Shown here: piece after piece, positions 1-64,000 of the stretch
How positions within the stretch are numbered: the first letter of the stretch is position 1
Layout: the number at the start of each line of letters is the position of its first letter
Source: Acidobacteriota bacterium
GTDB taxonomy: Bacteria > Acidobacteriota > Thermoanaerobaculia > Multivoradales > UBA5704
Length of the DNA: 64,000 bases
Direction: 5' to 3'
NCBI GenBank assembly: GCA_040005235.1
Contig: JBDTZG010000004.1
Location: 32,001-96,000 of the forward strand
Position numbers and translations under genes: made by a program
The notes under the pieces: generated by a model
Databases searched by the model: none
Seen by the model: only the letters and a program-made list of their open reading frames with translations
What the model was told of the DNA's origin: nothing

Positions 1-352
1 GCTTCATCATCCGCTCCGTGATCAGCGGGCAGCTGGTGGCGCAGCGGGTGAAGATGAAATCGGCGATCCAGGGGGATCCGGCGAGGTCGGACGGTCCGAC
101 CCGGCGGCCGTCCCGGTTGGTCAGCTCGAATTCGGGCACCTGGCCGAGGATCGGCGGCGGCGCGCCCGGGCGGCCGAGCGCGAGGCGGCTGGAGATCGCC
201 GAAAAGGCGATCCCGGCGAGGGCGGCGACCAGCACGGCCCAGAGCAGCCGGCGCCGCCAACGGCCGGAGCCGTCGAGGATCGTCGAATCCTCGCCGTGCT
301 CGCCTCCGCTCGGCGGGCCGTCTTGCGGCTCTTCGCTCACCGGTTCGCCCAT
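1..352 (-). CDS. SCO1/SenC copper chaperone (partial, runs off the window edge)
   Basis: Manual translation from ATG at 352: MGEPVSEE...TM helix...VPEFELTNRDGRRV...WIADFIFTRCATSCP, with the SCO CxxxC motif. Lies directly downstream of ctaB. Confidence 0.85.
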   Translation of the reverse strand, partial: MGEPVSEEPQDGPPSGGEHGEDSTILDGSGRWRRRLLWAVLVAALAGIAFSAISSRLALGRPGAPPPILGQVPEFELTNRDGRRVGPSDLAGSPWIADFIFTRCATSCPLITERMMK

Positions 353-372
353 CGTTCCCAATCAGGCCCGGA

Positions 373-1296
373 TCAGAACAGGATGCGATCGACCAGCATG
401 ACGCCGAGCAGCGCGGGCAGATAGAGGATCGACGCGAACATCAGCCGCCTGGCCGAAGCGTCGCTCTTGTCGCGGCTGAAACGGAGTGCCGCGAAGAGAT
501 AGGCGATCCCGATCGCCAATGCCGCCCAGAAATAGACCGGGCCCAGCAGCTTCAATGGCGTGGGCAGAAGGGAGACCGGCACCAGCGCCGCGCCGTAGAG
601 GACCGCCTGGCGGGCGGCCTGGGTTCCCGTGGGATCGGTCACCGTGAGCATGGGGAAACCGCCGGCTCGGTAGTCGTCGCGGCAGAGCCAGGCGATCGCC
701 AGGAAATGCGGCATCTGCCAGAAGAACAGGATGCCGAACAGGACCCAAGCGGGCAGGCCGACCTGGTCGCGCACCGCCGCCCAGCCCATCATCGGCGGGA
801 TCGCGCCGGGCACCGCGCCGATGATCGTCGAGAGCGAGGTGATCGGTTTGAGCGGCGTATAGATGAAGACGTAGCCCACCAGCGCCGCGACCCCGAGCAG
901 GGCGGTCAGCAGATTGACCCGGATCGCCAAATAACCGAGTCCGCCGATGCCGAGCGCCACGCCCCAGAGCAGGGCGGCATCCGGATGCATGCGGCCGGAG
1001 GGAACCGGGCGGTCGAGCGTCCTGCGCATTCGGGCGTCGCGCTCGCGCTCCAGCACCTGGTTGAGCGCCGACGCGCCGGCCGAGACCAGCCCCGTGCCGA
1101 TGAGGGTGTGGACCAGCAGCCAGAACGAGATCGGTCCCCCCCGCTCGGCGAGCAGGAAGCCCATCCCGGCGGTGAGCACGACCATCGTCGTGATCCGCGG
1201 CTTGGCGAGGGTCGAGAGATCGGAGAGCAGGCGGCTCTCCCGCGCCGGCCGGTCCGTGACCACCCCCTCCGCCTCCACGGCGTCCGCCGCTTTCAT
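373..1296 (-). CDS. ctaB: Protoheme IX farnesyltransferase (heme O synthase)
   Basis: UbiA-family motifs LAKPRI, NQVLERERDARMRRT..RP, YTPLK, GAVPGAIPP and WQMPHF. Confidence 0.95.
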   Translation of the reverse strand: MKAADAVEAEGVVTDRPARESRLLSDLSTLAKPRITTMVVLTAGMGFLLAERGGPISFWLLVHTLIGTGLVSAGASALNQVLERERDARMRRTLDRPVPSGRMHPDAALLWGVALGIGGLGYLAIRVNLLTALLGVAALVGYVFIYTPLKPITSLSTIIGAVPGAIPPMMGWAAVRDQVGLPAWVLFGILFFWQMPHFLAIAWLCRDDYRAGGFPMLTVTDPTGTQAARQAVLYGAALVPVSLLPTPLKLLGPVYFWAALAIGIAYLFAALRFSRDKSDASARRLMFASILYLPALLGVMLVDRILF

Positions 1297-2318
1297 AGGG
1301 TCACCTGTCGCGTGCCGAGGGAATCCGGCCGCGGGGAGAGTCGGGGCGGCCCCGAGGCTGCCGGAGCGGCGGCCGATTCAGTCGCCCGGGCGAGGCGGGC
1401 GGCATGGAGCGACAGGATCAGGCTGCAGGCGAGCAGCGAGGCGCCGGTCGCCACGTGGAGGGTGTTCACCCACACGACTCGGCCGGTGAGCACCACCGCG
1501 CCGCCGAGCGAAATTTGAGCGACCACCAGAAGCGCCATCGCGAGGGCCGGCCGGGTGAGCGCGCCGAGGTCGGCATGGTGGCGGAATACCCGGACGACCG
1601 TCCAAGAGAGGAGGATCAGCACCAGCAGCGCGCCCACCCGGTGGGCGTAGTGCAGACCGATTTTCAGATCGAACTGCGCGGGCACCAGCCGGCCGAACGC
1701 GAGCGGGAAGTCAGGGATCGCTAACCCCGCGCCGTTGTGCCGCACGAACGCGCCGAGCAGAATCTGAAGATAGATGAGCCCGGTGGTCGCAAACGCCATT
1801 CGTCGCAGCGGCCCGACCGGCTCGGCCGGCGATTCCGTGCCGCCCCAATAGCGGGGCGAGGTGACGACGGCGATCGAAGTGACCAGGCAGAGGAACAGCT
1901 CGGCCAGCGCCGCGTGGGAGATCGAAACCGCGGGCGGCAGGAAGAGAAGGACGGTCAATCCGCCCAGCAGCGCCTGGGCGAACACCGCGGCGACCGCGAA
2001 GCCGCCGAGCCGCCGCACGCCAGGACGCCGCTCCGCCCGCGACAGCCAGATCGCGAGCGCCACGGTCAAAAGGGCGACCGTTCCGGCGAACAGCCGGTGA
2101 CCGTGCTCGGCCCGGACCGCATCGAGATGCCACCAGCCCGGCGGGTTCAGGCTGCCGTAAGAAAGCGGCCAATCGGGAACCGACAGCCCCGCCTCTTTGC
2201 TCTTGACCAATGCGCCTGCCGCGATCAGCAGGACGACCAGCCCGGCAAGGACCAGGGCGAAGCGGTGGAGCGCCCGCGAAACCGGGGGCGTGGAAGAGTT
2301 TGCGTCGAAAGAATCCAA
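1293..2318 (-). CDS. ctaA: Heme A synthase (COX15/CtaA)
   Basis: GLSVPDWP, EHGHR, Q..LGG, HYAHR and HVA histidine motifs; multi-TM; 4-nt overlap with ctaB. Confidence 0.9.
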   Translation of the reverse strand: MDSFDANSSTPPVSRALHRFALVLAGLVVLLIAAGALVKSKEAGLSVPDWPLSYGSLNPPGWWHLDAVRAEHGHRLFAGTVALLTVALAIWLSRAERRPGVRRLGGFAVAAVFAQALLGGLTVLLFLPPAVSISHAALAELFLCLVTSIAVVTSPRYWGGTESPAEPVGPLRRMAFATTGLIYLQILLGAFVRHNGAGLAIPDFPLAFGRLVPAQFDLKIGLHYAHRVGALLVLILLSWTVVRVFRHHADLGALTRPALAMALLVVAQISLGGAVVLTGRVVWVNTLHVATGASLLACSLILSLHAARLARATESAAAPAASGPPRLSPRPDSLGTRQVTL

Positions 2319-2678
2319 GATTCGGGAATCCGTCGGAAAATGTGCCCCGGAGGGTCCCGGGGGAACCGGGTCAGTCTAACGCGGAATCCCGGCCGGAACC
2401 CCCCGAAGGAGTGGGAGCTCTCCGATTCGCTACACCTCCCCGAAAGAGCCTGGCCGCGAGCCGGACCTCGAAGGAGCGGCCTCGATCAGGACGTTGGCGA
2501 ACAGCGGATTGAATCCGGTCGCCGTGTGGTGGGTCTTTGAGAGGCGCTGGCGCGAGCCGAAGACGGGAATCCCTAAAATGTCGGCGAGCATGCGCGCGGG
2601 AAAAAAGGCGACAGGGGCGGAGATCACCCCGCATTCGATAGACTGGGCCAAACACTACTCCTGAAGGCGGAAGCTCCC

Positions 2679-3080
2679 ATGCGACGACTCGATTCAAAAG
2701 CGGCCAAAGCTCTCGCGTTCTCCCTCCTGCTTCTTGCGGCTTCGCTCGGAGCCGGGGCGGCGGCGGGCGGAATCGATTTCGACCGGTTCCAGGGTGGCGC
2801 CTGCCGCTCGGATCAGGCCGCGGTCGCCAAGGCAGAGGTTTCGGGCTGCGCCGCCAACGACCAGTGCGGCGCCGACGAGTTCTGCGCCCGCCTATACGGC
2901 GAGTGCGCCAAGCCGGGCGCCTGCGAAACCCGGCCCAAGGACTGCGCGGAGCACGGGCACAGTTACGTCAAACCGATGTGCGGATGCGATGGGAAGACCT
3001 ACGACAACGCCTGCCTGGCCGGTGCCGCCGGGACGAGCGTCGACCACGACGGTCCCTGCGCGGGCCAGCCCGCCCCGTAG
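2679..3080 (+). CDS. Secreted Cys-rich protein with Kazal-type domain
   Basis: Signal peptide, then PMCGCDGKTYDNAC.A..AG......GPC, the Kazal signature. Confidence 0.8.
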   Translation: MRRLDSKAAKALAFSLLLLAASLGAGAAAGGIDFDRFQGGACRSDQAAVAKAEVSGCAANDQCGADEFCARLYGECAKPGACETRPKDCAEHGHSYVKPMCGCDGKTYDNACLAGAAGTSVDHDGPCAGQPAP

Positions 3081-3210
3081 GGCGCGAGGTTAGGCTGGCC
3101 CGCGCGGTCCCGCCGGTTGATTTTGTGTATATCCAACAATCCGAGCACCCAGAGCGGCACTCCGAGCTTCGCGCCCTGGAACAGCGAAAAGCAACCCTTC
3201 AAGATGGGCT

Positions 3211-3543
3211 TTACCGGTTTCGGCTGGCGACTGCCGCGTGTCGCGACTCCGGCGTGCAGCTCGTCGCGAGCCACGGCAGTTCCGCGGAAGCCCGTCCGGC
3301 CGCCGCCTTCTCGCTCCCGCCGGCCGCGAATCCACCGCAGTCGTATCCTCCGACGCACAGGCCGACCTCGGCGCAGGTGTGGTTGAGGGGGCCGTTGAAG
3401 GCGAACGAGCAAGGCTTCGAGCAGAGAGAAGCGCAGTCACACAGCTCCGTGCATTCCTTCGATTGATTGGCGAGCGCCGGCATCGAGAACGAAATGGCGA
3501 AGACGACGGCGATTGCGTTGGAAATCCTAGCTATGCGGTTCAT
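3211..3543 (-). CDS. Small secreted Cys-rich protein
   Basis: ATG at 3543; signal peptide ending PALA; Cys-rich block CTELCDCASLCSKPC...C...C...C. Confidence 0.6.
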   Translation of the reverse strand: MNRIARISNAIAVVFAISFSMPALANQSKECTELCDCASLCSKPCSFAFNGPLNHTCAEVGLCVGGYDCGGFAAGGSEKAAAGRASAELPWLATSCTPESRHAAVASRNR

Positions 3544-3716
3544 GGGGGCTCCCAAGCGAAGCTCGCCTCCCGGCATTAGGCGCGAGCGCTCCTGTAAAGG
3601 CTGGTGCGCTCGTTTCGGTCAGGCGAGCCCGGCTCTACAAGAAGCCGCCTGCCAAGACGCAGGAGCCGTCCGCCAACTCGCAATAGCCACCTGCGAAATC
3701 GCATACCGCCCGCCCG

Positions 3717-3880
3717 CTAGAAGAGGGCGGCACCTATTTGGACCCCCTATTCGGACCGGAGCCGCGAGGTTGGAGCCCCAAGCTCGCCCGCTTCATGGGC
3801 TGTTTCAACTCGAGCTCGCCCGCCAGCAGCGGCGGGGAGTCCAAAGCGTCACCCCTCGCCACTGAAGGTCCCCTGCTCGC
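3717..3880 (+). pseudogene. Highly condensed relic of the RAYT-like transposase element
   Basis: End-motif variant CTAGAAGAGGGCGGCACCTATTT at 3717. CCCGCTTCATGGGCTGTTTCAACTCGA..GCTCGCCCGC matches ~13507-13545, and GGGAGTCCAAAGCGTCAC matches ~13702. Confidence 0.65.
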
Positions 3881-3941
3881 CTGAAGAATCGTCCGGAAAT
3901 GGGGTTTCGCCGGCCAGGAAAAGGCAACGCCGCTCGCCAAC

Positions 3942-4389
3942 TGTGCGGATTTGAATCAACATTGTGCGAAAACCGATGGCGGAGCTCCTTTTCTGACCCC
4001 GGAAAACGCTTTCGCCGTTGCGCTCTGTGCGGACCTGGAAGAAATTAGTGCGAAGTTGGGAGAAATCGGGAATTTCTCGGGTCGTCGTTGTGCGGATTGC
4101 TAGTAAACTCTGTGCAAACCTCAATGGGGAGAGTACTGATCTGGGTGGAAAATACACAATTCTGGACGAGTGGCGATCTGAGACGGGTCAACTGCGGACT
4201 CTTTTGTCTGATGTCCGCACAAGCCGAGGATATTCTCTGTACAAAGCCGGTTGCAATTAAAGTAGGTCCACCCAGTTCTTGGCGTGCCCCAATTAATCTC
4301 GCACAGATCTCGTCCAGATCCGCACATGCGTCTTCCAGCAAAGGGGTTTGGTGTTCTAGGTTCGCACAGGCGCCACTCGCGTTTGCACA
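3942..4389. repeat. 21-bp phased TGTGCG/CGCACA motif array
   Basis: TGTGCG-like hexamers at 3942, 3963, 4026, 4047 and 4089; reverse-complement CGCACA-like hexamers at 4153, 4216, 4300, 4321, 4363 and 4384. Confidence 0.6.
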
Positions 4390-4544
4390 AATCTGAACCA
4401 GAAAAGAAGTTCCGGTGGCCACGAATGTCGAGCGAGGTCGAAGCCGCGAGTTCCCGGCGGGTCATGTCTCGGATTTGTAAGGGAGGGCCTCGAGATCCAC
4501 AACGCCGTGTAAGGCTTCAAACTCGGGATCCTTGTGGACCAAGA

Positions 4545-4749
4545 TTGCGCTCAACCGGCTGGCGAGCCCGGCGTTGTCCTAGAAGATGCTCTAGGAGCCG
4601 CTCTCCCTTGGCGGAGCCGCGAAGGGCGGCGACAGGGTCCGCCGGCACGGGAATCACGCGGATGACATCCCCTTCATCGAGCCACACCAGGCGGTCTCCC
4701 TCGCGAATCTGATGCCGCTTGCGGATTTTTTGGTGACCGCGGTTTCCAT
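4545..4749 (-). pseudogene. AbrB/MazE-family antitoxin, frameshifted by an internal deletion
   Basis: METAVTK, then in another frame IRKRHQIREGDRLVWLDEGDVIRVIPVPADPVAALRGSAKG. The GQxxIP segment is missing. Confidence 0.6.
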
Positions 4750-4924
4750 TGCGCCCTCCTTGGCCGAAAACCTAGCAAGGAGAGAGGGGCCACCGCAAGG
4801 AGCGGGGCCGAATTGCAAGGCGCTGGGCGACAACCGGCCAAGACCAGAGCGACCCCGAAAGCGACGATCGAAACCTGCCGACGTCGCTTGGCCGAGTATG
4901 ACCGCTACAAGTAGGAGGCTGCCC

Positions 4925-5248
4925 ATGGATTCAAAGAAGAGAGAGCGGCTCGAATCCCACGGTTGGAAGGTGGGCTCCGCCGAGGAGTTCCTCGGTCTCA
5001 CCGCCGACGAGAGTTCCTACATCGACCTGTGGCTCAAGCTCAGCGATGCCGTCCGCCGGCTTCGTAGGGAGCGGAGTTTGACCCAGCTGCAGCTCGCCGA
5101 GCGGCTGCAATCCAGCCAGAGCCGCATCGCGAAAGCGGAGGCCGCCGACGAATCGGTCTCCTTGGATCTATTGATTCGGACCCTGCTCGCGCTCGGAGCT
5201 TCCGATCGCGACCTGGCCGAGGTGATCGCAGGGGATCGAGCGGCGTAG
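4925..5248 (+). CDS. XRE-family HTH protein (HigA-like orphan antitoxin)
   Basis: MDSKKRERLESHGWKVGSAEEFLGL...LTQLQLAERLQSSQSRIAKAE; AGGAGG RBS upstream of 4925. Confidence 0.85.
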   Translation: MDSKKRERLESHGWKVGSAEEFLGLTADESSYIDLWLKLSDAVRRLRRERSLTQLQLAERLQSSQSRIAKAEAADESVSLDLLIRTLLALGASDRDLAEVIAGDRAA

Positions 5249-5327
5249 AGTCCCACTCGGGTCGAGCTGTGATCGAAACGACGATCCAGATGCTCCCGGG
5301 CGAGCTCCTCGTGCTAACATCTGATGC

Positions 5328-5570
5328 ATGCGCACCACTCTCGACATCGCAGACGACGTACTGATGGCGGTCAAGGACAGGGCACGACGGCAGAAGCGCA
5401 GTATCGGAGACCTCCTGTCCGAGCTTGCCCGGGCTGCTTTGACTCACAGGTACCGGGAAAACAGTGAAATCAAGCCGAAGAGCTTCTATGGCTTCGATCC
5501 GTTGCCTCTTCGGGGCGGGACGGTCTCCAACGAGCTGATCGACAAACTCCGAGAAGAAGACCTCGATTGA
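5328..5570 (+). CDS. vapB: VapB-type (RHH) antitoxin
   Basis: MRTTLDIADDVL..VKDRAR N-terminus; overlaps the PIN gene. Confidence 0.85.
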   Translation: MRTTLDIADDVLMAVKDRARRQKRSIGDLLSELARAALTHRYRENSEIKPKSFYGFDPLPLRGGTVSNELIDKLREEDLD

Positions 5571-5998
5571 TGCGGGCGCTTCTCGACATCAACGTTCTCC
5601 TCGCGCTGCTGGATGCAGAACACGCCGACCATCAGCGAGCCCAAGAGTGGGTCTCCGCGGAGATCCAACACGGCTGGGCATCTTGCGCCCTGACCCAAAA
5701 CGGGTTCGTTCGCATCATCAGCCAGCCGAAGTACCCGAGCCCGGTGTCTCCCTCCGAGGCCGTCGAGCGACTCAACCGAGCGACCCGCACCGAGTACCAC
5801 GAGTTTTGGCCCTGTTCGATCAGCCTTCTCGACGACCGTCGCATTGACCCCAGCCGAGTTCACGGGCCTCGCCAAGTGACCGATATCTATCTTCTCGCGC
5901 TCGCCGTCGAGCACAAAGGAAGATTCGTCACTTTCGATCGCTCCATCCCGCTGTCGGCGGCCCTGGGAGCTACGCCCGAGCATCTCGTCGTTATCTAA
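5567..5998 (+). CDS. vapC: VapC PIN-domain toxin
   Basis: ALLDINVLLAL...TQNGFVRI...QVTDIYLLALA...TFD. Confidence 0.9.
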   Translation: MMRALLDINVLLALLDAEHADHQRAQEWVSAEIQHGWASCALTQNGFVRIISQPKYPSPVSPSEAVERLNRATRTEYHEFWPCSISLLDDRRIDPSRVHGPRQVTDIYLLALAVEHKGRFVTFDRSIPLSAALGATPEHLVVI

Positions 5999-6195
5999 CG
6001 TACCGGGGCCGTCTGGCTGCGTATTCCGCTCGAAGGCGACCACCGGTTCCATTCGAAGGCGACCCCTGATTCCGAGTCGAGTCGCACCACAAAAGGCCGG
6101 TTGAAGAAAATCTCCTCGGCCTCCCAAAAGGCGACGCCGTGTTTTTCGAGGTTCTTCTCAAGGTTCCCCTCGTCCCACTGGAAGCCCGAAGCCAT
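5995..6195 (-). pseudogene. BrnT-family toxin, 3'-truncated
   Basis: GFQWDEGNLEKNLEKHGVAFWEAEEIFFN, the BrnT N-terminus; the C-terminal RIISAR region is absent. Confidence 0.7.
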
Positions 6196-6664
6196 CGCCA
6201 ACTGCCGCCGGATGGCTGCGCTCGATCGCCTGCCTGAGCGCGTAGGCCCTTCGCGTGATGAGTCGCTCCAAGTAACGACGAAGGAAAAGCGTGTCGGCCA
6301 GCCAGCCGAGAGGACCCAAGGGCGAGCGGAACTCGATCACATCCCTCATCTTCGTACGGCCGTCCATCTCCTCGAAGTAGTGGTCGTGGACGAACGACGC
6401 GAACACCCCTTGAATCATTCGATCCTGAAAGTACCGAGGCGGATCGAACGCCGTAATCCTCGAGGTGAGGTTCTGCACGACGCCCAAATGCCTCGCGCGC
6501 CAAGTGACCGTCTCGCCCAGGCCGATCAGGCCGCTCGTTTTCCCGCCTACCGCGCGTTCCCCCGTGTGCTTCAACGAGGACTCATGCAAGTCGATATCGC
6601 GCGCGGCGTCGAAGCAGCGGATGGCGGGGGCGGAGATCTGAGAGATGACTTCAAAACGCGGCAT
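6158..6664 (-). CDS. SRPBCC family protein
   Basis: FDAARDIDLH...GLIGLGETVTWRARHLG...FQDRMIQGVF..FVHDHYF. Confidence 0.85.
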   Translation of the reverse strand: MPRFEVISQISAPAIRCFDAARDIDLHESSLKHTGERAVGGKTSGLIGLGETVTWRARHLGVVQNLTSRITAFDPPRYFQDRMIQGVFASFVHDHYFEEMDGRTKMRDVIEFRSPLGPLGWLADTLFLRRYLERLITRRAYALRQAIERSHPAAVGDGFGLPVGRGEP

Positions 6665-6789
6665 GTGGAGGTTGCGGGCGCGTGGCCAAGAGCCCGACCG
6701 ATGCTACATCAGCTCTAGAGCGACATAATTCGGGGGGCGAGTAGCCCCCGGCGACGCGCAATCGGTAGGCTTCGAGGAGCGCCGGCGCA

Positions 6790-6867
6790 CCTGTCCGCCA
6801 GGTCACGGATCGAGTCCGGAAGACCTCGGTAGCACGCCCAAAAGTCGGCCGAGGCGCGATGCTTCAC
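6790..6867 (-). pseudogene. RelE/ParE-like toxin N-terminal fragment
   Basis: GTG overlapping the upstream TGA gives MKHRASADFWACYRGLPDSIRDLADR, after which similarity ends. Confidence 0.55.
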
Positions 6868-7064
6868 AGCTCGGTGGTTTCGCCTGAGCGCAAGTCGGAG
6901 AGCGCCTTTTCAGCCAAGTGGTCGAGCCGGCCAGCCCCAACATCGCCTTCGAACTGGACGTCCCAGGCCACCGCGTCGAAGGCTGCGAACCAGTTCCGAA
7001 ATACCGCCAGCTCTTCGGCTGTCAGCTCCTCGACTTCCCGCTCCAAAGCTTGGACTCGACTCAT
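6864..7064 (-). CDS. Small putative antitoxin
   Basis: MSRVQALEREVEELTAEEL..FRNWF..FD..AWD.QFEGD..AGRLD; GGAGG RBS; coupled to the toxin fragment. Confidence 0.75.
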   Translation of the reverse strand: MSRVQALEREVEELTAEELAVFRNWFAAFDAVAWDVQFEGDVGAGRLDHLAEKALSDLRSGETTEL

Positions 7065-7158
7065 GGTTGCTTCCTCCTTCTTCTACGGGACTATATCTTC
7101 CACTGTCGAGCTACTCGAGATCTACGCGGCGAAGACCTCGGCGTTTTGAGCGCCAGTC

Positions 7159-7368
7159 TTACCGAGGCCCCTGTAGCTTTCGGGCTTCTCGAAAGAGAGT
7201 GGATGCATCCCAAACCGGAAGCAGGGTCCTTCGCTCTTCGGTGTAGTTGCCCGAGCCAGGATCGTATTGGCGAAGGAACCGGACCGCATTGACCCACCCG
7301 AGAGCCTCTGTGAGAGCCTGAAAACCGCGGTGCCTCAACTCGCTCTGACTTGTGATCAGTGTGTCCAT
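7159..7368 (-). CDS. Small putative antitoxin (orphan)
   Basis: ELRHRGFQALTEALG.VNAVRFLRQYDPGSGNYTEER, a pattern seen in small partners of PIN toxins. Confidence 0.7.
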   Translation of the reverse strand: MDTLITSQSELRHRGFQALTEALGWVNAVRFLRQYDPGSGNYTEERRTLLPVWDASTLFREARKLQGPR

Positions 7369-7407
7369 TGAGAGAACTCCTCAAGGAAGCTGACGGTGCT
7401 CATTCGC

Positions 7408-7656
7408 TCATTCGCCACCGGGCAGGCGATCCTCCGGTCTGGGCTCGGAAGAGGGCACCTTGGCGAGGACCCGCTCGAACAACGCGCGGTCGCCACGGCT
7501 CGCGCGACCCTCCAAATAGGCGACGGTCGTCAAAGCGGCGAGTTTCTCGGCTACGGCGGTCGCGATGAACTGATTCATCGAGATCCCTTCCTGCCGCGCC
7601 AGTTCGCCCACCGAGCGATGCAGGGATTCCGGGAGTCGAAGGCTTAGGGTACTCAT
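7408..7656 (-). CDS. HicB-like RHH antitoxin
   Basis: MSTLSLRLPESLH...ARQEGISMNQFIATAVAEK. Confidence 0.85.
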   Translation of the reverse strand: MSTLSLRLPESLHRSVGELARQEGISMNQFIATAVAEKLAALTTVAYLEGRASRGDRALFERVLAKVPSSEPRPEDRLPGGE

Positions 7657-8084
7657 GGCAATTCTCCTAGAACCGTGAGGAAGTCAGCGGGGGTGAGGAC
7701 TTCGATCCCAAACCGATCGGCGCCGACGAAATCGCGGATATTGAAAGTGACGATGAACTGGCAGCTGCCCGCAACTGCGACCTCAAGCACCATGTCATCG
7801 CCGGGATCGCGAAGCGTCGGGCGCCAGAGAAAGAAGATCTCTTGGCGATGGCTCGTGGCGCAAAGGTAATCGAGAACGACCGCGATATCCTCGACGGTGA
7901 TCGGCGTGATCGCCGGAAGCGGGGCCAGAGCATGTTCGTACTCGAGAACGAGAGGTACGGATACAACGACCTGGAACTTCGACCCGCCGACCAGCTGAAG
8001 CAAACGATACGAGGCACCCTTCGACGACCTCATTGCCGCGTAGAGAACGTTCGTGTCGAGGACGATACGAGGCACTCTTGGCAT
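7653..8084 (-). CDS. PIN-domain toxin
   Basis: IVLDTNVLYAA...LVLEYE...LRDPGDDMVLEVAV...IVTFN.RDF; probable start at 8084. Confidence 0.88.
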   Translation of the reverse strand: MPRVPRIVLDTNVLYAAMRSSKGASYRLLQLVGGSKFQVVVSVPLVLEYEHALAPLPAITPITVEDIAVVLDYLCATSHRQEIFFLWRPTLRDPGDDMVLEVAVAGSCQFIVTFNIRDFVGADRFGIEVLTPADFLTVLGELP

Positions 8085-8159
8085 GGTGGCGCCGATGATA
8101 CCATCGAGTCCGGCCGTCTGACCCTTCCCCACCTGAGGTCCCCCGACCGTTTTCGATCC

Positions 8160-8762
8160 GGCTGGCCCGGGCCGCTTCTCAACGAGCGCGGGTTGAAGAC
8201 ATCGCCGAGTTGGTCGATGCGATCATTAAAAAAGCCGCCGCTCGGCGATCCGAGACTGGAATCGAACCCCTCGGCCCGGCAGCGATCCTCAAGCAACAGC
8301 AGTTCTCTCAACCGGCCAAGACCAAGAAGTCGCCCGCCCCGCTCGTCCACGCCGCCAGCAAACAGGTGCGGACCCAGATCAGGATCACCTACGATTGGTT
8401 TGTCCGGGCCTTCCGCGAGGCGGCGGAATTCCTGAGAGCTGGCGACCGGCAGGCGCGCTTTCCGCAAGGGTGCTTTCCGCCCGGGTTGCCGTTTGTTCGA
8501 GAGGGGCGGTTAGTAGCGATCATGCCGGCCACGTAGTCGGGGATCACCCGTTCAACGCAAAGCAGAGTCCTCTCGAAGTCCCGGCCGGTGGGCCGCGATT
8601 CGCCGCCCCGAGACCCCAAGTGCTTCGATTTTGGCCTCACTTCCTGCCAAGAGCTGGCTTACGCCAGGACCTCTCTACAGCTTCCGGACGCCGGGCGGAG
8701 TCTCTTCGCCTCGCGGTTGCCGCACTTCGAGCGGGGTCGCTCCACCTTTTAGGCACGTTTTG
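8160..8762 (+). mobile_element. RAYT-like HUH transposase remnant (copy 1) with 3' flank
   Basis: C-terminus KTKKSPAPLVHAASK...FREAAE.LRAGDRQARFPQGCFPPGLPFV is near-identical to the copies at 13.9 and 15.3 kb; several internal deletions. Confidence 0.8.
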
Positions 8763-8921
8763 GGCCCGGGGTCAGGTGAAATTCCAAAGATAAGGGCGAG
8801 AGGGTGGCCTCAGGCGTGGCACGATGTGCGCTTGACCTGGCCTTTCGTCAGTGCTCTTATCCTCGATATTCTCACCGAGCGCTCTGTCTCTGTTGGTTAA
8901 GCGAACGATAGAGGAGGCAAT

Positions 8922-9080
8922 ATGAAGGAACGAAAATTCGCCAGAAAACTTTCCGTTTCTCGCGAGACGATTCAGCGTCTGGAAGTCCAGTCACTCCGGG
9001 AAGTCCTGGGGGCCTATACCATGTCGACCTGCAGCTGTATTCAAGGGTGTGCCGGCCAAAGCGCGACCTGCCCTCCTTAG
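8922..9080 (+). CDS. Lanthipeptide-like precursor peptide 1 (52 aa, not in ORF track)
   Basis: GAGGAGG RBS; MKERKFARKLSVSRETIQRLEVQSLREVLGA-YTMSTCSCIQGCAGQSATCPP. KLxxxRET leader and a Ser/Thr/Cys-rich core. Confidence 0.88.
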   Translation: MKERKFARKLSVSRETIQRLEVQSLREVLGAYTMSTCSCIQGCAGQSATCPP

Positions 9081-9256
9081 CACACCGCCCTTCAGCGGAC
9101 TGAGGCCAGAAGCTTCGCGTCTTCCGCGAGACGGTAGAGCCGGCGTTCCCTTTGTTGGGAGGTTCGAAATACTATTTTCAGTTTTCTGGCCGTCGCGTGC
9201 CTGGGAGGCGTTGGGCCTTTCATTTTATTCTGATACGGCCATCTAAAGGAGGAAAG

Positions 9257-9436
9257 ATGAAAAACAAGGTCTTCCGGAAGCTTTCCATCTCCCGCGAGAC
9301 GGTTCATCGCCTTGAGGGTCTGGCACTCGAAGGAGTGGTCGGAGCCGCCACCCTTGCTTGCACTACGGTGACCCGACCAGGGTGCTCGGGTTGCGAGAGC
9401 TGCACCTGCCCGACCCAAGTCACCTGCCCTCCGTAG
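9257..9436 (+). CDS. Lanthipeptide-like precursor peptide 2 (59 aa)
   Basis: AAGGAGG RBS; MKNKVFRKLSISRETVHRLEGLALEGVVGA-ATLACTTVTRPGCSGCESCTCPTQVTCPP. Confidence 0.9.
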   Translation: MKNKVFRKLSISRETVHRLEGLALEGVVGAATLACTTVTRPGCSGCESCTCPTQVTCPP

Positions 9437-9474
9437 AAAAGGCGACCGACCGAGACGCTCAGGCGGAACGTTGG

Positions 9475-10776
9475 ATGGGCAGTCACGGCAAGCATTGGGC
9501 TCCGGTGCTTTCGGGCGATTTGGCCAGAGAAGCGCTCGGAGCCGTTGATGACGTGGCAAAGGACCTCCGCCTCACTTTTTGCGCAGATCCCGCCGGCCCG
9601 GCTTGGTCGCACTTTTCTGAGCGCTACGGCTCGCTAAGTGGCGGTCAGGCCGGGCTGGCCCTATTCTTCTCCTACCTCGACCGTTCCCAGCCGGATCGAG
9701 GCAACGACGTAATCGCTGCAAATTGCCTTGACCGGGCGATCGAATGGATGTCTTCGGCAGAGACCAGCGTAGGCCTATTTACCGGATTTGCCGGCGTGGC
9801 TTGGGCTCTCGAGCACCTTCGCGCGGAGATCGTCGATCCGCAGGCCGAAGACTTGGGCGCGGATGTCGCCACATTTCTTTTGAAGCTGGCCGACGAAACG
9901 CCCTGGCAAGGGGAACTCGATCTTATCGAGGGGCTCGCTGGACTCTGCCTCTACGGCCTTGAACGCCTGCCGCTGCCCGACAGCCGGGAACTGATCGAGG
10001 CGACCGCCACGCGGCTTTACGAGGCCGCTGTGATTCGCGACGATGGATCGAGCTGGTTGACCGCGCCCGAGCGGCTGATTCCGATGCGCCGAGGTCAATA
10101 TCCAAACGGAAACTTCAATCTTGGGCTGGCGCACGGCGTACCTGGAATTGTCGGAGCGCTCGCCCTCGCTGAAGCCGCAGGAATCATTCAGCCCAAGAAT
10201 CAGCTCGTGCTGCGCGACGCGGTGCGATGGCTTCGTGGACAGAGACTCTCGCCAGGAGAGAGGTCGCAATTTCCTTCCTGGGTGGGTGGTACCCAACCGC
10301 CGCAGCCGACGCGTCTCGCATGGTGCTATGGCGATCTCGGAATCGCGCTCGCACTTCACGCTGCCGCACTCGCCATCGGCGAGGAGACTTGGGAGCAACT
10401 GGCGCTGGAAATCGCTCGGGGTGCCGCGGTGCGTCCCGCAGACACTTGCGATGTGGTCGATGCGGGTTTTTGTCACGGCGCCGCAGGCCTGGGCCATCAG
10501 TTCAATCGTCTTTTCCAGAAAACGGGAGACGAGCTGTTCAGAGAGGCGGCGGTCTACTGGCTGCGCCTTACGCTCGAGCTCAGGAGTCCGGGCGAAGGGG
10601 TCGGAGGTTTTCGCGCGCGGGGTCCTGATCGCGCCGATCAAGAGACTTGGCTGGCGGATCCGGGCCTTCTGACGGGGGCTGCAGGTGTGGGCCTCGCTCT
10701 CCTCTCGGCCGCAACAGACGTAGAGCCGAAATGGGATCGGTTGTTTCTATGCTCCGCGCGTGACGACGGGTCCTAA
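9475..10776 (+). CDS. lanC: Lanthionine synthetase C (LanC cyclase)
   Basis: GLAHG, WCYG and FCHG Zn/catalytic motifs plus GxxG repeats; probable ATG at 9475. Confidence 0.92.
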   Translation: MGSHGKHWAPVLSGDLAREALGAVDDVAKDLRLTFCADPAGPAWSHFSERYGSLSGGQAGLALFFSYLDRSQPDRGNDVIAANCLDRAIEWMSSAETSVGLFTGFAGVAWALEHLRAEIVDPQAEDLGADVATFLLKLADETPWQGELDLIEGLAGLCLYGLERLPLPDSRELIEATATRLYEAAVIRDDGSSWLTAPERLIPMRRGQYPNGNFNLGLAHGVPGIVGALALAEAAGIIQPKNQLVLRDAVRWLRGQRLSPGERSQFPSWVGGTQPPQPTRLAWCYGDLGIALALHAAALAIGEETWEQLALEIARGAAVRPADTCDVVDAGFCHGAAGLGHQFNRLFQKTGDELFREAAVYWLRLTLELRSPGEGVGGFRARGPDRADQETWLADPGLLTGAAGVGLALLSAATDVEPKWDRLFLCSARDDGS

Positions 10777-13238
10777 GCGCGACGGAGCAGGCTCAGGATG
10801 TCGAGGCGTACGGCCCTCCTCGCCGCGAGCAGGCTTGCCGCGAGCGCGATGCCAAGGAGGGTCAACGCGACGAGCGCAAGGGTCAGCCCGTCTCGCGGTC
10901 CGATTCCGAACAGCAGGCCGCGCAAGAGGCTGGAGACTGCGAGGGTCAGGGCAAGGCCGAGAACCACTCCTATCGCCACCGGTAAGAGGGCACGACCGAG
11001 GATGCCTCCGAGCAGCCTCCCGCGCGTCGAGCCCAGCGCCAAACGAACGCCGATTTCGAGGCGGGCGCTCGCAACGCTGTACGCCGTAAGGGTGAAAGTT
11101 CCCAGCGCGGCAAGGACCAGCGCCAAGACGGCGAAGAAAGCGGACAGCGCCGAGACGAAGCGCTCTCGAGCCAGCGATCGGGAGATCACCTCCCGCAGCG
11201 TTTTGATATCGGCAAAGGCAAGGTTGCGGTCGAGTGCTCCGAGTTGTCGGCGCATGGGCTGGGTCAGCGAACGAGGCGGGATCGTCGAACGGACGGTGAG
11301 CCTCATGGACCAAATCGGGGTTTGCAGATAGGAGGTAAAAACCTCGGGTCGAGCCGGTGCGCTTCCGCCCTCGAGCCTTTCGTCGCCGACGACTCCGACG
11401 ACCTGGTACCACGTACCGTCCCGGGCCTCGGGATCCTCCGCTAGCGAGATGCGGGACCCCAGCGGATTGGCACCGTGGAAGAGCTTCTTTTCGAGAGCGG
11501 CGTTGATGAGTGCAACCTGGGGAGCGGCCGCGACATCGCTCTCCGCCAGCAAGCGGCCCTTCAAGAGCGGCACCTTGAGAACGGCGAAATACCCTCCGCT
11601 CGCGATGCGATGGCTCGTCTCTACGACGCTCTCTCCCGAGGGGCGACCCTCCAGGTAAACGTCGACCGTCTCCTGGAGCCCTTGCGAAGGGAGAGCATCC
11701 ACCCAGCCTGATGCGACGACTCCTGGAAGCGCTTGGCTCCTTTCGAGAAAGAGATGAAAGAAAGAAGTGATTCGGGAAGGGGCGAAATATTCCGCCGGCG
11801 GCAGGGAGATGCGCGCGGTCAGTACTTGCTCGGGGTCGGCCCCCAGGTTCGCCCGCAGGAGATGTGTCTGGCTTTGCCCGAGCAGGACTGCGCTCGCGAC
11901 GAGAACCACGGCGAGAGCGACCTCCAGGACGACCAGCGCCGATTGCACCCGCTTGCCGCCGACATCGGAAGCTTCCTCAGCCAGGCCCATCGCGGCGGGG
12001 TGCTGCATCAGATGGACGGTGCGCAGAGTCGGAGCGATGCCGAGAAGCACGCCCGCCAACAAAGTGAGGAGAAACGCGAACCCTGCCGCGGTGCTGTCCC
12101 AGCCGATCTCGTTGAGTCGTGCTGCGCTTGGGGCCAGGTTCCGCAGAATGGAGAATGTCCAGGTGCCGAGAAACGTTCCAACACCTCCTCCGAGGAAAGA
12201 GAGAAGGAGCCCCTCGCAAAAAAGTTGCCGGCTCATGCGGAAGCGTCCGGCTCCCAGGGCCGTGCGGATGAAGATCTCTCGCCTGCGGCCCACGATCAGC
12301 GCCAGCTGTAGGATTCCCAGGTTCAGGCAGGCGATCAGCAGGACCATTCCCGCCGATCCGAGCGCCAACAGAAGAGGGCGCTGAAGGTTGCCTTGGATCC
12401 ATTCTTTGAGCGGCGTCAAACCGGGTCGTAGCGTGGCATTGGTGGTTGGAAATTCGCGGCTCAGCCGCTTGGCCACCGTCGCCAGATCGAGCTGCCCTTG
12501 CTGAAGCGAAATTCCCTTCCGGAGTCGTCCGATCGGGCGCAGGGAGTGGCCGCTACGAAAGTAAGGGTTCGTCACCTGGCTGGGCTGCCATTTGAAGGGC
12601 AGCCAAACATCCAGATCGGGAAACGGATAGGAGAAACCGTCCGGCATCACGCCGACGACGGTGCGCGAAATGCCGTCAATACGGACGGTCCGTCCTAGAA
12701 CTGCAGGATCTCCGCCCTGCCGGTGCCATAGCCCGTAGGAAAGGAGCACGACGGGAGAATGGCCCTCCCAGCTCTCCTCTTCGCGAAAGACTCTTCCGAT
12801 CAGGGGTTTCGCTTCGAGAACGGAGAAGAAGTTCCCATAGACCATCGCGCCGACGATGGATTGCGGCTCGCCTGCTCCTGACAGCGTCAGCTCGGTCGAC
12901 TGATCCGAGTGAGCGGTAATGTCGAGGAATGCCGACCGCGCTTGGCGATAGTCGAGGAAATCGGCGGGTGATACTTGGACGAATCGCCAATCTTTTTCGA
13001 GATCCTCTTCCCAAACCGCGACCAGCCGGTCGGAGTTGGGGAAGGGCAGGGGCCGAAGCAGCACCCCATTGACCGCTTGGAATACCGCAACGTTGGCGCC
13101 GATGCCCAGCGCCAGCGTGAGCGCCGCGCCAATAAGCTGGCCGAAACGGCGGCGATAAAAGCGCAGAGCGAAAAAAAAGTCTTGCGCCAGACCAAGCCTC
13201 CCCTGACCAGGCGATCGCGCAATTCTCCCATCCGGCAT
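10773..13238 (-). CDS. ADOP-family duplicated MacB/FtsX-type ABC permease
   Basis: QD..FALR...TLALGIGAN.AVF..VNGVLLRPLP; two FtsX halves (RRREI.IR.ALGA and EIGVRLALG). Confidence 0.9.
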   Translation of the reverse strand: MPDGRIARSPGQGRLGLAQDFFFALRFYRRRFGQLIGAALTLALGIGANVAVFQAVNGVLLRPLPFPNSDRLVAVWEEDLEKDWRFVQVSPADFLDYRQARSAFLDITAHSDQSTELTLSGAGEPQSIVGAMVYGNFFSVLEAKPLIGRVFREEESWEGHSPVVLLSYGLWHRQGGDPAVLGRTVRIDGISRTVVGVMPDGFSYPFPDLDVWLPFKWQPSQVTNPYFRSGHSLRPIGRLRKGISLQQGQLDLATVAKRLSREFPTTNATLRPGLTPLKEWIQGNLQRPLLLALGSAGMVLLIACLNLGILQLALIVGRRREIFIRTALGAGRFRMSRQLFCEGLLLSFLGGGVGTFLGTWTFSILRNLAPSAARLNEIGWDSTAAGFAFLLTLLAGVLLGIAPTLRTVHLMQHPAAMGLAEEASDVGGKRVQSALVVLEVALAVVLVASAVLLGQSQTHLLRANLGADPEQVLTARISLPPAEYFAPSRITSFFHLFLERSQALPGVVASGWVDALPSQGLQETVDVYLEGRPSGESVVETSHRIASGGYFAVLKVPLLKGRLLAESDVAAAPQVALINAALEKKLFHGANPLGSRISLAEDPEARDGTWYQVVGVVGDERLEGGSAPARPEVFTSYLQTPIWSMRLTVRSTIPPRSLTQPMRRQLGALDRNLAFADIKTLREVISRSLARERFVSALSAFFAVLALVLAALGTFTLTAYSVASARLEIGVRLALGSTRGRLLGGILGRALLPVAIGVVLGLALTLAVSSLLRGLLFGIGPRDGLTLALVALTLLGIALAASLLAARRAVRLDILSLLRRA

Positions 13239-13299
13239 CGCTCATTATTACGACAGCCGCGCTAGCAGCGCAACGATGCAGCGTTCGAGTTTCGCGCCC

Positions 13300-14422
13300 G
13301 GCCGCCCCAAGGAGGTTCGCTCTACGAGGTGACCTGCCGCACCTTCCAGAGCCGGTTCCTCCTGTGGCCGGGTCCGCTGCTCAACGAGATCATCGTCGGC
13401 GACCTCGGCCGAGCGCAGCGCCTCTACCTGATCGACATCTGCGCGTTCTTTTTTGCCTCCAATCACTTCCACCTCTTAGCGCGGGTCGAAGACAGCGAGC
13501 GCCTCACCCGCTTCATGGGCTATTTCAACTCGAAGCTCGCCCGCGAGATCGCCCGATCGACCGGCTGGCGGGACAAGGTCTTCTCTCGCCGTTACCAGGC
13601 CATCCTCGTGAGCGACGAGGAAGAGGCTGGGTCGGGCGCCTGGTCTACATCCTTTCCCATGGCTGCAAAGAGAACCTGGTCGCCCGCCCCCAGGATTGGC
13701 CGGGAGTCCAATGCGTCACCGCCCTGCTCACCGGCCAGCCGATCGAGGGAACCTGGTTCGATCGCACCAAGGAATGGAAGGCGAGGGTAGGCGGGGAAGA
13801 GTTCGGCGTCCCGCAGTTCGCCGAAACGGAAGTCGTGAACCTCGCGCGCTTGCCCTGCTGGCAGCATCTCTCGGCGGAGCCGTACCGCGGCCGGATCGCC
13901 GAGTTGGTCGAGGCGATCCTCCGGCAGCAACCGTTTTCCCAGCCCGCTAATTAAGACGAAGAAGTCGCCCGCGCCACTCGTCCACGCCGCCTGCAAGCGG
14001 GTCCGTACCCAGATCAGGATCACCTACGCCTGGTTCGTTCGGGCCTTCCGCGAGGCGGCCGAGTACCCGAGAGGCCGGCGACCGGCAGGCGCGATTTCCC
14101 CAAGGATGCTTTCCGCCCGGCTTGCCGTTCGTTCGAGCGGGCCGGTAGGGAATCACACCGGCTACGTAGTCAACATCACCCGCTCAACTCGAAGCAGAGC
14201 ACGCTCGAAGTCCCGGCTGTCAGGCCTGTGGGCTGCGATTCGGCGCCTACGTGGCCGCCACGATCGTCAGCCGGCCCGATCTCCACCTCATTCACCGCCA
14301 TGGGCTGGCGGCGAAGGGGCTCCGTCTCCAACTTCCGGTTGCCACGAGGGGGCCTTTCGACACCCCTTTTCCGGGCTGCAGGCTTCGAGGTGTTCTTCTC
14401 CCAGAAGAGGGTGGCACCTTTT
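13300..14422 (+). mobile_element. RAYT-like (IS200/Y1 HUH) transposase pseudogene (copy 2) with 3' flank and end motif
   Basis: YEVTCRT...SNHFHLL (HUH)...FSRRY...YILSHGCKENLV..P.DWPG, broken by frameshifts; ends CCAGAAGAGGGTGGCACCTTTT at 14401-14422. Confidence 0.85.
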
Positions 14423-14519
14423 GGGGCGGGAGGACCGGGAGGACCACAACCACTCCTGCAAAAGCTTGAAGGGGTGCTAGGCTGCTTCCGTCGGCCACCT
14501 AACGGCTTAGGAGAACTAG

Positions 14520-14672
14520 ATGAAGAATGCAGCCAGGAAATTGACCCTCGCCAAAGAAACCCTCCTGTCCCTCAAGAAGCCAGACCTCACCCATGTGGCC
14601 GGAGGGAATAAGGCCGCGTCCTCTCAAGCATGGCCCGACGGCATCTGCCCGGACTCATACTGTTTCTGCTAG
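14520..14672 (+). CDS. Lanthipeptide-like precursor peptide 3 (50 aa, not in ORF track)
   Basis: AGGAGA RBS; MKNAARKLTLAKETLLSLKKPDLTHVAGG-NKAASSQAWPDGICPDSYCFC. Confidence 0.82.
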   Translation: MKNAARKLTLAKETLLSLKKPDLTHVAGGNKAASSQAWPDGICPDSYCFC

Positions 14673-14830
14673 AGAACTCCAGCGAGGTGCCTTGAAGCTT
14701 CCAAGGGCCCCGCCTGCTCCAACCCGAACTCCCTCTCTGCTCGTGTCCGGGTCGAGCAGAGAGATTCTGCACCTTCTGCGATTCGGGTTATTCCAGAACC
14801 GGCTGGCACGCTTTGCTGCGGGCTCTTCTC

Positions 14831-15773
14831 CCAGAAGAGGATGGCACCTTTTCCGGTTGGACAAGGTCTTCTCTCGCCGTTACCAGGCAATCCTCGTGAG
14901 CGACGAGGAAGAGGCCCAGGTCGGGCGCCTGGTCTACATCCTTTCTCATGTCTGCAAAGAGAACCTGGTCGCCCGACCCCAGGATTGGATTGGCCGGGAG
15001 TCCAATGCGTCACCGCCCTGCTCACCGGCCAGCTGATCGAGGGAACCTGGTTCGATCGCACCAAGGAATGGGAAGCCAGGCTTCGCGGCGAAGACTTCGG
15101 CGTCCGGCAGTTCGCCGAAACGGAAGTCGTGAACCTCGCCCCCTTGCCCTACTGGCGGCGTCTCTCGGCGGAGGAGTACCGCGACCGGATCGCCGAGTTG
15201 GTCGAGGCGATCGTTGAAAAAGCCGCAGCTCGGCGATCCGAGACGGGAATTGAACCCCTCGGCCGGGCAGCGATCCTCAAGCAGTACCCGTTCTCGCAGC
15301 CGACCAAGACCAAGAAGTCGTCGGCGTCGCTCGTCCACGCCGCCAGCAAACGGGTGCGTACCCAGATCAGGATCACCTACGCCTGGTTTGTTAGGGCCTT
15401 CCGCGAGGCAGCCGAGTACCTGAGAGCCGGCGACCGGCAGGCGCGCTTTCCGCAAGGATGCTTTCCGCCCGGCTTGCCGTTCGTTCGAGCGGGCCGGTTG
15501 GCGAGCACGCCGTCCACGTAGTCAGGATCACCCGCTCAACGCGAAACAGAGCCCGCTCGAAGTCCCGGCCGCTTGGCCGGTGGGCCGCGATTCGGCGTCT
15601 ACGTGGCCGGCACGATCGTCAGCCGACCCGATCTCCACCTCCTACCGCCATAGGCTGGCGGCGAAGGGGCTCCCTCTCCAACTTCCGGTTGCCACGAGAG
15701 GGCCTTTCGACCCCCTTTGCCGGGGCTGCTGCACTTCGAGGTGCTAGTCTCCCAGAAGAGGGTGGCACCTTTT
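14831..15773 (+). mobile_element. RAYT-like transposase remnant (copy 3, 5'-truncated), bracketed by end motifs
   Basis: Motif at 14831-14852 and 15752-15773; the coding part starts at DKVFSRRYQAIL and is frameshifted near 14990. Confidence 0.85.
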
Positions 15774-15774
15774 G

Positions 15775-15899
15775 GGTTCGATGAGCGGCGGTGGGAAACG
15801 GAACTGCGGCCGAGACTGAGGCACCGGCATCCACGCGAAAGCCGCCGGTCAACAGCGACTCCCTCGAACTACAGCCACCGCGCCCGCCGTCGGCTGTAC
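15775..15899 (+). mobile_element. Group II intron 3' remnant (3' half of DV plus DVI)
   Basis: GGTTCGATGAGCGGCGGTGGGAAACGG...CTACAGCCACCGCGCCCGCCG..CTGTAC, homologous to 17207-17325. Confidence 0.8.
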
Positions 15900-16159
15900 C
15901 CTTTTGCCGCACCTTTTGCCGGAACTTGCCGAGCTGTACGGCAAGCCTTTCCAGTTCTTCTTGGAGTAACAAAGGGCACAAGAAAAGAAAAATAGCCCCC
16001 AGATCTTCGGAGAGCTGCGCTGTTATCACCTGCAACATAGTGCTCAAAGATTTCGTGATCTGGATCCCAGCCACTCTATTAGCGAAGGCATGTTTATTGC
16101 TCCCGTATCTTCGTCTAGTCGGATGTCACGAAAGGCGCCTACTCTCGAAAAGAGGTTCT

Positions 16160-16423
16160 ATGAAAACCTTCGGTCTTCTTCTCTGCATGCTTCTAGTAGC
16201 CGGAACTCTGATGGCAACCCCAATTCTCGCTCCGACCGCGATTGAGGCCTCAGCCATCCCATCCCCTGATCTTCAGGCGATCTTCAGCAAGATGTCGTGT
16301 CAGACTAGTGCCGTCAACGACCCGGTAAACGAGAACGTATCGCCGTCGCAGTGCGGTCGTTGCTACTGCGACCCGGGACAGGCGTGCCATCTCTTTGCCG
16401 ACGGCTCGTGCAGCTGCGGCTAA
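16160..16423 (+). CDS. Small secreted Cys-rich peptide (signal, pro-region, Cys core)
   Basis: MKTFGLLLCMLLVAGTLMA...DLQAIF...QCGRCYCDPGQACHLFADGSCSCG; AGAGG RBS; followed by a hairpin. Confidence 0.7.
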   Translation: MKTFGLLLCMLLVAGTLMATPILAPTAIEASAIPSPDLQAIFSKMSCQTSAVNDPVNENVSPSQCGRCYCDPGQACHLFADGSCSCG

Positions 16424-16441
16424 CAAGCATTCCAGAACCAT

Positions 16442-16479
16442 CAGGCCAGCCCCGGGGGTCACCTCCTGGGGCTGGCTTG
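16442..16479 (+). terminator. Strong GC hairpin after the Cys-rich peptide gene
   Basis: CAGGCCAGCCCCGGGGG..CCTCCTGGGGCTGGCTTG inverted repeat; the U-tract is weak. Confidence 0.55.
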
Positions 16480-16514
16480 GTCATAGCTCTTCAACGTAGT
16501 GCCGAAGGTGCCAC

Positions 16515-17325
16515 GAGCGTCGGATGCGACGGCCGTGCCCTCCCCGGCCTCCCCAGGCCTCGACAGTTTCTCGTTGGAGCCGACCCTGCTGCCATAAAGG
16601 GAAGGCCGTCGGAGAGCGGGGGAGCAACCGACCGAAGAACCCGTTCTCTCCAACCGGGGCCGCCAGGCGGAAGCAAGTCTGGCGCTGGTCTCGCAATGGC
16701 TGGCGACGCTCGGTCTGACGATCCATCCCACCAAGACGCGCCTCTGTCAGGCCCGCGAAGAGCAGTTCGACTTCCTGGGCTACACCTTCGGTCCGGCACG
16801 GCACTGGCTGACCGGGAAGAGATTCCTCTCGGCCCGGCCCTCGAAGAAAGCCCAAAAGCGGCTCAAGGAAAAGATCAACGCTCTGGTCTATCGGGGCAAC
16901 CCCACGCCCTGGCCGGAGCTGCAAGCTCGGCTCAATCAGCTCCTGAAGGGCTGGGCCGGATACTTCAGCTTTGGCCACACTGGGCAGGCCGATACGGCTA
17001 TCCGGTGGCACGTCGCGGGACGGGTACGGCGGTTTCTCTGTCGTCGGCACAAGCTCCCTCCAGGAACCGGCCACTTTGGATTCAGCGAGGTGTACGGCAA
17101 GAAGGTGGGGGTGACCGACATCCGCCAGATGCGCCTGCAACGAAGGCCCGTGCATGCTCGCTTGTGAAGTCCGTCCGAGAGCCGGATGCGGGAGATCCGC
17201 ACGTCCGGTTCGATGAGCGGCGGTGGGAAACGGAGCTACGGTCAGGAGATTGAGGCACTCGCAACCGAAAGGGCGAGAAACAGATGGGCCTGACCTACAG
17301 CCACCGCGCCCGCCGCCGACTCTAC
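16515..17325 (+). mobile_element. Internally deleted group II intron (part of DI, C-terminal RT/maturase, DV, DVI)
   Basis: Frame 16643-17167 encodes VLSNRG...LGLTIHPTKT...FDFLGYTF...LNQLLKGWAGYF (RT6-7 and X domain; YADD deleted). DV GAGCCGGATGCGGGAGATCCGCACGTCCGGTTC at 17179-17211; the intron ends CTCTAC. Confidence 0.9.
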
Positions 17326-17464
17326 CCTTTTGACGGGAAGTTGGTGTATCTTGACGCCTCTAGATCCCGGATGCGCCTGCCCGTTGCGTGGAAGACGGCG
17401 TTCGCGCCTGTGGACTCGGAACCCACCGGGGTTCACTAGATCTGCGAAAGGAAGGAGGCTGTTT

Positions 17465-20440
17465 ATGCACCCTCGTGCGCTGTTCGCCGCCCTTTCCGCT
17501 GCCTTGAACCGTAGCTGTAGGCCGGTCCCACGAACGGCTGTGTCGATCCGCTCGCGATACGGCGCTTTCCTAGCATTCTTTTTCCTGGCAGCTGTTCCGG
17601 CCTTGCCGCAGGGCCATGCACAAGTCGAGTTCCTCACCTACCTGCCTCACACCGAAGCGAAGCTATCCGCACTGGTCAGCGGAATGCTGAGCGACAGAGA
17701 GGTCGAGGTGAACGTGTCACCTCTCCTAGATGGGAGCCATCGCCCGTTTCACCTCCAACTCCCTAATGGGGAGCAGTACCTGGTAACCGGTGCGCGTGAG
17801 GCTCTCAAGAATTCAAGGATATATACTTGGCAGGGGACTCTCTTGGTTTCCGGTGAGCGCGTAGGTCAAATCGTGATCAGCGTTCAGAACGGAGCCATCG
17901 CCGGGAAGATCTACACCAAAGAGGTGACTTACGTACTGTCTCCGCTCGGAAATGGCAGGGCAATCCTTTCACAACTCGACGATCCCGAGCCCTTGCCCTG
18001 TGGCGTCTCTCCTGAGGACGTCGTAATTGTTCGAGAGGGCAGTGACGGGGTCGCCTCAAGCCCTCCCTCGGTTTCTCCCTATGCTGAGGACGGCTCCATC
18101 ATTGACGTGCTCGTGTTCTACACGGCACAGGCACGCGAGATCGCTGGCGGGCGCGACAACGTCGAGTCCACTATCCTGATGGCTGTCAGCGACGCAAATC
18201 TCGCTTTCCAAAACAGCGAAGTCAGTACCCGTTTTAACCCGGTCGGCGTTCAAGAGATCGAGTACGAGGAGACCAGGAGCAGCGAAAGCGATTTGAATTG
18301 GCTAACGAACGACGACACCGTAGCTCAAATCCGGAACGAGCTTGCTGCCGACTTGGTTGGTATGGTGGTGTCCGTTATCGACGGCGATGGAGGGAGAGCG
18401 CGCATCATGGGACCCAACGACGTGGGCACCGGCTTTGCGCCCTATGCTTTCCAGGTCTCCGCCTGGAGTGGCCTGAATTTTCAAATTTTGGCTCATGAGT
18501 TCGGCCATTCTATGGGTGCCACTCATAATGTCGAGGTACCGGGTAGTGGTACTCCAGCTTTTCCTTACGGCCACGGTCATTACGTGGATGGCTCATTCCG
18601 GACCATCATGTCCTACCCAAACCTGGTTTATTGCCCGCACTCTTGCCCTGTGGTCCCGCATTTCTCTAATCCCGCGGTCGAAATAAATGGCGATCCGACC
18701 GGAGTGGCAGAGGAGCAGGATAACCACCGGGTTCTGAACCAGACGGCGGTCTATGTAGCGAACTTCCGAGTGCCTCTGCCCCGAACCCCGGAAAATGTTC
18801 AGGCATCGGACGGCACCTACATGGATCGCGTCCGAACCACGTGGAACTCTGTCGACAGGGCGGAGTTTTACGCGCTCTATCGCTCTGCCTCCACAACCGG
18901 CCCGAAGACGGCTATTGCGAGTTCCTTAGCTTTGACAAGCTTCGATGATACCTCGGCAATCGCGGGTACGACCTACTATTATTGGGTCAAGGCATCGAAC
19001 TCGGCTGGCTCAAGCAACCTCAGTCCCTACAACACTGGCTATCGCGCGGCGGCTCCTCCAGCGGCGCCGACGGGAGTTTCGGCAACGGATGGTGCTTACA
19101 CAGACCGCGTGCGGATCACCTGGAGCACGGTGTCCGGAACGACTTACTCCGTTTTCCGCGCGACCTCGACAAGCGGCGCTAAAACGTCCATCGCGACCTC
19201 CTTAACATCAACAAACTTCGATGACGCCTCGGTAATCGGGGGCACGACCTACTATTATTGGGTCAAGGCTTCGAACTCATCCGGTTCGAGTGACTTCAGT
19301 TCCTACAACACTGGCTATAGCGCGGTTGCTCCTCCAGCGGCACCTGCGGGGGTTTCGGCCACTGATGGCACCTACACAGACCGCGTGCGGATCACCTGGA
19401 ACGCGGTGTCCGGGGCGACGTACTCCGTCTTCCGAGCGACGTCGACAAGCGGCACCAAGACGACCCTCGCGACCTCCTTGACTGCGACCAGCTTGGATGA
19501 CACCTCGGCGGTCGCTGGCCAGACCTATTATTACTGGGTCAAAGCGATGAACTCATCCAGCTCGAGCGATTTCAGCTCCTACAACACCGGCTATCGCGCG
19601 GTTGCTCCCCCAGAGGCCCCGACGGGGGTTTCGGCTACTGACGGCACCTACACAGACCGTGTGTGGATCACCTGGAACGCGGTGTCTGGAGCCACGACGT
19701 ATTCCGTCTTCCGAGCCACGTCAACAAGCGGCGCCAAGACAACCATTGCAACCTCCTTAACGTCGGCCAGCTTCGATGACACCTCGGGAGCCGCGGGTAC
19801 GACCTATTATTACTGGGTCAAGGCATTGAATTCATCCGGCTCAAGCGACTTCAGTTCCTACAACGCTGGCTACCGTGCGGCTGCCCCTCCAGCGGCACCG
19901 ACGGGGGTTTCGGCAACAGATGGCTCGTACACAGACCGCGTGCGGATCACCTGGAACACGGTGTCTGGGGCGACTTATTTCGTCTACCGAGCGACCTCGA
20001 CAAGCGGCACCAAGACGACCATCGAAAACTCCTTAACTTCGACAAGTTTCGATGACACCTCGGCAGTCGCGGGTACGATCTACTATTATTGGGTCAAGGC
20101 ATCGAGTTCATCTGGCTCAAGTGACTTCAGTTCCTACAACACTGGCTATCGCGCGGTTGCTCCCCCAGTGGCACCGACTGGAGTTTCCGCAACCGATGGC
20201 ACTTACACAGACCGTGTGCGGATCACCTGGAACGCGGTCTCCGGAGCCTCCGGATACGTGGTTTATCGAGCGACATCAACGAGCGGGACCAAGACTGTCT
20301 TGGCATACTCATTGGCATTCACGAGCTTCGATGACACCTCGGCGATCGCGGGCACAACCTACTACTACTGGGTCAAGGCATCGAACTCATCCGGCTCAAG
20401 TGACTTAAGTTCTTACAACACCGGCTATCGGAGGAGATAG
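17465..20440 (+). CDS. Secreted M12 (reprolysin-like) metallopeptidase with six tandem FN3-like repeats
   Basis: HEFGHSMGATH metzincin motif and Met-turn RTIMSY; six ~92-aa repeats (P.GVSATDG.YTDRVRITW...YYYWVKA). Confidence 0.9.
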   Translation: MHPRALFAALSAALNRSCRPVPRTAVSIRSRYGAFLAFFFLAAVPALPQGHAQVEFLTYLPHTEAKLSALVSGMLSDREVEVNVSPLLDGSHRPFHLQLPNGEQYLVTGAREALKNSRIYTWQGTLLVSGERVGQIVISVQNGAIAGKIYTKEVTYVLSPLGNGRAILSQLDDPEPLPCGVSPEDVVIVREGSDGVASSPPSVSPYAEDGSIIDVLVFYTAQAREIAGGRDNVESTILMAVSDANLAFQNSEVSTRFNPVGVQEIEYEETRSSESDLNWLTNDDTVAQIRNELAADLVGMVVSVIDGDGGRARIMGPNDVGTGFAPYAFQVSAWSGLNFQILAHEFGHSMGATHNVEVPGSGTPAFPYGHGHYVDGSFRTIMSYPNLVYCPHSCPVVPHFSNPAVEINGDPTGVAEEQDNHRVLNQTAVYVANFRVPLPRTPENVQASDGTYMDRVRTTWNSVDRAEFYALYRSASTTGPKTAIASSLALTSFDDTSAIAGTTYYYWVKASNSAGSSNLSPYNTGYRAAAPPAAPTGVSATDGAYTDRVRITWSTVSGTTYSVFRATSTSGAKTSIATSLTSTNFDDASVIGGTTYYYWVKASNSSGSSDFSSYNTGYSAVAPPAAPAGVSATDGTYTDRVRITWNAVSGATYSVFRATSTSGTKTTLATSLTATSLDDTSAVAGQTYYYWVKAMNSSSSSDFSSYNTGYRAVAPPEAPTGVSATDGTYTDRVWITWNAVSGATTYSVFRATSTSGAKTTIATSLTSASFDDTSGAAGTTYYYWVKALNSSGSSDFSSYNAGYRAAAPPAAPTGVSATDGSYTDRVRITWNTVSGATYFVYRATSTSGTKTTIENSLTSTSFDDTSAVAGTIYYYWVKASSSSGSSDFSSYNTGYRAVAPPVAPTGVSATDGTYTDRVRITWNAVSGASGYVVYRATSTSGTKTVLAYSLAFTSFDDTSAIAGTTYYYWVKASNSSGSSDLSSYNTGYRRR
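18775..20430 (+). repeat. Six intragenic ~276-279 bp tandem repeats
   Basis: Repeat starts near 18775, 19055, 19331, 19607, 19885 and 20161. Confidence 0.9.
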
Positions 20441-20494
20441 CTGCAGATAGCATCTTCAGGAGTAACGGGGCTCTAGCAGGGTGTCCCCTTATAG

Positions 20495-20932
20495 GTGCCA
20501 TGCGGACCTTCGCTTGGAGTGTTTTTTACTGTAAACGAGTTTGTGCTTATGCCGTTCGCCAAAGTTTTTGAGGACGTGTACCAACTTGGTGTCCGAGCCG
20601 CCTGCGTCGAAGTCGATGTCGACTGTCAGAGAGTAGACGAGCAGATTTTTCAAGAAACTATACTTGAGCGCATTGTCAGCCAGGTACGCCTGGCAGACCT
20701 AATAATCGCCTATGTTCGGCTTGCGGGCGGCGAAGAGCGCAATACAGCATTCCTAGAGAAAGTACGCGCTATGCCAATGGTAGAAAAGCAGAGTCGATTC
20801 ATTATTAGCGACGACAAGCAGGTATCTAGAATAAAGATCTGGAGTTACGAAGCACTAGACGCAGCGAAATTGCACGGCATTGCTAAGAACACAGATGCTG
20901 AGATAGTCGAGGTAGAGGTTGCGCCCGACTAG
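20495..20932 (+). pseudogene. Truncated or chimeric nucleoside 2-deoxyribosyltransferase-like (SLOG/TIR-like) ORF
   Basis: FVLMPF...FEDVY..GVRAAC.......RVDEQ.F...ILERI..Q...ADLIIA, then unrelated sequence; lower GC. Confidence 0.5.
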
Positions 20933-20984
20933 CTTCGACGGTGCTTTCGTTAGTGATTTTCTTGCACATATTCCGCTACTGGTG

Positions 20985-21833
20985 TTACCTATGGTCCCGG
21001 TCTGAAGTATTACCTATGAACCCAGTCTGTACCGTACCAAACCCAACCCCCACCCGCCCCACCTCCCCTTTTTCAACCGTAACCACCGCTTCCCTCACCC
21101 CCAGCGTCTCGTGCCAGACCCCGACCGTATAGGTCCCCGGCGGCACATCCCCAATCGAAAACTTCCCATCCGGTCCCGTCACCGCGAAATACGGGTGATC
21201 CAGCACTCCCACGTAAGCGGTCATCCAGGGGTGGACGTTGCAGTGGAGGGTGACCATGACCTCCGGTTTTTCGAAGGTCTTCTCGAAGCTCATTCCGGCT
21301 TGGGGGAGGCCTCGGTTGAATTGGGGGTTGGCTTGCGTCTGGGCGAAGACGTTGTGGATGGTCGGGTCGCTGTTTTTGAAGAGGAGGGTTTGGCCGGCGC
21401 GGAGGCCGAGGATGTGAGGGCGGTAGGCGCAGCCGTTCTGGTCGATTTCGGCATTTTCGGTGGGGGTTGGGTAGGTGCGGGGCGCCAGGCCGGCTTTGAT
21501 GTAGACGAAGACGTTGCCGAGGTGGCCGGCTCCGTCTCCCACGATTTTTTCGGTTTCTAAGGGTCCGGTGTGGAGCTTGGCGCAGGTGGGGTCGGCGGAG
21601 AGGGGGACCGCGACATCCGGGTCCGGGCCGTTGTAGGTGATTTGCCCTTCGATGCGACCGGCGTCGGCGGGGGGGAAGGGGGCGGTTGGTGCGGAGGCTG
21701 TTGGGGTTGGCTTGGAGTCCGGTGGCGGGGAGCCGCAGGCGAATAGGAGAGACAGGCCTAGGGGGCCGAGGAGGATGATGGCGAGGGTGGTGGCCTGGGC
21801 GAGGTGTTGGAGGGTGAGGCGGCGGTGGGGCAT
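20985..21833 (-). CDS. Lipoprotein with cupredoxin-like and carboxypeptidase-regulatory-like domains
   Basis: LFAC lipobox; DQNGC.Y.P, NSDPTIHNV, CNVHPWM, HPYFAVT..DG.F.I.DVPPGTY...WHE. Confidence 0.8.
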   Translation of the reverse strand: MPHRRLTLQHLAQATTLAIILLGPLGLSLLFACGSPPPDSKPTPTASAPTAPFPPADAGRIEGQITYNGPDPDVAVPLSADPTCAKLHTGPLETEKIVGDGAGHLGNVFVYIKAGLAPRTYPTPTENAEIDQNGCAYRPHILGLRAGQTLLFKNSDPTIHNVFAQTQANPQFNRGLPQAGMSFEKTFEKPEVMVTLHCNVHPWMTAYVGVLDHPYFAVTGPDGKFSIGDVPPGTYTVGVWHETLGVREAVVTVEKGEVGRVGVGFGTVQTGFIGNTSDRDHR

Positions 21834-21881
21834 GGGGTGGGGTCTCCTGGAGCCCGCTGGTGTTTGGCAGCGGGTGCTTTT

Positions 21882-21979
21882 CCTGGGCTCGCCAGGCTCC
21901 AGCCTGGCGTTTTTCGCAGTTTGGGAATGGCCCGGTGGCTCGAACCCAAGGCGTCAGGCTGGAGCCTGGCGAGCCCAGG
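21882..21979. repeat. REP-like inverted doublet
   Basis: CCTGGGCTCGCCAGGCTCCAGCCTGGC ... GTCAGGCTGGAGCCTGGCGAGCCCAGG. Confidence 0.7.
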
Positions 21980-22242
21980 CGGGTAGTTGTGGCGGTTCCC
22001 CTTTTGGGGTGTCATTATAGGTGGCACAGTGCCGACCTTAGGTCCGGTTTTATAGAGTTGACGCCCGGCAAAGGCGTTGCAGGAGAGGCGGAAGCCGGCG
22101 CCTTGCGGGAATCGGATTCGTGCTGCTAGGATGCTTGTGACGAATTTCACAAGGCCCAGCCACCGAGCATGACCCTGGGAGGGGGGGTGCTCACTTGCGG
22201 CTGGGCTTTGAGCTGGGTACCGCCGTAGCCCCGGGGGACGAG

Positions 22243-22893
22243 ATGGCGCAGATCTTCCACCGCAGCACGAACACGATCGCCAAAGTGAGCCTCTTTGGGG
22301 GAGTGATCTTCGTGGGCCTGTTCTTCTGGGTCTATTCGAGTCTCCTCGATTCCGGTTACGGCACGCAGCAGGGGGTCGTCCGGGAGCAGCCCGTGCCGTT
22401 CAGTCACGAGCACCACGTGGCCGGGCTGGGGCTCGACTGTCGGTATTGCCACTTCTCGGTCGAGAAATCGGCGAACGCGGGCATTCCTCCCACCCAGGTC
22501 TGCATGAATTGCCATCGATACATCTGGACCAACGCCGAGCTGCTCGCCCCGGTGCGCGAGAGCTTCGCCAAGAACCAGCCGCTGCGGTGGACCAAGGTGC
22601 ACGACCTGCCCGACTACGTCTACTTCAATCACAGCATCCACGTCGCCAAAGGGATCGGCTGCGCCTCGTGCCACGGCCGGGTCGATCAGATGGCGCTGAT
22701 GCGGCAGAACGCGCCGCTCACCATGTCGTGGTGCGTCGATTGCCACCGCAACCCGGAAAAGAACATCCGCCCGCGCTCCGAGGTCTTCAACATGGCCTGG
22801 GTTCGGCCGCCGCATTTCGGCGCGGAGGCGGCGAAGCTGATCCAGGAATACGACGTCAAGCCTCAGACGACCTGCTCGACCTGCCATCGGTAA
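22243..22893 (+). CDS. actA: Alternative complex III pentaheme cytochrome c
   Basis: Five CxxCH motifs; MAQIFH start; QPVPFSHEHH. Confidence 0.93.
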   Translation: MAQIFHRSTNTIAKVSLFGGVIFVGLFFWVYSSLLDSGYGTQQGVVREQPVPFSHEHHVAGLGLDCRYCHFSVEKSANAGIPPTQVCMNCHRYIWTNAELLAPVRESFAKNQPLRWTKVHDLPDYVYFNHSIHVAKGIGCASCHGRVDQMALMRQNAPLTMSWCVDCHRNPEKNIRPRSEVFNMAWVRPPHFGAEAAKLIQEYDVKPQTTCSTCHR

Positions 22894-22914
22894 GGTCGGA
22901 GAGGAACTTTCGAC

Positions 22915-25900
22915 GTGAGAGACGAGATCCTTAGCGCTATGGAACTTCCAGACGGTCTGCCCGCCTTAAGCGAGGCGCCGATTCCCGGCCTTGGGCCGGA
23001 GCCCGCGGCTTCCGGGCCGATCGATTTGGCGGCGGTTCGAGAGCATCTGGGTGCCCAAGACCGGCAGGGCGCGCCGCTCTGGCGGAGCCTCGACGAGTTG
23101 GCCGCGACGCCGACGTTTCAAGACTGGCTGCACCGCGAATTTCCGCGCCAGGCCTCGGAATGGCTGGAGAATCCGGCGGACGGTCTCTCCCGGCGCAATT
23201 TTCTCCAGCTGTCCGGCGCGTCGTTGGCGCTCGCCGGTCTTGCCGGATGTACCAAGCAGCCGGTCGAAAAAGTCGTGCCTTACGTCAACATGCCGGAGGG
23301 GATGATTCCCGGCCGGCCGATGTACTTCGCGACCACGATCACCCAGGGGGGCTACGGCGTCGGCGTGATCGCCGAGAGCCACGAGGGCCGGCCGACCAAG
23401 CTCGAAGGCAACGCCGATCACCCTTCGAGCCTCGGCTCGACCGATGCCCGCACCCAGGCGGCGATCATCGGTCTGTACGACCCGGCCCGGTCGACCACCA
23501 TCCGCTACATCCAGCAGACGCGGAGCTGGAGCGATTTCACCGGCGCGATCGTGGCTGAAATCCGGGCGCTCGAAGCGCTCCAGGGCGAGGGGCTGCGGTT
23601 CATTTCGGGCGCCACCACCTCGCCGACGTTCGCCACCCAGATGACCGCGATCCTCGCCCGCTTCCCGCAGGCCAAGTGGCATCGCTGGGAACCGGCCGCC
23701 CCGCATGCGGCCCGGGCGGCGGCGATCGCGTCTTTCGGCAGTCCGCAAGAGACGGTCTACGACTTTACGAAAGCGAAAGTCGTCCTTTCGCTGGGCGCCG
23801 ATTTCCTGACCCAGGGTCCCTCGAGCATCCGCTACGCGCGCGATTTTTCCCAAGGTCGCCGGCCGCGCAGCGAACGGCTCGAAATGAACCGCTACTACGC
23901 GGTCGAGAGCTCGCCGACCGCCAGCTCGACGATCGCCGACCACCGGATGATCCTGGCCCCGGCGGAGCTTGAAGCGTTCGCGCTCGGCGTCGCTGCGGGA
24001 GTGGGAGCGGCGGGGGTTTCCGCGGCCACGGTGCCCGACAAGGCGAAAGCCTTCCTCGATGCGGCGGTCGCCGACTTGAAGGCCAACGCCGGGGCGAGCG
24101 CGGTGATCGCCGACCCTTACGGCTCGGTCGAAATGCAGGTCTTGGCGCATGTGATCAACTTGGGCCTGGGAAACGTCGGGCAAACCGTCTCCTACCCGCC
24201 CGTCCTCGAAGTCGATCCGATCGATCACGTGGCCTCGATCGTCGAGCTGGGCCGCGACCTCGCCGCGGGCAGAGTCGAGATGCTCGTGGTGCTCGGCTCG
24301 AACCCGGTCTATGACGCTCCCGCCGAGCTCAAATTCGGCGAGGCGATCAAGAAGGCGAAGAGCCGCGTTCATTGGGGTCTTCACGACGACGAGACCGGCG
24401 AGCTGTGCCAGTGGCACATCACCGGCACCCACGAGCTGGAGAGCTGGGGCGACGCGCTCGCTCACGACGGGACGGCTTCGCTGATCCAGCCGCTGGTCGA
24501 GCCGCTCTATGGCGGCAAGTCGGCCATCGAGTTCCTCGGCGTGTTCCAAGACAAGCTCGAAGCCTCGGGGTACGACCTGGTGCATGAGACCTGGGCCGCG
24601 CGGCTTGGCGGCGCGGGCGATCCGGAAAAGGCCTTTCGCAAGGCGATCCACGATGGTGTGATTCCGCCGACTGCGACCACCGCGACCCCTGCCGGAAGCT
24701 CCGGGGCTTTTTCGGCCGCCGCGGCGGGCACTGCGGCCCAGGCGATCGCCGGCCGGGCTGCCGGAACGCCCGGAGGGAAAGCCTCCGCGAGCGCGCTGCC
24801 GCTCCTGTTCCGGCCCGATCCGACGCTTGGGGACGGCAGCCTCGCCACCAACGCTTGGCTTCAGGAGCTGCCGAAGCCGATCACCAAGCTGGTCTGGGAC
24901 AACGGTCTGATCGTCTCGCCCAGGACCGCGCAGGATCTTGGGCTCGCGATGGAAGGCAAGGCCGAGATCGACCTGGCCGGCCGCAAGCTCGAAGTGGGCG
25001 TCTGGGTCCAGCCGGGGCACGCCGACGGTTGCGCGACTCTTCATTTAGGTCACGGCCGGTGGACCGCCGGACCGCTCGGCAGCGGCCACGGATTCAACGC
25101 CTACAAGCTGCGCGGCAGCGATTCGCTTGGGTCCGCGGTCGTGGCGGTCAAGCCGTTGCCCGGCCGTTATGTGTTCGCCAACACCCAGAACCATCACCTG
25201 CTCGAAAGCGGCGCCGACGAGTACAAGACGGCGACCGAAGAGGTGAAGATCCGCCAGCCGGTCAAGGCTCTCACGCTGGCCGAATTCGCGGCGATGCATG
25301 CCGGCGATCACGTCGGGAAGAAGGAAGGCGGGCACGGCGGCGAAGAAGAGAAGCCCGCGACGCTCTTCCCGCAGACTTGGGAATACAACGGTCACGCCTG
25401 GGGGATGTCGATCGACCTTTCGGCCTGCACCGGTTGCGTCGCTTGCGTGATCGCCTGCCAGGCGGAGAACAACATCCCGATCGTCGGCAAGGAACAGGTG
25501 ATCAAGGGGCGCGAGATGCACTGGATCCGGATCGACCGCTACTTCGCGGGCGACCTCGACGATCCGCAGCTGATGAACCAGCCGGTCCCCTGCATGCAGT
25601 GCGAGCAGGCGCCGTGCGAGGTGGTCTGTCCGGTCGCGGCGACGGTGCACAGCGAAGAGGGCCTGAACGACATGGTCTACAACCGCTGCGTCGGCACCCG
25701 CTACTGCTCGAACAACTGCCCGTACAAGGTGCGCCGCTTCAACTTCCTGCGCTACTCGAATCACGACGTGCCGGTGCTCAAGCTGGCGATGAACCCCGAC
25801 GTCACGGTGCGCATGCGCGGCGTGATGGAAAAATGCACCTACTGCGTCCAGCGCATTCACGAGGTGCGGATCGACGCCCGGGTCGCCCAGCGGCCGATCA

Positions 25901-26115
25901 AGCCGGGCGAGATCGTCACCGCCTGCCAGCAGGCCTGCCCGACCGAGGCGATCGTCTTCGGCGATCAGAACGATCCGGCCTGGGCGGTCACGCGGGAAAA
26001 AGCCCAGCCGAGCGGGTACACCCTGCTCGAAGAGCTGAACACCCGGCCGCGCACCACCTATCTGGCCAAGATCACCAACCCCAACCCGCAGCTTTCGAGC
26101 GCGGAGAGGAGCTGA
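22915..26115 (+). CDS. actB: ACIII molybdopterin oxidoreductase-like / Fe-S subunit
   Basis: WRSLDEL, Tat-like SRRNFL, EGRPTKLEGN, C-terminal Fe-S motifs (CTGCVAC, CMQCEQAPC, CVGTRYC). Confidence 0.95.
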   Translation: MRDEILSAMELPDGLPALSEAPIPGLGPEPAASGPIDLAAVREHLGAQDRQGAPLWRSLDELAATPTFQDWLHREFPRQASEWLENPADGLSRRNFLQLSGASLALAGLAGCTKQPVEKVVPYVNMPEGMIPGRPMYFATTITQGGYGVGVIAESHEGRPTKLEGNADHPSSLGSTDARTQAAIIGLYDPARSTTIRYIQQTRSWSDFTGAIVAEIRALEALQGEGLRFISGATTSPTFATQMTAILARFPQAKWHRWEPAAPHAARAAAIASFGSPQETVYDFTKAKVVLSLGADFLTQGPSSIRYARDFSQGRRPRSERLEMNRYYAVESSPTASSTIADHRMILAPAELEAFALGVAAGVGAAGVSAATVPDKAKAFLDAAVADLKANAGASAVIADPYGSVEMQVLAHVINLGLGNVGQTVSYPPVLEVDPIDHVASIVELGRDLAAGRVEMLVVLGSNPVYDAPAELKFGEAIKKAKSRVHWGLHDDETGELCQWHITGTHELESWGDALAHDGTASLIQPLVEPLYGGKSAIEFLGVFQDKLEASGYDLVHETWAARLGGAGDPEKAFRKAIHDGVIPPTATTATPAGSSGAFSAAAAGTAAQAIAGRAAGTPGGKASASALPLLFRPDPTLGDGSLATNAWLQELPKPITKLVWDNGLIVSPRTAQDLGLAMEGKAEIDLAGRKLEVGVWVQPGHADGCATLHLGHGRWTAGPLGSGHGFNAYKLRGSDSLGSAVVAVKPLPGRYVFANTQNHHLLESGADEYKTATEEVKIRQPVKALTLAEFAAMHAGDHVGKKEGGHGGEEEKPATLFPQTWEYNGHAWGMSIDLSACTGCVACVIACQAENNIPIVGKEQVIKGREMHWIRIDRYFAGDLDDPQLMNQPVPCMQCEQAPCEVVCPVAATVHSEEGLNDMVYNRCVGTRYCSNNCPYKVRRFNFLRYSNHDVPVLKLAMNPDVTVRMRGVMEKCTYCVQRIHEVRIDARVAQRPIKPGEIVTACQQACPTEAIVFGDQNDPAWAVTREKAQPSGYTLLEELNTRPRTTYLAKITNPNPQLSSAERS

Positions 26116-26118
26116 GGC

Positions 26119-27527
<1,409 letters not shown>

Positions 27528-27531
<4 letters not shown>

Positions 27532-28085
27532 GCGCTTCCGTCGCCGGCCCTCCCGTCGGTCCGTGGGGCCTGATGGCCGAGTTCCCGGACCCGAAAAGCT
27601 TGGCCCAAGCAGCGCGCCGGACCCACGACGCCGGATATCGCAGAGTCGAGGCCTATACGCCCTTTCCAGTCGAAGAGGTGATGGAGGCGCTCGACCATCA
27701 CCATTCGAAGGTGCCTCTGATGGTGCTGATCGGCGGCATCCTGGGCGGCCTCGGCGGCTTCGGCCTGCAGATGTGGACCAACCTTTCGGCCTATCCGATG
27801 AACATCGGCGGCCGGCCGCTGATCAGCTGGCCGGCGTTCATCATTCCGACGTTCGAATGCACGATCCTCGGAGCCTGCCTCTCCGCGGTGATCGGGATGT
27901 TCGCGTTGAACGGCTTGCCGATGCCCTACCACCCGGTGTTCAACGTGCCGCGGTTCTCCGAGCGCGCTTCGACCGACGGCTATTTCCTGGTCATCGAAGC
28001 GGCCGACCCGAAGTTCGATCGCAGCGGCACGGAGATCTTCCTTCAGGACCTGAATCCCAGCGAGGTGTCCGAGGTTGAGCCCTAA
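27528..28085 (+). CDS. actD: ACIII subunit (DUF3341)
   Basis: MAEF, EAYTPFPV, YPMNIGGRP..SWPAF. Confidence 0.92.
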
Positions 28086-28089
28086 ACCG

Positions 28090-28797
28090 ATGAGCACCCC
28101 GAGGGTTTCCCCGGCCGCGCAGGCCGGCCGAGTCGCGAGGTTCACCACCCTGGCGGCCGGCCTGTTGCTTCTGCCGCCGCTGGCCGGCTGCCGCCAGAAC
28201 ATGCACGACCAGGCCAAGGCGAAGACCTACCGCGAGAGCGACTTCTTCGCCGACGGCGTCGAAGCGCGGCCGCTGCCGGCGCACACCGTGGCGCGCGGGC
28301 AATTGCGCGACGACGCCGTGTTCTATACCGGCCTTTCGGACGAGGGAGAACTCGCGACCGTGCCGCCGATGCCCGTGGGTCGCGACCTGCTGGTCCGCGG
28401 CCAGGAGCGGTTCAACGTCTATTGCTCGCCCTGCCACGGCCGGTTGGGCGACGGCCACGGCATGATCGTCCAGCGCGGATTCAAGCAGCCGGTGTCGTTT
28501 CACGACGAACGGCTGCGCAATTCGCCGCTCGGCTACTTCGTCAACAACATGACCGAGGGCTTCGGCCAGATGCCGAGCTACGCGGCGCAGATTCCACCGG
28601 CCGACCGCTGGGCGATCGCCTCCTATATTCGGGTTCTCCAGTACGCCGAAAACGCACAGGTCGCGGATCTCGACCCGGCGGAAAAGCAGAAGCTCGACGA
28701 AGCTTGGAAGGCGCTCGAAGCGGCGCAGGCTCCGAAGCAGGGCGCTGAGCCCGGTTCGGAGCATGAGGCGACCGAAGGCGAAGGGAGCGCACACTGA
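28090..28797 (+). CDS. actE: ACIII monoheme cytochrome c lipoprotein
   Basis: LAGC lipobox, MHDQ, CSPCHG, MPSY, DRWAI. Confidence 0.92.
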   Translation: MSTPRVSPAAQAGRVARFTTLAAGLLLLPPLAGCRQNMHDQAKAKTYRESDFFADGVEARPLPAHTVARGQLRDDAVFYTGLSDEGELATVPPMPVGRDLLVRGQERFNVYCSPCHGRLGDGHGMIVQRGFKQPVSFHDERLRNSPLGYFVNNMTEGFGQMPSYAAQIPPADRWAIASYIRVLQYAENAQVADLDPAEKQKLDEAWKALEAAQAPKQGAEPGSEHEATEGEGSAH

Positions 28798-28798
28798 C

Positions 28799-30004
28799 AT
28801 GAGCTCGACCCCCGAAACCTCGCGCCCGCTGCTCTTGGAGGCGGCCACCTTCGCGCCGCCGAAAGACATCGCCGGGGTGAAATCCAAGGCGCTGATCGCC
28901 GGCGCGATCGGCTTGGTTCTCACCGCGATCGGCTTTTTCGTCAACCGGCCGGTGTTTTTCCGCGCCTATCTGCTCGCATGGGTCTTCTGCGTGGCGATCG
29001 CCCTCGGCTCGCTCGCGCTGTCGATGGTTCACCATCTGTCGCGGGGCGCCTGGGGCATCATGGCGCGGCGGATCTGGGAGGCCGCGGCCCGCACCCTGCC
29101 CCTCCTGCTCCTCCTCTCCCTGCCGTTGATGCTCGGCATGAAGGAGCTGTACGAATGGGCGCGGCCGGAAGCGGCGCACGATCCCATCCTGGTCGAAAAG
29201 TCGAGCTACCTGAATCCGACGTTCTTCTGGATTCGCCTGGTCGCCTACTTCCTGATCTGGATGCTTCTCGCCTGGCGGCTCGATCGTTTGTCGGTCGCCC
29301 AAGACCGCCGGGCCGATCCCGACCTGTTCCGCCGCATGCAACGGATCGCCGCGCCCGGCCTGGTGATCTACTGCCTGGTCTCGACGTTTGCCGCGGTCGA
29401 TTGGCTGATGTCGATCGAACCGCATTGGTTTTCGACCATCTACGGCGTCTACTTCTTCGGCGGCCATGCACTCTCCGCGATGGCGTTCCTGATCCTGGTG
29501 ACGCGCTGGCTCGCGAACCGCCCGCCGATGAACGAGCTGTTCAACCCGAACCATTTTCATGACTACGGCAAGTTGCTGTTCGCCTTCACCATGCTCTGGG
29601 CCTACTTTTCGTTCTCCCAGTTCCTGATCATCTGGTCGGGCAACCTGCCGGAAGAAACCTCGTGGTACGACCACCGCATCGCTCATGGCTGGGGTCCGCT
29701 CGCGCTCTTCGTCGCCCTTTGCCACTTCTTCGTGCCGTTCGGCCTGCTCCTATCCCGCGGCTTGAAGCGGCGACCGAAGGCGCTCGCCGCGGTGGCGGTC
29801 TGGATGCTGGTGATGCGCTACTTCGACTTCTTCTGGCAGGTCGAGCCGAGCTACCATCCGAACGGTCTCTATTTCCATTGGCTGTTCCCCGCGGCTCTCG
29901 TCGGCGTCTTCGGTCTCTGGCTCTGGGCGTTCCTGGGCCAGTTGCAGAAGCGTCCGCTGGTGCCGATCCATGAGCCGTATCTCTCGGAGGCTCTTCGCTC
30001 ATGA
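28799..30004 (+). CDS. actF: ACIII membrane subunit
   Basis: DWLMSIEPHWFSTIYG, WAY..FSQFLIIWSGNLPEE. Confidence 0.92.
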   Translation: MSSTPETSRPLLLEAATFAPPKDIAGVKSKALIAGAIGLVLTAIGFFVNRPVFFRAYLLAWVFCVAIALGSLALSMVHHLSRGAWGIMARRIWEAAARTLPLLLLLSLPLMLGMKELYEWARPEAAHDPILVEKSSYLNPTFFWIRLVAYFLIWMLLAWRLDRLSVAQDRRADPDLFRRMQRIAAPGLVIYCLVSTFAAVDWLMSIEPHWFSTIYGVYFFGGHALSAMAFLILVTRWLANRPPMNELFNPNHFHDYGKLLFAFTMLWAYFSFSQFLIIWSGNLPEETSWYDHRIAHGWGPLALFVALCHFFVPFGLLLSRGLKRRPKALAAVAVWMLVMRYFDFFWQVEPSYHPNGLYFHWLFPAALVGVFGLWLWAFLGQLQKRPLVPIHEPYLSEALRS

Positions 30005-30498
30005 CCAACCCGCACGGGCATTCGACCGATCCGTCCGGCGAGGCCACGGACAGCGAGCTGAACGTCAAGGCGATCGTCTACGCCGGGGTCGGAACCGTCG
30101 TCGTGACGCTCGTTTCGATGATCCTGGTCTTCTGGATGTTCCAAGGTTTCAAGAAGCTGGAGGACCGGGAAGACCCGAAGCCCTCCGCGCTCCCCGAAGC
30201 GGCGGAAAGGCAAGTGCCCCCCTCGCCGCGGCTGGAGCTCTCGCCGCCGGAGAACCTCAAAGAGCTGCGCGAGAGCGAGGCGACGGTGCTCGACGCCCCG
30301 TCGTGGATCGATCAGGCCCAGGGCAAAGTCCGTTTGCCGATCGATCTCGCGCTCGACGTCGTCGCGCGCCGCGGTCTGGGCGAGGCGCCGTCCGCCGAAG
30401 CCGCTCCGACCCCGGCGGAGACCCCCGCGGCGCCTGGCACCACGCCGGCGGCCGCCGATTCCACCGCTGCCGCCCCGCCGGCCGGAGGCGCGCATTGA
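30001..30498 (+). CDS. ACIII-associated small membrane subunit (ActG-like)
   Basis: Single TM, PP.PRL, W.D...G.VRLPID.A; lies between actF and SCO. Confidence 0.75.
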   Translation: MTNPHGHSTDPSGEATDSELNVKAIVYAGVGTVVVTLVSMILVFWMFQGFKKLEDREDPKPSALPEAAERQVPPSPRLELSPPENLKELRESEATVLDAPSWIDQAQGKVRLPIDLALDVVARRGLGEAPSAEAAPTPAETPAAPGTTPAAADSTAAAPPAGGAH

Positions 30499-31355
30499 GC
30501 CATTCCCGGCCAATTGCGAAGCCTGCGGCGCGTGCGGTGCGGATCGCCCTGCTCGCTCTACTTGCAGCGGGCGGCTCGGCGTCGGCGGGCCGGGCGCAGC
30601 TTTCGCCGCCCCCTCCCACCCAGCTGCCGCCGCAGCTCACCGGCGTGGGCTACGACCAGCGCCTGGGCGACCGGCTGCCGCTCTCGCTCGCGTTCAAAGA
30701 CGAGGCGGGCAAGGCGGTCCATCTGGGCGAATACTTTCAGAAGCGACCGGTGGTCTTCGCGCTCGCCTATTACAGCTGCCCGATGCTCTGCACCGTGGTG
30801 CTCGACGACCTCGCCTCGACGCTCAAAGCGGTGGGTCTCACTCCGGGCAAGGATTTCGACATCGTGGTCGCTAGCTTCGACCCGCGCGACACGCCGGGGG
30901 CGGCGGCCGAGACCAAGAACAAGGTGGTCGCCCGCTACGGCGACGAGGCGACGGCGCCGGCCTGGCACTTCCTCTCCGGCGACGAGGCATCGATCCGCCA
31001 GCTCACCCGCGCGGTCGGCTTCCGATATCAATGGGACGAGAAGACCCGGCAGTTCGCCCACGCGGCGGGGGTGATCGTGCTGACGCCCCAAGGCCAGATC
31101 TCGCGCTACTTTTACGGCATCGACTACCCCCCGCGCGACGTTCGGCTCGGCCTGGTCGAGGCGGCGTCGCTGCGGATTGGCACGGTGTCCGATCGCCTAT
31201 TGTTGTTCTGCTTTCACTACGATCCGGCCGTGGGCAAATACAGCGCCGCGACCTTCAACATCCTCCGCGTAGCAGCTGCGCTGACCCTCCTCGGCCTGGT
31301 GTCGATGATCGTCATCCTGCGGCGGCGGGAGATCAACTCGCTGAGGGCTGCGTGA
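30495..31355 (+). CDS. SCO family protein
   Basis: GYDQRLG, YYSCPMLC, WHFLSG, FAHAA; probable TTG start. Confidence 0.9.
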   Translation: MSHSRPIAKPAARAVRIALLALLAAGGSASAGRAQLSPPPPTQLPPQLTGVGYDQRLGDRLPLSLAFKDEAGKAVHLGEYFQKRPVVFALAYYSCPMLCTVVLDDLASTLKAVGLTPGKDFDIVVASFDPRDTPGAAAETKNKVVARYGDEATAPAWHFLSGDEASIRQLTRAVGFRYQWDEKTRQFAHAAGVIVLTPQGQISRYFYGIDYPPRDVRLGLVEAASLRIGTVSDRLLLFCFHYDPAVGKYSAATFNILRVAAALTLLGLVSMIVILRRREINSLRAA

Positions 31356-31357
31356 CC

Positions 31358-32353
31358 ATGCGGAGCGAGCTCCAACTCTTTCCCGATGCGGCGTCGAGCC
31401 TGGCCGGCCAGGTCGACGGCCTCTATCTCGTGTGGGCGGCGGTCAGCGTCTTCTTCTCGCTCCTGATCGCGGTGTTGCTGGTCTTCTTCTTCGTCAAATA
31501 CAAGCGCCGCAACGAAGACGACATCGGCCAAGAAGAGCGCGAGGCGCCGCTGCTCGAGATCGCCTGGTCGGTGATCCCGTTGCTCATCTGCCTGGTGATG
31601 TTCGTTTGGGGCACGCGCGTCTTTTTCGACATCTACCGGCCCCCCGGAAACGCCCAGGAATACTTCGCGGTCGGCAAGCAGTGGATGTGGAAGTTCCAGC
31701 ATCCGGAAGGGGTGCGGGAGATCAACGACCTCCACGTGCCGGTCGGCCAGGCGATCAAGGTGACGATGACCTCGGAGGACGTGATCCACAGCCTCTACGT
31801 GCCGGCGTTCCGCACCAAGCAGGACGCGGTGCCCGGGCGCTACACGACGCTCTGGTTCAAGGCGACCAAGGCGGGGACCTACCACTTGTTTTGCGCCGAG
31901 TACTGCGGCACCGAGCATTCCAGGATGATCGGCCACCTGATCGCGATGGAACCGCGCGATTACGAGCAATGGCTCAGCGGCAGCCCGGCGGGGAAGACCC
32001 CAGTCGCCTCCGGCGCTCAGCTGTTCGAAACCTTTGCCTGCAATACTTGCCATCGCGACGCCAAGGACCCGCGACCTGCGCGCGCGCCGCAGCTCGCCGG
32101 GCTCTACGGCCGAGACGTGACGTTCGCCGACGGCGGGAGCGCGAAGGCCGACGACACCTATCTGCGCGAGTCGATCCTCAATCCGGGCGCCAAGCTGGTC
32201 GCCGGCTGGCAGCCGATCATGCCGACGTTCCAGGGACAGATCAGTGAAGAACAGCTCGCCGCCCTGCTCGCCTACATCAAGTCTCTGGAAGGTACCCCAC
32301 AGCAGGCTTCGGCCGACGGCAACGGCGCCGCAGCCGACCGAGGGACGCTATGA
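31358..32353 (+). CDS. coxB: Cytochrome c oxidase subunit II with fused cytochrome c (caa3)
   Basis: QWMW, DVIHS and [12 protein letters not shown] (CuA), plus C-terminal CNTCH. Confidence 0.95.
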
Positions 32354-34008
32354 GTCACGCAGTCTCGACCGACATCCACGCTCCCAGCTCGGGTACCAAC
32401 TACCTGAACAACGGCTATGGCCTGCGCTCCTGGCTCCTGACCCGGGACCATAAGCGGATCGCGATCCTCTATCTGATCTCGGTCAGCGTGTTCTTCTTCA
32501 TCGGCGGCATCATGGCGATGCTGATCCGCCTGGAGCTGCTGACTCCCGAGGGCGACCTGCTCCAGGCCGACACCTACAACCGGGTGTTTTCGATGCACGG
32601 GATCTCGATGGTGTTCTTCTTCTTGATCCCGGCGATCCCGGCGGTTCTCGGCAATTTCCTGGTGCCGCTGATGATCGGCGCCAAAGACCTGGCTTTTCCG
32701 CGGATCAACCTGCTCTCCTGGTACCTCTACATCACCGGCGGAGCCTTCACGCTCTGGGCGATGATCCACGGCGGAGTCGACACCGGCTGGACGTTCTACA
32801 CCCCGCTCTCGACCCAATACGCGCAGGGCCAGGTGATGATGGCGGCGCTCGGGGTGTTCATTGCCGGATTCTCCTCGATCCTCACCGGCCTCAACTTCGT
32901 CGTCACGATCCATCGCATGCGGGCGCCGGGGATGACCTGGTTCCGGATGCCGCTGTTCATCTGGTCGCACTACGCGACCAGCCTGATCATGCTGCTCGGC
33001 ACGCCGGTGATCGCGGTGACGATCCTGATGGTCGCGGCCGAGCGCGCGCTGCACCTCGGGCTGTTCGATCCGCGGCTGGGCGGCGACCCGGTGCTGTTCC
33101 AGCACCTGTTCTGGTTCTACTCCCACCCGGCGGTCTACATCATGGTGCTGCCCGCGATGGGGGTGGTCTCCGAGCTGATCGCGGCGTTCTCGCGCAAACC
33201 GGTTTTCGGCTACAAGATCGTTGCGGTCGCCTCGATCGCGATCGCGGTGCTCGGCTTCCTGGTCTGGGGCCACCACATGTTCGTCTCCGGCCAATCGATC
33301 TACGCCTCGACGGTATTCTCCTTGCTTTCCATGCTGGTCGCGATCCCCTCGGCGGTCAAAGTGTTCAACTGGACCGCGACGCTCTACGAGGGTTCGGTCA
33401 GTTGGGATACGCCGATGCTCTACGCTCTGGGATTCATCGGCCTGTTCACGATCGGTGGCCTGACCGGCGTCATGATCGCCACTCTCGGCATCGATGTCCA
33501 CCTGCACGACACCTATTTCATCGTCGCGCACTTCCACTACGTGATGGTCGGCGGAACGATCATGGCGTACTTGGGTGGCCTTCACTACTGGTGGCCGAAG
33601 ATCACCGGCCGCAAGTACAAGCCCTTCTGGGCCAAAGTCTCGGCGATGCTCGTGTTCGTCGGCTTCAACCTGACGTTCTTCCCGCAGTTCCTGCTCGGCT
33701 ACATGGGCATGCCGCGCCGCTACTGGAGCTACGCGCCGGAGTTTCAGGTGCTGAACGTTTTGTCGACCGCGGGCGCCTCGATCCTCGCGCTCGGCTACCT
33801 GCTGCCAGCGATCTATTTAACCTGGTCGATGCGCTACGGCGAGAAGGCGGAAGACAATCCGTGGGGCGCGGTCGGCCTTGAATGGCAGACCAGCTCGCCG
33901 CCGCCGACGTTCAATTTCCACGAAACCCCGATCGTCACCCACGACGCCTACGACTACCAACACCAGCGGCCGACGATCGCTGCCAAAGGGGAGGCCTCCC
34001 TTGGTTAA
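32350..34008 (+). CDS. coxA: Cytochrome c oxidase subunit I, A2 type
   Basis: [20 protein letters not shown] (YS motif of A2 enzymes), WGHHM, HFH. Confidence 0.97.
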
Positions 34009-34702
34009 TCCGGCGCCGGGCCAGGCAAGCGCCGGGGTCGCGGGACACGACGCGCACCCCGCGCTGCAGCATCACTTCGACACGCTCGAACAGCAGAAGG
34101 AATCCTCCTCGCTCGGCATGTGGATGTTCCTGGTCACCGAGGTTCTGTTCTTCGGCGGCCTGTTTGTCACCTACGTGCTCTATCGGCTGCGCTTCCCCGG
34201 TGTTTTCGCCGAGGCGAGCCACCACTTGAACGTGCCGATGGGCGCGCTCAACACGGCGGTTCTGATCTGTTCGTCGCTCACCATGGCTCTCGCGATCTAT
34301 GCCGCGCAGGTCAACAAGAAGAAGGCGATCGTCCCCTGGCTGATCGCCACCATTCTGCTCGGCGCCACATTCCTGGTGATCAAAGCGTTCGAGTACAAGG
34401 AGAAGTTCGCCCATCACCTGGTGCCGGGGCCGAACTTTGACCTCTCGCTGTTCACCCCGGATCACGCGCGGCCGGCCGAGATGTTCTTCTCGCTCTACTT
34501 CGTGATGACCGGCGTCCATGCGCTGCACATGATCATCGGCATCGGCTTGCTCTCCTGGCTGGTCGTTCAGTCGCGGAAGGGGCGGTTCGACTCGACGTAC
34601 TACAACCCGCTCGAAATGACCGGCCTGTACTGGCACTTCGTCGACATCGTCTGGATTTTCCTCTTTCCGCTCCTTTACCTGCTCGGCTACCACGCGCGCT
34701 GA
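34001..34702 (+). CDS. coxC: Cytochrome c oxidase subunit III
   Basis: [35 protein letters not shown]. Confidence 0.95.
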
Positions 34703-34722
34703 ACCGGCCGGGAGACCGCGAA

Positions 34723-35148
34723 ATGTCAGAACATCAGCCTTCCCTCCGGCCGTACATCCTGGTCTTCCTCGCCTTGATGGTGCTCACCGCGGCGACCGTC
34801 CTGGTGGCGAAGTTCGACCTCGGCGCCGCCAACGACATCGTGGCTCTGGTGATCGCGGTGACCAAGGCGACCCTGGTCGTCCTGTTCTTCATGCACGTCA
34901 AATACAGCACGCGTCTCACCAAGCTGACGGTGATCGGTTCGGTGCTCTGGCTCGCGTTCCTGATCGGCGTGACGATGATGGACTACGCCTCTCGCCGCAT
35001 GTCGGACGAGGTGCGCGGCGCTCCGTACGAAGCGCCGGGCCGCGGTTCGGCGGGACAGTTGGGAGATGTTGGAGGGCCGGGAGGGCCGACCGATCCGGTG
35101 TCCTCCACGGCCACCCCGGCTGGATCGGTCGCTCCTGATGGCGAATAA
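34723..35148 (+). CDS. coxD: Cytochrome c oxidase subunit IV (caa3-type)
   Basis: LMVLT..T, IAVTKATLVVLFFMHVK. Confidence 0.9.
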   Translation: MSEHQPSLRPYILVFLALMVLTAATVLVAKFDLGAANDIVALVIAVTKATLVVLFFMHVKYSTRLTKLTVIGSVLWLAFLIGVTMMDYASRRMSDEVRGAPYEAPGRGSAGQLGDVGGPGGPTDPVSSTATPAGSVAPDGE

Positions 35149-35713
35149 AGGAACGCAACGCGGCAACCGCCGCAACGAGTCGCCGCTCGATCTGTTCCTC
35201 GAGCTGCAGACTCTCGATCGGGTCCCGCGCAGCGGCTTCGTGTTGCGCGGCGTCCCGGATCCCGAAAGCGTAACCGAGCACAGCTTCCACGTCGTCTTTC
35301 TGGTTTGGGCTCTCGGCCCCCGCATTCCGGGTCTCGACCTGTTGCGGGCGGTGGGTATCGCCTTGGTCCACGATCTGGCGGAGATCCGCGTCGGCGACCT
35401 GCCGCGAACGGCAGCGCCCTATTTTCCCGAAGGGGCCAAGAAAGCCGCGGAATCGCTCGCGATGGACGACATTCTGGCACCGCTGCCGGCCGAAACCCGC
35501 GCGCTCTACGAGGAATACGAGCGGGGCGAGAGCGCCGAGGCGCGGCTGGTCAAAGCGTGCGACAAGCTGCAATTGATGCTCAAGGTTTCGGTCTACGAGA
35601 GCTGGCACCAGGGCGCGCTCGCCGAGTTCTGGGACCATCCCGACAACTTCCCCGATCCGGGCTTCACCGAGGTTCGAGCGGTTTTCGATGAGCTGATCGC
35701 ACGCGTAAGGTAA
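35138..35713 (+). CDS. HD-domain hydrolase (YfbR/HD_3-like)
   Basis: RSGF, ESVTEHS, HDLAE...GD, EA.LVK.CDKL. Confidence 0.88.
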   Translation: MANKGTQRGNRRNESPLDLFLELQTLDRVPRSGFVLRGVPDPESVTEHSFHVVFLVWALGPRIPGLDLLRAVGIALVHDLAEIRVGDLPRTAAPYFPEGAKKAAESLAMDDILAPLPAETRALYEEYERGESAEARLVKACDKLQLMLKVSVYESWHQGALAEFWDHPDNFPDPGFTEVRAVFDELIARVR

Positions 35714-35782
35714 AGTGGCGCGGTACCGATTCGGACCGCGCCGAGGTCCCGCCCCGGCGCCTCTCTTTAAAGGAGTCGCCCT

Positions 35783-36550
35783 ATGCTTACCCGCCGTGAA
35801 GTTCTCGTAGGTTCGGTCGTTGCCGCAGGAACCGCGGGCACCCTCCTTTCCGCCCGATTTGCCGGTGCCCAGGGAACCATGATGCCTCCTACGGCCGCCC
35901 CGACCGCCGCTCCCGCCGCGGCGCCGGCCCCCACCGGCCCGTTCACCCTGCCGAAGCTTCCGTACGCCTACGACGCGCTCGAACCGAACATCGACGCGCA
36001 GACCATGACGATCCATCACGACAAGCATCACGCGACCTACGTCGCGAAGCTGAACGCCGCGGTGGAAGGCAAACCGGAGCTGGCCGGCAAGACGGTCGAG
36101 CAACTGGTGAGCAACCTGGCCGCGGTGCCCGAGTCGGTGCGGACCGCGGTGCGGAATCACGGCGGCGGCCATGCGAACCACAGCCTGTTCTGGCAGATCA
36201 TGGCGCCGGGCGCGCCGAGCAAGCCCTCGGGAGATCTCGCCAAGGCGATCGACAAGACGTTCGGCTCGTACGACAAATTCGCCGAGCAACTTTCGACATC
36301 GGCCGCCGGGGTTTTCGGCAGCGGCTGGGCTTGGCTCTCGGTCGGAAAAGACAAGGCGCTTGGCCTCACGACGACGCCGAACCAGGACAACCCCTGGATG
36401 GAAGGGAAGACCCCGCTGCTCGGCATCGACGTCTGGGAGCACGCCTATTACCTCAAGTACCAGAACCGCCGGCCCGACTACATCGCCGCCTGGCTCAAGG
36501 TCATCAACTGGGATTTCATCTCGGGTGAGTACAAAAAGGCGTTGGCCTGA
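35783..36550 (+). CDS. sodA: Mn/Fe superoxide dismutase with Tat signal
   Basis: TRREVL Tat motif; [36 protein letters not shown]. Confidence 0.93.
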
Positions 36551-36569
36551 GGGGCATTCATAGGGCGGG

Positions 36570-36623
36570 CCTACAGCCCTAGGAATCAGTTGCTTTGTCG
36601 TTAACCTAGGGCAACGCCCTAGG
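36570..36623. repeat. REP-like short palindromes
   Basis: TAGGGC...GCCCTA and CCTAGGGCAACGCCCTAGG. Confidence 0.45.
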
Positions 36624-36712
36624 TACCCGTTCGGCCGGGGGGCTCTAGGCGCCAGATCGAACTGAAGGTTCCGATCTGGCGCCCCGCGGGATCGAACACC
36701 GGTCCCGAGCTA
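36624..36712 (-). pseudogene. NTF2-like (DUF4440) C-terminal fragment
   Basis: SSGPVFDPAGRQIGTFSSIWRLEP with no 5' part. Confidence 0.45.
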
Positions 36713-36734
36713 ACCATTTTTCTTGGGAAGAAGG

Positions 36735-37409
36735 CTATCGGGTCCGCCCAATGAAGATCGAATGCCGCCGCCGACTGCCCGGCCGTGCGGCGACGCGCTC
36801 GGTGCGGACTTTGAATCCCGCCCGCTCCATCCGCTGCACGAATTCCGGCGACGGCTCGGCCGACCAGATCGCGAGCACTCCGCCGGGCGTGAGGCTCTGG
36901 CGCAGTCGATCGAGACCGTTGGCAGAATAGAGGTGCTCGTTTGACGGCAGGGTGAACGCCCAAGGGCCGTTGTCGACGTCGAGCAGAATCGCGTCGAAGC
37001 GCTCGGGCCGGGCGAGTAAGGTCCGCACGTCCCCCTGGACCGCGGTGACTCGGGGGTCTTCAAGCGGCCGGCCGGCTAGATCACCTGCCCCGATTTCTGG
37101 GTCGTGGTGCGCCGCGAGCAGGAACGCGAACAGCTCGCTGATCACGACCTTCGCGGATTTCGGCAGGTGATCGAGCGCCGCTCGAAGCGTATATCCGAAG
37201 CCGAGACCTCCGACCAGCACGCGCGGCGCCGGTCGGCCGTCGATGTCCGCCAGGGCTAGCTGCGCGAGCTGCCGCTCGGATTCGAACTGGCGGCTGGCCA
37301 TCAGCTCCTGGCCGTCCAGGCTCAGGCGGAAGACGCCGTCCCGGCGGGTGAGGATCAACTCGGCGCCGTCCGGGAGGGTTTCCCTAGCGAGGGTTTCAGT
37401 CGGCTTCAT
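36735..37409 (-). CDS. Spermidine synthase-like SAM-dependent methyltransferase
   Basis: ELMAS, VLVGGLGFGYTLRAAL, FDAILLDVDNGP. Confidence 0.85.
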   Translation of the reverse strand: MKPTETLARETLPDGAELILTRRDGVFRLSLDGQELMASRQFESERQLAQLALADIDGRPAPRVLVGGLGFGYTLRAALDHLPKSAKVVISELFAFLLAAHHDPEIGAGDLAGRPLEDPRVTAVQGDVRTLLARPERFDAILLDVDNGPWAFTLPSNEHLYSANGLDRLRQSLTPGGVLAIWSAEPSPEFVQRMERAGFKVRTERVAARPGSRRRHSIFIGRTR

Positions 37410-37416
37410 GGCCGGT

Positions 37417-37950
37417 TCATCCGATCAGGTAGCGCTCCTTGAGCACCGCGAAATGGTGCCGGGCATGGCCGAGCATCACGTGAGCGAGAGCCCGAACGCT
37501 CACCGGTCTGCCGTTTGCGGTGCCGAGGCGCGTCCAAGCCTCGGCGGGCAGGTGCTGGAACATCAAAACGTGGCCGCTCCGGACGGTGAGGAACTCCTCG
37601 ATCAACTCTTCGAGCGGTACGTTGCCGTGGCCGGAGGCGTTTGCCCAATCGTTCTCCTCGAAGCCCGGCAGCGGGGACGGGTCCTGGCGCGCGAACCAGA
37701 GCGCGCGGAAACCCATCACCCGTTCGCCGTCGATCATGTGACCGAGTAACTCGCGCGGCGTCCACTTGTCCGGCGCGTAGCGAAAATCCACCTTGTGCTT
37801 CGGTAAGCCGAGGAAAGTCGTCGAGACGGTATCGGCCTGCGCGGCGAGCGCGCCGAGGAGGTCCTCTTCCGTGGCGCGATCGATGTAGCTGGCGTAAAAC
37901 GGCGCGTATTCGTCCGGGCCGGGGCGGCCGATGATTACAGCGTTGGGCAT
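37417..37950 (-). CDS. DinB family protein
   Basis: EYAPFY..YI, YAPDKWT, GHMIDGER, LPGFEEN, GHARHH. Confidence 0.88.
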   Translation of the reverse strand: MPNAVIIGRPGPDEYAPFYASYIDRATEEDLLGALAAQADTVSTTFLGLPKHKVDFRYAPDKWTPRELLGHMIDGERVMGFRALWFARQDPSPLPGFEENDWANASGHGNVPLEELIEEFLTVRSGHVLMFQHLPAEAWTRLGTANGRPVSVRALAHVMLGHARHHFAVLKERYLIG

Positions 37951-37990
37951 TTCGAAGGGTCTCCTGGAAAAGGCGGCAAGAATCGAGGGT

Positions 37991-38485
37991 TTAGCCCGCT
38001 TCCCGCAGCCGCTTGAGCAGCTGAATCTGCCCCGCATGGTACAGGTCGTGTGCGGCGACACCCACCGCGATGTCGAACATCAGCCTTTTTCGGCCGCGCG
38101 CCTGACCAGCGAGCTCCTTGGGGGATAGGTCGGCGATCGCGGAGCGCAAGCTCTTGTGCATCGAGGCGAGGACCTCAAGATCCGCGATCCACGCGCGCTC
38201 GACGGGCTCGGACGACGCCGGATCGGGTCGTGGGAAGAAATCCGCGCCGGGATAGGGAAACGTGCCCTTCGGCTCGCCGAGCATCTGACGCCGGGCGCTG
38301 TATTTCCAATACGCGCAGTGGACCACCAGCTCCCAGATATTGTGCCTTCCGGGGGCCGGGCGCCAAGCGGCCTCTTCCGCCGTGATGCCGCGCAACGAGC
38401 CGCGCAGGTTCGTGCCGTGCCACGATTTCCGGTCGTACGCCTGGTCGATCGAGACGAGAAGTTGGGCGATAGGATCGTTGGCCAT
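37991..38485 (-). CDS. DinB family protein
   Basis: SWHG, HNIWELVVH...W, HDLYHAGQI. Confidence 0.88.
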   Translation of the reverse strand: MANDPIAQLLVSIDQAYDRKSWHGTNLRGSLRGITAEEAAWRPAPGRHNIWELVVHCAYWKYSARRQMLGEPKGTFPYPGADFFPRPDPASSEPVERAWIADLEVLASMHKSLRSAIADLSPKELAGQARGRKRLMFDIAVGVAAHDLYHAGQIQLLKRLREAG

Positions 38486-38607
38486 GGCGGCAAATCTACC
38501 AAATCGCCAGACCTTTTAATGTCTGGCTGTCGCCCTTTGGACCAGCGGCTATGATCGGGAAGGCCGGCATCCTGTCAACGCTCCGCCGGTCGTCAGGAGG
38601 ATCTGTC

Positions 38608-39069
38608 ATGAGCAACGTTCGATCCGATGACCGCGGCCTGATCGTCACCTGCCCCTCTTGCGGCAAAGCGAACCGGCTGGCCTTCGACCACCTCGGGCAA
38701 GCTTCGCGCTGTGGACAGTGCCATGCCGAGATCTCCGCCCCGGGAGAGCCCTTCGCGGTCGACTCGGCGGCGCACTTCGACGCCCTGGTCGGCAAGGCGA
38801 GCCTCCCCGTCCTGGTCGATTACTGGGCCGCCTGGTGCGGCCCCTGCCGCACCGTGGCGCCGGAGCTCGAAAAGGTGGCCCAAAGGAACGCCGGACGTTG
38901 GCTGGTCGCGAAGGTCGATACCGAAGCGGTCCCCGACCTCGCGGCGCGAGCCCGCATTCAGTCGATTCCAACCCTCGCCGTCTGGAAATCCGGCCAGGAA
39001 GCGGCCCGCACCGCCGGCGCGATGCCCGCGGAGCGGATCGAGGCGTTTGTTCGCGGTGCGGTGGGGTAA
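38608..39069 (+). CDS. trxC: Thioredoxin 2 (Zn-finger thioredoxin)
   Basis: CPSC...CGQC followed by WCGPC. Confidence 0.9.
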   Translation: MSNVRSDDRGLIVTCPSCGKANRLAFDHLGQASRCGQCHAEISAPGEPFAVDSAAHFDALVGKASLPVLVDYWAAWCGPCRTVAPELEKVAQRNAGRWLVAKVDTEAVPDLAARARIQSIPTLAVWKSGQEAARTAGAMPAERIEAFVRGAVG

Positions 39070-39078
39070 CTTCAGCCG

Positions 39079-39585
39079 CTATCCGAAGCTCGGGTCATCC
39101 GCCGTCGGCCCGTAGATCGACGGTACCGGCAGGTCATTCAGCCGGAGATAGACGGTCAACTGTCCGCGGTGGTGAGCCAGGTGGGTAAACGTGTCGGCGA
39201 TCGCCTCGTACCGCGGTTGTTCCATCTTCACCTCGCCCGCCGACAGCAACCTCCACGGCGTCAGCAAATGCTCGTCGTCGGTGTTGCCGAGGGCTTCCTG
39301 GGCCTTGGCGACCGATGCATCCAGCAGCGCGAGGAGTTCCTGATTCGTGCCGGGCGCGGCAGGTCTCTTTCCGCCAGCCTTGGGTTTGACGTCCAGCTCG
39401 TCCTCAGAAACGATCCTGGCAATCCATTCCGGGATCATCCCGACCAACGTTGACAGATAGCCGAGAGGCATCGACTTCTCGTGCGGTTTCCAATCCGGAC
39501 GTCCTTCGGGCACGCGTTCCAGCGCCCGGCGCGATTTCGCGGCTTCTCGTTCCAGCTGCGCCAAAAACAGTTCGGTCATTTTCAT
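39079..39585 (-). CDS. DinB family protein
   Basis: WKPHEKSM.LG.L, H.AHHRGQLTVYLRL...VPSIYGP.AD. Confidence 0.9.
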   Translation of the reverse strand: MKMTELFLAQLEREAAKSRRALERVPEGRPDWKPHEKSMPLGYLSTLVGMIPEWIARIVSEDELDVKPKAGGKRPAAPGTNQELLALLDASVAKAQEALGNTDDEHLLTPWRLLSAGEVKMEQPRYEAIADTFTHLAHHRGQLTVYLRLNDLPVPSIYGPTADDPSFG

Positions 39586-39703
39586 CGTCGGCATCTCCTT
39601 CCGGTATTCGCCGATAGGCCGCCTCTGCCCCCTGGGGGGAGTCGAAGCGGGAACGGCGCCGATCAGGTCAAATGCGAGACGCATGCCCGAATCTTGCCGA
39701 ACC

Positions 39704-42700
39704 CTACCGAGCCACCTCCGCCAACGCCGCTTCCGGCAATGCGAACGAGGTGGCGATCAGGTCGGAATCCGGCTCGGCGATTTCCGGGTAGCGGATGCCC
39801 GGCAGCGCTTGGACGTCGAAGATCTCCTGGACTCTTCCCTCGAAGCGAAGGAAGCCGACCACCGCTCCGGTCCGTACGTCGAGTACCCAGACGCCGCATT
39901 GCTTTTCCGTCACCCGCTCGGAGAGAGGCAGGCCGTCGAAGATCTGCGTCTCGCGGACCTGGGAGAGGCCCACGAAGGCGTAAGGTCCCAGGAAGGCCAG
40001 CCCTCGCGTGAAACCGGGCAGGCGCGCGATCGTTTCCACTCGGCCGGTGCCCAGGTCGACCACCCCGACCTCGCCTTTGGCCGATTCGAGCACCCAGAGC
40101 CGGCCGCCGTACCAGCGGGGCGAATGGGGCATCGAGAGGCCGCGGGCCACGATCTCGCGGCTTTCGACATCCATCAGGACGCCGCCGCTCGCTTTGGTGT
40201 CCCGCCAGCCGTGCGGCGTATCGGTCGCCCCCAGGGCGGTGACGAAGCGGGGACGGTCGTCAATCACGCAGAGGCCGTTCAAGTGGCAGCGATCGTCGGG
40301 CGAGTAGGCGGAGACGAACGGCGGGCGCCAGCGCGGCACGAAGCTGTGCTCGCCGTCGAGCGTCGCGAGGCAGGAAAACCGGGTGGCGACGAACCAGAGC
40401 TCCTCCCCGGCAAAAGCCAGCTCGTGAATCCGCACGTCGCCCGTCACGTAGGCGCGGCGTGGCAGAAAGCAGGCGTCGTGGCGATCCGGGGGCGAAAGGC
40501 GTCGGCCGGCCTCGGGCTGGTTGTGATAGCTCCAAACGTGCCGCAGCGTGCCGAGCGCCAGGCTCTTACGGCCGACTGCGATCCCCATAGGGCTCGCGAA
40601 CGAGCGGAAGTGGGTGTTCAGCTCGCCGTTTTCGGCGCGCACCGCGATCAGCCGGCCGCTCTGATAGGTCGAGACCAGGAGCGATGAACGCAGCTCGGTG
40701 AGCAGCGCGGGCAGGCTGGCGGTAAAGACGCTGCGGAACTCCTCTGGGGCATCCGCTTTCACGGCGGGAGCCGGGGCGGTTCCGGCGGCTGATGGAACCG
40801 GCGAAACCGGCGGCCGAAGGGGCCGCGGCGCTTCGGCCTGCGACCTTCGCCGCGCTGGGCGGACCGCAGGGACTTCCCCGAACAGGTCGCGCGCCCGGGC
40901 CGCGGATTCTTCGAGCAGCGGCAAGATCGGGCGTAGCTCTTCCGCGTTGTGGCGCCACTTTTCGGGCTCTGGCGAGGTGAGCGTGTGGCGCGAGAGAGGC
41001 AGCGGCGCCTGGATTTCGCGGTCCCAAGGCAGGTCGAGAAACTCGCAGAGCCGGAGGATCTCGGCCTGAGGCTCGGCCACCAGCCGGTCATAGCTCGCGA
41101 CGCACCAGGAATCCGCGGGAAGCGCTTCGAGATCCTCGACCAGCCGGGCGGTCGCGATCGACCATTGCCGCGCGGCGATCTCTGCCAGGGGGAGGCCGAT
41201 CAGCTCGCGCCATCCGGGAACCAGCAGCAGCGACCAGGGGAGGCCGCTCCAGCCCGGCAGGTCCGGATAGGTGACGAAACGCCCCGAGCGCCAGGCGTCG
41301 AGCAGGCTCGATACCGTCTCCCGCGGGTCGCGGTAGAGATAGACGAACAGCGCGTCGGGAAACGCGGCGGCGAGGAACGGCACCCGCAGCGAGTTCTTGG
41401 GCGTCTTTTCGAGCAGCCGCAAACCGCTCGCGGGGAGCTCGGGAGCCCGGCCCTCGCGATCTCGCAGCCGGGAGGAAAAGCTGGCGGTGAGCCGCCGCAC
41501 GATCTCGGGCGTCGCGTCCGCGGCGGTCAGCCGATTCGAATCCCAATCCCGTTGCCGGGGATGCAGGCCCTCGATCTCCTCGATGGCCGCGTGGCTTTCG
41601 CCGCCGATCGTCAGCAGGCCGCGCGCCTGGGCGAGCGTCTCGAACAGCAGGCTCGATCCCGAGCGAGGCGAGGAGACGAGGAAGATCGGTCGATCGAACC
41701 GGGGCGCGGTCGAGCCCGTCGGGGCCGAGGGCACCGGGGAGCGAGGAGCCGAAGCGGGGGCCGGTGCGGCGAAACTAGGGCCGGGGGCCGAGCCGCCCGG
41801 GCCTTCCGCCGCGAGATCGGGATTCAACGCCGGCCGCACCACCATCTGGCGCACGATCTCGATCGCTTCCGAGCCGTTGCCCAGGCGCAGCTGGCCGGAG
41901 AAACGGGCGAGGCGGCGGTCGAGGTCCGCCAGGCGCTCGGCGAATGCGGGCCAGCCCGCGGCCTTCTCGCCGTAGAGCGCCCAAAGCGCGCCCCAGTCGA
42001 GCCGGAAGCGATCCAGCTCCAGCCGCAGCTCGGCGAGTCGATCCGGTTGGGTCTGGGGCGCCGTGCTCAAGTCTTCGAACAGGAACTTGAGGTGCGCCTC
42101 CTGCTCCCAGGGCGACATCACGACCGGCTGGTTGACGGTTTCGAAGGCGAGAACGGAATCGAGCGCCGGGTCGAACGGCACTTCGCGCGGCTCCGCCGCC
42201 TGGCCGTTCGGCGCAAACGGCCGTCGCCCGTGCGCCACCAGATCCCAGAACGCGGCGCTGCCGATCGTGTCGGCGACCAGGTGGATCCGCCGCGTCGGGT
42301 GGGGGTTGAGCACGTTGTGGGTCTTCCAGGTGTCGAACACCCAGGCCTCGCCCGCGTCCATGTGGACCCGCCGCTCGCCGCACAGGAACTCCACCTCGGG
42401 GCGGGTCACCAGGGGGATATGGAGCCGGACCCTGCGCAGCCAGTAGTAGTTGGTGTCGGTGTGCGGCGTCGCCTCGGCATTGCCGTCGAGGCGCATCAGC
42501 CGGGTGCGACCGAATACCGTGCCGAAAGCGGCGAGCGCCTGGCGCAGGTAAGGGAGGCGCGCCAGATGAGCGGTCGGCCGCATCGGCCCTTTGGTCGCGT
42601 CGTTGCCCGGATCGCCGCCGCTCGCGATCAGTGGCAGCGCGGAATTGCCCGGATGCCCCTGAGGATGCGGGCGCCAATCCTCTTCGGGAATCGCCGCGAC

Positions 42701-42766
42701 CTCCTCGGCGAGAAGCGCGGCCTCGAAGCTCAGAGGCAGCTGGATGAACTCGGTGTCGAGCTTCAC
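39704..42766 (-). CDS. Fusion of Asp/Asn beta-hydroxylase-like 2OG dioxygenase, sulfotransferase and TIGR03032 (DUF4915) domains
   Basis: HTD...HNVLN..RRIHLV; SSPRSGSSLL, EKTPKN and RDP (PAPS sites); STYQSG, DRCHLNGL, MPHSPRW and PGFTRGL. Confidence 0.85.
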   Translation of the reverse strand: MKLDTEFIQLPLSFEAALLAEEVAAIPEEDWRPHPQGHPGNSALPLIASGGDPGNDATKGPMRPTAHLARLPYLRQALAAFGTVFGRTRLMRLDGNAEATPHTDTNYYWLRRVRLHIPLVTRPEVEFLCGERRVHMDAGEAWVFDTWKTHNVLNPHPTRRIHLVADTIGSAAFWDLVAHGRRPFAPNGQAAEPREVPFDPALDSVLAFETVNQPVVMSPWEQEAHLKFLFEDLSTAPQTQPDRLAELRLELDRFRLDWGALWALYGEKAAGWPAFAERLADLDRRLARFSGQLRLGNGSEAIEIVRQMVVRPALNPDLAAEGPGGSAPGPSFAAPAPASAPRSPVPSAPTGSTAPRFDRPIFLVSSPRSGSSLLFETLAQARGLLTIGGESHAAIEEIEGLHPRQRDWDSNRLTAADATPEIVRRLTASFSSRLRDREGRAPELPASGLRLLEKTPKNSLRVPFLAAAFPDALFVYLYRDPRETVSSLLDAWRSGRFVTYPDLPGWSGLPWSLLLVPGWRELIGLPLAEIAARQWSIATARLVEDLEALPADSWCVASYDRLVAEPQAEILRLCEFLDLPWDREIQAPLPLSRHTLTSPEPEKWRHNAEELRPILPLLEESAARARDLFGEVPAVRPARRRSQAEAPRPLRPPVSPVPSAAGTAPAPAVKADAPEEFRSVFTASLPALLTELRSSLLVSTYQSGRLIAVRAENGELNTHFRSFASPMGIAVGRKSLALGTLRHVWSYHNQPEAGRRLSPPDRHDACFLPRRAYVTGDVRIHELAFAGEELWFVATRFSCLATLDGEHSFVPRWRPPFVSAYSPDDRCHLNGLCVIDDRPRFVTALGATDTPHGWRDTKASGGVLMDVESREIVARGLSMPHSPRWYGGRLWVLESAKGEVGVVDLGTGRVETIARLPGFTRGLAFLGPYAFVGLSQVRETQIFDGLPLSERVTEKQCGVWVLDVRTGAVVGFLRFEGRVQEIFDVQALPGIRYPEIAEPDSDLIATSFALPEAALAEVAR

Positions 42767-42935
42767 GGCAGAGCGGTACCTTTCCGGGGAAACGTTCGGT
42801 GCAAAGGCATTCTATTTGTCCCAAAGGTCTGGGCAGACGTTTGAAGTTCGGATAAAATACCCTGACTAGCCCATCTGAAAAGCCCGCGAGTGGGCGCCTT
42901 GAGCGTGAGTCAGCCCCGCCGGAGGATAGCCAAGT

Positions 42936-45200
42936 ATGGAACCGAATCGACCGGAACGAACCCGTCGCGAGCGGCGCGCCCTCGATCGTCGGAAGACCCC
43001 GCGGGCGGCACGCCCGGCGTCGGGAGCCGCGATCGGGGCAGGGCTCGCGGGACTCGCGGCGCTCGCCGCAGGAGGCGCCACTCCGGCAGACGCCGCGACG
43101 TTCACCGTCACCACCCTCGCCGACTCGGGGGCCGGCAGTCTGCGCCAGGCGATCACGGACGCCAACGGCGCGGCCGGGGCGGACACGATCGATTTTCAGG
43201 CGGGGCTTTTGGGGACGATCCTCCTCACTACGGGACAGCTTGAGATCTCCGACTCGGTCACCATCCAAGGGCCGGGTGCCGCGTCGATCTCGGTTTCGGG
43301 CAACAGCGCGTCGCGCGTCTTCTACCTGTACAACCCCTCGTCGATGATCGATGTGACGATCTCCGGTCTGACGATCGACAGCGGAGCTGCGGGGTTTGGT
43401 GCCGGCCTCGTCGACTTCGACGAAAACCTGACGCTCGACGACGTGACGATCCGCAACAACAACGCAAGCTCCAGCGGCGGCGGTCTTGCGGTGACCGGGG
43501 GCGACATGGCCCTCAACATCCAGAACTCCCGGATCACCGGCAACATTGCAGGAAACAGCGGGGGCGGAATCTACGTCGCCACCGCCGCCTCGGTCGCGGT
43601 CAAAAACTCGACGATCGCCAACAACACGGCAAGCAACGTCGGCGGCGGCGTCTATTTCTACCTTCCCGTGGGCCCGGCCGCCTTTGACGGAACCACGATC
43701 TCGGGCAACACCGCGGCGGGTCCCGGGGGCGGAGTCGAGTTCTTCTTCAGCTATGGCAGCGCCTCGTTCACCGGTTCCACGGTGAGCGGCAACTCGGGTG
43801 CGGCCGGCGGCGGGGTGTTCTTCTACCTGCCCGTAGAACCGCTCACGGTCGAGAACTGTACGGTCTCGGGAAACCAGGCGACGGTGGCCGACGGGGGTGG
43901 CATCTACCTATATAACCTCTACACCGGCTCTTCCGAGCTGCGCCATACGACGATCGCCGGCAACTCGGCAGCCGGCAACGGCGGCGGGCTGATCCTGAGG
44001 AACGGCTCGGTCCCGATGAATCACATGATCCTGGGCGACAACACGGCGGCGGGCGACGCCGACCTCTCGGGCGGCACGTTCGATCTGTCGTACAGCCTGG
44101 TGGAGGCGCCGGGTAGCGCAACGATCAACGACATCGTCGGCAACGTCTTGAATCAGGACCCGCAGCTCGCGGCGCTGGCGAACAACGGCGGCACGACCGA
44201 AACCCAGCTGCCGGCGGCGGCCAGCCCGGCGGTCGACTCGGGCGACCCGGCCTTTGCGCCGCCGCCCGCCACCGATCAGCGCGGGCTGCCTCGGGTCTTC
44301 AACGGCCGGATCGACATGGGTGCGGTCGAGGTTGGCGCTCCGCTCGCCCCCGGCACGATCCAGCTCACGATGACCACCACCTCCGTGGCGGAAAATGCCG
44401 GGACGGTGACGATCACCGCCACCCGGACGGGAGGCACCGACGGCGCGGTTTCGGTGACCATCACCTCAGCCAACGGCTCGGCGATCGCCCCCGGAGACTA
44501 CGGCGCAATTCCCGGAGGGACGATGCTCAGCTGGGCCGACGGCGACGGAGCGTCGAAATCGATCAACGTCACGATCGTCAACGATACCGATCCGGAACCG
44601 GACGAGACTTTCAGCGTTTCGATCTCGGCTCCGACGGGCGGTGCAACTCTCGGTTCGGCAACGACCGAGCAGGTGACGATTCTCTCCGATCCCGCGGACG
44701 ACCTGTCGGTGATCGAAGTTCCGACGCTCGGAGACTTCGGCAAGGTCCTGTTTGCCGCCCTCACCGCGGCGGCTGGCTTCCTGCTCCTTCGGAGAAAGAA
44801 GGGACTTGCGGCGCCCGCACTGGTCGTTACGCTCGCCCTCGGTGCGCTCCCTGCGGAGGCGGCACGCATGGTGCCCCAGGAGGTCCGGGCTACGACCTTG
44901 GCGCAGCTCTCCACCCAAGGAAACACCGTGACGGTCCGCCTCGCCGACGGCACCGTCTACCATGTCACCAAGGACCACTTCGTGCTGCTCGAAGGGCGCA
45001 AAGGACGGCGCGGGCGCACCCCCGGAACGCTCTCGGCGAACCAGCCGATCGTGCTCAAGATGCGGCGCGCCGCCGACGGCACGGTACGCCGGATGAGAAT
45101 CGTCCTGGAAGACAGTGCCGCCGCGGCGCAGGCTGAAGCGACGAAGACCCGGGCAGTTTTCGGCCATGCGGCGCAAGGCAAAGCCGGTCAGCAGCAATAG
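42936..45200 (+). CDS. Secreted beta-helix surface protein with choice-of-anchor-Q-like, Calx-beta and internal IPTL-CTERM-like segments
   Basis: ATFTVTTLADSGAGSLRQAI; GGG/SGN repeats; LANNGG.T...SPAVD.G...DQRG...DMGAVE; Calx-beta; VPTLGDFG-TM-RRKK. Confidence 0.82.
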   Translation: MEPNRPERTRRERRALDRRKTPRAARPASGAAIGAGLAGLAALAAGGATPADAATFTVTTLADSGAGSLRQAITDANGAAGADTIDFQAGLLGTILLTTGQLEISDSVTIQGPGAASISVSGNSASRVFYLYNPSSMIDVTISGLTIDSGAAGFGAGLVDFDENLTLDDVTIRNNNASSSGGGLAVTGGDMALNIQNSRITGNIAGNSGGGIYVATAASVAVKNSTIANNTASNVGGGVYFYLPVGPAAFDGTTISGNTAAGPGGGVEFFFSYGSASFTGSTVSGNSGAAGGGVFFYLPVEPLTVENCTVSGNQATVADGGGIYLYNLYTGSSELRHTTIAGNSAAGNGGGLILRNGSVPMNHMILGDNTAAGDADLSGGTFDLSYSLVEAPGSATINDIVGNVLNQDPQLAALANNGGTTETQLPAAASPAVDSGDPAFAPPPATDQRGLPRVFNGRIDMGAVEVGAPLAPGTIQLTMTTTSVAENAGTVTITATRTGGTDGAVSVTITSANGSAIAPGDYGAIPGGTMLSWADGDGASKSINVTIVNDTDPEPDETFSVSISAPTGGATLGSATTEQVTILSDPADDLSVIEVPTLGDFGKVLFAALTAAAGFLLLRRKKGLAAPALVVTLALGALPAEAARMVPQEVRATTLAQLSTQGNTVTVRLADGTVYHVTKDHFVLLEGRKGRRGRTPGTLSANQPIVLKMRRAADGTVRRMRIVLEDSAAAAQAEATKTRAVFGHAAQGKAGQQQ

Positions 45201-45224
45201 GGTTCCGCGGTTTTGAGATTTCCG

Positions 45225-45264
45225 TCCGCCCGGTGAGGTCTCCCCACCGGGCGGATTTGTTTTT
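45225..45264 (+). terminator. Rho-independent terminator
   Basis: TCCGCCCGGTG/CACCGGGCGGA stem followed by TTTGTTTTT. Confidence 0.8.
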
Positions 45265-45358
45265 CCTGCCCTCTTGGTGATCGACGAGAAGGGACCCGAC
45301 ACCAGCGCCCGAATCCTCAAAAGGCTCTCAACCCTCAGGTCAGGATATCGTTCCCCCG

Positions 45359-46144
45359 ATGCGGAATATCTACTTCGACCTGACCGAGGAGTTGAATGCC
45401 GAGGGCACGATCGCGGTTCTGGCCTCCGGGCAGGCGGTTGTTTTCTACCGACTTGCCCTGATGAGCAAGGACGGTGATTGGATTCTTCGGGAGGCTCCGG
45501 AAGCGTGTCGGCGGGCTCTGACTGTGCTCGAAAAGCATGGGGCGCGGTATCGGCCCGGCGCTCCTTTGGATGTGCGGTGGCTTGCTGGTGGTTGGTCGAG
45601 CCACTTCGAGATGAGCGATCCTCAGGCGCGGCGGGTGCGCTGCGATTTCTTCTCGCGCCCTCCTCGGATTCGGCCTGACGAGGTAGCCGCTTTGTTCTCA
45701 CCCGAGGAGATGCCCGAGCCCTTTCGGGTGGTGGGTCTTGAGCCGCTGATTCGAATGAAACAGACCCAGCGAGCGAAGGATTATCCGGTCATCGGTGAGC
45801 TGGCGCGGCTGCTTCCACCCGATCTAGAGATTGAGCTGACGACCGACCCGGATCGGATCCTGGAATTGGTCCAAGCGGTTGGAAAGGACTCCGGGCGGTC
45901 ATCCGTTAGGGCTGCGCTTTCCGGAGTGCGAGAAGACGTCGTCGTTGCACTCGCGCGAGAGGCGGATCAAAATCAGCGGGAGGATCGTGCGCGGCTCGAC
46001 AAATATCGGGCGGCGGCAGTGGGCTACCTGCGAGAGATCCAGGCCGCGAGAATTGGGGATCTGGATCTTCCGTCCGCCCACGAGCGGATCTGCGAGATCG
46101 CGGAGCGCTGGTTGCCCTTCGATCCAGACGAAGCGAAAGGCTGA
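45359..46144 (+). CDS. Nucleotidyltransferase-like protein
   Basis: SGQAVV.Y....SKDGD and LIRMKQTQRAKD. Confidence 0.65.
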   Translation: MRNIYFDLTEELNAEGTIAVLASGQAVVFYRLALMSKDGDWILREAPEACRRALTVLEKHGARYRPGAPLDVRWLAGGWSSHFEMSDPQARRVRCDFFSRPPRIRPDEVAALFSPEEMPEPFRVVGLEPLIRMKQTQRAKDYPVIGELARLLPPDLEIELTTDPDRILELVQAVGKDSGRSSVRAALSGVREDVVVALAREADQNQREDRARLDKYRAAAVGYLREIQAARIGDLDLPSAHERICEIAERWLPFDPDEAKG

Positions 46145-46150
46145 TTAACT

Positions 46151-46339
46151 ATGGAGCTCCTCAGCGAGGACGACCTCAACCTCAAGGACATGACGCCTGA
46201 GGAGCTCGATCGCGCCTGGGACCTGTGGTTCGATCTCGCGCAGGCGACCAACGATTTCGACCCTCCCTGGACGCACGGCGTCTTCCTCAACTGCACGCTC
46301 GATCCGGTGCCGCCGCGAGGCGACGGGGACAACTCCTAG
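46151..46339 (+). CDS. Small acidic hypothetical protein (possible partner of the nucleotidyltransferase)
   Basis: 62 aa; starts 6 nt after the upstream stop. Confidence 0.6.
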   Translation: MELLSEDDLNLKDMTPEELDRAWDLWFDLAQATNDFDPPWTHGVFLNCTLDPVPPRGDGDNS

Positions 46340-46621
46340 TCGAGTCCCTTACGCCGCCTTCGGCAGCTCGCCAGCGTGGTACCGGGCCGGTTGCCGCCGA
46401 GGCGCCATGAACGGAGAGCATCAGGCCACAGGCGACGAGCAGGGCGGTGAGAAAAAAGGCTGACTCTTTCTTCAGTCGCATACGTCCTCCTGGGTTGAGA
46501 TCGTGCGAGATCATCTCGCGCAACCGGTTAGCACGGAGACGTTTAAGCGAGTCTTTCTTGTCGTTTCATGATGGAACTTAGTCCTGCCGTGGCAGGGGCA
46601 TCTGCCGGGCCTAGGGATTGG

Positions 46622-46799
46622 CGTTATTCAAAGTTAGGCCCCAAGTCTTAATAGCGAGACGCGCTATTCAACTTAGTTGAATGGGGTTCTGGGCCTTCAA
46701 TCTGAGTGCCAATCCTAAGATTGGTGCCAATGCTTGCCACTAGGCGAGGTCGTTGTTTAAAGTTGGCGCCCAAGTCTTAATAGCGCGGCTCGCTATTCA
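46622..46799 (+). promoter_or_regulatory. Duplicated ~49-bp element with AATAGCG-N5-CGCTATT palindrome upstream of Fic
   Basis: Copies at 46622-46670 and 46751-46799 share CCCAAGTCTTAATAGCG...CGCTATTCA. Confidence 0.6.
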
Positions 46800-46823
46800 G
46801 CTCGGCTTAACGAGGTTCGGTCC

Positions 46824-47987
46824 ATGAAACGGGGTCCCACCGGCAGCTACGAGGCTCTTGCGGTCGGCGGCGAAACGGTTCGGGCGTTCTTGCCCCGACC
46901 GCTGCCGCCCGAACCGCCGCTGGTCCTTCAAGGAGAGTTGCAACCCCTCCTCGAGCGGGGACTACTCGCGGTCGGGCGTCTGGACAGTCTCTCTACCCTC
47001 CTTCCCGACCCCAGCCTCTTCCTCTACGCCTACGTGCGAAAGGAGGCTGTGCTGTCGTCCCAGATCGAGGGCACGCAGTCGTCCCTTTCCGACTTGATGC
47101 TCTTTGAGCTGGACCAGGCTCCGGGCGTCCCGTTCGATGACGTCGCGGAGGTCTCCAGCTACGTACGGGCTTTGGAGCACGGACTCGCCCGGTTGCGGGG
47201 CGGATTCCCGTTGAGCTCCCGCCTGATCCGCGAGATTCATGCCGAGCTTCTCGCCTCCGGTCGAGGGGCCGACAAAGCCCCCGGGGAATTTCGTCGATCT
47301 CAAAACTGGATTGGCGGTACGCGACCGGGCAACGCGCTGTTCGTGCCGCCGCCCCACCTAGCGGTGCCGGATGCGGTATCCCACCTCGAACGGTTCCTCC
47401 ACGACGACAGCGATGGCCAGGCGGTACTGGTCAAGGCGGCGCTCGCGCACGTCCAGTTCGAGACGATCCACCCGTTTCTCGACGGCAACGGCAGGATCGG
47501 CCGCCTGCTCATCACCCTGATCCTCTGCCATGCCGGGGTATTGCAGGAGCCGCTCCTCTACCTGAGCCTCTACCTCAAAAAGCATCGCTCCGAGTATTAC
47601 CGCTTGCTCGACGAGGTGCGGCATGAAGGGGACTGGGAGGCTTGGCTGGCGTTCTTTCTCCGGGGAGTCGCCGAGACCGGAGACGGTGCGGTCGCGACGG
47701 TTCGTCGGCTGACCGCGACATTCGAAGAGGATCGGGCGCGCATTCAAGCCCACGGTCGCCGATCGGGCTCTGCCCTACGAGTTCACGCCGCCCTTCAGGC
47801 TCGCCCGGTCATCACCCTCCAGGATGCAAGCCAGCGTGCGAATCTCTCTTTCCCCGCCACCGCTGCGGGAATGGCACTGCTCGTCGAGCTAGGCGTTGCG
47901 AGCGAGCTCACCGGACGGAGACGTAACCGGGTGTTCGCCTACGATCGCTACCTGGCAGTTCTGAATGAGGGGACTGAGGTGGAGTGA
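46824..47987 (+). CDS. Fic family protein
   Basis: EAVLSSQIEG inhibitory motif, HPFLDGNGRIGR catalytic motif, C-terminal HTH. Confidence 0.93.
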   Translation: MKRGPTGSYEALAVGGETVRAFLPRPLPPEPPLVLQGELQPLLERGLLAVGRLDSLSTLLPDPSLFLYAYVRKEAVLSSQIEGTQSSLSDLMLFELDQAPGVPFDDVAEVSSYVRALEHGLARLRGGFPLSSRLIREIHAELLASGRGADKAPGEFRRSQNWIGGTRPGNALFVPPPHLAVPDAVSHLERFLHDDSDGQAVLVKAALAHVQFETIHPFLDGNGRIGRLLITLILCHAGVLQEPLLYLSLYLKKHRSEYYRLLDEVRHEGDWEAWLAFFLRGVAETGDGAVATVRRLTATFEEDRARIQAHGRRSGSALRVHAALQARPVITLQDASQRANLSFPATAAGMALLVELGVASELTGRRRNRVFAYDRYLAVLNEGTEVE

Positions 47988-48015
47988 AGGCAAAGAGGGC
48001 GCGATCTCAAGCGCA

Positions 48016-48627
48016 TCAACCGTCTCTCCTCACCACCCAGGTCGTCATGCACCGCCGATCCTGAACCACGGTCGTCTTGATCGGATCGAGAAGCTCGCCG
48101 CCCAGCTCTTCGGTGAGGTCGAGCAGGAATGCCTGATCGACCAGGAACAGTTCCGATCCTTCGGGGAGGAGGAAGCGCCTTCCGCCGAGCGGGGTGAAAC
48201 GCGATTCCAGTCCGATGGTCGAAGCGAGGCGGCAGAAGAACAGGCCGCCGGGGGCGAGGTGACGCCAGGAGCCCTTGAGGATCGCCCGGAAGTGCGCCTC
48301 GTCGCGGGAGAAGTGAAGAACCGCGCTGCTGATCACCACCTCGGCGCATCGATCGGGAAACGTGCTTCGCTCGATCGATTCGGCCCGGAAGTTTTCGATA
48401 GGCAGATGGGGGGCAAGCTCGGCCGAGAGAGCGCGAGCTCCTTCGATCGCTTCCCGATTCATATCGACCCCTAAGACCTCGAATCCGGCGCGCAGGAAAT
48501 AGACGAGATTCCGCCCCCCGCCGCAGCCGGCGTCGAAAATCCGCTGGCCGGGCACGATCCGGCCGCGCAGCACTTGATCCAGCAGGTAGATGTCGATCGG
48601 GCCGAGGAGGGAGGGGAGGTCGATCAT
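48016..48627 (-). CDS. Class I SAM-dependent methyltransferase
   Basis: IDIYLLDQ, DAGCGGGRN, SSAVLHF. Confidence 0.88.
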   Translation of the reverse strand: MIDLPSLLGPIDIYLLDQVLRGRIVPGQRIFDAGCGGGRNLVYFLRAGFEVLGVDMNREAIEGARALSAELAPHLPIENFRAESIERSTFPDRCAEVVISSAVLHFSRDEAHFRAILKGSWRHLAPGGLFFCRLASTIGLESRFTPLGGRRFLLPEGSELFLVDQAFLLDLTEELGGELLDPIKTTVVQDRRCMTTWVVRRDG

Positions 48628-48674
48628 CCGCGCATTGTAGCGGCGGCGGCCTAGGCGGCACTCCACGCCTTCGC

Positions 48675-49433
48675 TTAGCGAAAGAACCCGTTGACGTCGA
48701 GAACCAGATCTACCTGACCGCCACCGTCCAGCAATGCTTGGGCGCCTAGAGTTCCGGATTGATCGGTGGCGAGAAAGGCGATCGCGTTATTGGTGCGGTT
48801 CATCCCGTTGGAGAAATTGAGGGTGCTGATGAGTTGCGGGATGTCGTTGCTGGGGAAGAGCATGATCCAGCCGTTGGAGGAGGGTGAAATCGCCGTTAGG
48901 TTGAGCGAAACCGCGACGGCGTCCGGAGGAATGGAGCAAAGCCCCGTGATCTGAACATTTCGCGGGACTCCGGAGATCAGGGCCTGAGCGCCGGACCTCG
49001 TATCGAAGACGCGGCAGGGAGTGACGCTGTAAAAGTCGAGGCTGCCCGTCGGGCCGAGCGGAGAAAACATGGCCGTCACGGATCTCCCAGTGTCCATGAT
49101 CAGAACGCAAGATCCCGTTCCCGAGCATCCACTTCCGCTCCATCCGTCGAACATCGAGCCGGAGTATGACCTGGCGGTCAGAGTGACCCGAGTTCCGAAC
49201 GTATAGCAATGGAGTCCGGAAAAAGGGCAGGTGAACCCCCCAGGATCGGCTTCGATGTAACCGTTCCCCTTTCCAGTCGTGGACGTAAACAGGACGACTT
49301 CATTGAGGTTGGGTTGGGGAGCGGCGGGCTTAGCTGTGTCCCTGGCGGTGGCGCATTGGCCAGACTGCGAGGCGCTTAGAGAAAAGATAGCGGCCATCAA
49401 AAGCGCAGAAGCCGCGCAAGGCGTTCGTCCCAT
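48675..49433 (-). CDS. Secreted protein with InlB-B-like repeat and PCRxxDTR C-terminal domain
   Basis: VTLTA...FDGWSG.GCSGTGSC; FYSVTPCRVFDTR...DVNGFF. Confidence 0.7.
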   Translation of the reverse strand: MGRTPCAASALLMAAIFSLSASQSGQCATARDTAKPAAPQPNLNEVVLFTSTTGKGNGYIEADPGGFTCPFSGLHCYTFGTRVTLTARSYSGSMFDGWSGSGCSGTGSCVLIMDTGRSVTAMFSPLGPTGSLDFYSVTPCRVFDTRSGAQALISGVPRNVQITGLCSIPPDAVAVSLNLTAISPSSNGWIMLFPSNDIPQLISTLNFSNGMNRTNNAIAFLATDQSGTLGAQALLDGGGQVDLVLDVNGFFR

Positions 49434-49570
49434 GGGGCCACCTCCGAGGTCAGAATACTCCCAGGAAGTCGCAGTTTCAATAGAGTTCAGGCGCGCAGCG
49501 GCTTTGGTTCCGGGCTGGTGATCGGCCAGCCCCGCGCGATCCTCGCCCCCTCTGCTAAACTCATCGCCAA

Positions 49571-52051
49571 ATGCGAATAACTTCCGGCCCGGCTCTCGCC
49601 CTGGTTCTCGCTGTCGGTCTCTCCGCGTCCGCCCCGGCGGCGCCGCTCACCGTCTATGACGACGCTCTACGCAACGGCTTCGCCGATTGGGGTTGGGGCG
49701 TGCGGAACTTCGCCTCGCCGTCCCCCGTGCATGGCGGGACGGCGGCGATTTCGTTCGAGCCGGATGGGTGGACGGGGTTGTTCTTCCATCGGGATCTGGG
49801 GCTGGAGTTGGCGAATTACGAGGCGGTCGAGTTTTGGATCCGGGGCGGTGGTACCGGCGGACAGTTGATGACGTTCGCGGTGACCACCGGAGGCTCGCCT
49901 CTCGGCCAGGCGCATGCGCTGGGTGAGTTCCTCCCCGGCGGGATGTTGACCCCCTCTTGGACGTTCGTGCGGGTGCCGTTCGCTTCGCTCGGGGTCACCT
50001 CGGGGAGTCCCGACGGTTTCTGGTTCCAGGATGCGACGGGCGGAAATCAAGCTCCGATCTACGTCGACGATGTCCGGCTGGCCGAGCGGACCACTCCGCC
50101 GCCGCCGCCCGCGGCGATTTCGGTTTCGATCAACGTAGACGCGGACCGCCATCCGGTCTCGCCGCAGATCTTCGGCGTCTCGTTCGGCGACGATGCCCAG
50201 GCCGGCCGGCGGCATTGGCCGATCCGCCGCTGGGGCGGCAACGCGACCACCCGCTATTCGTGGCAGGACGACACGGCGAACCGCGCGTTCGACTATCTGT
50301 TCATGAACATTCCGGAGCCCAACGCGAACCCGGGCGCTCTTCCCAACGGCTCGGCCGCCGATCATTTTCTCGACGTGACCCGCGCGGCCGGGGGCGAGGC
50401 GATCTTGACTGTGCCGACGATCGGCTGGACGCCCAAGGACCGCGCGGTGCGCTGGGGATTTTCGGTCGCGAAATACGGCGCGCAGCAGCAGAACGAATGC
50501 ACGATCAACCCGTTCCAGGGCTGTAACGCCGATGCGGGCAACGGGGTCAAGCCGAATGGCACGAACGTCACCGGCAACGATCCGCACGACACCTCCCGCG
50601 AGGTCGGCCCTTCGTTCGTCACGGCGTGGATGGCGCACCTCGCCTCCCGCTACGGCACGGCGGCGCAAGGGGGAATTCGCCTGTTCGCGCTCGACAACGA
50701 GCCGGCGCTGTGGAATTCGAGCCACCGCGACGTCCACCCGAACCCGTTGACCTACGACGAGCTGTGGCAGAAGTCGCGCGACACGGCCGCCGCGATCAAG
50801 GCGCAGGATCCGAACGCCCAAGTGCTCGGCCCGGTCTCTTGGGGGTGGTGTGAGTTTTTCTATTCCGCCGCCGACGGCTGCTCGCCCGGGGCGGACATGC
50901 AGGCGCACGGCGGCCTGGCGCTCACCGACTGGTATTTGAAACAGGTGGCCGACTACCGCACCGCGACCGGCGTCCGCCTGGTCGATCAGCTCGACGTTCA
51001 CTACTACCCGCAAGGGGCGAACGTCGCCCTGTCGAACGACGAGTCGGCCGGGACTTCGGCGCTACGCCTACGCTCGCTACGCGGGCTTTACGATCCGGCT
51101 TACATCGACGAGAGCTGGATCGGCCAGCCGGTCAACCTGATTCCGCGGATGAAGGCTTGGATTGCGGGAAGGTTGCCGGGCACCAAACTGGCGCTCACCG
51201 AATGGAATTGGGGCAACGACGACGGGGTCTCAAGCGCCCTGGCCCACGCCGAGGCGCTGGCTATTTTCGGCCGCGAAGGGGTGGATCTAGCCGCCCGCTG
51301 GGTGGCCCCGGCGGAAGGGTCGCGGGTGGAGGATGCCTTCAAGCTCTACCTCGACTACGACGGCGCGGGATCGAAGGTGACGGGCGACAGCGTGCGGGCG
51401 ACGTCGTCGGAGATCGACGGAGTCGGCTCGTATGCCATCCGTTCGGCCGACGGCAAGCTGTTCCTCCTCCTGTTCAACAAGGACACGGTCCAAAGGCACG
51501 TGGATTCGGCGCTCGTCGCCGGCAGCTATATCGGCTCAGCGACGCTCTACCGGTTCGACGGCACGCGGCGTCTGGGGCTTCTGGGTACGGCGACCCCGAG
51601 CGGCGGCGCGCTCTCGCTCGATCTGCCCGCCCGGTCCGCCACGCTCGCGGTCCTGCGCCTCGCGGGCGGAGCGCCTGCGCCGGGCTTCTTCACCGTCTCG
51701 CCCTGCCGGGTGATCGACACCCGAAACCCGACCGGCGCCTACGGTGGCCCGGCGCTCGGGCCGGGCGATCGGGCGTTCGTGATCGCCGGCCGGTGCGGCG
51801 TTCCGGCGGGGGCGAAAGCCGTGGCGCTCAACCTCTCGGTGACCCTCCCCTCCGGCGCGGGCGGGTTGCGCCTTCTGCCGACCGGGATTCCCGTTCCGGG
51901 CACCACGGCGATCAACTTCTCCGCCGGCCAGACGCGCACCAACAATGCGATCCTGGGGCTCGACGCGAACGGTAGCCTGACGGTCCACACCGATCTTTCA
52001 GCGGGCGCAACGGTGCAGATGATTCTGGACGTGAACGGATACCTCCAGTAG
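49571..52051 (+). CDS. Glycoside hydrolase family 44 with N-terminal CBM-like and C-terminal PCRxxDTR domains
   Basis: RWGGNATTRY.W, LDNEP.LW..HRDVH, DVHYYPQ, TEWNWG. Confidence 0.85.
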   Translation: MRITSGPALALVLAVGLSASAPAAPLTVYDDALRNGFADWGWGVRNFASPSPVHGGTAAISFEPDGWTGLFFHRDLGLELANYEAVEFWIRGGGTGGQLMTFAVTTGGSPLGQAHALGEFLPGGMLTPSWTFVRVPFASLGVTSGSPDGFWFQDATGGNQAPIYVDDVRLAERTTPPPPPAAISVSINVDADRHPVSPQIFGVSFGDDAQAGRRHWPIRRWGGNATTRYSWQDDTANRAFDYLFMNIPEPNANPGALPNGSAADHFLDVTRAAGGEAILTVPTIGWTPKDRAVRWGFSVAKYGAQQQNECTINPFQGCNADAGNGVKPNGTNVTGNDPHDTSREVGPSFVTAWMAHLASRYGTAAQGGIRLFALDNEPALWNSSHRDVHPNPLTYDELWQKSRDTAAAIKAQDPNAQVLGPVSWGWCEFFYSAADGCSPGADMQAHGGLALTDWYLKQVADYRTATGVRLVDQLDVHYYPQGANVALSNDESAGTSALRLRSLRGLYDPAYIDESWIGQPVNLIPRMKAWIAGRLPGTKLALTEWNWGNDDGVSSALAHAEALAIFGREGVDLAARWVAPAEGSRVEDAFKLYLDYDGAGSKVTGDSVRATSSEIDGVGSYAIRSADGKLFLLLFNKDTVQRHVDSALVAGSYIGSATLYRFDGTRRLGLLGTATPSGGALSLDLPARSATLAVLRLAGGAPAPGFFTVSPCRVIDTRNPTGAYGGPALGPGDRAFVIAGRCGVPAGAKAVALNLSVTLPSGAGGLRLLPTGIPVPGTTAINFSAGQTRTNNAILGLDANGSLTVHTDLSAGATVQMILDVNGYLQ

Positions 52052-52150
52052 GGCTGGGTTTCTCCGTCCCGCGTCGTCGCTTTGATCCGCCCACGGCGGC
52101 CGTTTCGGCCGTAGAATCGGGGCCTTCCCCCTGATTCGAACGAGCCGCCG

Positions 52151-54418
52151 ATGAACGAGCCTCTGAACGAGCCTTTGGATGCCACCCTGGCCGAGACGCC
52201 CTCGGCGAAGCACCTTGCCAAGAATTTTACCGAAAGCGAGTCGCGCCGGATCGACCGCTACCAGTTGGGCGAGCTGCTCGGGGAAGGTGGGATGGGAGTG
52301 GTCTACGCCGCCGAGCAGATGGAGCCGGTGCGTCGTTCTGTCGCGCTCAAAGTAATTCGCGCGATCGGCCGGGCGAGCGAACGGATCGTCGCGCGCTTCG
52401 AGCTGGAGCGGCAGGTGCTGGCGCTGCTCGAACACCCGAACATCGCGCGCCTCTACGATGCGGGCGTCACCTCCGAGGGCGATCCTTATTTCGTCATGGA
52501 ATACGTGGACGGTTTGCCGATCACCAAGCACGCGGATCGGGAAAAGCTTCTGGTGCGCGCCCGGATCGAGCTGTTTTTAGACGTCTGCCGCGCGATCGAG
52601 CATGCCCACCAAAAGGGCATCCTCCATCGCGACTTGAAGCCGTCGAACGTCCTCGTCGCGAACGCTCCGGAGGGTGATCCCTTCGGCCGCCCGGTGCCGA
52701 AGGTGATCGATTTCGGCATCGCCAAGGCGATCGAGGGGGACCTGGCGAGCGAGAGAGCGCCCACCCAGCTCGGCTTCCAGGTCGGCACGATCGCTTTTGC
52801 GAGTCCCGAACAGCTCGATCCGCAGGCCGCGCGGATCGCCGACACCCGGTCCGACGTCTATGGGCTAGGTCTGCTGCTCTATTTGTTGCTCGTGGGGGAA
52901 CCCCCGTTTTTCGGGCGGAACGCGACCTCGCTGATCGAGCAGGTCTTGAATGCCGAGCCCGAATCGCTCGCCCGGCGTTTCGCGACCGCGGAATCGAGCG
53001 CTGAGATCGCCAGCTCGCGAGGAACCGATGCGGCGACCCTTGCGCGCGAGCTGTCGGGTGATCTCGAATGGATCGTCCGCCGGACACTCGAAAAGCGGCC
53101 GGCCGATCGTTACCCCTCAGTCGCCGAGCTGCGCGCCGATCTGGAACGCTACCTCGACGATCGGCCGGTCCACGCGAGCCCGCCGAACCTGGCGGTCCGG
53201 GTAAAAAAGTTCGTCCGCCGCAACCGGCTCAGAGTCGCGGCCTCCGCTCTGATCGCGCTGTCGCTGATCGCGGGCGTGGTCGCCACCTCGATTGCCCTGG
53301 TCCGCTCCCGCCGCGCCGAGGCGCGCGCCGCGAGCGAGGCCGAGAAAGCCACGGCGATCAACCAGTTCTTGACCGCCATGCTCGCTTCCGCCTCGCCGCT
53401 CGAAAGCGGGCGCCAGGTCAAGGTTGTCGATGTCCTCGACCGCGCGTCGGCTGAGCTGCCGAAGAAGTTCCACGATCGACCGGAGGTGGAAGCGGCGCTC
53501 CATTCCACCCTCGGCTCGACTTACGACGGCCTCGGGCTTGCCGATCCGGCGCGGGCGGAGCTTGCCCGCGCGCTCGACATCCAGCGCCGCCTGCTCGGCC
53601 TCGACGACCCCGAAACGCTCGAAGCGCAAACCGGTTACGCGACGGCGCTGATCGGCGCAGGACAGCTCCAAGAGGCGCTCGCCCTCGCGGAAAAGACCGT
53701 GGCGGCGCAAAGCCGCATCCTTTCGCCCGACGACCCGAAACTGCTCGATTCGCGGATCGTCCAGGCCCAGATCCTCCACGAGCTGTCCCGCTCGGACGAG
53801 GCGCTGCCGATCGGCCGCGACGTCGTGGCGCGCCTGGAGCGGACGCGCGGAGGGGACGACAGGATGGCGCTCTCGGCCGCGGCGCAGCTCGCCCAGTTTC
53901 TCGATCACACGGGCCATCTGGCGGAAGCCGAGGCGCTCCACCGCGACCTGCTGGTGCGGATGGCGCGGGTCAAGGGACCCGACTATCCGGAGACCCTGGC
54001 GATCCTCAACAACCTCGGAAACGTATTGACCAATGAAGAGAAATTCGCCGAGGCCGAGGCTCTCTACCGCGATCTTGGCGCGCGCCAACTCCGGATCTTC
54101 GGGCCGGAGCATCCTGAGACCCTGACCACCCGCCACAACCTGGTCCGGGCGCTGACGGGAGAGGGCAAGCTCACGGAGGCCGAGGACCTCTGCCGTGCGA
54201 CTCTCGCCATCCGCAACAAGACGCTCGGCCCCGACCATCCCCACACCATCTATTCTCTCGGCGACCTCGGCAACATCCTGGTCAAGGAAGGCAAGTTCGC
54301 CGAGGCGCTGAAAGTCCTGCCCGACGCTCTCGCCCGGGCGGAGAGGGTGCTCGGCCCCGATCACAACACGACCAAGCGGGCGCGAGAAAACCTGATCGAA
54401 GCGCGGGCGGGCGTTTGA
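52151..54418 (+). CDS. Ser/Thr protein kinase with TM and TPR repeats
   Basis: GEGGMG, VALK, HRDLKPSN, DFG, SPE; GPDHP-type TPR repeats. Confidence 0.93.
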   Translation: MNEPLNEPLDATLAETPSAKHLAKNFTESESRRIDRYQLGELLGEGGMGVVYAAEQMEPVRRSVALKVIRAIGRASERIVARFELERQVLALLEHPNIARLYDAGVTSEGDPYFVMEYVDGLPITKHADREKLLVRARIELFLDVCRAIEHAHQKGILHRDLKPSNVLVANAPEGDPFGRPVPKVIDFGIAKAIEGDLASERAPTQLGFQVGTIAFASPEQLDPQAARIADTRSDVYGLGLLLYLLLVGEPPFFGRNATSLIEQVLNAEPESLARRFATAESSAEIASSRGTDAATLARELSGDLEWIVRRTLEKRPADRYPSVAELRADLERYLDDRPVHASPPNLAVRVKKFVRRNRLRVAASALIALSLIAGVVATSIALVRSRRAEARAASEAEKATAINQFLTAMLASASPLESGRQVKVVDVLDRASAELPKKFHDRPEVEAALHSTLGSTYDGLGLADPARAELARALDIQRRLLGLDDPETLEAQTGYATALIGAGQLQEALALAEKTVAAQSRILSPDDPKLLDSRIVQAQILHELSRSDEALPIGRDVVARLERTRGGDDRMALSAAAQLAQFLDHTGHLAEAEALHRDLLVRMARVKGPDYPETLAILNNLGNVLTNEEKFAEAEALYRDLGARQLRIFGPEHPETLTTRHNLVRALTGEGKLTEAEDLCRATLAIRNKTLGPDHPHTIYSLGDLGNILVKEGKFAEALKVLPDALARAERVLGPDHNTTKRARENLIEARAGV

Positions 54419-54466
54419 CGAAAATCGCTATCTTGCTCGTATGATCTCCGCCGGGAGGAAACGTCG

Positions 54467-56368
54467 ATGAGAGCACCGTTCGCCGCGCCCGTCCTTGCAG
54501 GAACCCTTTGTCTCGCGCTCGTTGGAACTGCCCGGCCGCTCGCCGCGGCGGGCGAGATCACGCTCAAGGTCGATGCCCGGGAGGCGCCGGGCAAGCTGAT
54601 CCACGCGAAGCTCTCGATTCCGGTAAAGCCCGGGCCTCTCACCTTCGTCTATCCCAAGTGGCTGCCCGGAGAGCACGGGCCGACCGGCCCCATCACCGAC
54701 CTCGTGGGGCTCGAATTCTCCTCCGGCGGCAAGACCCTCGTCTGGTCGCGCGACGGGGTCGACATGTACGCTTTCCATCTCGACGTGCCGGCGGGAGTCG
54801 CATCGGTCGACGTGGCGCTCGATTTCCTTTCGCCCACTTCGGAGTCCGGCTTCACCTCCGCGGCCTCGGCGACGCCGCATCTTTTCCTGCTCACCTGGAA
54901 CCAGCTACTGCTCTATCCGCTTGGGCCAAAGAGCGACGACCTGATCTTCCACGCGAGCCTCTTAACCCCCGCCGGATGGAAGTTCGGCACGTCGCTTTCC
55001 GGCACGCCGGGCGCCGATGGATGGACCGATTTCGCACCGGTCTCGCTCACCGCGCTGGTCGATTCGCCGGTCTTGATGGGCGAGTATTTCCGCGCCGTGC
55101 CGCTCGATCGGTCGAGCCGGCCGGTCGAGATCGACCTCGCGGCGGACAGCGCCGCGGCGCTCGAAATCAGTCCGGAGCTCGAAAAGAAACTCGAACGGCT
55201 GGTGGTCGAAGCCGACGCCCTGTTCGGCGCCCGCCATTTCGACAACTACCATTTCCTCCTCACTCTCTCCGACCACGTCGCGCATTTCGGGCTGGAGCAT
55301 CACCAATCGAACGACTCGCGCATCTCCGAGCGCGCGCTGATCGACGAGACGCTCGGCAATCTTTCGCTCGGCGTTCTGCCACACGAATTCGTCCACTCCT
55401 GGAACGGCAAATACCGCCGCCCGACGGGCCTCGCGACACCCGACTTCCAAGTGCCGATGCAGGGCGAGCTGCTTTGGGTCTACGAAGGGCTCACCGAGTA
55501 CCTGGGCAACCTGCTCGCGGCCCGAAGCGGCCTCTGGACTCCCGAGCATTACCAGGAAGAAATGGCGCAGATCGCCGCGACCTACGACCACCGGCCGGGC
55601 CGCGCCTGGCGGCCGCTGATCGACACGACGGTCGCCGCCCAACTGCTCTACGGCTCGCCGCGCGAATGGGGATCTTACCGGCGCGGTGTCGATTTCTACG
55701 ACGAGGGTTGGCTGCTCTGGCTGGAAGTCGACACGCTGATTCGCGAGAAGACTCACGGCGCCCGAACGCTCGACGATTTCTGCCACCTCTTCCACGGCGG
55801 AACGAGCGGTTCGCCGAAGGTCGTGACCTACACCTTTGAGGACGTGATCTCGACCCTGAACGCAGTCGCTCCCTACGACTGGCGCGGCTTCTGGCAGGAG
55901 CGCCTACGCACCCCGAGAGCCCCGACACCGCTCGAAGGCATCGAGCGCGGCGGCTGGAATCTTGCCTACACCGAAAAGGACAACGCGATCCTCGCGGACC
56001 AGGCGAAAGGAGAGCGCAAATCGATCGAAGCCGCCTTCTCCCTCGGCCTATGGCTCAACGACGAAGGCGAAGTTCGCGACGCGATCCGCGGCCTCCCCGC
56101 CTACCAGGCCGGCGTCCGCCCGGGCATGAAGCTGATCGCGATCAATTCCCGTAAGTGGAGCCCCGACCTCCTCCACGACGGCCTAGCCGCCACCAAGACC
56201 GCCACCGGTCCGCTCGATCTACTGGTCGAAGACGGCGAGATGTACCGCACCTATTCGATCGACTACCACGGCGGCCTTCGCGAGCCGCACCTCGTGCGGG
56301 CCGAGGGCAAGGACGACGTGTTGTCGAAGATCATTGCGCCGCGAGGGGCGGAGGCTCCTGCCAAATAG
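54467..56368 (+). CDS. M61 glycyl aminopeptidase with PDZ domain
   Basis: PKWLPG, GLEH, HEFVHSWN, LLWVYEG.TEY. Confidence 0.92.
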   Translation: MRAPFAAPVLAGTLCLALVGTARPLAAAGEITLKVDAREAPGKLIHAKLSIPVKPGPLTFVYPKWLPGEHGPTGPITDLVGLEFSSGGKTLVWSRDGVDMYAFHLDVPAGVASVDVALDFLSPTSESGFTSAASATPHLFLLTWNQLLLYPLGPKSDDLIFHASLLTPAGWKFGTSLSGTPGADGWTDFAPVSLTALVDSPVLMGEYFRAVPLDRSSRPVEIDLAADSAAALEISPELEKKLERLVVEADALFGARHFDNYHFLLTLSDHVAHFGLEHHQSNDSRISERALIDETLGNLSLGVLPHEFVHSWNGKYRRPTGLATPDFQVPMQGELLWVYEGLTEYLGNLLAARSGLWTPEHYQEEMAQIAATYDHRPGRAWRPLIDTTVAAQLLYGSPREWGSYRRGVDFYDEGWLLWLEVDTLIREKTHGARTLDDFCHLFHGGTSGSPKVVTYTFEDVISTLNAVAPYDWRGFWQERLRTPRAPTPLEGIERGGWNLAYTEKDNAILADQAKGERKSIEAAFSLGLWLNDEGEVRDAIRGLPAYQAGVRPGMKLIAINSRKWSPDLLHDGLAATKTATGPLDLLVEDGEMYRTYSIDYHGGLREPHLVRAEGKDDVLSKIIAPRGAEAPAK

Positions 56369-56375
56369 TAGAGGG

Positions 56376-56444
56376 GTAGGGGCGGAGCTTGTCTCCGCCC
56401 GGAGGTCTGCGCAAATCGTGGGCGGAGGCAAGCTCCGCCCCTAC
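56376..56444. repeat. GTAG-family REP doublet
   Basis: GTAGGGGCGGAGCTTGTCTCCGCCC ... GGGCGGAGGCAAGCTCCGCCCCTAC. Confidence 0.85.
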
Positions 56445-56575
56445 GACCGCGAGCCTTGTTTCACCGCGAGCCCCGTACCAGATCTCGATCTCGTAGCTAT
56501 CAGGTCCGCGACATAGGCGAACGGAAAGCCCGGAGCCGCGAGCTTCGTCGCTGATGGCGGGCACGGTCTGATTCC

Positions 56576-56923
56576 CTACGGAGCGTCCGAGCTCGGCTTG
56601 AAGCCGCAATAGAGACAGGCGGTTCTCCCCTTATCGAACGGGTGATTGCAAGAGGGGCAGGTCCCGGACGCCGAGACCGCGCTCAGACTCAGAGTCTGCT
56701 CGATGGCACCTTTGACTTCCTCGGGCGAGATCCCCAGCTTTTCGACCATCAAATCGCAGAGAGCTTGGCAGGTCGCTGCCAGGTTGCCCACCCGAAACTG
56801 GAGATCTCGGATTCGCTGCTGCGCCCCCTGGAGGCCCGAATCCGCGGCTGCGAGCTGACGATCCTGCTTGCGGTTGATGTCGCGCTGGTCAGAGAGGTTC
56901 CAGATGCTGTGGAGCATGTCCAT
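56576..56923 (-). CDS. Hypothetical coiled-coil protein with C-terminal zinc ribbon
   Basis: CPSC...CLYC at the C-terminus. Confidence 0.7.
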   Translation of the reverse strand: MDMLHSIWNLSDQRDINRKQDRQLAAADSGLQGAQQRIRDLQFRVGNLAATCQALCDLMVEKLGISPEEVKGAIEQTLSLSAVSASGTCPSCNHPFDKGRTACLYCGFKPSSDAP

Positions 56924-56980
56924 GGAAGCCCTTTCTTGGTTCGTGTCTTTGCCACTGGGATCGCCCGGCCGATCGCCGCC

Positions 56981-57077
56981 TCAGCGAAAATATCGGTAGT
57001 GCCCGATCACCTTCCAAGAGAATAGAACATCCTCCAGCCGCGCGCCCTGGCCGATGTTGTGGACCATCCAGCGCTGC
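56981..57077 (-). pseudogene. Duplicate of the DUF1287 gene 3' end
   Basis: Aligns with 57731-57827 at an offset of 750; encodes WMVHNIGQGARLEDVLFSWKVIGHYRYFR*. Confidence 0.85.
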
Positions 57078-57200
57078 CGAGGAACCTTTACACTGACCCG
57101 GCGCACGGGCAGAACCAGATCTCGATCGAAGGGGATGTAGGTGGCGGTCAAGAATCGCCGGGCGCCGATCCGCGTTTGCGGAGCACGCGGGACCCGCGGT

Positions 57201-57320
57201 CTATTCGATCAACTACCACGGCAGTCCTCCGCGAGTTCCCACCTCGTAAGGGCTGAAGGGAAGGACGACCTGCAATCGAAGATCATCGCGCCACGGGGGG
57301 CGGGGGTCGCCGGGCCCTAG
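57201..57320 (+). pseudogene. Diverged duplicate of the M61 peptidase gene 3' end
   Basis: YSINYHG..HLVRAEGKDDLQSKIIAPRG versus YSIDYHGGLREPHLVRAEGKDDVLSKIIAPRG. Confidence 0.8.
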
Positions 57321-57360
57321 GCAGGTGGGGGGACGTGCGCTTTAGCCGCCCGCCCGCCGA

Positions 57361-57711
57361 TCAGCATCCGTGCAAACCCATCGACGAGATGAGAAAGTAA
57401 TCGGCAACGACAAGGGTGGCCGGAAGGCACCAGGAAACCACCAGGTTCCGCACCAAAGTACCTGGGTAGCGACGCCTCCATCGAATGGCCCAAACCGAAC
57501 CCCCAATCGCCAGGCCTGCGTTAAGCGCTGGTCCAAGCGCCACAGAAATCACAAGGGCAAACCAACTCCTGTCATACCAGGCCACGCCGAGGGCCAGTAG
57601 GTTCAATCCGATGACCGCGCCACCGAAAAGCAAAAAGAACCGCGGCAGGTTACCTGGAGTTCTTTCGGTGTCCGGCAGGAGAGGCCCTTCGAGTGGTGTA
57701 TCAATTTGCAC
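57361..57711 (-). CDS. Small membrane protein
   Basis: Three hydrophobic segments; ends GLHGC. Confidence 0.6.
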   Translation of the reverse strand: MQIDTPLEGPLLPDTERTPGNLPRFFLLFGGAVIGLNLLALGVAWYDRSWFALVISVALGPALNAGLAIGGSVWAIRWRRRYPGTLVRNLVVSWCLPATLVVADYFLISSMGLHGC

Positions 57712-57730
57712 GATCTGATTCGATCTCGCC

Positions 57731-58327
57731 TCACCGAAAATACCGGTAGTGGCCGATCACCTTCCAGGAGAATAGAACATCCTCCAGCCGAGCGCCCCGT
57801 CCGATGTTGTGGACCATCCAGTGCCGCCCGCTCCTTCTGTCGTTCTCGTCGCTCACGACCCCGATGTGGGTAATGCCTCCGCCCAAATCCCACGCGACGA
57901 CATCGCCCGGCAGGTAGTCGCCGGCCTGCGCGGTGATCGGCAGCTCCTTGCCCGCCCGGCGGAAGAACGTCATCAGATTCGGCACTCGCCGATGGTCGAT
58001 ATTGGTATCGGGTCGTTTCAAGCCCCACCGCTGCGGATATGCCTTGAACTTCCGCGCCATGTCCTCGTGAACGTCCTTCTGGAGATCCACCCCGGCCTTT
58101 CGGAACGCCCGGATCACCACATCGGCGCACACCCCGGTCTCCGGCTTTACGTCGCCGTCGGGATAGCCGATCCGAACGTAGGAGGGATCGTAGCTGGTCG
58201 TCAGGTGCGTCTGGGCTCTGGCGGAGTCGACGACGGTCCGAACGGCAGGGGAGAGTAGCGCGGCCTGCGCAAATCCACTGGCGGTTGCCAGGGCGAACCA
58301 AAACAGGGCTAGAAGTCTCCTCGGCAT
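57731..58327 (-). CDS. DUF1287 (YijF-like) secreted protein
   Basis: YDPSY..IGYP.GDV...GVCADV.IRA, DTNIDHRRVPNL, HIG, HNIG. Confidence 0.9.
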   Translation of the reverse strand: MPRRLLALFWFALATASGFAQAALLSPAVRTVVDSARAQTHLTTSYDPSYVRIGYPDGDVKPETGVCADVVIRAFRKAGVDLQKDVHEDMARKFKAYPQRWGLKRPDTNIDHRRVPNLMTFFRRAGKELPITAQAGDYLPGDVVAWDLGGGITHIGVVSDENDRRSGRHWMVHNIGRGARLEDVLFSWKVIGHYRYFR

Positions 58328-58460
58328 CGGCGTCCTTGGACGCGTTTCTATCGGAAAGCGCCACCCCTGTCGAACCCGACCCTTTGGAGTGCGCCGACGC
58401 GTCGGCGCTTTGATCGCGGCGACGTGTCGCCGCAACGCTGCCCTCTCGAAACCGACCACC

Positions 58461-58823
58461 GAATTCGATTTCCTGAGTGCCGCGACCCCTTTTCCGGCCC
58501 AGAAATTCGATTTCGGGACTGCGCAACGACCTTTCGGACTGCGAATTCGATTTTCGCGGTCCCGAATTCGATTTCCCGGCTCGCAAAACCCCTCGGCTGA
58601 CTCGGCGGAGGGTTTTCTGACTGCCGAATTCGATTTTCTGGATCAGAAACCCGCTTCCGGTCCGCGAATTCGATTTCGTGACTCCCGAAACCCCTCGGCT
58701 CACCCAGAAAATCGAATTCCTTACTGCGAAAATCGCTCGCGCCGATCACGCGATCCCGCGTCGCGGTCAGAAAAACGCTTAGTGAACGGCGAAACGCCTC
58801 GGCGGACTCACAAAATCGAATTC
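58461..58823. repeat. Phased GAATTCGATT motif array
   Basis: Forward copies at 58461, 58503, 58543, 58564, 58626 and 58666; reverse copies at ~58710 and ~58814. Confidence 0.65.
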
Positions 58824-59107
58824 CTCACCGACGAAAACGGTCGCGCCGGTCGCACGACTCCCCGTTGAGCCCGCAAAAGCGGCTGATGACCGGCGACACC
58901 CCTCGGCTGGCCCAGAAAAACGTTCGGCTGACCGAGACTCTCGGGCATTCCCGCCGCGGATTTTCGCTCTCGGCGGATCTAAAGTTAGACCGCCGACTGC
59001 CCTGCCTGACCGAGGGAAGGTGTCGGTCCGACGGAAATCGGCCCCTTGCGGCCGTCTTAGATCTACTACAACATCGGAGCGAAGCGCGTTGTAGTGCAGG
59101 AGGCGAA

Positions 59108-60346
59108 ATGCCCTCGAAGCGAGCAGCTTGGATCGGAATGTTCTGGGCACTCTATACCATTCGTGGCGGGTCGGACGAAGGAGCCAAGGTGTGGCGCGAG
59201 AAGATTTTTCCGGAAGATCGCCGGGCGGAGGTGAAGGTAGATGGAGCCTACGAGGTGATCGTTCTTGCTGAAGCAGGTCAGGTCGCGGCGGCCGAATCAG
59301 CTGTGCGTCAGCACGGGTCGGCGCCGTTTCCGGGCGGGATTCAGCGGGCGCGTCTCGAGCTGATCGAGGGAATTGCCGCGAAAGCGAGCGGGGCAGGGAT
59401 CAAGGCACTCGCCGAGAGCAAGGGGATCGCCAGGATTTGGATGGTGCCACGAGATCTCTTTGAAAATTATGTGCGAATCATCCAGGGACTTGGCTATGTC
59501 GTGGCCACCGATCCCGGTCCCGGACCGATCAATCTGAGCCTAGGACCACCGTCTGGAATGCTCCCGATGCCCTTCCAAGAGGGAGAACCGCTCAATCTCG
59601 CGACTCGCCGTGCAGCGGCGGCTGGCAAGTTGACGATTGTGTCCGCTGGCAACGACGGTCCGAAGCCCGACACCTTGAACCCTTGGTGCTTGGCGGACTG
59701 GGTTCTCTGCGTAGGAGCCGCCGCCGTGGTCAGCCAGAAGGCAGTCCCTTGGGAAAAATCCTCCAGAGGACGGCCCAGAGATTCGCGCTACCGACCCGGA
59801 GTCCTGGCGCTTGGGGTCGATGTGCTGACTACCCATCCTTCGGCCGTGCCGAAGACCGAGGAGATGAAAGCCGCGGAAAGACGAGTCGGATTCGATCGAA
59901 TGGTTGCCCCTGAGAAGCGGAGTGCTTACACCATCGTCTCAGGAACCAGTTTCGCAACTCCCGACGTTTCGAAGTCGGCGGCGCAGATCGTCTTTTTTCT
60001 CCAAAAGGCACTTGCTGTTGCTGAAGAGGAGAAAGACAAGGCCGAGCCCACGATGGCCACTCTCTACACGCACTTTCGCCTGGCAGAGCGCGACGAACTG
60101 GTACGCACGAAGCGCTTTGCCGGAACGATCAAAGACGTCGGCGGCGCCGTCGTGGCAATCTATCCTCTACGTCCGGACGATCCCTTGGTCGTGAAACAGA
60201 TCCTGCTGGACGCGGCGATCCCGATGCCAGGATTCGGGACGAATGAAGTCGGCAGCGGTCTGGTGACCTCAGACCACATCGCGAAGCTTTTCGGGAAATT
60301 CGGGCTCTGGGATCCAAAATTACTGCCGGTCAAGGTAATCGACTAA
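59108..60346 (+). CDS. Atypical S8 subtilase-like protein
   Basis: I9-like propeptide, INLSLG, SAGNDG, SGTSFATP; no recognisable DTG or HGT motif. Confidence 0.75.
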   Translation: MPSKRAAWIGMFWALYTIRGGSDEGAKVWREKIFPEDRRAEVKVDGAYEVIVLAEAGQVAAAESAVRQHGSAPFPGGIQRARLELIEGIAAKASGAGIKALAESKGIARIWMVPRDLFENYVRIIQGLGYVVATDPGPGPINLSLGPPSGMLPMPFQEGEPLNLATRRAAAAGKLTIVSAGNDGPKPDTLNPWCLADWVLCVGAAAVVSQKAVPWEKSSRGRPRDSRYRPGVLALGVDVLTTHPSAVPKTEEMKAAERRVGFDRMVAPEKRSAYTIVSGTSFATPDVSKSAAQIVFFLQKALAVAEEEKDKAEPTMATLYTHFRLAERDELVRTKRFAGTIKDVGGAVVAIYPLRPDDPLVVKQILLDAAIPMPGFGTNEVGSGLVTSDHIAKLFGKFGLWDPKLLPVKVID

Positions 60347-61026
60347 TGCCGGAGGAACTCTTGAACTATCGTACCCTGCAGGTTGTCGTCACCCTGGTCC
60401 TCGGTCTCTCCGTCCTCGCAGGCTTGGTCTTTCACCTTTGGCGGATCTCGCGGCCGGTCCAGAAGATTGAGGATCTGGCAACGGTGCCGCTTGCCGATGT
60501 CCTAGCAGCTGTCAAACGAGAGATCGAGGCGGCAACGCCGTATCTTTCTACTGAGGATCTGCCCCTAGCTTCGGTCAAGCTAGAGCTTCAGGTGGTCGTG
60601 CTCGAAGGAACCAGCGGCGAGGGCAAAGCCATGCTCCTGCCGTTAGGGATAACGACCAAAGCATCGGCCAGTGAGGTAACCAGTCGAACTCAAACGGTGA
60701 CCGTACTTCTCGAACCTCCTTCCCCGAACATTACCAAGTCGGAGATCGACCTTACGAAACTAGGCCTCGCCTCGGCGATCCGGGCTGTTCACGAGGGGTT
60801 ACGGTCGGGAATGAATCAACCGCCTCGTCTCGAACCGAAGAAGATTGAGATTGTCTTGGCTTTCGGGGTAAAAAGGCAAACCGCTTCGTCTTCGGGACTT
60901 GAGCTAAAGGCTTTCGGTGGAGCCCTTACGACCACGACAGACATTGACGCGACACAGAAAATAGAACTCGTTTTTGCGCAGGCGAAGACAGCCGTAACAA
61001 GCAAAGAGGTTTCAGGGTGGGATTGA
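60346..61026 (+). CDS. TM protein with tandem Trypco2-like domains
   Basis: VPLADVL..VK.EI..A...VKLELQV...TQTVTV.L.P, repeated as GLASAI..V...L...IE..LAF.V...TQKI.L.F; 1-nt overlap with the S8 gene. Confidence 0.6.
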   Translation: MPEELLNYRTLQVVVTLVLGLSVLAGLVFHLWRISRPVQKIEDLATVPLADVLAAVKREIEAATPYLSTEDLPLASVKLELQVVVLEGTSGEGKAMLLPLGITTKASASEVTSRTQTVTVLLEPPSPNITKSEIDLTKLGLASAIRAVHEGLRSGMNQPPRLEPKKIEIVLAFGVKRQTASSSGLELKAFGGALTTTTDIDATQKIELVFAQAKTAVTSKEVSGWD

Positions 61027-61098
61027 TCCGGAGGGGCGACGGGCCGGCGAGGCCGCAAGACTTCGCCAGCCGTATCCAGGCCTGCGCTTGTTGTCACT

Positions 61099-61689
61099 CT
61101 ACCCGGGGCTGACCACGATCCGGTTGTCGACCGACACCACGCCGTCCGTTTCGCGCGCAATTCTTTCCGCCGCGTCTTTCTGAGCGGCGGTCTTGGCGGT
61201 TCCTTTGAGAGTCACTCGGCCCCCCGCGGTGTCGACGTCGATCGAGACGGCCTTGACGTCTTTGTCGGCGATCAACCGGGCCTTGATCGATCCGGTCACC
61301 GTAGCGTCGGCGATCTTCTTCTTGGCGGTGTCGCCCGCCTGCTCGAGTTCCCGCTTGGCCGAGTCGCCTGCCTTCTCGAGTTCCTTCTTGGCCGAGTCGC
61401 CCGCCCGCTCCGCGGCGGCGGTGATGTCCTTGCCGGCCTTCTGGGCGCTCGCCGAGACCTCCTGACCCGCCTCTTTGATCGCGCCGCCGGCTTGTTTCAC
61501 CGCGGCCTTCGTTTCCTCAGCGGCCGCATTGCCCGCTGCGGTGACGGCTTCGCCCGTCTCCTTTCCCGCGGCCTTGATCGCCTCGCCCGCCTGGCGGGTC
61601 TGCTCCTTCACCGCGGGGTTTTTGCAGGCGCCCGCACCGAGCGCCGAGAGAACGACGAAAGCGGACAGCAGGAAGTCGGTTATTTTCAT
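61099..61689 (-). CDS. BON-domain (OsmY-like) lipoprotein
   Basis: AGAC lipobox, Ala/Lys-rich helix, D..VT..IKARL...IDVDT..G.VTL.G...GV..VDN. Confidence 0.88.
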   Translation of the reverse strand: MKITDFLLSAFVVLSALGAGACKNPAVKEQTRQAGEAIKAAGKETGEAVTAAGNAAAEETKAAVKQAGGAIKEAGQEVSASAQKAGKDITAAAERAGDSAKKELEKAGDSAKRELEQAGDTAKKKIADATVTGSIKARLIADKDVKAVSIDVDTAGGRVTLKGTAKTAAQKDAAERIARETDGVVSVDNRIVVSPG

Positions 61690-61772
61690 GAGGATCTCCT
61701 TCGAGTTGCTCCGGCGGGCCGGCCGTCGCAACGCTTCCCGGTGAATCTTGCATGAACCGGACCGCGAGCGCC

Positions 61773-61806
61773 AAAAAAAGGGGAGCGCGCCCAAGCGCGC
61801 CCCCCC
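61773..61806 (-). terminator. Rho-independent terminator
   Basis: A7 then GGGGAGCGCGC-CCAA-GCGCGCCCCCC, downstream of the 61818 gene. Confidence 0.7.
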
Positions 61807-61817
61807 GTGGGACTACC

Positions 61818-62123
61818 TTACGGCTGATCGTCGTTCACCTTCTCCGGAGCCGCAGGCGTCGGTTTGGGCTGGGTCGGGGCGGGAGTGGCCGCTTTCCGCG
61901 CCAATCTCGTCCGTGGACGCAGGCCGAACTCACGCAGGCGATCCGAATAGAGGGTGAAGTGCCCCTGGAGCATGCGCACGATCCGCCCATGATCGGTGAC
62001 GCATCGCACCTCAAGCTCTCGGCGGCGATGGGTCGCCTCCGCCAGCTCAGCTAGAAGGGTTTGCTTCTGCGACTCGAGAAAGCGGAGGATCTCCTGTCGC
62101 TCTTGTTCAGTCAGTCTTGGCAT
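61818..62123 (-). CDS. Hypothetical protein
   Basis: GAGG RBS, helical charged ORF, followed by a terminator. Confidence 0.55.
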   Translation of the reverse strand: MPRLTEQERQEILRFLESQKQTLLAELAEATHRRRELEVRCVTDHGRIVRMLQGHFTLYSDRLREFGLRPRTRLARKAATPAPTQPKPTPAAPEKVNDDQP

Positions 62124-62248
62124 CGAAATCCTCATTTTCGCGACGGTCTAAACTGATTTGGCCTATCGCGCTATGAACGCGGCGCGAGAATGCTCGGCAG
62201 TTTAGCGCGCGTCAGGCTTCGAGCGAGCGAGGTGGTTGCCGTGGAACA

Positions 62249-63526
62249 TCATTCCGCCCCCAACCACCCCACCACCACCCGCCCCACCTCCGGCCGGCTG
62301 AGCAGCTCCAGATGGTTCGCCCGGAACGCGATCCACTGGTTCCCCTCCGGAATCGCCAGCCGCCGCCGCTCGTCCGGGTGGTGACCCAACGCGCTTTCGG
62401 TGAGGACCAGGCCGTCTCCGATTACTCGATTGGCCAACGCCTTCCGGTCAGCCGCGGTGGTCGCCGCGATGGCGTAACAGTTAACCCCTTCCGGTAGGGG
62501 CACGTGCTGCCTTTCGTCAGCCTGGCGTTCAAAGCGGTCCCGCCCTTGCCAGTCTTCGTCGAGGAGGTTGCTGTAGCGGAGGTCGGTGATGCCCGCGCTT
62601 CGGAGATGACCGATCTTGGCGAAGGGGGCGGCGTAGCGGCCGAGGAGGACGTCCACCCAGTTGCCGGCTCGTTCGAGCGGGGCGCCGTGGTGGGGCGTTG
62701 CGAGGAAGACGATGTTCTTGAGGGTGCCGGGCCAGCGTAGCGAATCCTGTTGCGCGTAGTGGAAGGCGCTACGGGTTAGGAGGCCTCCCATGCTGTGGAC
62801 GAGGAGGGTGAGGTTTTCGATGGGCACGGGCCATTGGGCGACGAGCTGCTCAAGGTGTGCCGACAGCTCGCGGCCGTTTTCCGAGATGTGGCGCCCTGAG
62901 TTGTAGCGGACATAGACCGGCGTGTAGCCGAGCTCCGCGGCGAGGGTTTCGCCGTGATTGACGACTTGGCCCTCGCGTTGCGTGTGCCATTGCAGGTCGT
63001 TCATGCAGAGGCCGTGGATCAGGACGAGAACCTTGCCCGTGGCCTCAGGAATCGGAGGCAGTGCCTGCCAATTGAGCGCTTCGCCCGCCAAGCGAAACGT
63101 CATCGGGATGGCGAGAGAGTTGCCGCTCGTGGCCAGGCGGTCGCCCATCACTCCGTTCAGGGCCGCGAGGATCGCCTCTCGCTCCGGGGTCGAGGGTTTT
63201 GCTTCGTCTCGCGCGGCGAACCGCGGTTGCAGCCAGGAGAGCCCTCGATCCGTTCCCCTTCCCACTCGCCGGGTGATGCAGCGGATGCTGCGGAAGACGA
63301 AGCCGGTGATCCCGCGGGTCCGGCCCGGTTCGCCGACCGGCGCGCCCAGCCTGCTCCAGACCGAATGGTGAACCCCTTCGACGATGTCGGTGATCCCCTC
63401 CGTCCCCTCGGCGGCCAGTTGGGCGAGCGCGCGGAGATCGGAGGCCCGCAGGTGGCGCAGGGGACGTTTTGCGGCTTTGGCGTCGGGTGGGGGCATCGGA
63501 TCTTTCCGGTCCGTTGGGTCGTTCAT
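62249..63526 (-). CDS. Alpha/beta hydrolase (PGAP1-like)
   Basis: LIHGLCM, RYNSG.HISENG, HSMGG nucleophile elbow, TPHHGAPLE, GDGLV. Confidence 0.87.
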   Translation of the reverse strand: MNDPTDRKDPMPPPDAKAAKRPLRHLRASDLRALAQLAAEGTEGITDIVEGVHHSVWSRLGAPVGEPGRTRGITGFVFRSIRCITRRVGRGTDRGLSWLQPRFAARDEAKPSTPEREAILAALNGVMGDRLATSGNSLAIPMTFRLAGEALNWQALPPIPEATGKVLVLIHGLCMNDLQWHTQREGQVVNHGETLAAELGYTPVYVRYNSGRHISENGRELSAHLEQLVAQWPVPIENLTLLVHSMGGLLTRSAFHYAQQDSLRWPGTLKNIVFLATPHHGAPLERAGNWVDVLLGRYAAPFAKIGHLRSAGITDLRYSNLLDEDWQGRDRFERQADERQHVPLPEGVNCYAIAATTAADRKALANRVIGDGLVLTESALGHHPDERRRLAIPEGNQWIAFRANHLELLSRPEVGRVVVGWLGAE

Positions 63527-63623
63527 TTCCCCAGTCTAGGGTGTTTCGCGCCAGCCCTCACCCCCTGACCCGGAGGGCCGAGTGCCGCCCCCCGGCCCGG
63601 CCTGATATCTTCGCGCCGATCCC

Positions 63624-64000
63624 ATGCGCCGCTCTCCCGCCCTGCTGTGCGTCACCGTGCTCCTGATGGGCCTGTCCTGGAGCTTGTACAAAGTCCATTT
63701 TCCGCCCGGGCCGATCGGCGACGAGCCGGCGTACGTGATGATGACCCAGAGCCTCTGGCACGATCACGACCTGGTCTACGACCATCGTGATCTGCTGCGC
63801 GGCTACCAGGCGTGGGACCAGGGGCCGAACGGAGTCATCCTGTTCACCTCGGACGGCGGCAAGTCGATGTACTACGGCAAGCCCTACGTCTATTCGCTCG
63901 CCGCGGTGCCGTTCTACGCTTTGTTTGGCGTGCAGGGGATGGTGGTGTTCAACATGGCGCTGTTTCTCGCCATGCTCTGGGGGGCGATCTGGTTCTGGCA
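63624..64000 (+). CDS. Membrane protein, possible GT-C glycosyltransferase (partial)
   Basis: MRRSPALL...TM...GDEPAYVMMTQSL.HD.DL...YSLAAVPFY.LFG; runs off the window. Confidence 0.6.
   Translation, partial: MRRSPALLCVTVLLMGLSWSLYKVHFPPGPIGDEPAYVMMTQSLWHDHDLVYDHRDLLRGYQAWDQGPNGVILFTSDGGKSMYYGKPYVYSLAAVPFYALFGVQGMVVFNMALFLAMLWGAIWFW

Follow-up and report, generated by a model that had tools for sequence, protein, structure and literature searches.

Gene content of the locus

Within the stretch analyzed here (the window, 64,000 nucleotides), which belongs to a MAG (100% complete) of a soil/root bacterium of the Thermoanaerobaculia (Acidobacteriota), two small genes, lanA1 and lanA2, directly precede a lanC gene that converges on a gene for an ADOP-family permease, and a third small gene, lanA3, is bracketed by repeats farther downstream. 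The features are as follows.

8201..8595, no strand assigned: partial copy of a ~1.35-kb RAYT/IS200-like repeat (families D1, D2, D5) upstream of lanA1; context rather than machinery
8922..9080, + strand: lanA1, 52 aa, with ribosome-binding site, leader and core; predicted class I lanthipeptide precursor
9257..9436, + strand: lanA2, 59 aa, with ribosome-binding site, leader and core; predicted class I lanthipeptide precursor
9475..10776, + strand: lanC, 433 aa, stand-alone lanthionine cyclase by domain match (PF05147, E 5.5e-42)
10773..13238, - strand: ADOP-family duplicated MacB/FtsX-type permease, 821 aa (TIGR03434, MacB_PCD, FtsX)
13303..15780, no strand assigned: two tandem RAYT-like repeat copies (families D2-D7, D9, D10) that bracket lanA3
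14520..14672, + strand: lanA3, 50 aa, with ribosome-binding site, leader and core; predicted stray precursor

Each small gene is preceded by a purine-rich ribosome-binding site (AGAGGAGG at 8910-8917 for lanA1, AAGGAGG at 9246-9252 for lanA2 and AGGAG at 14509-14513 for lanA3) with the ATG 4-6 nt downstream, and the three leaders can be aligned over L-x-[LIV]-x-[KR]-x5-L, with a GA or GG after this box, as expected from the initial annotation, which had described three small ORFs with Shine-Dalgarno sites and a common leader. The mechanical ORF list holds lanA2 only in a 94-aa form starting at TTG 9152. The lanA1 leader has a box of the LxLxKx5L type and a GA end, and the core of 21 residues contains 6 Ser/Thr and 4 Cys with CPP at the C-terminus; the lanA2 leader also ends in GA, with a core of 9 Ser/Thr and 6 Cys that again has CPP at the C-terminus; and lanA3 combines an exact LxLxKx5L box and a GG end with a core of 3 Ser and 3 Cys. 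The core sequences and Ser/Thr and Cys counts reported earlier (6/4, 9/6 and 3/3) are correct on recount, and Ser/Thr donors and Cys acceptors are present in all three cores.

The NF038153 leader model gives 17.4 bits for lanA1 (E 0.0036), 13.7 bits for lanA2 (E 0.054) and 20.9 bits for lanA3 (E 0.0003); its cut-off of 22 bits is exceeded by other precursors of the genome, not by these three. With a leader HMM trained on 25 pattern-selected leaders from this same genome, the E values are 3.1e-10, 8.3e-11 and 2e-10, respectively. Nif11 and NHLP models have no match among the precursors at E<=1. Only 38 nt separate the lanA2 stop from the lanC start, and lanA2 and lanC are therefore probably co-transcribed. 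A promoter and terminator scan of 8600-14900 returned no promoter-like sites and 9 terminator-like sites, compared with 6.1 +/- 2.6 in shuffled sequences. Among public sequencing runs, a search for 8800-14800 listed no RNA run and four DNA runs from a single study, two of which may be the source sample. The lanA2 core resembles that of a precursor preceding the LanC pair at G034:C68, a locus in the same genus described below. A search of 5.8 billion proteins by common words, which says little, found the lanA2 product itself alone, and lanA3 has a single weak match (43% identity) in seven other genomes of the genus. Judged from their sequences, lanA1, lanA2 and lanA3 are real genes that probably encode lanthipeptide precursors and form part of a genome-wide scattered system.

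The LanC retains its zinc ligands Cys284, Cys333 and His334 as well as the GLAHG histidine. In an alignment to NisC (2G02) and 8BYK its GLAHG, WCYG and CHG motifs match those of NisC, so that their earlier description as intact holds, and the catalytic and zinc-binding residues are invariant in an alignment of seven sequences. The protein clusters with LanCs that adjoin LanB, to which it is also nearest by identity, and sits on a long branch (0.84) in a clade with 91% SH-aLRT support. In relatives the genes canonically stand as lanA-lanC-lanB, and the ADOP gene of the window occupies the position of lanB. This order, together with the proximity of the window LanC to LanB-adjoining LanCs, indicates that the module derives from a canonical lanA-lanC-lanB cluster.

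The surroundings of the locus consist of decayed RAYT-like repeats and toxin-antitoxin genes, and the region is a variable island. The repeats at 13303..15780 contain frameshifted Y1-transposase-like ORFs (PF01797, E 5.8e-5; NF047646, E 4e-4). In this genome the ~1.35-kb repeat is found on contigs C35 and C18 only, interleaved with precursor genes on both, and the RAYT-like repeat is present in many copies in five same-genus genomes. Among the matches listed between the window and those five genomes (67 others aside), none at the DNA level covers ~8600-13300.

Components elsewhere in the genome

A family scan of the 60 larger ORFs of the window found no member of the LanB, DUF4135/LanM or C39 families, bearing out the statement in the initial annotation that the window contains no LanB, LanM or C39 transporter. 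That annotation had proposed searching the whole genome for LanB and for further precursors with this leader, and both searches returned matches. The sole LanB of the genome is encoded on another contig, C66; it is 1125 aa long and matches PF04738 and PF14028 over their full length with 569 and 224 bits. Its gene neighbors are gcvP and an ABC solute transporter gene, and a search relaxed to E<=10 detects no remnant of a LanC next to it. The single C39 exporter of the genome, with an HlyD partner, is likewise encoded on C66. The three LanC domain matches in the genome all fall in open frames of stand-alone size (467-502 aa), indicating that no LanC is fused into a synthetase of the LanM, LanKC or LanL type. 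SPASM radical-SAM maturases were considered as alternative modifying enzymes and rejected: the genome encodes three, none near a precursor.

At E<=1e-3 the leader HMM has 34 matches in the genome and 0 in the reversed genome; relaxing the threshold to E<=1 raises these counts to 38 and 4. The leader-bearing small genes are spread over ~30 contigs. In a six-frame translation the leader pattern with no more than 90 residues after it finds 27 candidates, 25 of them with at least two Cys, and the reversed genome gives 2, neither with at least two Cys. Of the 38 cores, 37 contain two or more Cys and a number of Ser+Thr that equals or exceeds that of Cys. Contig C115 carries another lanA-lanC module, again with no LanB, and a module of this type is kept in two same-genus genomes with a dN/dS of 0.21-0.29. 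The C8-type LanC forms a separate clade conserved in the genus and shares an operon with an M1 aminopeptidase gene; with no precursor nearby, it indicates that some LanCs of this group may have a function other than lanthipeptide cyclization.

Distribution in related genomes

Co-occurrence was assessed in 61 genomes of the family, whose relatedness makes the counts non-independent evidence. A LanB match is present in 54, the leader in 49 and the LanC type of the window in 49, and every leader-positive (49/49) and every LanC-positive (49/49) genome has a LanB match. The leader is absent from all seven genomes without LanB, and in 11 genomes from five genera the leader, LanC and the conserved LanB are jointly absent. 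In most of the 61 genomes the LanB orthologue scores ~500 bits or more, and there are up to 31 leader matches per genome. Within the genus of this genome (g1), LanC is never on the LanB contig (0 of 3 matches in this genome, 0 of 13 in five others).

In 44 of 78 LanC loci LanB lies within the flank, mostly directly after lanC, and in 24 of the 78, from several phyla, the leader HMM detects precursors beside lanC-lanB pairs, which links the leader with the enzymes of class I. Full 10-kb flanks are available for 41 loci; LanB is missing from 17 of them, and a leader-type precursor is present at 9 of these 17. The initial annotation would have taken syntenic loci in relatives with an adjacent lanB as a sign that the gene was simply deleted here. 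Such loci do exist, namely the 44 just mentioned, which belong to more distant relatives; the deletion part of that argument is not borne out, as LanB is relocated rather than lost and the closest syntenic locus, G034:C68, is also without LanB.

The ADOP permease

The permease matches TIGR03434 with 750.2 bits (cut-off 622.3) over model positions 1-802 of 803, and MacB_PCD and FtsX each match it twice along its length. Its gene is convergent with lanC, the stop codons overlapping, and no ABC_tran domain is encoded among the ORFs around the locus, so that the ADOP gene has no adjacent ABC ATPase gene. At G034:C68 a precursor, a LanC and a convergent ADOP are again found without LanB, in different flanks and at 46% (LanC) and 37% (ADOP) identity to the window proteins, and in a tree of ADOP proteins the ADOP of that locus is sister to that of the window (SH-aLRT 99). 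That the same layout persists despite such divergence indicates that the precursor-LanC-ADOP arrangement without LanB has been maintained for a long time. Other LanC-adjoining ADOPs do not form a single clade with that of the window, and the estimate of enrichment is rough; ~100 loci were inspected by hand for LanC-ADOP adjacency.

By tblastn inside this genome, 3 of the 38 precursor candidates lie near an ADOP gene, all of them at the window locus; with the curated ADOP model, the ADOPs located no more than 2 kb from a precursor number 2 of full length plus 1 fragment. Proximity within this genome alone is a weak pointer, and it is the synteny that gives the association its weight. The ADOP probably belongs to the module, with a putative role in immunity, export or sensing. 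The link between ADOP and lanA-lanC that the initial annotation had drawn thus gains from the conserved synteny, and the export or sensing role suggested there stands as a prediction. ADOP permeases are abundant in Acidobacteria, and we know of no ADOP for which a function has been shown.

Interpretation of the locus and alternative explanations

The locus is interpreted as a satellite module belonging to a class I lanthipeptide system whose genes are spread over the genome without clustering and in which dehydration would be performed in trans by the solo LanB, a reading to which we assign a probability of roughly 0.65. The module would comprise the two lanA genes and lanC, and probably the ADOP gene. 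Of the two possibilities raised in the initial annotation, the one in which a LanB encoded elsewhere serves dispersed precursor/LanC modules in trans fits the intact LanB on another contig, the 34-38 precursors, the C115 module and the co-occurrence in 61 genomes, whereas chemistry by LanC alone is disfavored by the absence of any LanC-positive genome without a LanB match (0/49).

An unlikely alternative is that the locus is a truncated remnant of a horizontally acquired lanA-lanA-lanC-lanB operon minus its lanB, non-functional and merely resembling the resident system. The frequent presence of LanB at related LanC loci, usually right after lanC, would agree with this, and an ADOP gene in the lanB position is also what truncation would look like; the decayed repeats and toxin-antitoxin genes, the lack of a DNA match for ~8600-13300 in same-genus genomes among the matches listed and the long branch of the LanC point the same way, and the module may be a recently acquired fragment that is unused. 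Against it, the LanC is full-length with every invariant residue, and lanA1 and lanA2 each retain a ribosome-binding site, the box and cleavage motif of the leader, and a core rich in Cys, Ser and Thr. LanB is also missing from 17/41 loci (with leader-type precursors at 9/17), the C115-type module is under purifying selection, G034:C68 has the same ADOP layout without LanB, and a LanB that appears usable is encoded elsewhere in the genome.

Slightly less probable again is that most of the scattered genes, lanA3 among them and perhaps also lanA1 and lanA2, encode double-glycine-leader peptides that are exported by the C39 transporter and stabilized by disulfides, as bacteriocin-like or signaling peptides whose leader serves export only. 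The GG/GA leader ends and the one C39 exporter agree with this, as do the 34 of 38 candidates with no LanC within 10 kb, the TPR, CHAT, kinase or HTH-TPR proteins that recur next to 8 precursor loci and the 3 Ser and 3 Cys of the lanA3 core. A leader for export only is nevertheless not expected to track LanB, as this one does (confined to LanB-positive family genomes, 49/49, and absent from 7/7 LanB-negative ones); Ser+Thr equal or outnumber Cys in 37/38 cores, lanA1 and lanA2 directly precede a cyclase gene, and in the excerpted text of PMC7268733 LanAs of class I carry this leader. Very improbable is a LanC working without LanB, for example through attachment of Cys thiols to a different electrophile or in a LanCL-like transfer of glutathione or another thiol. 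The window without a dehydratase and the C8-type LanC, with its aminopeptidase and no precursor, could be read in this sense; the window LanC, on the other hand, clusters with LanB-adjoining LanCs, none of the 49 family genomes with this LanC type is without a LanB match, and the precursors bear the class I leader of the same excerpts. Nor was another type of dehydratase found, there being no LanC domain in a long open frame and the three SPASM proteins lying away from the precursors.

Proposed pathway and relation to known systems

In the preferred reading, with dehydration in trans, the LanB of C66 would recognize the common leader and dehydrate core Ser and Thr with glutamyl-tRNA, which LanB enzymes use for dehydration. 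The local LanC would act as dedicated cyclase, forming thioether rings on the lanA1 and lanA2 products, and stray precursors, lanA3 being one of ~35 further such genes, may be cyclized by any of the three LanCs or spontaneously. The C39 ABC exporter and its HlyD partner would cleave after GG/GA and export the peptides. The role of the ADOP, which travels with lanA-lanC as a block, is the weakest step; self-protection, envelope transport or sensing is most likely.

The nearest counterparts are the class I systems of Bacteroidetes, for which the excerpted text of Walker et al. (2020, PMC7268733) describes an LxLxKx5L leader with a GG end and a C39 protease. As far as those excerpts go, the leader box, GG/GA end, separate LanB and LanC, C39 ABC exporter and Cys/Ser/Thr-rich cores are alike, whereas the system here is unclustered, with LanB, exporter and most precursors on other contigs, has three LanC paralogues, two with their own precursors, is accompanied by an ADOP and resides in a Thermoanaerobaculia host. 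The nisin system (NisA/NisB/NisC/NisT/NisP) shares the LanC motifs (NisC, 2G02) and a LanB with both Pfam domains; it differs from this locus in that LanP subtilisin, LanT without C39, LanFEG and LanI are missing here, the leader is not FxLD and the genes are dispersed. FtsX permeases of the BceAB/NsrFP and MacB types function in peptide-antibiotic resistance and export. The ADOP resembles them in its MacB periplasmic core and FtsX domains and in adjoining lantibiotic-type genes, and differs in being a duplicated permease and, from immunity transporters of the LanFEG/BceAB type, in having no adjoining ABC ATPase gene.

Prochlorosins, reportedly described by Li et al. in 2010, are class II products of ProcM, one dehydrating enzyme with dozens of scattered precursors. 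Here 34-38 scattered precursors accompany one LanB, which would serve them. With ProcM and SyncM, the subject of an excerpt from PMC11251773, the system has in common a single dehydrating enzyme in each genome, scattered precursors by the dozen, a conserved leader and hypervariable cores; the fused LanM, CCC zinc site and Nif11-type leaders contrast with the LanB, the several CCH LanCs and the lack of Nif11/NHLP matches here. In the main text of full-text articles no account was found of class I systems whose genes are unclustered and include satellite LanC modules, nor of class I lanthipeptides in Thermoanaerobaculia. The portion of PMC13083261 at hand concerns Acidobacteriota clusters of classes II and III, and that of PMC10352776 stand-alone LanC-like genes in Bacteroidales without the zinc triad, which the window LanC possesses.

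Implications

More tentatively, and at somewhat below an even chance, the system could be a class I counterpart of the prochlorosins in Thermoanaerobaculia, in which one vertically inherited LanB acts on dozens of hypervariable precursors and mobile lanA-lanC(-ADOP) satellites add ring topologies, each with its own cyclase and a MacB-like permease of its own for export or self-protection. This would be a RiPP architecture that mining by gene cluster overlooks and the first functional context for the orphan ADOP family, and the recurrent LanC-ADOP pairing offers a starting point for experiments on what these permeases do. Lanthipeptide mining tools search for neighboring LanB and LanC genes. 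If the preferred reading is correct, a system of one dehydratase, several dispersed cyclases and ~35 scattered precursors would for the most part escape such tools, and it would provide a natural test of substrate sharing by one LanB and several LanCs. With dehydration in trans, the class I lanthipeptides of soil Acidobacteriota would amount to a large natural combinatorial library that is still untapped.

The precursor-cyclase module

The locus comprises three small ORFs sharing a leader (lanA1 to lanA3), the cyclase gene lanC and a gene for an ADOP (MacB/FtsX-type) permease, located in the window as follows.

8922-9080: lanA1, 52 aa, leader end GA, ORF with ribosome-binding site
9257-9436: lanA2, 59 aa, leader end GA, ORF with ribosome-binding site
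9475 (ATG start): lanC, 433 aa, beginning 38 nt after the lanA2 stop
10773-13238: ADOP permease, full length, convergent with lanC; TIGR03434 750 bits versus a cut-off of 622
14520-14672: lanA3, 50 aa, leader end GG, ORF with ribosome-binding site

The small ORFs are present as described in the initial annotation, which had also counted the Ser/Thr and Cys residues of the three cores correctly. In each, a Shine-Dalgarno-like site lies 4-6 nt 5' of the ATG; the automatic ORF list contains lanA2 only in a 94-aa form starting at an upstream TTG. The aligned leaders share L-x-[LIV]-x-[KR]-x5-L, followed by the GA, GA and GG ends. The lanC product matches PF05147 (E 5.5e-42, profile search), and its GLAHG, WCYG and CHG motifs, initially judged intact, indeed align with their NisC counterparts and do not vary across seven aligned sequences. 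The stop codons of lanC and the ADOP gene overlap. The absence of LanB (dehydratase), LanM and C39 (peptidase-domain ABC exporter) genes was likewise borne out: the window's 60 larger ORFs include no match to the LanB, LanM (DUF4135) or C39 families.

As described by Walker et al. (2020; PMC7268733), LxLxKx5L replaces FxLD in some Bacteroidetes class I LanAs, many leaders of this type end in Gly-Gly, and the cluster often encodes a C39 protease. The curated model for such leaders, NF038153, matches lanA1, lanA2 and lanA3 over the full length of the model at 17.4, 13.7 and 20.9 bits, under its 22-bit cut-off. An HMM of the leader also finds precursors adjoining lanC-lanB pairs in 24 of 78 LanC loci, from Acidobacteriota, Myxococcota, Planctomycetota, Chloroflexota, Gemmatimonadota and one Paenibacillus. 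The leader is of a published class I type and also occurs beside lanC-lanB pairs, indicating that lanA1, lanA2 and lanA3 are, judged by sequence, probable class I LanA-type precursors.

Precursors and enzymes elsewhere in the genome

The window is positions 32001-96000 of contig C35 in the source genome (6.22 Mb, 140 contigs, 100% complete), and its DNA occurs in sequencing runs labelled soil and root metagenomes. A six-frame translation of the genome contains 27 instances of the leader pattern with a short tail, and 25 of these have two or more Cys; the reversed genome, used as a control, yields two occurrences, neither with at least two Cys. Seeded with those 25 occurrences, the leader HMM returns 34 hits in the genome at E<=1e-3, rising to 38 at E<=1, versus 0 and 4 in the reversed genome; nine of the 34 are new, because the 25 seeds match by construction. 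The whole-genome search suggested initially for precursors with this leader thus returned 34-38 in all, those of the window included. Cores with at least two Cys and Ser+Thr at least equal to Cys are found in 37 of the 38 candidates, and taken together the cores contain 17.9% Cys and 24.4% Ser+Thr. The candidate on contig C24 is truncated.

A genome-wide search for LanB, also suggested at the outset, finds exactly one, on contig C66 (1125 aa, both Pfam domains full length), flanked by gcvP and an ABC solute-uptake operon; C66 carries no LanC, precursor or LanC remnant. The single C39 ABC exporter, with an HlyD/GAF partner, lies on the same contig, 42 kb from LanB. All three LanC genes are stand-alone: that of the window; that of C115, directly behind a precursor and adjoining groES/groEL; and that of C8, which has no precursor nearby. 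The C8 gene, a conserved LanC paralogue, shares an operon (C8:30069-34190; L006 9455-13590, -) with the gene of a 950-aa M1 aminopeptidase containing HEAT repeats; the C8-type clade has short branches and is represented in six genomes of the genus, and the operon could provide a general cyclase and leader-trimming peptidase for stray precursors. Of the 38 candidates, 4 have a LanC no more than 10 kb away and 0 are on the LanB contig; none of the three SPASM radical-SAM genes is near a precursor. Large TPR proteins fused to a CHAT protease, Ser/Thr kinase or HTH are encoded within 5 kb of eight precursor loci (on C101, C111, C121, C130, C21, C88, C76 and C90), which may be chance, TPR proteins being common in this genome.

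The ADOP gene and the surroundings of the module

Among the DNA matches listed from five same-genus genomes, none covers window ~8600-13300 (lanA1, lanA2, lanC and ADOP), and the surrounding 2.5-17.3 kb has patchy matches only, mostly to a RAYT/IS200-like repeat. The closest related locus, G034:C68 of a same-genus relative, has, in this order, a precursor, two LanC genes and a convergent ADOP gene with overlapping stops; its flanks differ from those of the window module. The two ADOPs are 37% identical and are sisters (SH-aLRT 99) in a tree of 17 ADOPs from the source genome and nine from other LanC loci, in which the LanC-adjacent ADOPs do not group as one clade. An ADOP-like gene lies within 1 kb of LanC in 6 of the ~100 distinct LanC loci examined, and one more adjoins LanB, versus an expected ~0.6 pairs (a rough figure from ~20 ADOP genes per 6.2 Mb, the loci not being independent). 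The ADOP gene is probably part of the lanthipeptide module; by analogy with FtsX/MacB-type transporters, it might serve in immunity or export.

Other features of the window are listed below.

7408-8132 (-): PIN-domain toxin (159 aa) overlapped by a HicB/RHH-like antitoxin (82 aa), immediately upstream of the module
8201-8595, 13303-14430, 14813-15780: RAYT/IS200-like repeat, ~1.35 kb, frameshifted ORFs
16160-16423 (+): 87-aa ORF directly after the third RAYT-like copy, preceded by a AAAAGAGG site
17330-20440 (+): reprolysin-like (M12B) metallopeptidase, 1036 aa, fibronectin-III domains, ~2.7 kb downstream of lanA3
22195-34702 (+): ordinary respiratory genes, first an alternative complex III set (multihaem cytochrome, Fe-S subunit, NrfD, ActD), then SCO1 and subunits II, I and III of cytochrome c oxidase
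39707-42766 (-): 1020 aa, Asp/Asn beta-hydroxylase, sulfotransferase and DUF4915 (E 1.5e-127), an unusual fusion

The toxin-antitoxin pair fits a variable island. Copies of the repeat are also recorded at C35:1-12300 and C18:18600-28600; within the source genome it is limited to two regions, on C35 and C18, and in both its copies are interspersed with precursor genes of the lanA type. Each of the five other same-genus genomes searched contains many copies. These repeats may move or shuffle precursor genes. The 87-aa ORF has a signal-peptide-like N-terminus, a Cys-rich C-terminal third and a leader differing in type from those of lanA; its enclosing ORF has no match in Pfam or NCBIfam.

Leader, cyclase and dehydratase across the family

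Among 61 family genomes, PF04738 (LanB) matches occur in 54, and NF038153 leader matches (up to 31 in one genome) and homologues of the window LanC (E<=1e-30) in 49 each; a LanB match is present in 49 of 49 leader-positive and 49 of 49 LanC-positive genomes. Leader and LanC are both missing from 11 genomes of five genera (G002, G005, G007, G013, G017, G023, G026, G033, G042, G057 and G058), seven of which have no LanB match; in the other four the LanB matches are weak and divergent, with best E from 2e-75 to 1e-11. The exceptions are G008 (89% complete; LanB and LanC, no leader match) and G043 (82% complete; LanB and leader, no LanC match). The genomes are related and hence not independent; the joint absences are spread over several genera. 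The case for leader, cyclase and dehydratase working together would rest mainly on this co-occurrence. Of the two options put forward initially, a distributed class I system with the C66 LanB acting in trans is the best-supported reading (probability roughly 0.65); LanC-only chemistry is disfavoured by the co-occurrence and the joint absences, and appears highly improbable given a LanB match in every LanC-positive family genome. That the precursors are export-only double-glycine peptides stabilised by disulfides is rather improbable. Full-text literature searches returned no account of an unclustered class I system of this kind; its nearest analogue in print is the class II prochlorosin system (PMC11251773).

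In genus g1, to which the source genome belongs, 8 of 8 genomes carry one LanB copy each, and no LanC match shares its contig (0 of 3 in the source genome, 0 of 13 in five others); in the source genome the two would be at least ~57 kb apart even were the contigs to abut. In other genera, where the genomes compared are closed or almost so, a convergent LanC lies 0.1-0.2 kb from the conserved LanB in G054, G047 and G028 and 5.2 kb from it in G006, and none is present within the 12 kb examined around it in G021. In a tree of 29 LanC sequences, the window LanC belongs to a clade (SH-aLRT 91%) with the LanB-adjacent LanCs of G054, G047 and G028, the C115-type modules and the G034:C68 pair; the C8-type LanCs form a separate, slowly evolving clade. 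The long branch of the window LanC (0.84; at most 48% identity to any other tree sequence) would be compatible with the module being an unused truncated remnant, which is nevertheless considered unlikely, the cyclase motifs being intact. In the 78 LanC loci surveyed, on contigs from one genome per species, LanB is within the flank in 44, usually in the order lanA-lanC-lanB, and not in the flank in 34, of which 19 have a leader-type precursor. Where full 10-kb flanks are available (n=41), 24 loci have LanB and 17 do not, nine of the latter with a precursor; the C115-type LanB-less module is kept in G027 and G019 with dN/dS of 0.21-0.29 and nearly identical precursors. LanB-less lanA-lanC modules are therefore common, and selection acts on at least one type of them.

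What the first reader, a model, noticed from the sequence alone, without database searches (positions are those of the whole stretch)
14401..17331. Group II intron appears to target the end motif of a RAYT-like HUH element
Seen: both intron remnants end (...CTGTAC at 15899, ...CTCTAC at 17325) directly before CCTTTT. The element's terminal motif CCAGAAGAGG-RTGGCA-CCTTTT occurs at 14401, 14831 and 15752, with a variant at 3717. The retained domain I piece has a stem-loop CCCT-GCTGCCATAA-AGGG (16584-16601) whose loop TGCCAT is complementary to ATGGCA/GTGGCA, the six bases just before CCTTTT. An inverted motif core, AAGGTGCCAC, sits at 16505-16514. Known: EBS1 pairs with IBS1 just 5' of the insertion site, and some introns specialise on structured targets (IIC at terminators or attC). 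Inference: this intron homes into RTGGCA^CCTTTT, parasitising a multicopy REP-like transposon end, a targeting niche I do not recognise as described.
Basis: partly seen in the sequence, partly recalled or inferred. Interest (0 to 1): 0.85.

Follow-up and report, generated by a model that had tools for sequence, protein, structure and literature searches.

The report
Intron homing into HUH transposon ends
Two decayed copies of a mobile self-splicing intron lie beside empty copies of a small transposon's end-repeat, and intact relatives in sister genomes sit exactly inside that repeat, so one genomic parasite is living on another.

Summary
The motif CCAGAAGAGGRTGGCACCTTTT is the right-end inverted repeat of a ~1.5-kb transposon encoding a 320-aa HUH/Y1 (IS200/RAYT-like) protein. 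The window holds two decayed copies of that element and three intact, empty repeats.

The two intron pieces are remnants of a ~2.04-kb group II intron. It has a IIB-like ribozyme (Rfam D1D4-4) and a 441-aa RT-maturase with no endonuclease domain.

In relatives, full-length copies start GTGCG right after NTGGCA and are followed by CCT. The DI loop TGCCAT is EBS1: it covaries with the last six 5'-exon bases in 26 copies (0 of 5000 shuffles reach the observed pairing).

In the window's genus all three 5' junctions lie inside HUH right-end repeats, including an intact intron in G016. Family-wide, 8 of 44 5' junctions lie 215-454 nt downstream of an HUH gene on the same strand.

The intron is not exclusive to these ends, and the repeat numbers in the tens per genome, not hundreds. 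I call it a new variant of a known habit: RmInt1 homes into ISRm2011-2, and IIC introns use attC sites.

The parts
3717..3738 (+). degenerate copy of the HUH-element end repeat (CTAGAAGAGGGCGGCACCTATT)
   Evidence: 3 mismatches; sequence read
8201..8533 (+). C-terminal fragment of an HUH gene (aa 211-320); a degenerate end repeat lies about 220 nt downstream (GGCACGTTTT at 8752-8761)
   Evidence: tblastn (C35 40201-40533 = window 8201-8533)
13303..14214 (+). HUH element copy A: coding region with an internal deletion/frameshift
   Evidence: blastn against the intact C18 element, 84% and 75%; tblastn in two pieces
14215..14425 (+). right-end region of copy A, ending in the repeat motif at 14401-14422. 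This is an empty intron target (GTGGCA^CCTTTT)
   Evidence: 87.6% identical to 15270-15776
14824..14852 (+). isolated 29-nt copy of the end repeat (motif 14831-14852, ATGGCA^CCTTTT), joined directly to the truncated copy B. Empty target
   Evidence: 96.6% identical to 14394-14422
14859..15566 (+). HUH element copy B, 5'-truncated (from about aa 103 to the stop)
   Evidence: blastn 78% to C18 element positions 601-1301; tblastn
15567..15776 (+). right-end region of copy B with the repeat motif at 15752-15773; TGGCA lies about 242 nt after the stop codon. Empty target
15775..15899 (+). intron remnant 1: last bases of DV plus a mutated DVI; 76.6% identical to 17207-17335
   Evidence: end confirmed
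15900..15921 (+). 3' exon of remnant 1 (CCTTTTGCCGCACCTTTTGCC): the 3' half of an end repeat plus one iterated partial repeat unit
   Evidence: the same layout occurs at empty ends elsewhere; census
16507..16659 (+). intron remnant 2, domain I fragment. 16554-16659 is secure; 16507-16553 has only weak similarity. It carries EBS2 (GTTTC, 16566-16570) and the EBS1 loop (TGCCAT, 16590-16595; hairpin 16584-16601)
16660..17167 (+). intron remnant 2, C-terminal part of the intron-encoded protein (end of the RT domain plus the maturase/X domain; stop at 17165-17167). About 1030 nt of ORF are missing upstream
   Evidence: GIIM match at window 16856-17056; homology to relatives
17177..17325 (+). intron remnant 2, DV (17179-17211) and an extended DVI with a bulged A at 17319; 3' splice site after 17325
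   Evidence: Rfam RF00029; coordinates; the DVI pairing was read from the sequence (inference)
17326..17331 (+). 3' exon of remnant 2 (CCTTTT), matching the local variant of the end repeat

Best explanation
The window is a graveyard of two nested mobile elements.

Element 1 is a ~1.5-kb transposon common in this bacterial family. Record titles of close relatives name Thermoanaerobaculia, Holophagales and Acidobacteriota MAGs. It encodes a 305-320-aa HUH/Y1 protein of the IS200/RAYT kind. It is bounded by ~21-bp inverted repeats (GGTTAGGNTGGCACCTATTCC at the right end; the local variant is CCAGAAGAGGRTGGCACCTTTT). The conserved core of the repeat is TGGCACCT.

Element 2 is a ~2.04-kb group II intron with a IIB-like ribozyme and an RT-maturase that lacks an endonuclease domain.

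The intron RNA recognises DNA through two pairings. EBS1 (UGCCAN) pairs with NTGGCA. EBS2 (GUUUC) pairs with GAARY at -13 to -9. The 3' exon must also begin with CCT. The intron reverse-splices between TGGCA and CCT, which places it inside the right-end repeat of the HUH element, about 240 nt downstream of the HUH gene and in the same orientation.

This multicopy, dispensable repeat is the intron's main home in the window's genus. Other TGGCA^CCT sites are used as well.

In this genome the intron has died out. Two truncated remnants in the window and one more on contig C18 still carry repeat-type 3' exons. The window also keeps three intact, unoccupied repeats.

Shown here: the element anatomy, the junctions, the EBS1 covariation, and clean interruption of the repeat by an intact intron in G016.

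Inferred, not shown:
- integration into single-stranded or fork DNA, primed by nascent strands, as in other endonuclease-less introns;
- expression by read-through from the HUH gene;
- the idea that the repeat core is held constant by the HUH enzyme and so offers a stable target.
For: Intron identity.
- Rfam RF00029 hits the window. RF02003 (group-II-D1D4-4) hits three relatives at 85-91 bits against a gathering score of 49.
- The intron protein has RVT_1 plus GIIM and nothing else in 441 aa.
- Full-length copies are 2017-2042 nt. Seven of the ten examined have ORFs of 441-481 aa containing YADD.

Target definition.
- A 5'-end pattern finds 43 matches in 27 of 92 family genomes, against 0 for the reversed control. 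There are 45 distinct 5' exons ending in TGGCA.
- 3' exons start CCT.
- EBS1-IBS1 covariation: 0 of 5000 shuffles reach the observed pairing.
- The IBS2 signal at -13 to -9 is G 19, A 35, A 29, G/T 35 and C/T 36 of 45. This is complementary to the near-invariant GTTTC.

HUH element.
- Pfam Y1_Tnp scores 23.4 bits against a cut-off of 23. NCBIfam REP_Tyr_transpos gives E 4e-10, below its cut-off.
- An inverted motif lies 120-290 nt upstream of the gene in 9 of 16 full copies. A direct motif lies 222-261 nt downstream in 11 of 16.
- The protein is found in 77 of 92 family genomes, with 20 matches in G000.

Association.
- An HUH C-terminus lies 215-454 nt upstream on the same strand at 8 of the 44 5' junctions that have at least 573 nt of flank.
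- L036 and L014 have repeat-type 5' exons but no gene nearby.
- L034, L022 and L046 have an inverted motif 62-67 nt upstream.
- 13 of 42 distinct 3' junctions have an iterated GCAC[CT]T unit within +4 to +45, against 359 of 20000 random CCT sites in G000.
- In genus g1, 3 of 3 5' junctions (L032, L036, L037) and all 8 distinct 3' junctions begin CCT[AT]T.
- Empty repeats far outnumber occupied ones: 33, 13, 15, 14 and 2 copies of AGGNTGGCACCTWT in five congeners (control 0) and 17 in G000.
- All 27 genomes with an intron 5' end carry the HUH gene. None of the 15 genomes without the HUH gene has one.
Against: - Most junctions have no HUH gene within 1.3 kb: 36 of 44. Some 3' exons look like ordinary coding sequence (L024, L029).
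- In G000 the fuller repeat pattern accounts for 17 of the 142 TGGCACCT sites (12%). Outside genus g1, the share of insertions in repeats (roughly 20-30%) may therefore be little more than the repeats' share of matching sites.
- In genus g1 the repeat (GGGTTAGGCTGGCA) does not pair with EBS2.
- No intact intron is assembled in G000, so activity in this genome is unproven.
- Some genus-g1 junctions may descend from a single insertion. The upstream flanks of L032 and L037 are 79% identical. The 3' flanks of the two window remnants share 9 of their first 10 bases. The events are therefore not all independent.
- The co-occurrence table is confounded by phylogeny: 14 of the 15 HUH-free genomes belong to two genera.
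- Nothing here measures mobility, splicing or strand bias.
Confidence: 0.7

Rival explanations
1. Opportunistic matching without specialisation. The intron simply integrates wherever GAARY-N3-TGGCA^CCT occurs. HUH end repeats are hit only because they supply a sizeable share of such sites. No co-evolution or dependence is involved.
For: - 36 of 44 5' junctions lack an HUH gene within 1.3 kb.
- In G000, 17 of 142 TGGCACCT sites carry the repeat pattern, which is not far below the family-wide share of repeat-borne insertions.
- Copies with a changed EBS1 sit at unrelated sites (L041, L053, L054), showing ordinary retargeting.
Against: - The EBS1 core UGCCA is kept in 23 of the 26 copies scored, across five genera, although each non-repeat site is unique. 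This suggests a stable reservoir target.
- In genus g1, 3 of 3 5' junctions and 8 of 8 3' junctions are of repeat type, against 12% availability.
- All 8 gene-adjacent insertions are at the right end on the gene's strand, although the left end carries the same core on the other strand.
- 3' flanks are 17-fold enriched for the iterated repeat unit.
Confidence: 0.24
2. Reverse causality. The HUH element inserts next to or into the intron (or next to CCTATTCC-like sequence at intron 3' ends), so the association reflects the transposon's target choice, not the intron's.
For: Intact end repeats directly abut 5'-truncated intron fragments in the window (15752-15776 then 15775-15899), in L097 and L099, and in L113, L114, L116, L117 and L120. 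HUH elements also form head-to-tail arrays.
Against: - Full-length introns split the repeat cleanly between TGGCA and CCT, and the rest of the repeat follows the intron's 3' end (L032, L015, L016, L021). An inserting transposon cannot produce this.
- The base-pairing that predicts exactly this junction covaries.
Confidence: 0.04
3. Chance co-location of two unrelated decaying elements in a junk-rich region, with a fortuitous 6-nt complementarity.
For: The window region is a dense patchwork of fragments. A 6-nt match alone is weak evidence.
Against: The same junction recurs in other genomes and genera. Covariation is significant.
Confidence: 0.02

Closest known systems
RmInt1 of Sinorhizobium meliloti, whose natural homing site lies in the insertion sequence ISRm2011-2 (read: abstract and introduction of PMC4496777)
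   Same: A bacterial group II intron whose home is another multicopy mobile element. It also makes occasional ectopic insertions at look-alike sites (oxi1 for RmInt1), and its copies decay and fragment. That RmInt1's protein also lacks an endonuclease domain is recalled, not read here.
   Different: RmInt1 sits inside an IS630-family element. That its site lies in the transposase reading frame is recalled, not read. Here the site is the terminal inverted repeat, a DNA-level functional site, of an HUH/Y1 element. The proteins are distant: 36% identity to the S. meliloti pSymB hit, and that this hit is RmInt1 itself is my assumption.
Class C (IIC) introns that insert after terminator stem-loops, and IIC-attC introns in integron attC sites (PMC7923331 abstract for the integron link; the terminator work is recalled, not read)
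   Same: They target the recombination or structured site of another genetic element, they lack an endonuclease, and they are compact. Among solved structures the best matches are 7uim (named only 'group II intron reverse transcriptase/maturase'; E 8e-57) and GsI-IIC RT (6ar1; E 1e-56).
   Different: This intron has an EBS2/IBS2 signal and a 33-nt DV (17179-17211). It matches Rfam D1D4-4. The target hairpin is not significantly stable: z was -1.0, -0.7, -2.3, +0.9 and -0.3 for the five sequences folded. The insertion point lies inside the repeat, not after a stem-loop.
Group II introns associated with REP sequences in Pseudomonas putida KT2440 (one table row read in PMC1525189: 2 of 9 copies REP-associated)
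   Same: A link between a group II intron and short palindromic repeats of the RAYT world has been tabulated before.
   Different: That is a single table line with no junction analysis. There the REPs are dispersed in hundreds (938 listed). Here the target is the repeat still attached to its multicopy HUH gene.
RAYT/REP and IS200/IS605 systems (definitions recalled; family models tested)
   Same: An HUH/Y1 protein flanked by inverted copies of a short, partly palindromic motif. REPIN-like doublets also exist (L034).
   Different: The gene is multicopy (20 matches in G000; up to the 24 scored per genome). The repeat occurs in tens, not hundreds. The protein has a ~170-aa C-terminal extension and scores below the RAYT model's cut-off.
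IStrons: group I intron plus IS chimeras (search listing abstract of PMC4227781 only)
   Same: A ribozyme and a DNA transposon are physically combined.
   Different: An IStron is one composite element that moves by the transposase. Here the two elements are separate, and the intron moves by its own RT into the transposon's end.

Membership tests
Mobile bacterial group II intron | Domain V catalytic hairpin and DVI with a bulged branch adenosine near the 3' end | tested here: met
   RF00029 hits at 17177-17325 and in three relatives. DV is at 17179-17211. The DVI pairing with bulged A17319 was read from the sequence (inference).
Mobile bacterial group II intron | 5' end GUGYG and a conserved domain I-IV fold | tested here: met
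   Met in relatives only: 43 pattern matches start GTGCG, RF02003 scores 85-91 bits, and the consensus fold has 116 pairs, 14 of them with compensatory changes. The window's copies have lost the 5' end.
Mobile bacterial group II intron | Intron-encoded reverse transcriptase with a maturase (X) domain in DIV | tested here: met
   RVT_1 at 150 bits and GIIM at 41 bits in the L013 protein. GIIM is found in the window remnant. No endonuclease domain is found in the 441 aa.
Mobile bacterial group II intron | EBS1-IBS1 base pairing that defines the insertion site | tested here: met
   26 copies were scored. Pairing at positions -1 to -6 is 26, 26, 26, 25, 25 and 17 of 26. 0 of 5000 shuffles reach the observed total.
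Mobile bacterial group II intron | Demonstrated splicing and retrohoming | not testable with these tools
   Needs an experiment.
Class C (IIC) group II introns | No EBS2; target is a stem-loop followed by a short IBS1 | tested here: not met
   An IBS2 signal is present at -13 to -9. The target folds no better than shuffles in 4 of 5 cases.
RAYT (REP-associated tyrosine transposase) | Sequence membership in the RAYT model | tested here: inconclusive
   NF047646 scores 39.7 bits against a cut-off of 80 (E 4e-10). Pfam Y1_Tnp scores 23.4 against 23. An HFH triplet is visible in the translation.
RAYT (REP-associated tyrosine transposase) | Gene flanked by inverted copies of the repeat | tested here: met
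   Inverted motif upstream in 9 of 16 full copies and direct motif downstream in 11 of 16.
RAYT (REP-associated tyrosine transposase) | Single-copy domesticated gene with hundreds of dispersed REPs (definition recalled) | tested here: not met
   20 gene matches in G000. 17 repeat copies in G000 and 2-33 in congeners.
IS200/IS605 transposons | No terminal inverted repeats; subterminal hairpins; insertion 3' of a fixed tetra- or pentanucleotide (definition recalled) | tested here: inconclusive
   This element does have inverted terminal motifs. Hairpin stability is not significant. The target rule of the HUH element was not determined.

The most novel reading that the evidence does not exclude
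A group II intron lineage has locked onto the most constrained 8 bp of an HUH transposon's terminal repeat (TGGCA^CCT, possibly the transposase's own recognition or cleavage site). It uses that repeat as a permanent, host-neutral reservoir.

By splitting the repeat it would disable that transposon end, making it a hyperparasite that sterilises its host element. It would be expressed from the HUH gene's read-through transcript. Both elements would exploit the same single-stranded lagging-strand DNA.

The recurrent 5'-truncated copies that abut intact repeats would then be scars of conflict between the two elements.
Probability: 0.3. Interest if true: 0.7.

Novelty: new variant of a known kind. 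Interest (0 to 1): 0.55.

Why it matters
The finding gives a precisely defined natural target (GAARY-N3-NTGGCA^CCT) for a compact, endonuclease-less intron. There is an apparently intact copy (G016, L032), and ~840-nt ORF-less derivatives also exist. All of these can be tested in a homing assay.

It adds a case in which an intron's refuge is the DNA-level end repeat of an HUH/Y1 transposon rather than a gene. Splicing cannot rescue that host element, so the two parasites are in real conflict. This bears on how introns persist in bacteria without harming the cell.

It also has practical value. It explains a class of repeats, pseudogene fragments and contig breaks in Thermoanaerobaculia-type MAGs. 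It also describes a large, unnamed HUH transposon family found in 77 of 92 genomes of the family.

Tried and rejected
- Structured target. ssDNA folds of five repeat contexts gave z-scores of -1.0, -0.7, -2.3, +0.9 and -0.3. I dropped the idea that a hairpin is required.
- Inverted motif at 16505. I read it as diverged intron DI sequence. It is one of the 142 TGGCACCT sites in the genome.
- A 3'-end pattern search with 2 mismatches in five congeners gave as many hits as its reversed control. Only its three exact matches were used.
- 'Stops inside' many HUH matches looked like possible recoding. Ten copies were fetched, and in nine the single stop is the natural stop codon at aa 304-309. In the tenth (L101) the only stop lies at codon 3, just ahead of the start of the protein match.
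- Intron class. The best plasmid relative is a Bradyrhizobium japonicum intron protein at 58% identity, and the S. meliloti pSymB hit is 36%. I could not place the Bradyrhizobium intron's ends, so I learned nothing about its target. The Zimmerly-type class remains unassigned; only Rfam D1D4-4 is established.
- Pfam on the window's truncated ORFs gave 0 families for four of six.
- Literature. No paper holds both 'group II introns' and 'REP-associated tyrosine transposase'. Searches found no description of an intron homing into an HUH/RAYT/IS200 end. The nearest items are one table row in PMC1525189 and a remark on clustering of ssDNA-dependent elements in PMC7923331. Subscription journals and supplements were not searchable, so an earlier description cannot be excluded.
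- Not used: structure prediction, complex prediction, sequencing-run tools, the large protein searches.

Full report
OBSERVATION

- The 22-nt motif CCAGAAGAGGRTGGCACCTTTT occurs exactly at 14401, 14831 and 15752, and with three mismatches at 3717. None is expected by chance.
- Rfam's group II DV/DVI model matches 17177-17325.
- Both intron pieces end directly before CCTTTT, at 15899 and 17325.
- The hairpin with the TGCCAT loop is at 16584-16601.

WHAT THE MOTIF IS

On contig C18 of the same genome there is an intact 320-aa gene whose product carries an HFH triplet.
- It just reaches Pfam's Y1_Tnp (IS200-like) cut-off: 23.4 against 23 bits.
- It matches NCBIfam's REP-associated tyrosine transposase model at E 4e-10, below that model's cut-off.
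- No solved structure is close in sequence.

Full copies of the gene share a common layout. An inverted copy of the motif (GGAATAGGTGCCACCCTAACC) lies 120-290 nt upstream of the gene in 9 of the 16 copies looked at. A direct copy (GGTTAGGNTGGCACCTATTCC) lies 222-261 nt downstream in 11 of 16. The motif is therefore the terminal inverted repeat of a ~1.5-kb HUH element. Its core is TGGCACCT, and the window carries a local variant (AAGAGGRTGGCACCTTTT).

The protein is found in 77 of 92 genomes of the family, with up to the 24 matches scored per genome and 20 in G000. Ten fetched copies have open frames ending at aa 304-309. Record titles of close public relatives name Thermoanaerobaculia, Holophagales and Acidobacteriota MAGs.

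The repeat pattern AGGNTGGCACCTWT occurs 17 times in G000. In five congeners it occurs 33, 13, 15, 14 and 2 times, against 0 for the reversed control. So the repeats number in the tens and are tied to a multicopy gene. They are not hundreds of dispersed REPs.

Ends often carry extra iterated partial units (GCACCTATTCC...), and elements form head-to-tail arrays.

MAP OF THE WINDOW
- 13303-14214: HUH copy A, damaged; its right-end region runs to 14425.
- 14520-14672: a small peptide ORF.
- 14824-14852: an isolated 29-nt repeat copy, fused to copy B.
- 14859-15566: HUH copy B, 5'-truncated; its right-end region runs to 15776.
- 15775-15899: intron remnant 1.
- 15900-15921: a repeat-type 3' exon, CCTTTTGCCGCACCTTTTGCC.
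- 16160-16423: a second small ORF.
- About 16507-17325: intron remnant 2.

WHAT THE INTRON IS

A DNA search of the 92 family genomes found matches in 72. Many of these cover only the DV region. Full-length and ORF-less relatives were also found.

Relatives show that remnant 2 keeps only three parts: about 105 nt of domain I (16554-16659), the C-terminal third of the protein, and DV/DVI. About 1030 nt of ORF are missing.

Full-length copies have these properties.
- They are 2017-2042 nt long and start GTGCG.
- They match Rfam group-II-D1D4-4 at 85-91 bits.
- They encode a 441-aa protein with RVT_1 and GIIM and no endonuclease domain.
- Among solved structures the protein is nearest to 7uim and to GsI-IIC RT, at E about 1e-57.
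- Among plasmid records it is nearest to a Bradyrhizobium protein at 58% identity. It is only 36% identical to the S. meliloti pSymB hit.

G000 has no copy with a 5' end. It has three truncated copies of this intron (two in the window, one on C18) and a second, different intron split across two contig ends.

TARGET

I collected 47 5' ends, giving 45 distinct 5' exons.
- The last five bases are TGGCA in 38-44 of 45 per position.
- Positions -13 to -9 read GAARY. This is complementary to the near-invariant GTTTC in an internal loop just 5' of the EBS1 hairpin.
- Of 21 copies with both ends, the 3' exon begins C 20, C 17, T 17 of 21. There is little conservation beyond that.

The TGCCAT loop caps the distal hairpin of the Id arm in the consensus fold. 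It covaries with the 5' exon. In 26 copies, 145 of 156 positions pair, against 127.2 +/- 3.1 after shuffling, and 0 of 5000 shuffles reach 145. There are full compensations (CAGGGT/ACCCTG, GGGAAA/TTTCTC) and G/A-C/U changes at -3.

One hint concerns EBS3. Alignment column 100 is G in 15 rows. It is U in L053, the only copy whose 3' exon starts with A. This is a single event.

DOES IT HOME INTO THE HUH END?

Direct evidence in the genus:
- In G016 (L032) an intact intron (2037 nt, 442-aa ORF with YADD) sits between GGTTAGGCTGGCA and CCTATTTGGGGGCACCTATTCC, 246 nt downstream of an HUH gene.
- G015 (L037) has the same 5' junction 235 nt after an HUH gene.
- G012 (L036) has an internally deleted copy in a solo repeat.
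- All 8 distinct 3' junctions of the genus begin CCT[AT]T, and four of them are followed by an iterated repeat unit.

Evidence across the family:
- 8 of the 44 5' junctions with enough flank have an HUH C-terminus 215-454 nt upstream on the same strand. One more has it at 1176 nt, and two have an HUH gene on the other strand.
- L014's 5' exon is 80% identical over 40 nt to that of the HUH-adjacent L015.
- L034, L022 and L046 have an inverted motif 62-67 nt upstream, giving a REPIN-like doublet. In L041 a retargeted copy sits right after an inverted motif.
- 13 of 42 distinct 3' junctions have a GCAC[CT]T unit within +4 to +45, against 1.8% of random CCT sites.
- Among public HUH loci I saw 18 empty ends and 2 occupied ones at the expected distance. 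My pattern required the core, so this count says nothing about how conserved the core is. The two occupied ones have the same junctions as L037 and L032.
- All 27 genomes with an intron 5' end have the HUH gene. None of the 15 HUH-free genomes has one. This is confounded by phylogeny.

LIMITS
- Most junctions (36 of 44) have no HUH gene nearby, and some lie in what looks like ordinary coding sequence.
- In G000 the repeat supplies 17 of 142 TGGCACCT sites. Outside genus g1, the share of repeat-borne insertions may be close to availability.
- In genus g1 the repeat does not match EBS2.
- ssDNA folding gives no significant hairpin.
- Independence of events is uncertain.
- Nothing here shows activity.

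MECHANISM (inference)

Like other endonuclease-less introns, this one probably reverse-splices into transiently single-stranded DNA and uses nascent strands as primers. This is established for other such introns and is recalled, not tested here.

All 8 gene-adjacent insertions are at the right end on the gene's strand, even though the left end carries the same core on the other strand. This fits expression by read-through from the HUH gene, a replication-strand bias, or both.

The intron splits the repeat about 8 nt from its outer end, and splicing cannot repair DNA. An occupied end is therefore probably dead for the transposon.

UNEXPLAINED

5'-truncated fragments often lie 2-45 nt after an uninterrupted repeat and are followed by their own CCT exon.
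- This is seen in window remnant 1, in L097 and L099, and in 5 of the 9 further fragments whose start was captured.
- In L012 a fragment starts right after an internal GGCA, next to a TGGCA of the target.
- Possible causes are transposon-end-adjacent deletion, abortive reverse transcription joined by microhomology, and insertion of the HUH element into the intron. None was tested.

COMPARISON AND NOVELTY

Homing into another mobile element is a known habit. RmInt1 homes into ISRm2011-2 with ectopic oxi1 insertions (PMC4496777, abstract and introduction read). IIC introns are linked with integron attC sites (PMC7923331, abstract and passages read). A table row lists 2 of 9 P. putida introns as REP-associated (PMC1525189, one passage read).

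I found no description of an intron whose home is the terminal repeat of an HUH/RAYT/IS200-like element. Subscription journals and supplements were not searchable.

I rate it a new variant of a known kind. It is solidly supported as an observation and moderately surprising to a specialist.

Noticed in passing
window 14520-14672 (+): A 50-aa ORF lies between the two HUH copies. It has a leader ending ...LTHVAGG followed by a Cys-rich 21-aa core, and resembles a double-glycine-leader peptide precursor. No Pfam family matched.
   Followed up: partly
window 16160-16423 (+): An 87-aa ORF with a signal-peptide-like N-terminus and a Cys-rich C-terminus lies between the two intron remnants. It is followed by a GC-rich inverted repeat near 16443-16480.
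   Followed up: no
G000 contig C11 (last ~1.7 kb) and contig C82 (first ~300 nt): A second, different group II intron with a long RT ORF is split over two contig ends that overlap. It shares an identical 36-nt DV stretch with the window's intron but has other flanks.
   Followed up: partly
L015 (G066), L016 (G048), L017 (G091), L062 (G028): ORF-less derivatives of the intron, 827-842 nt long, keep the whole ribozyme and a similar internal deletion. They occur in four genomes of three genera, and two of them sit in HUH right ends. This suggests a non-autonomous lineage mobilised in trans.
   Followed up: partly
window 15752-15899; L097, L099, L012, L113, L114, L116, L117, L120: 5'-truncated intron fragments repeatedly lie a few to 45 nt after an uninterrupted end repeat. 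In L012 the fragment begins right after an internal GGCA. The cause is unknown.
   Followed up: partly
G000 contig C35 positions 2496, 4637, 6458, 8173 (upstream of the window) and C18 18-30 kb: HUH elements form head-to-tail arrays with about 1.7-2.1 kb spacing. Their ends carry one to three extra iterated partial repeat units (GCACCTATTCC...), mirrored at left ends.
   Followed up: partly
alignment A1 column 100 (L053 versus the others): This position is G in 15 copies. It is U in the one copy whose 3' exon starts with A instead of C. It is a candidate EBS3, based on a single event.
   Followed up: no
window 17330-20440 (+) and 10773-13238 (-): The flanking host genes are a 1036-aa ORF with reprolysin-like M12B peptidase and fibronectin type III domains, and an 821-aa MacB/FtsX-type permease.
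   Followed up: no
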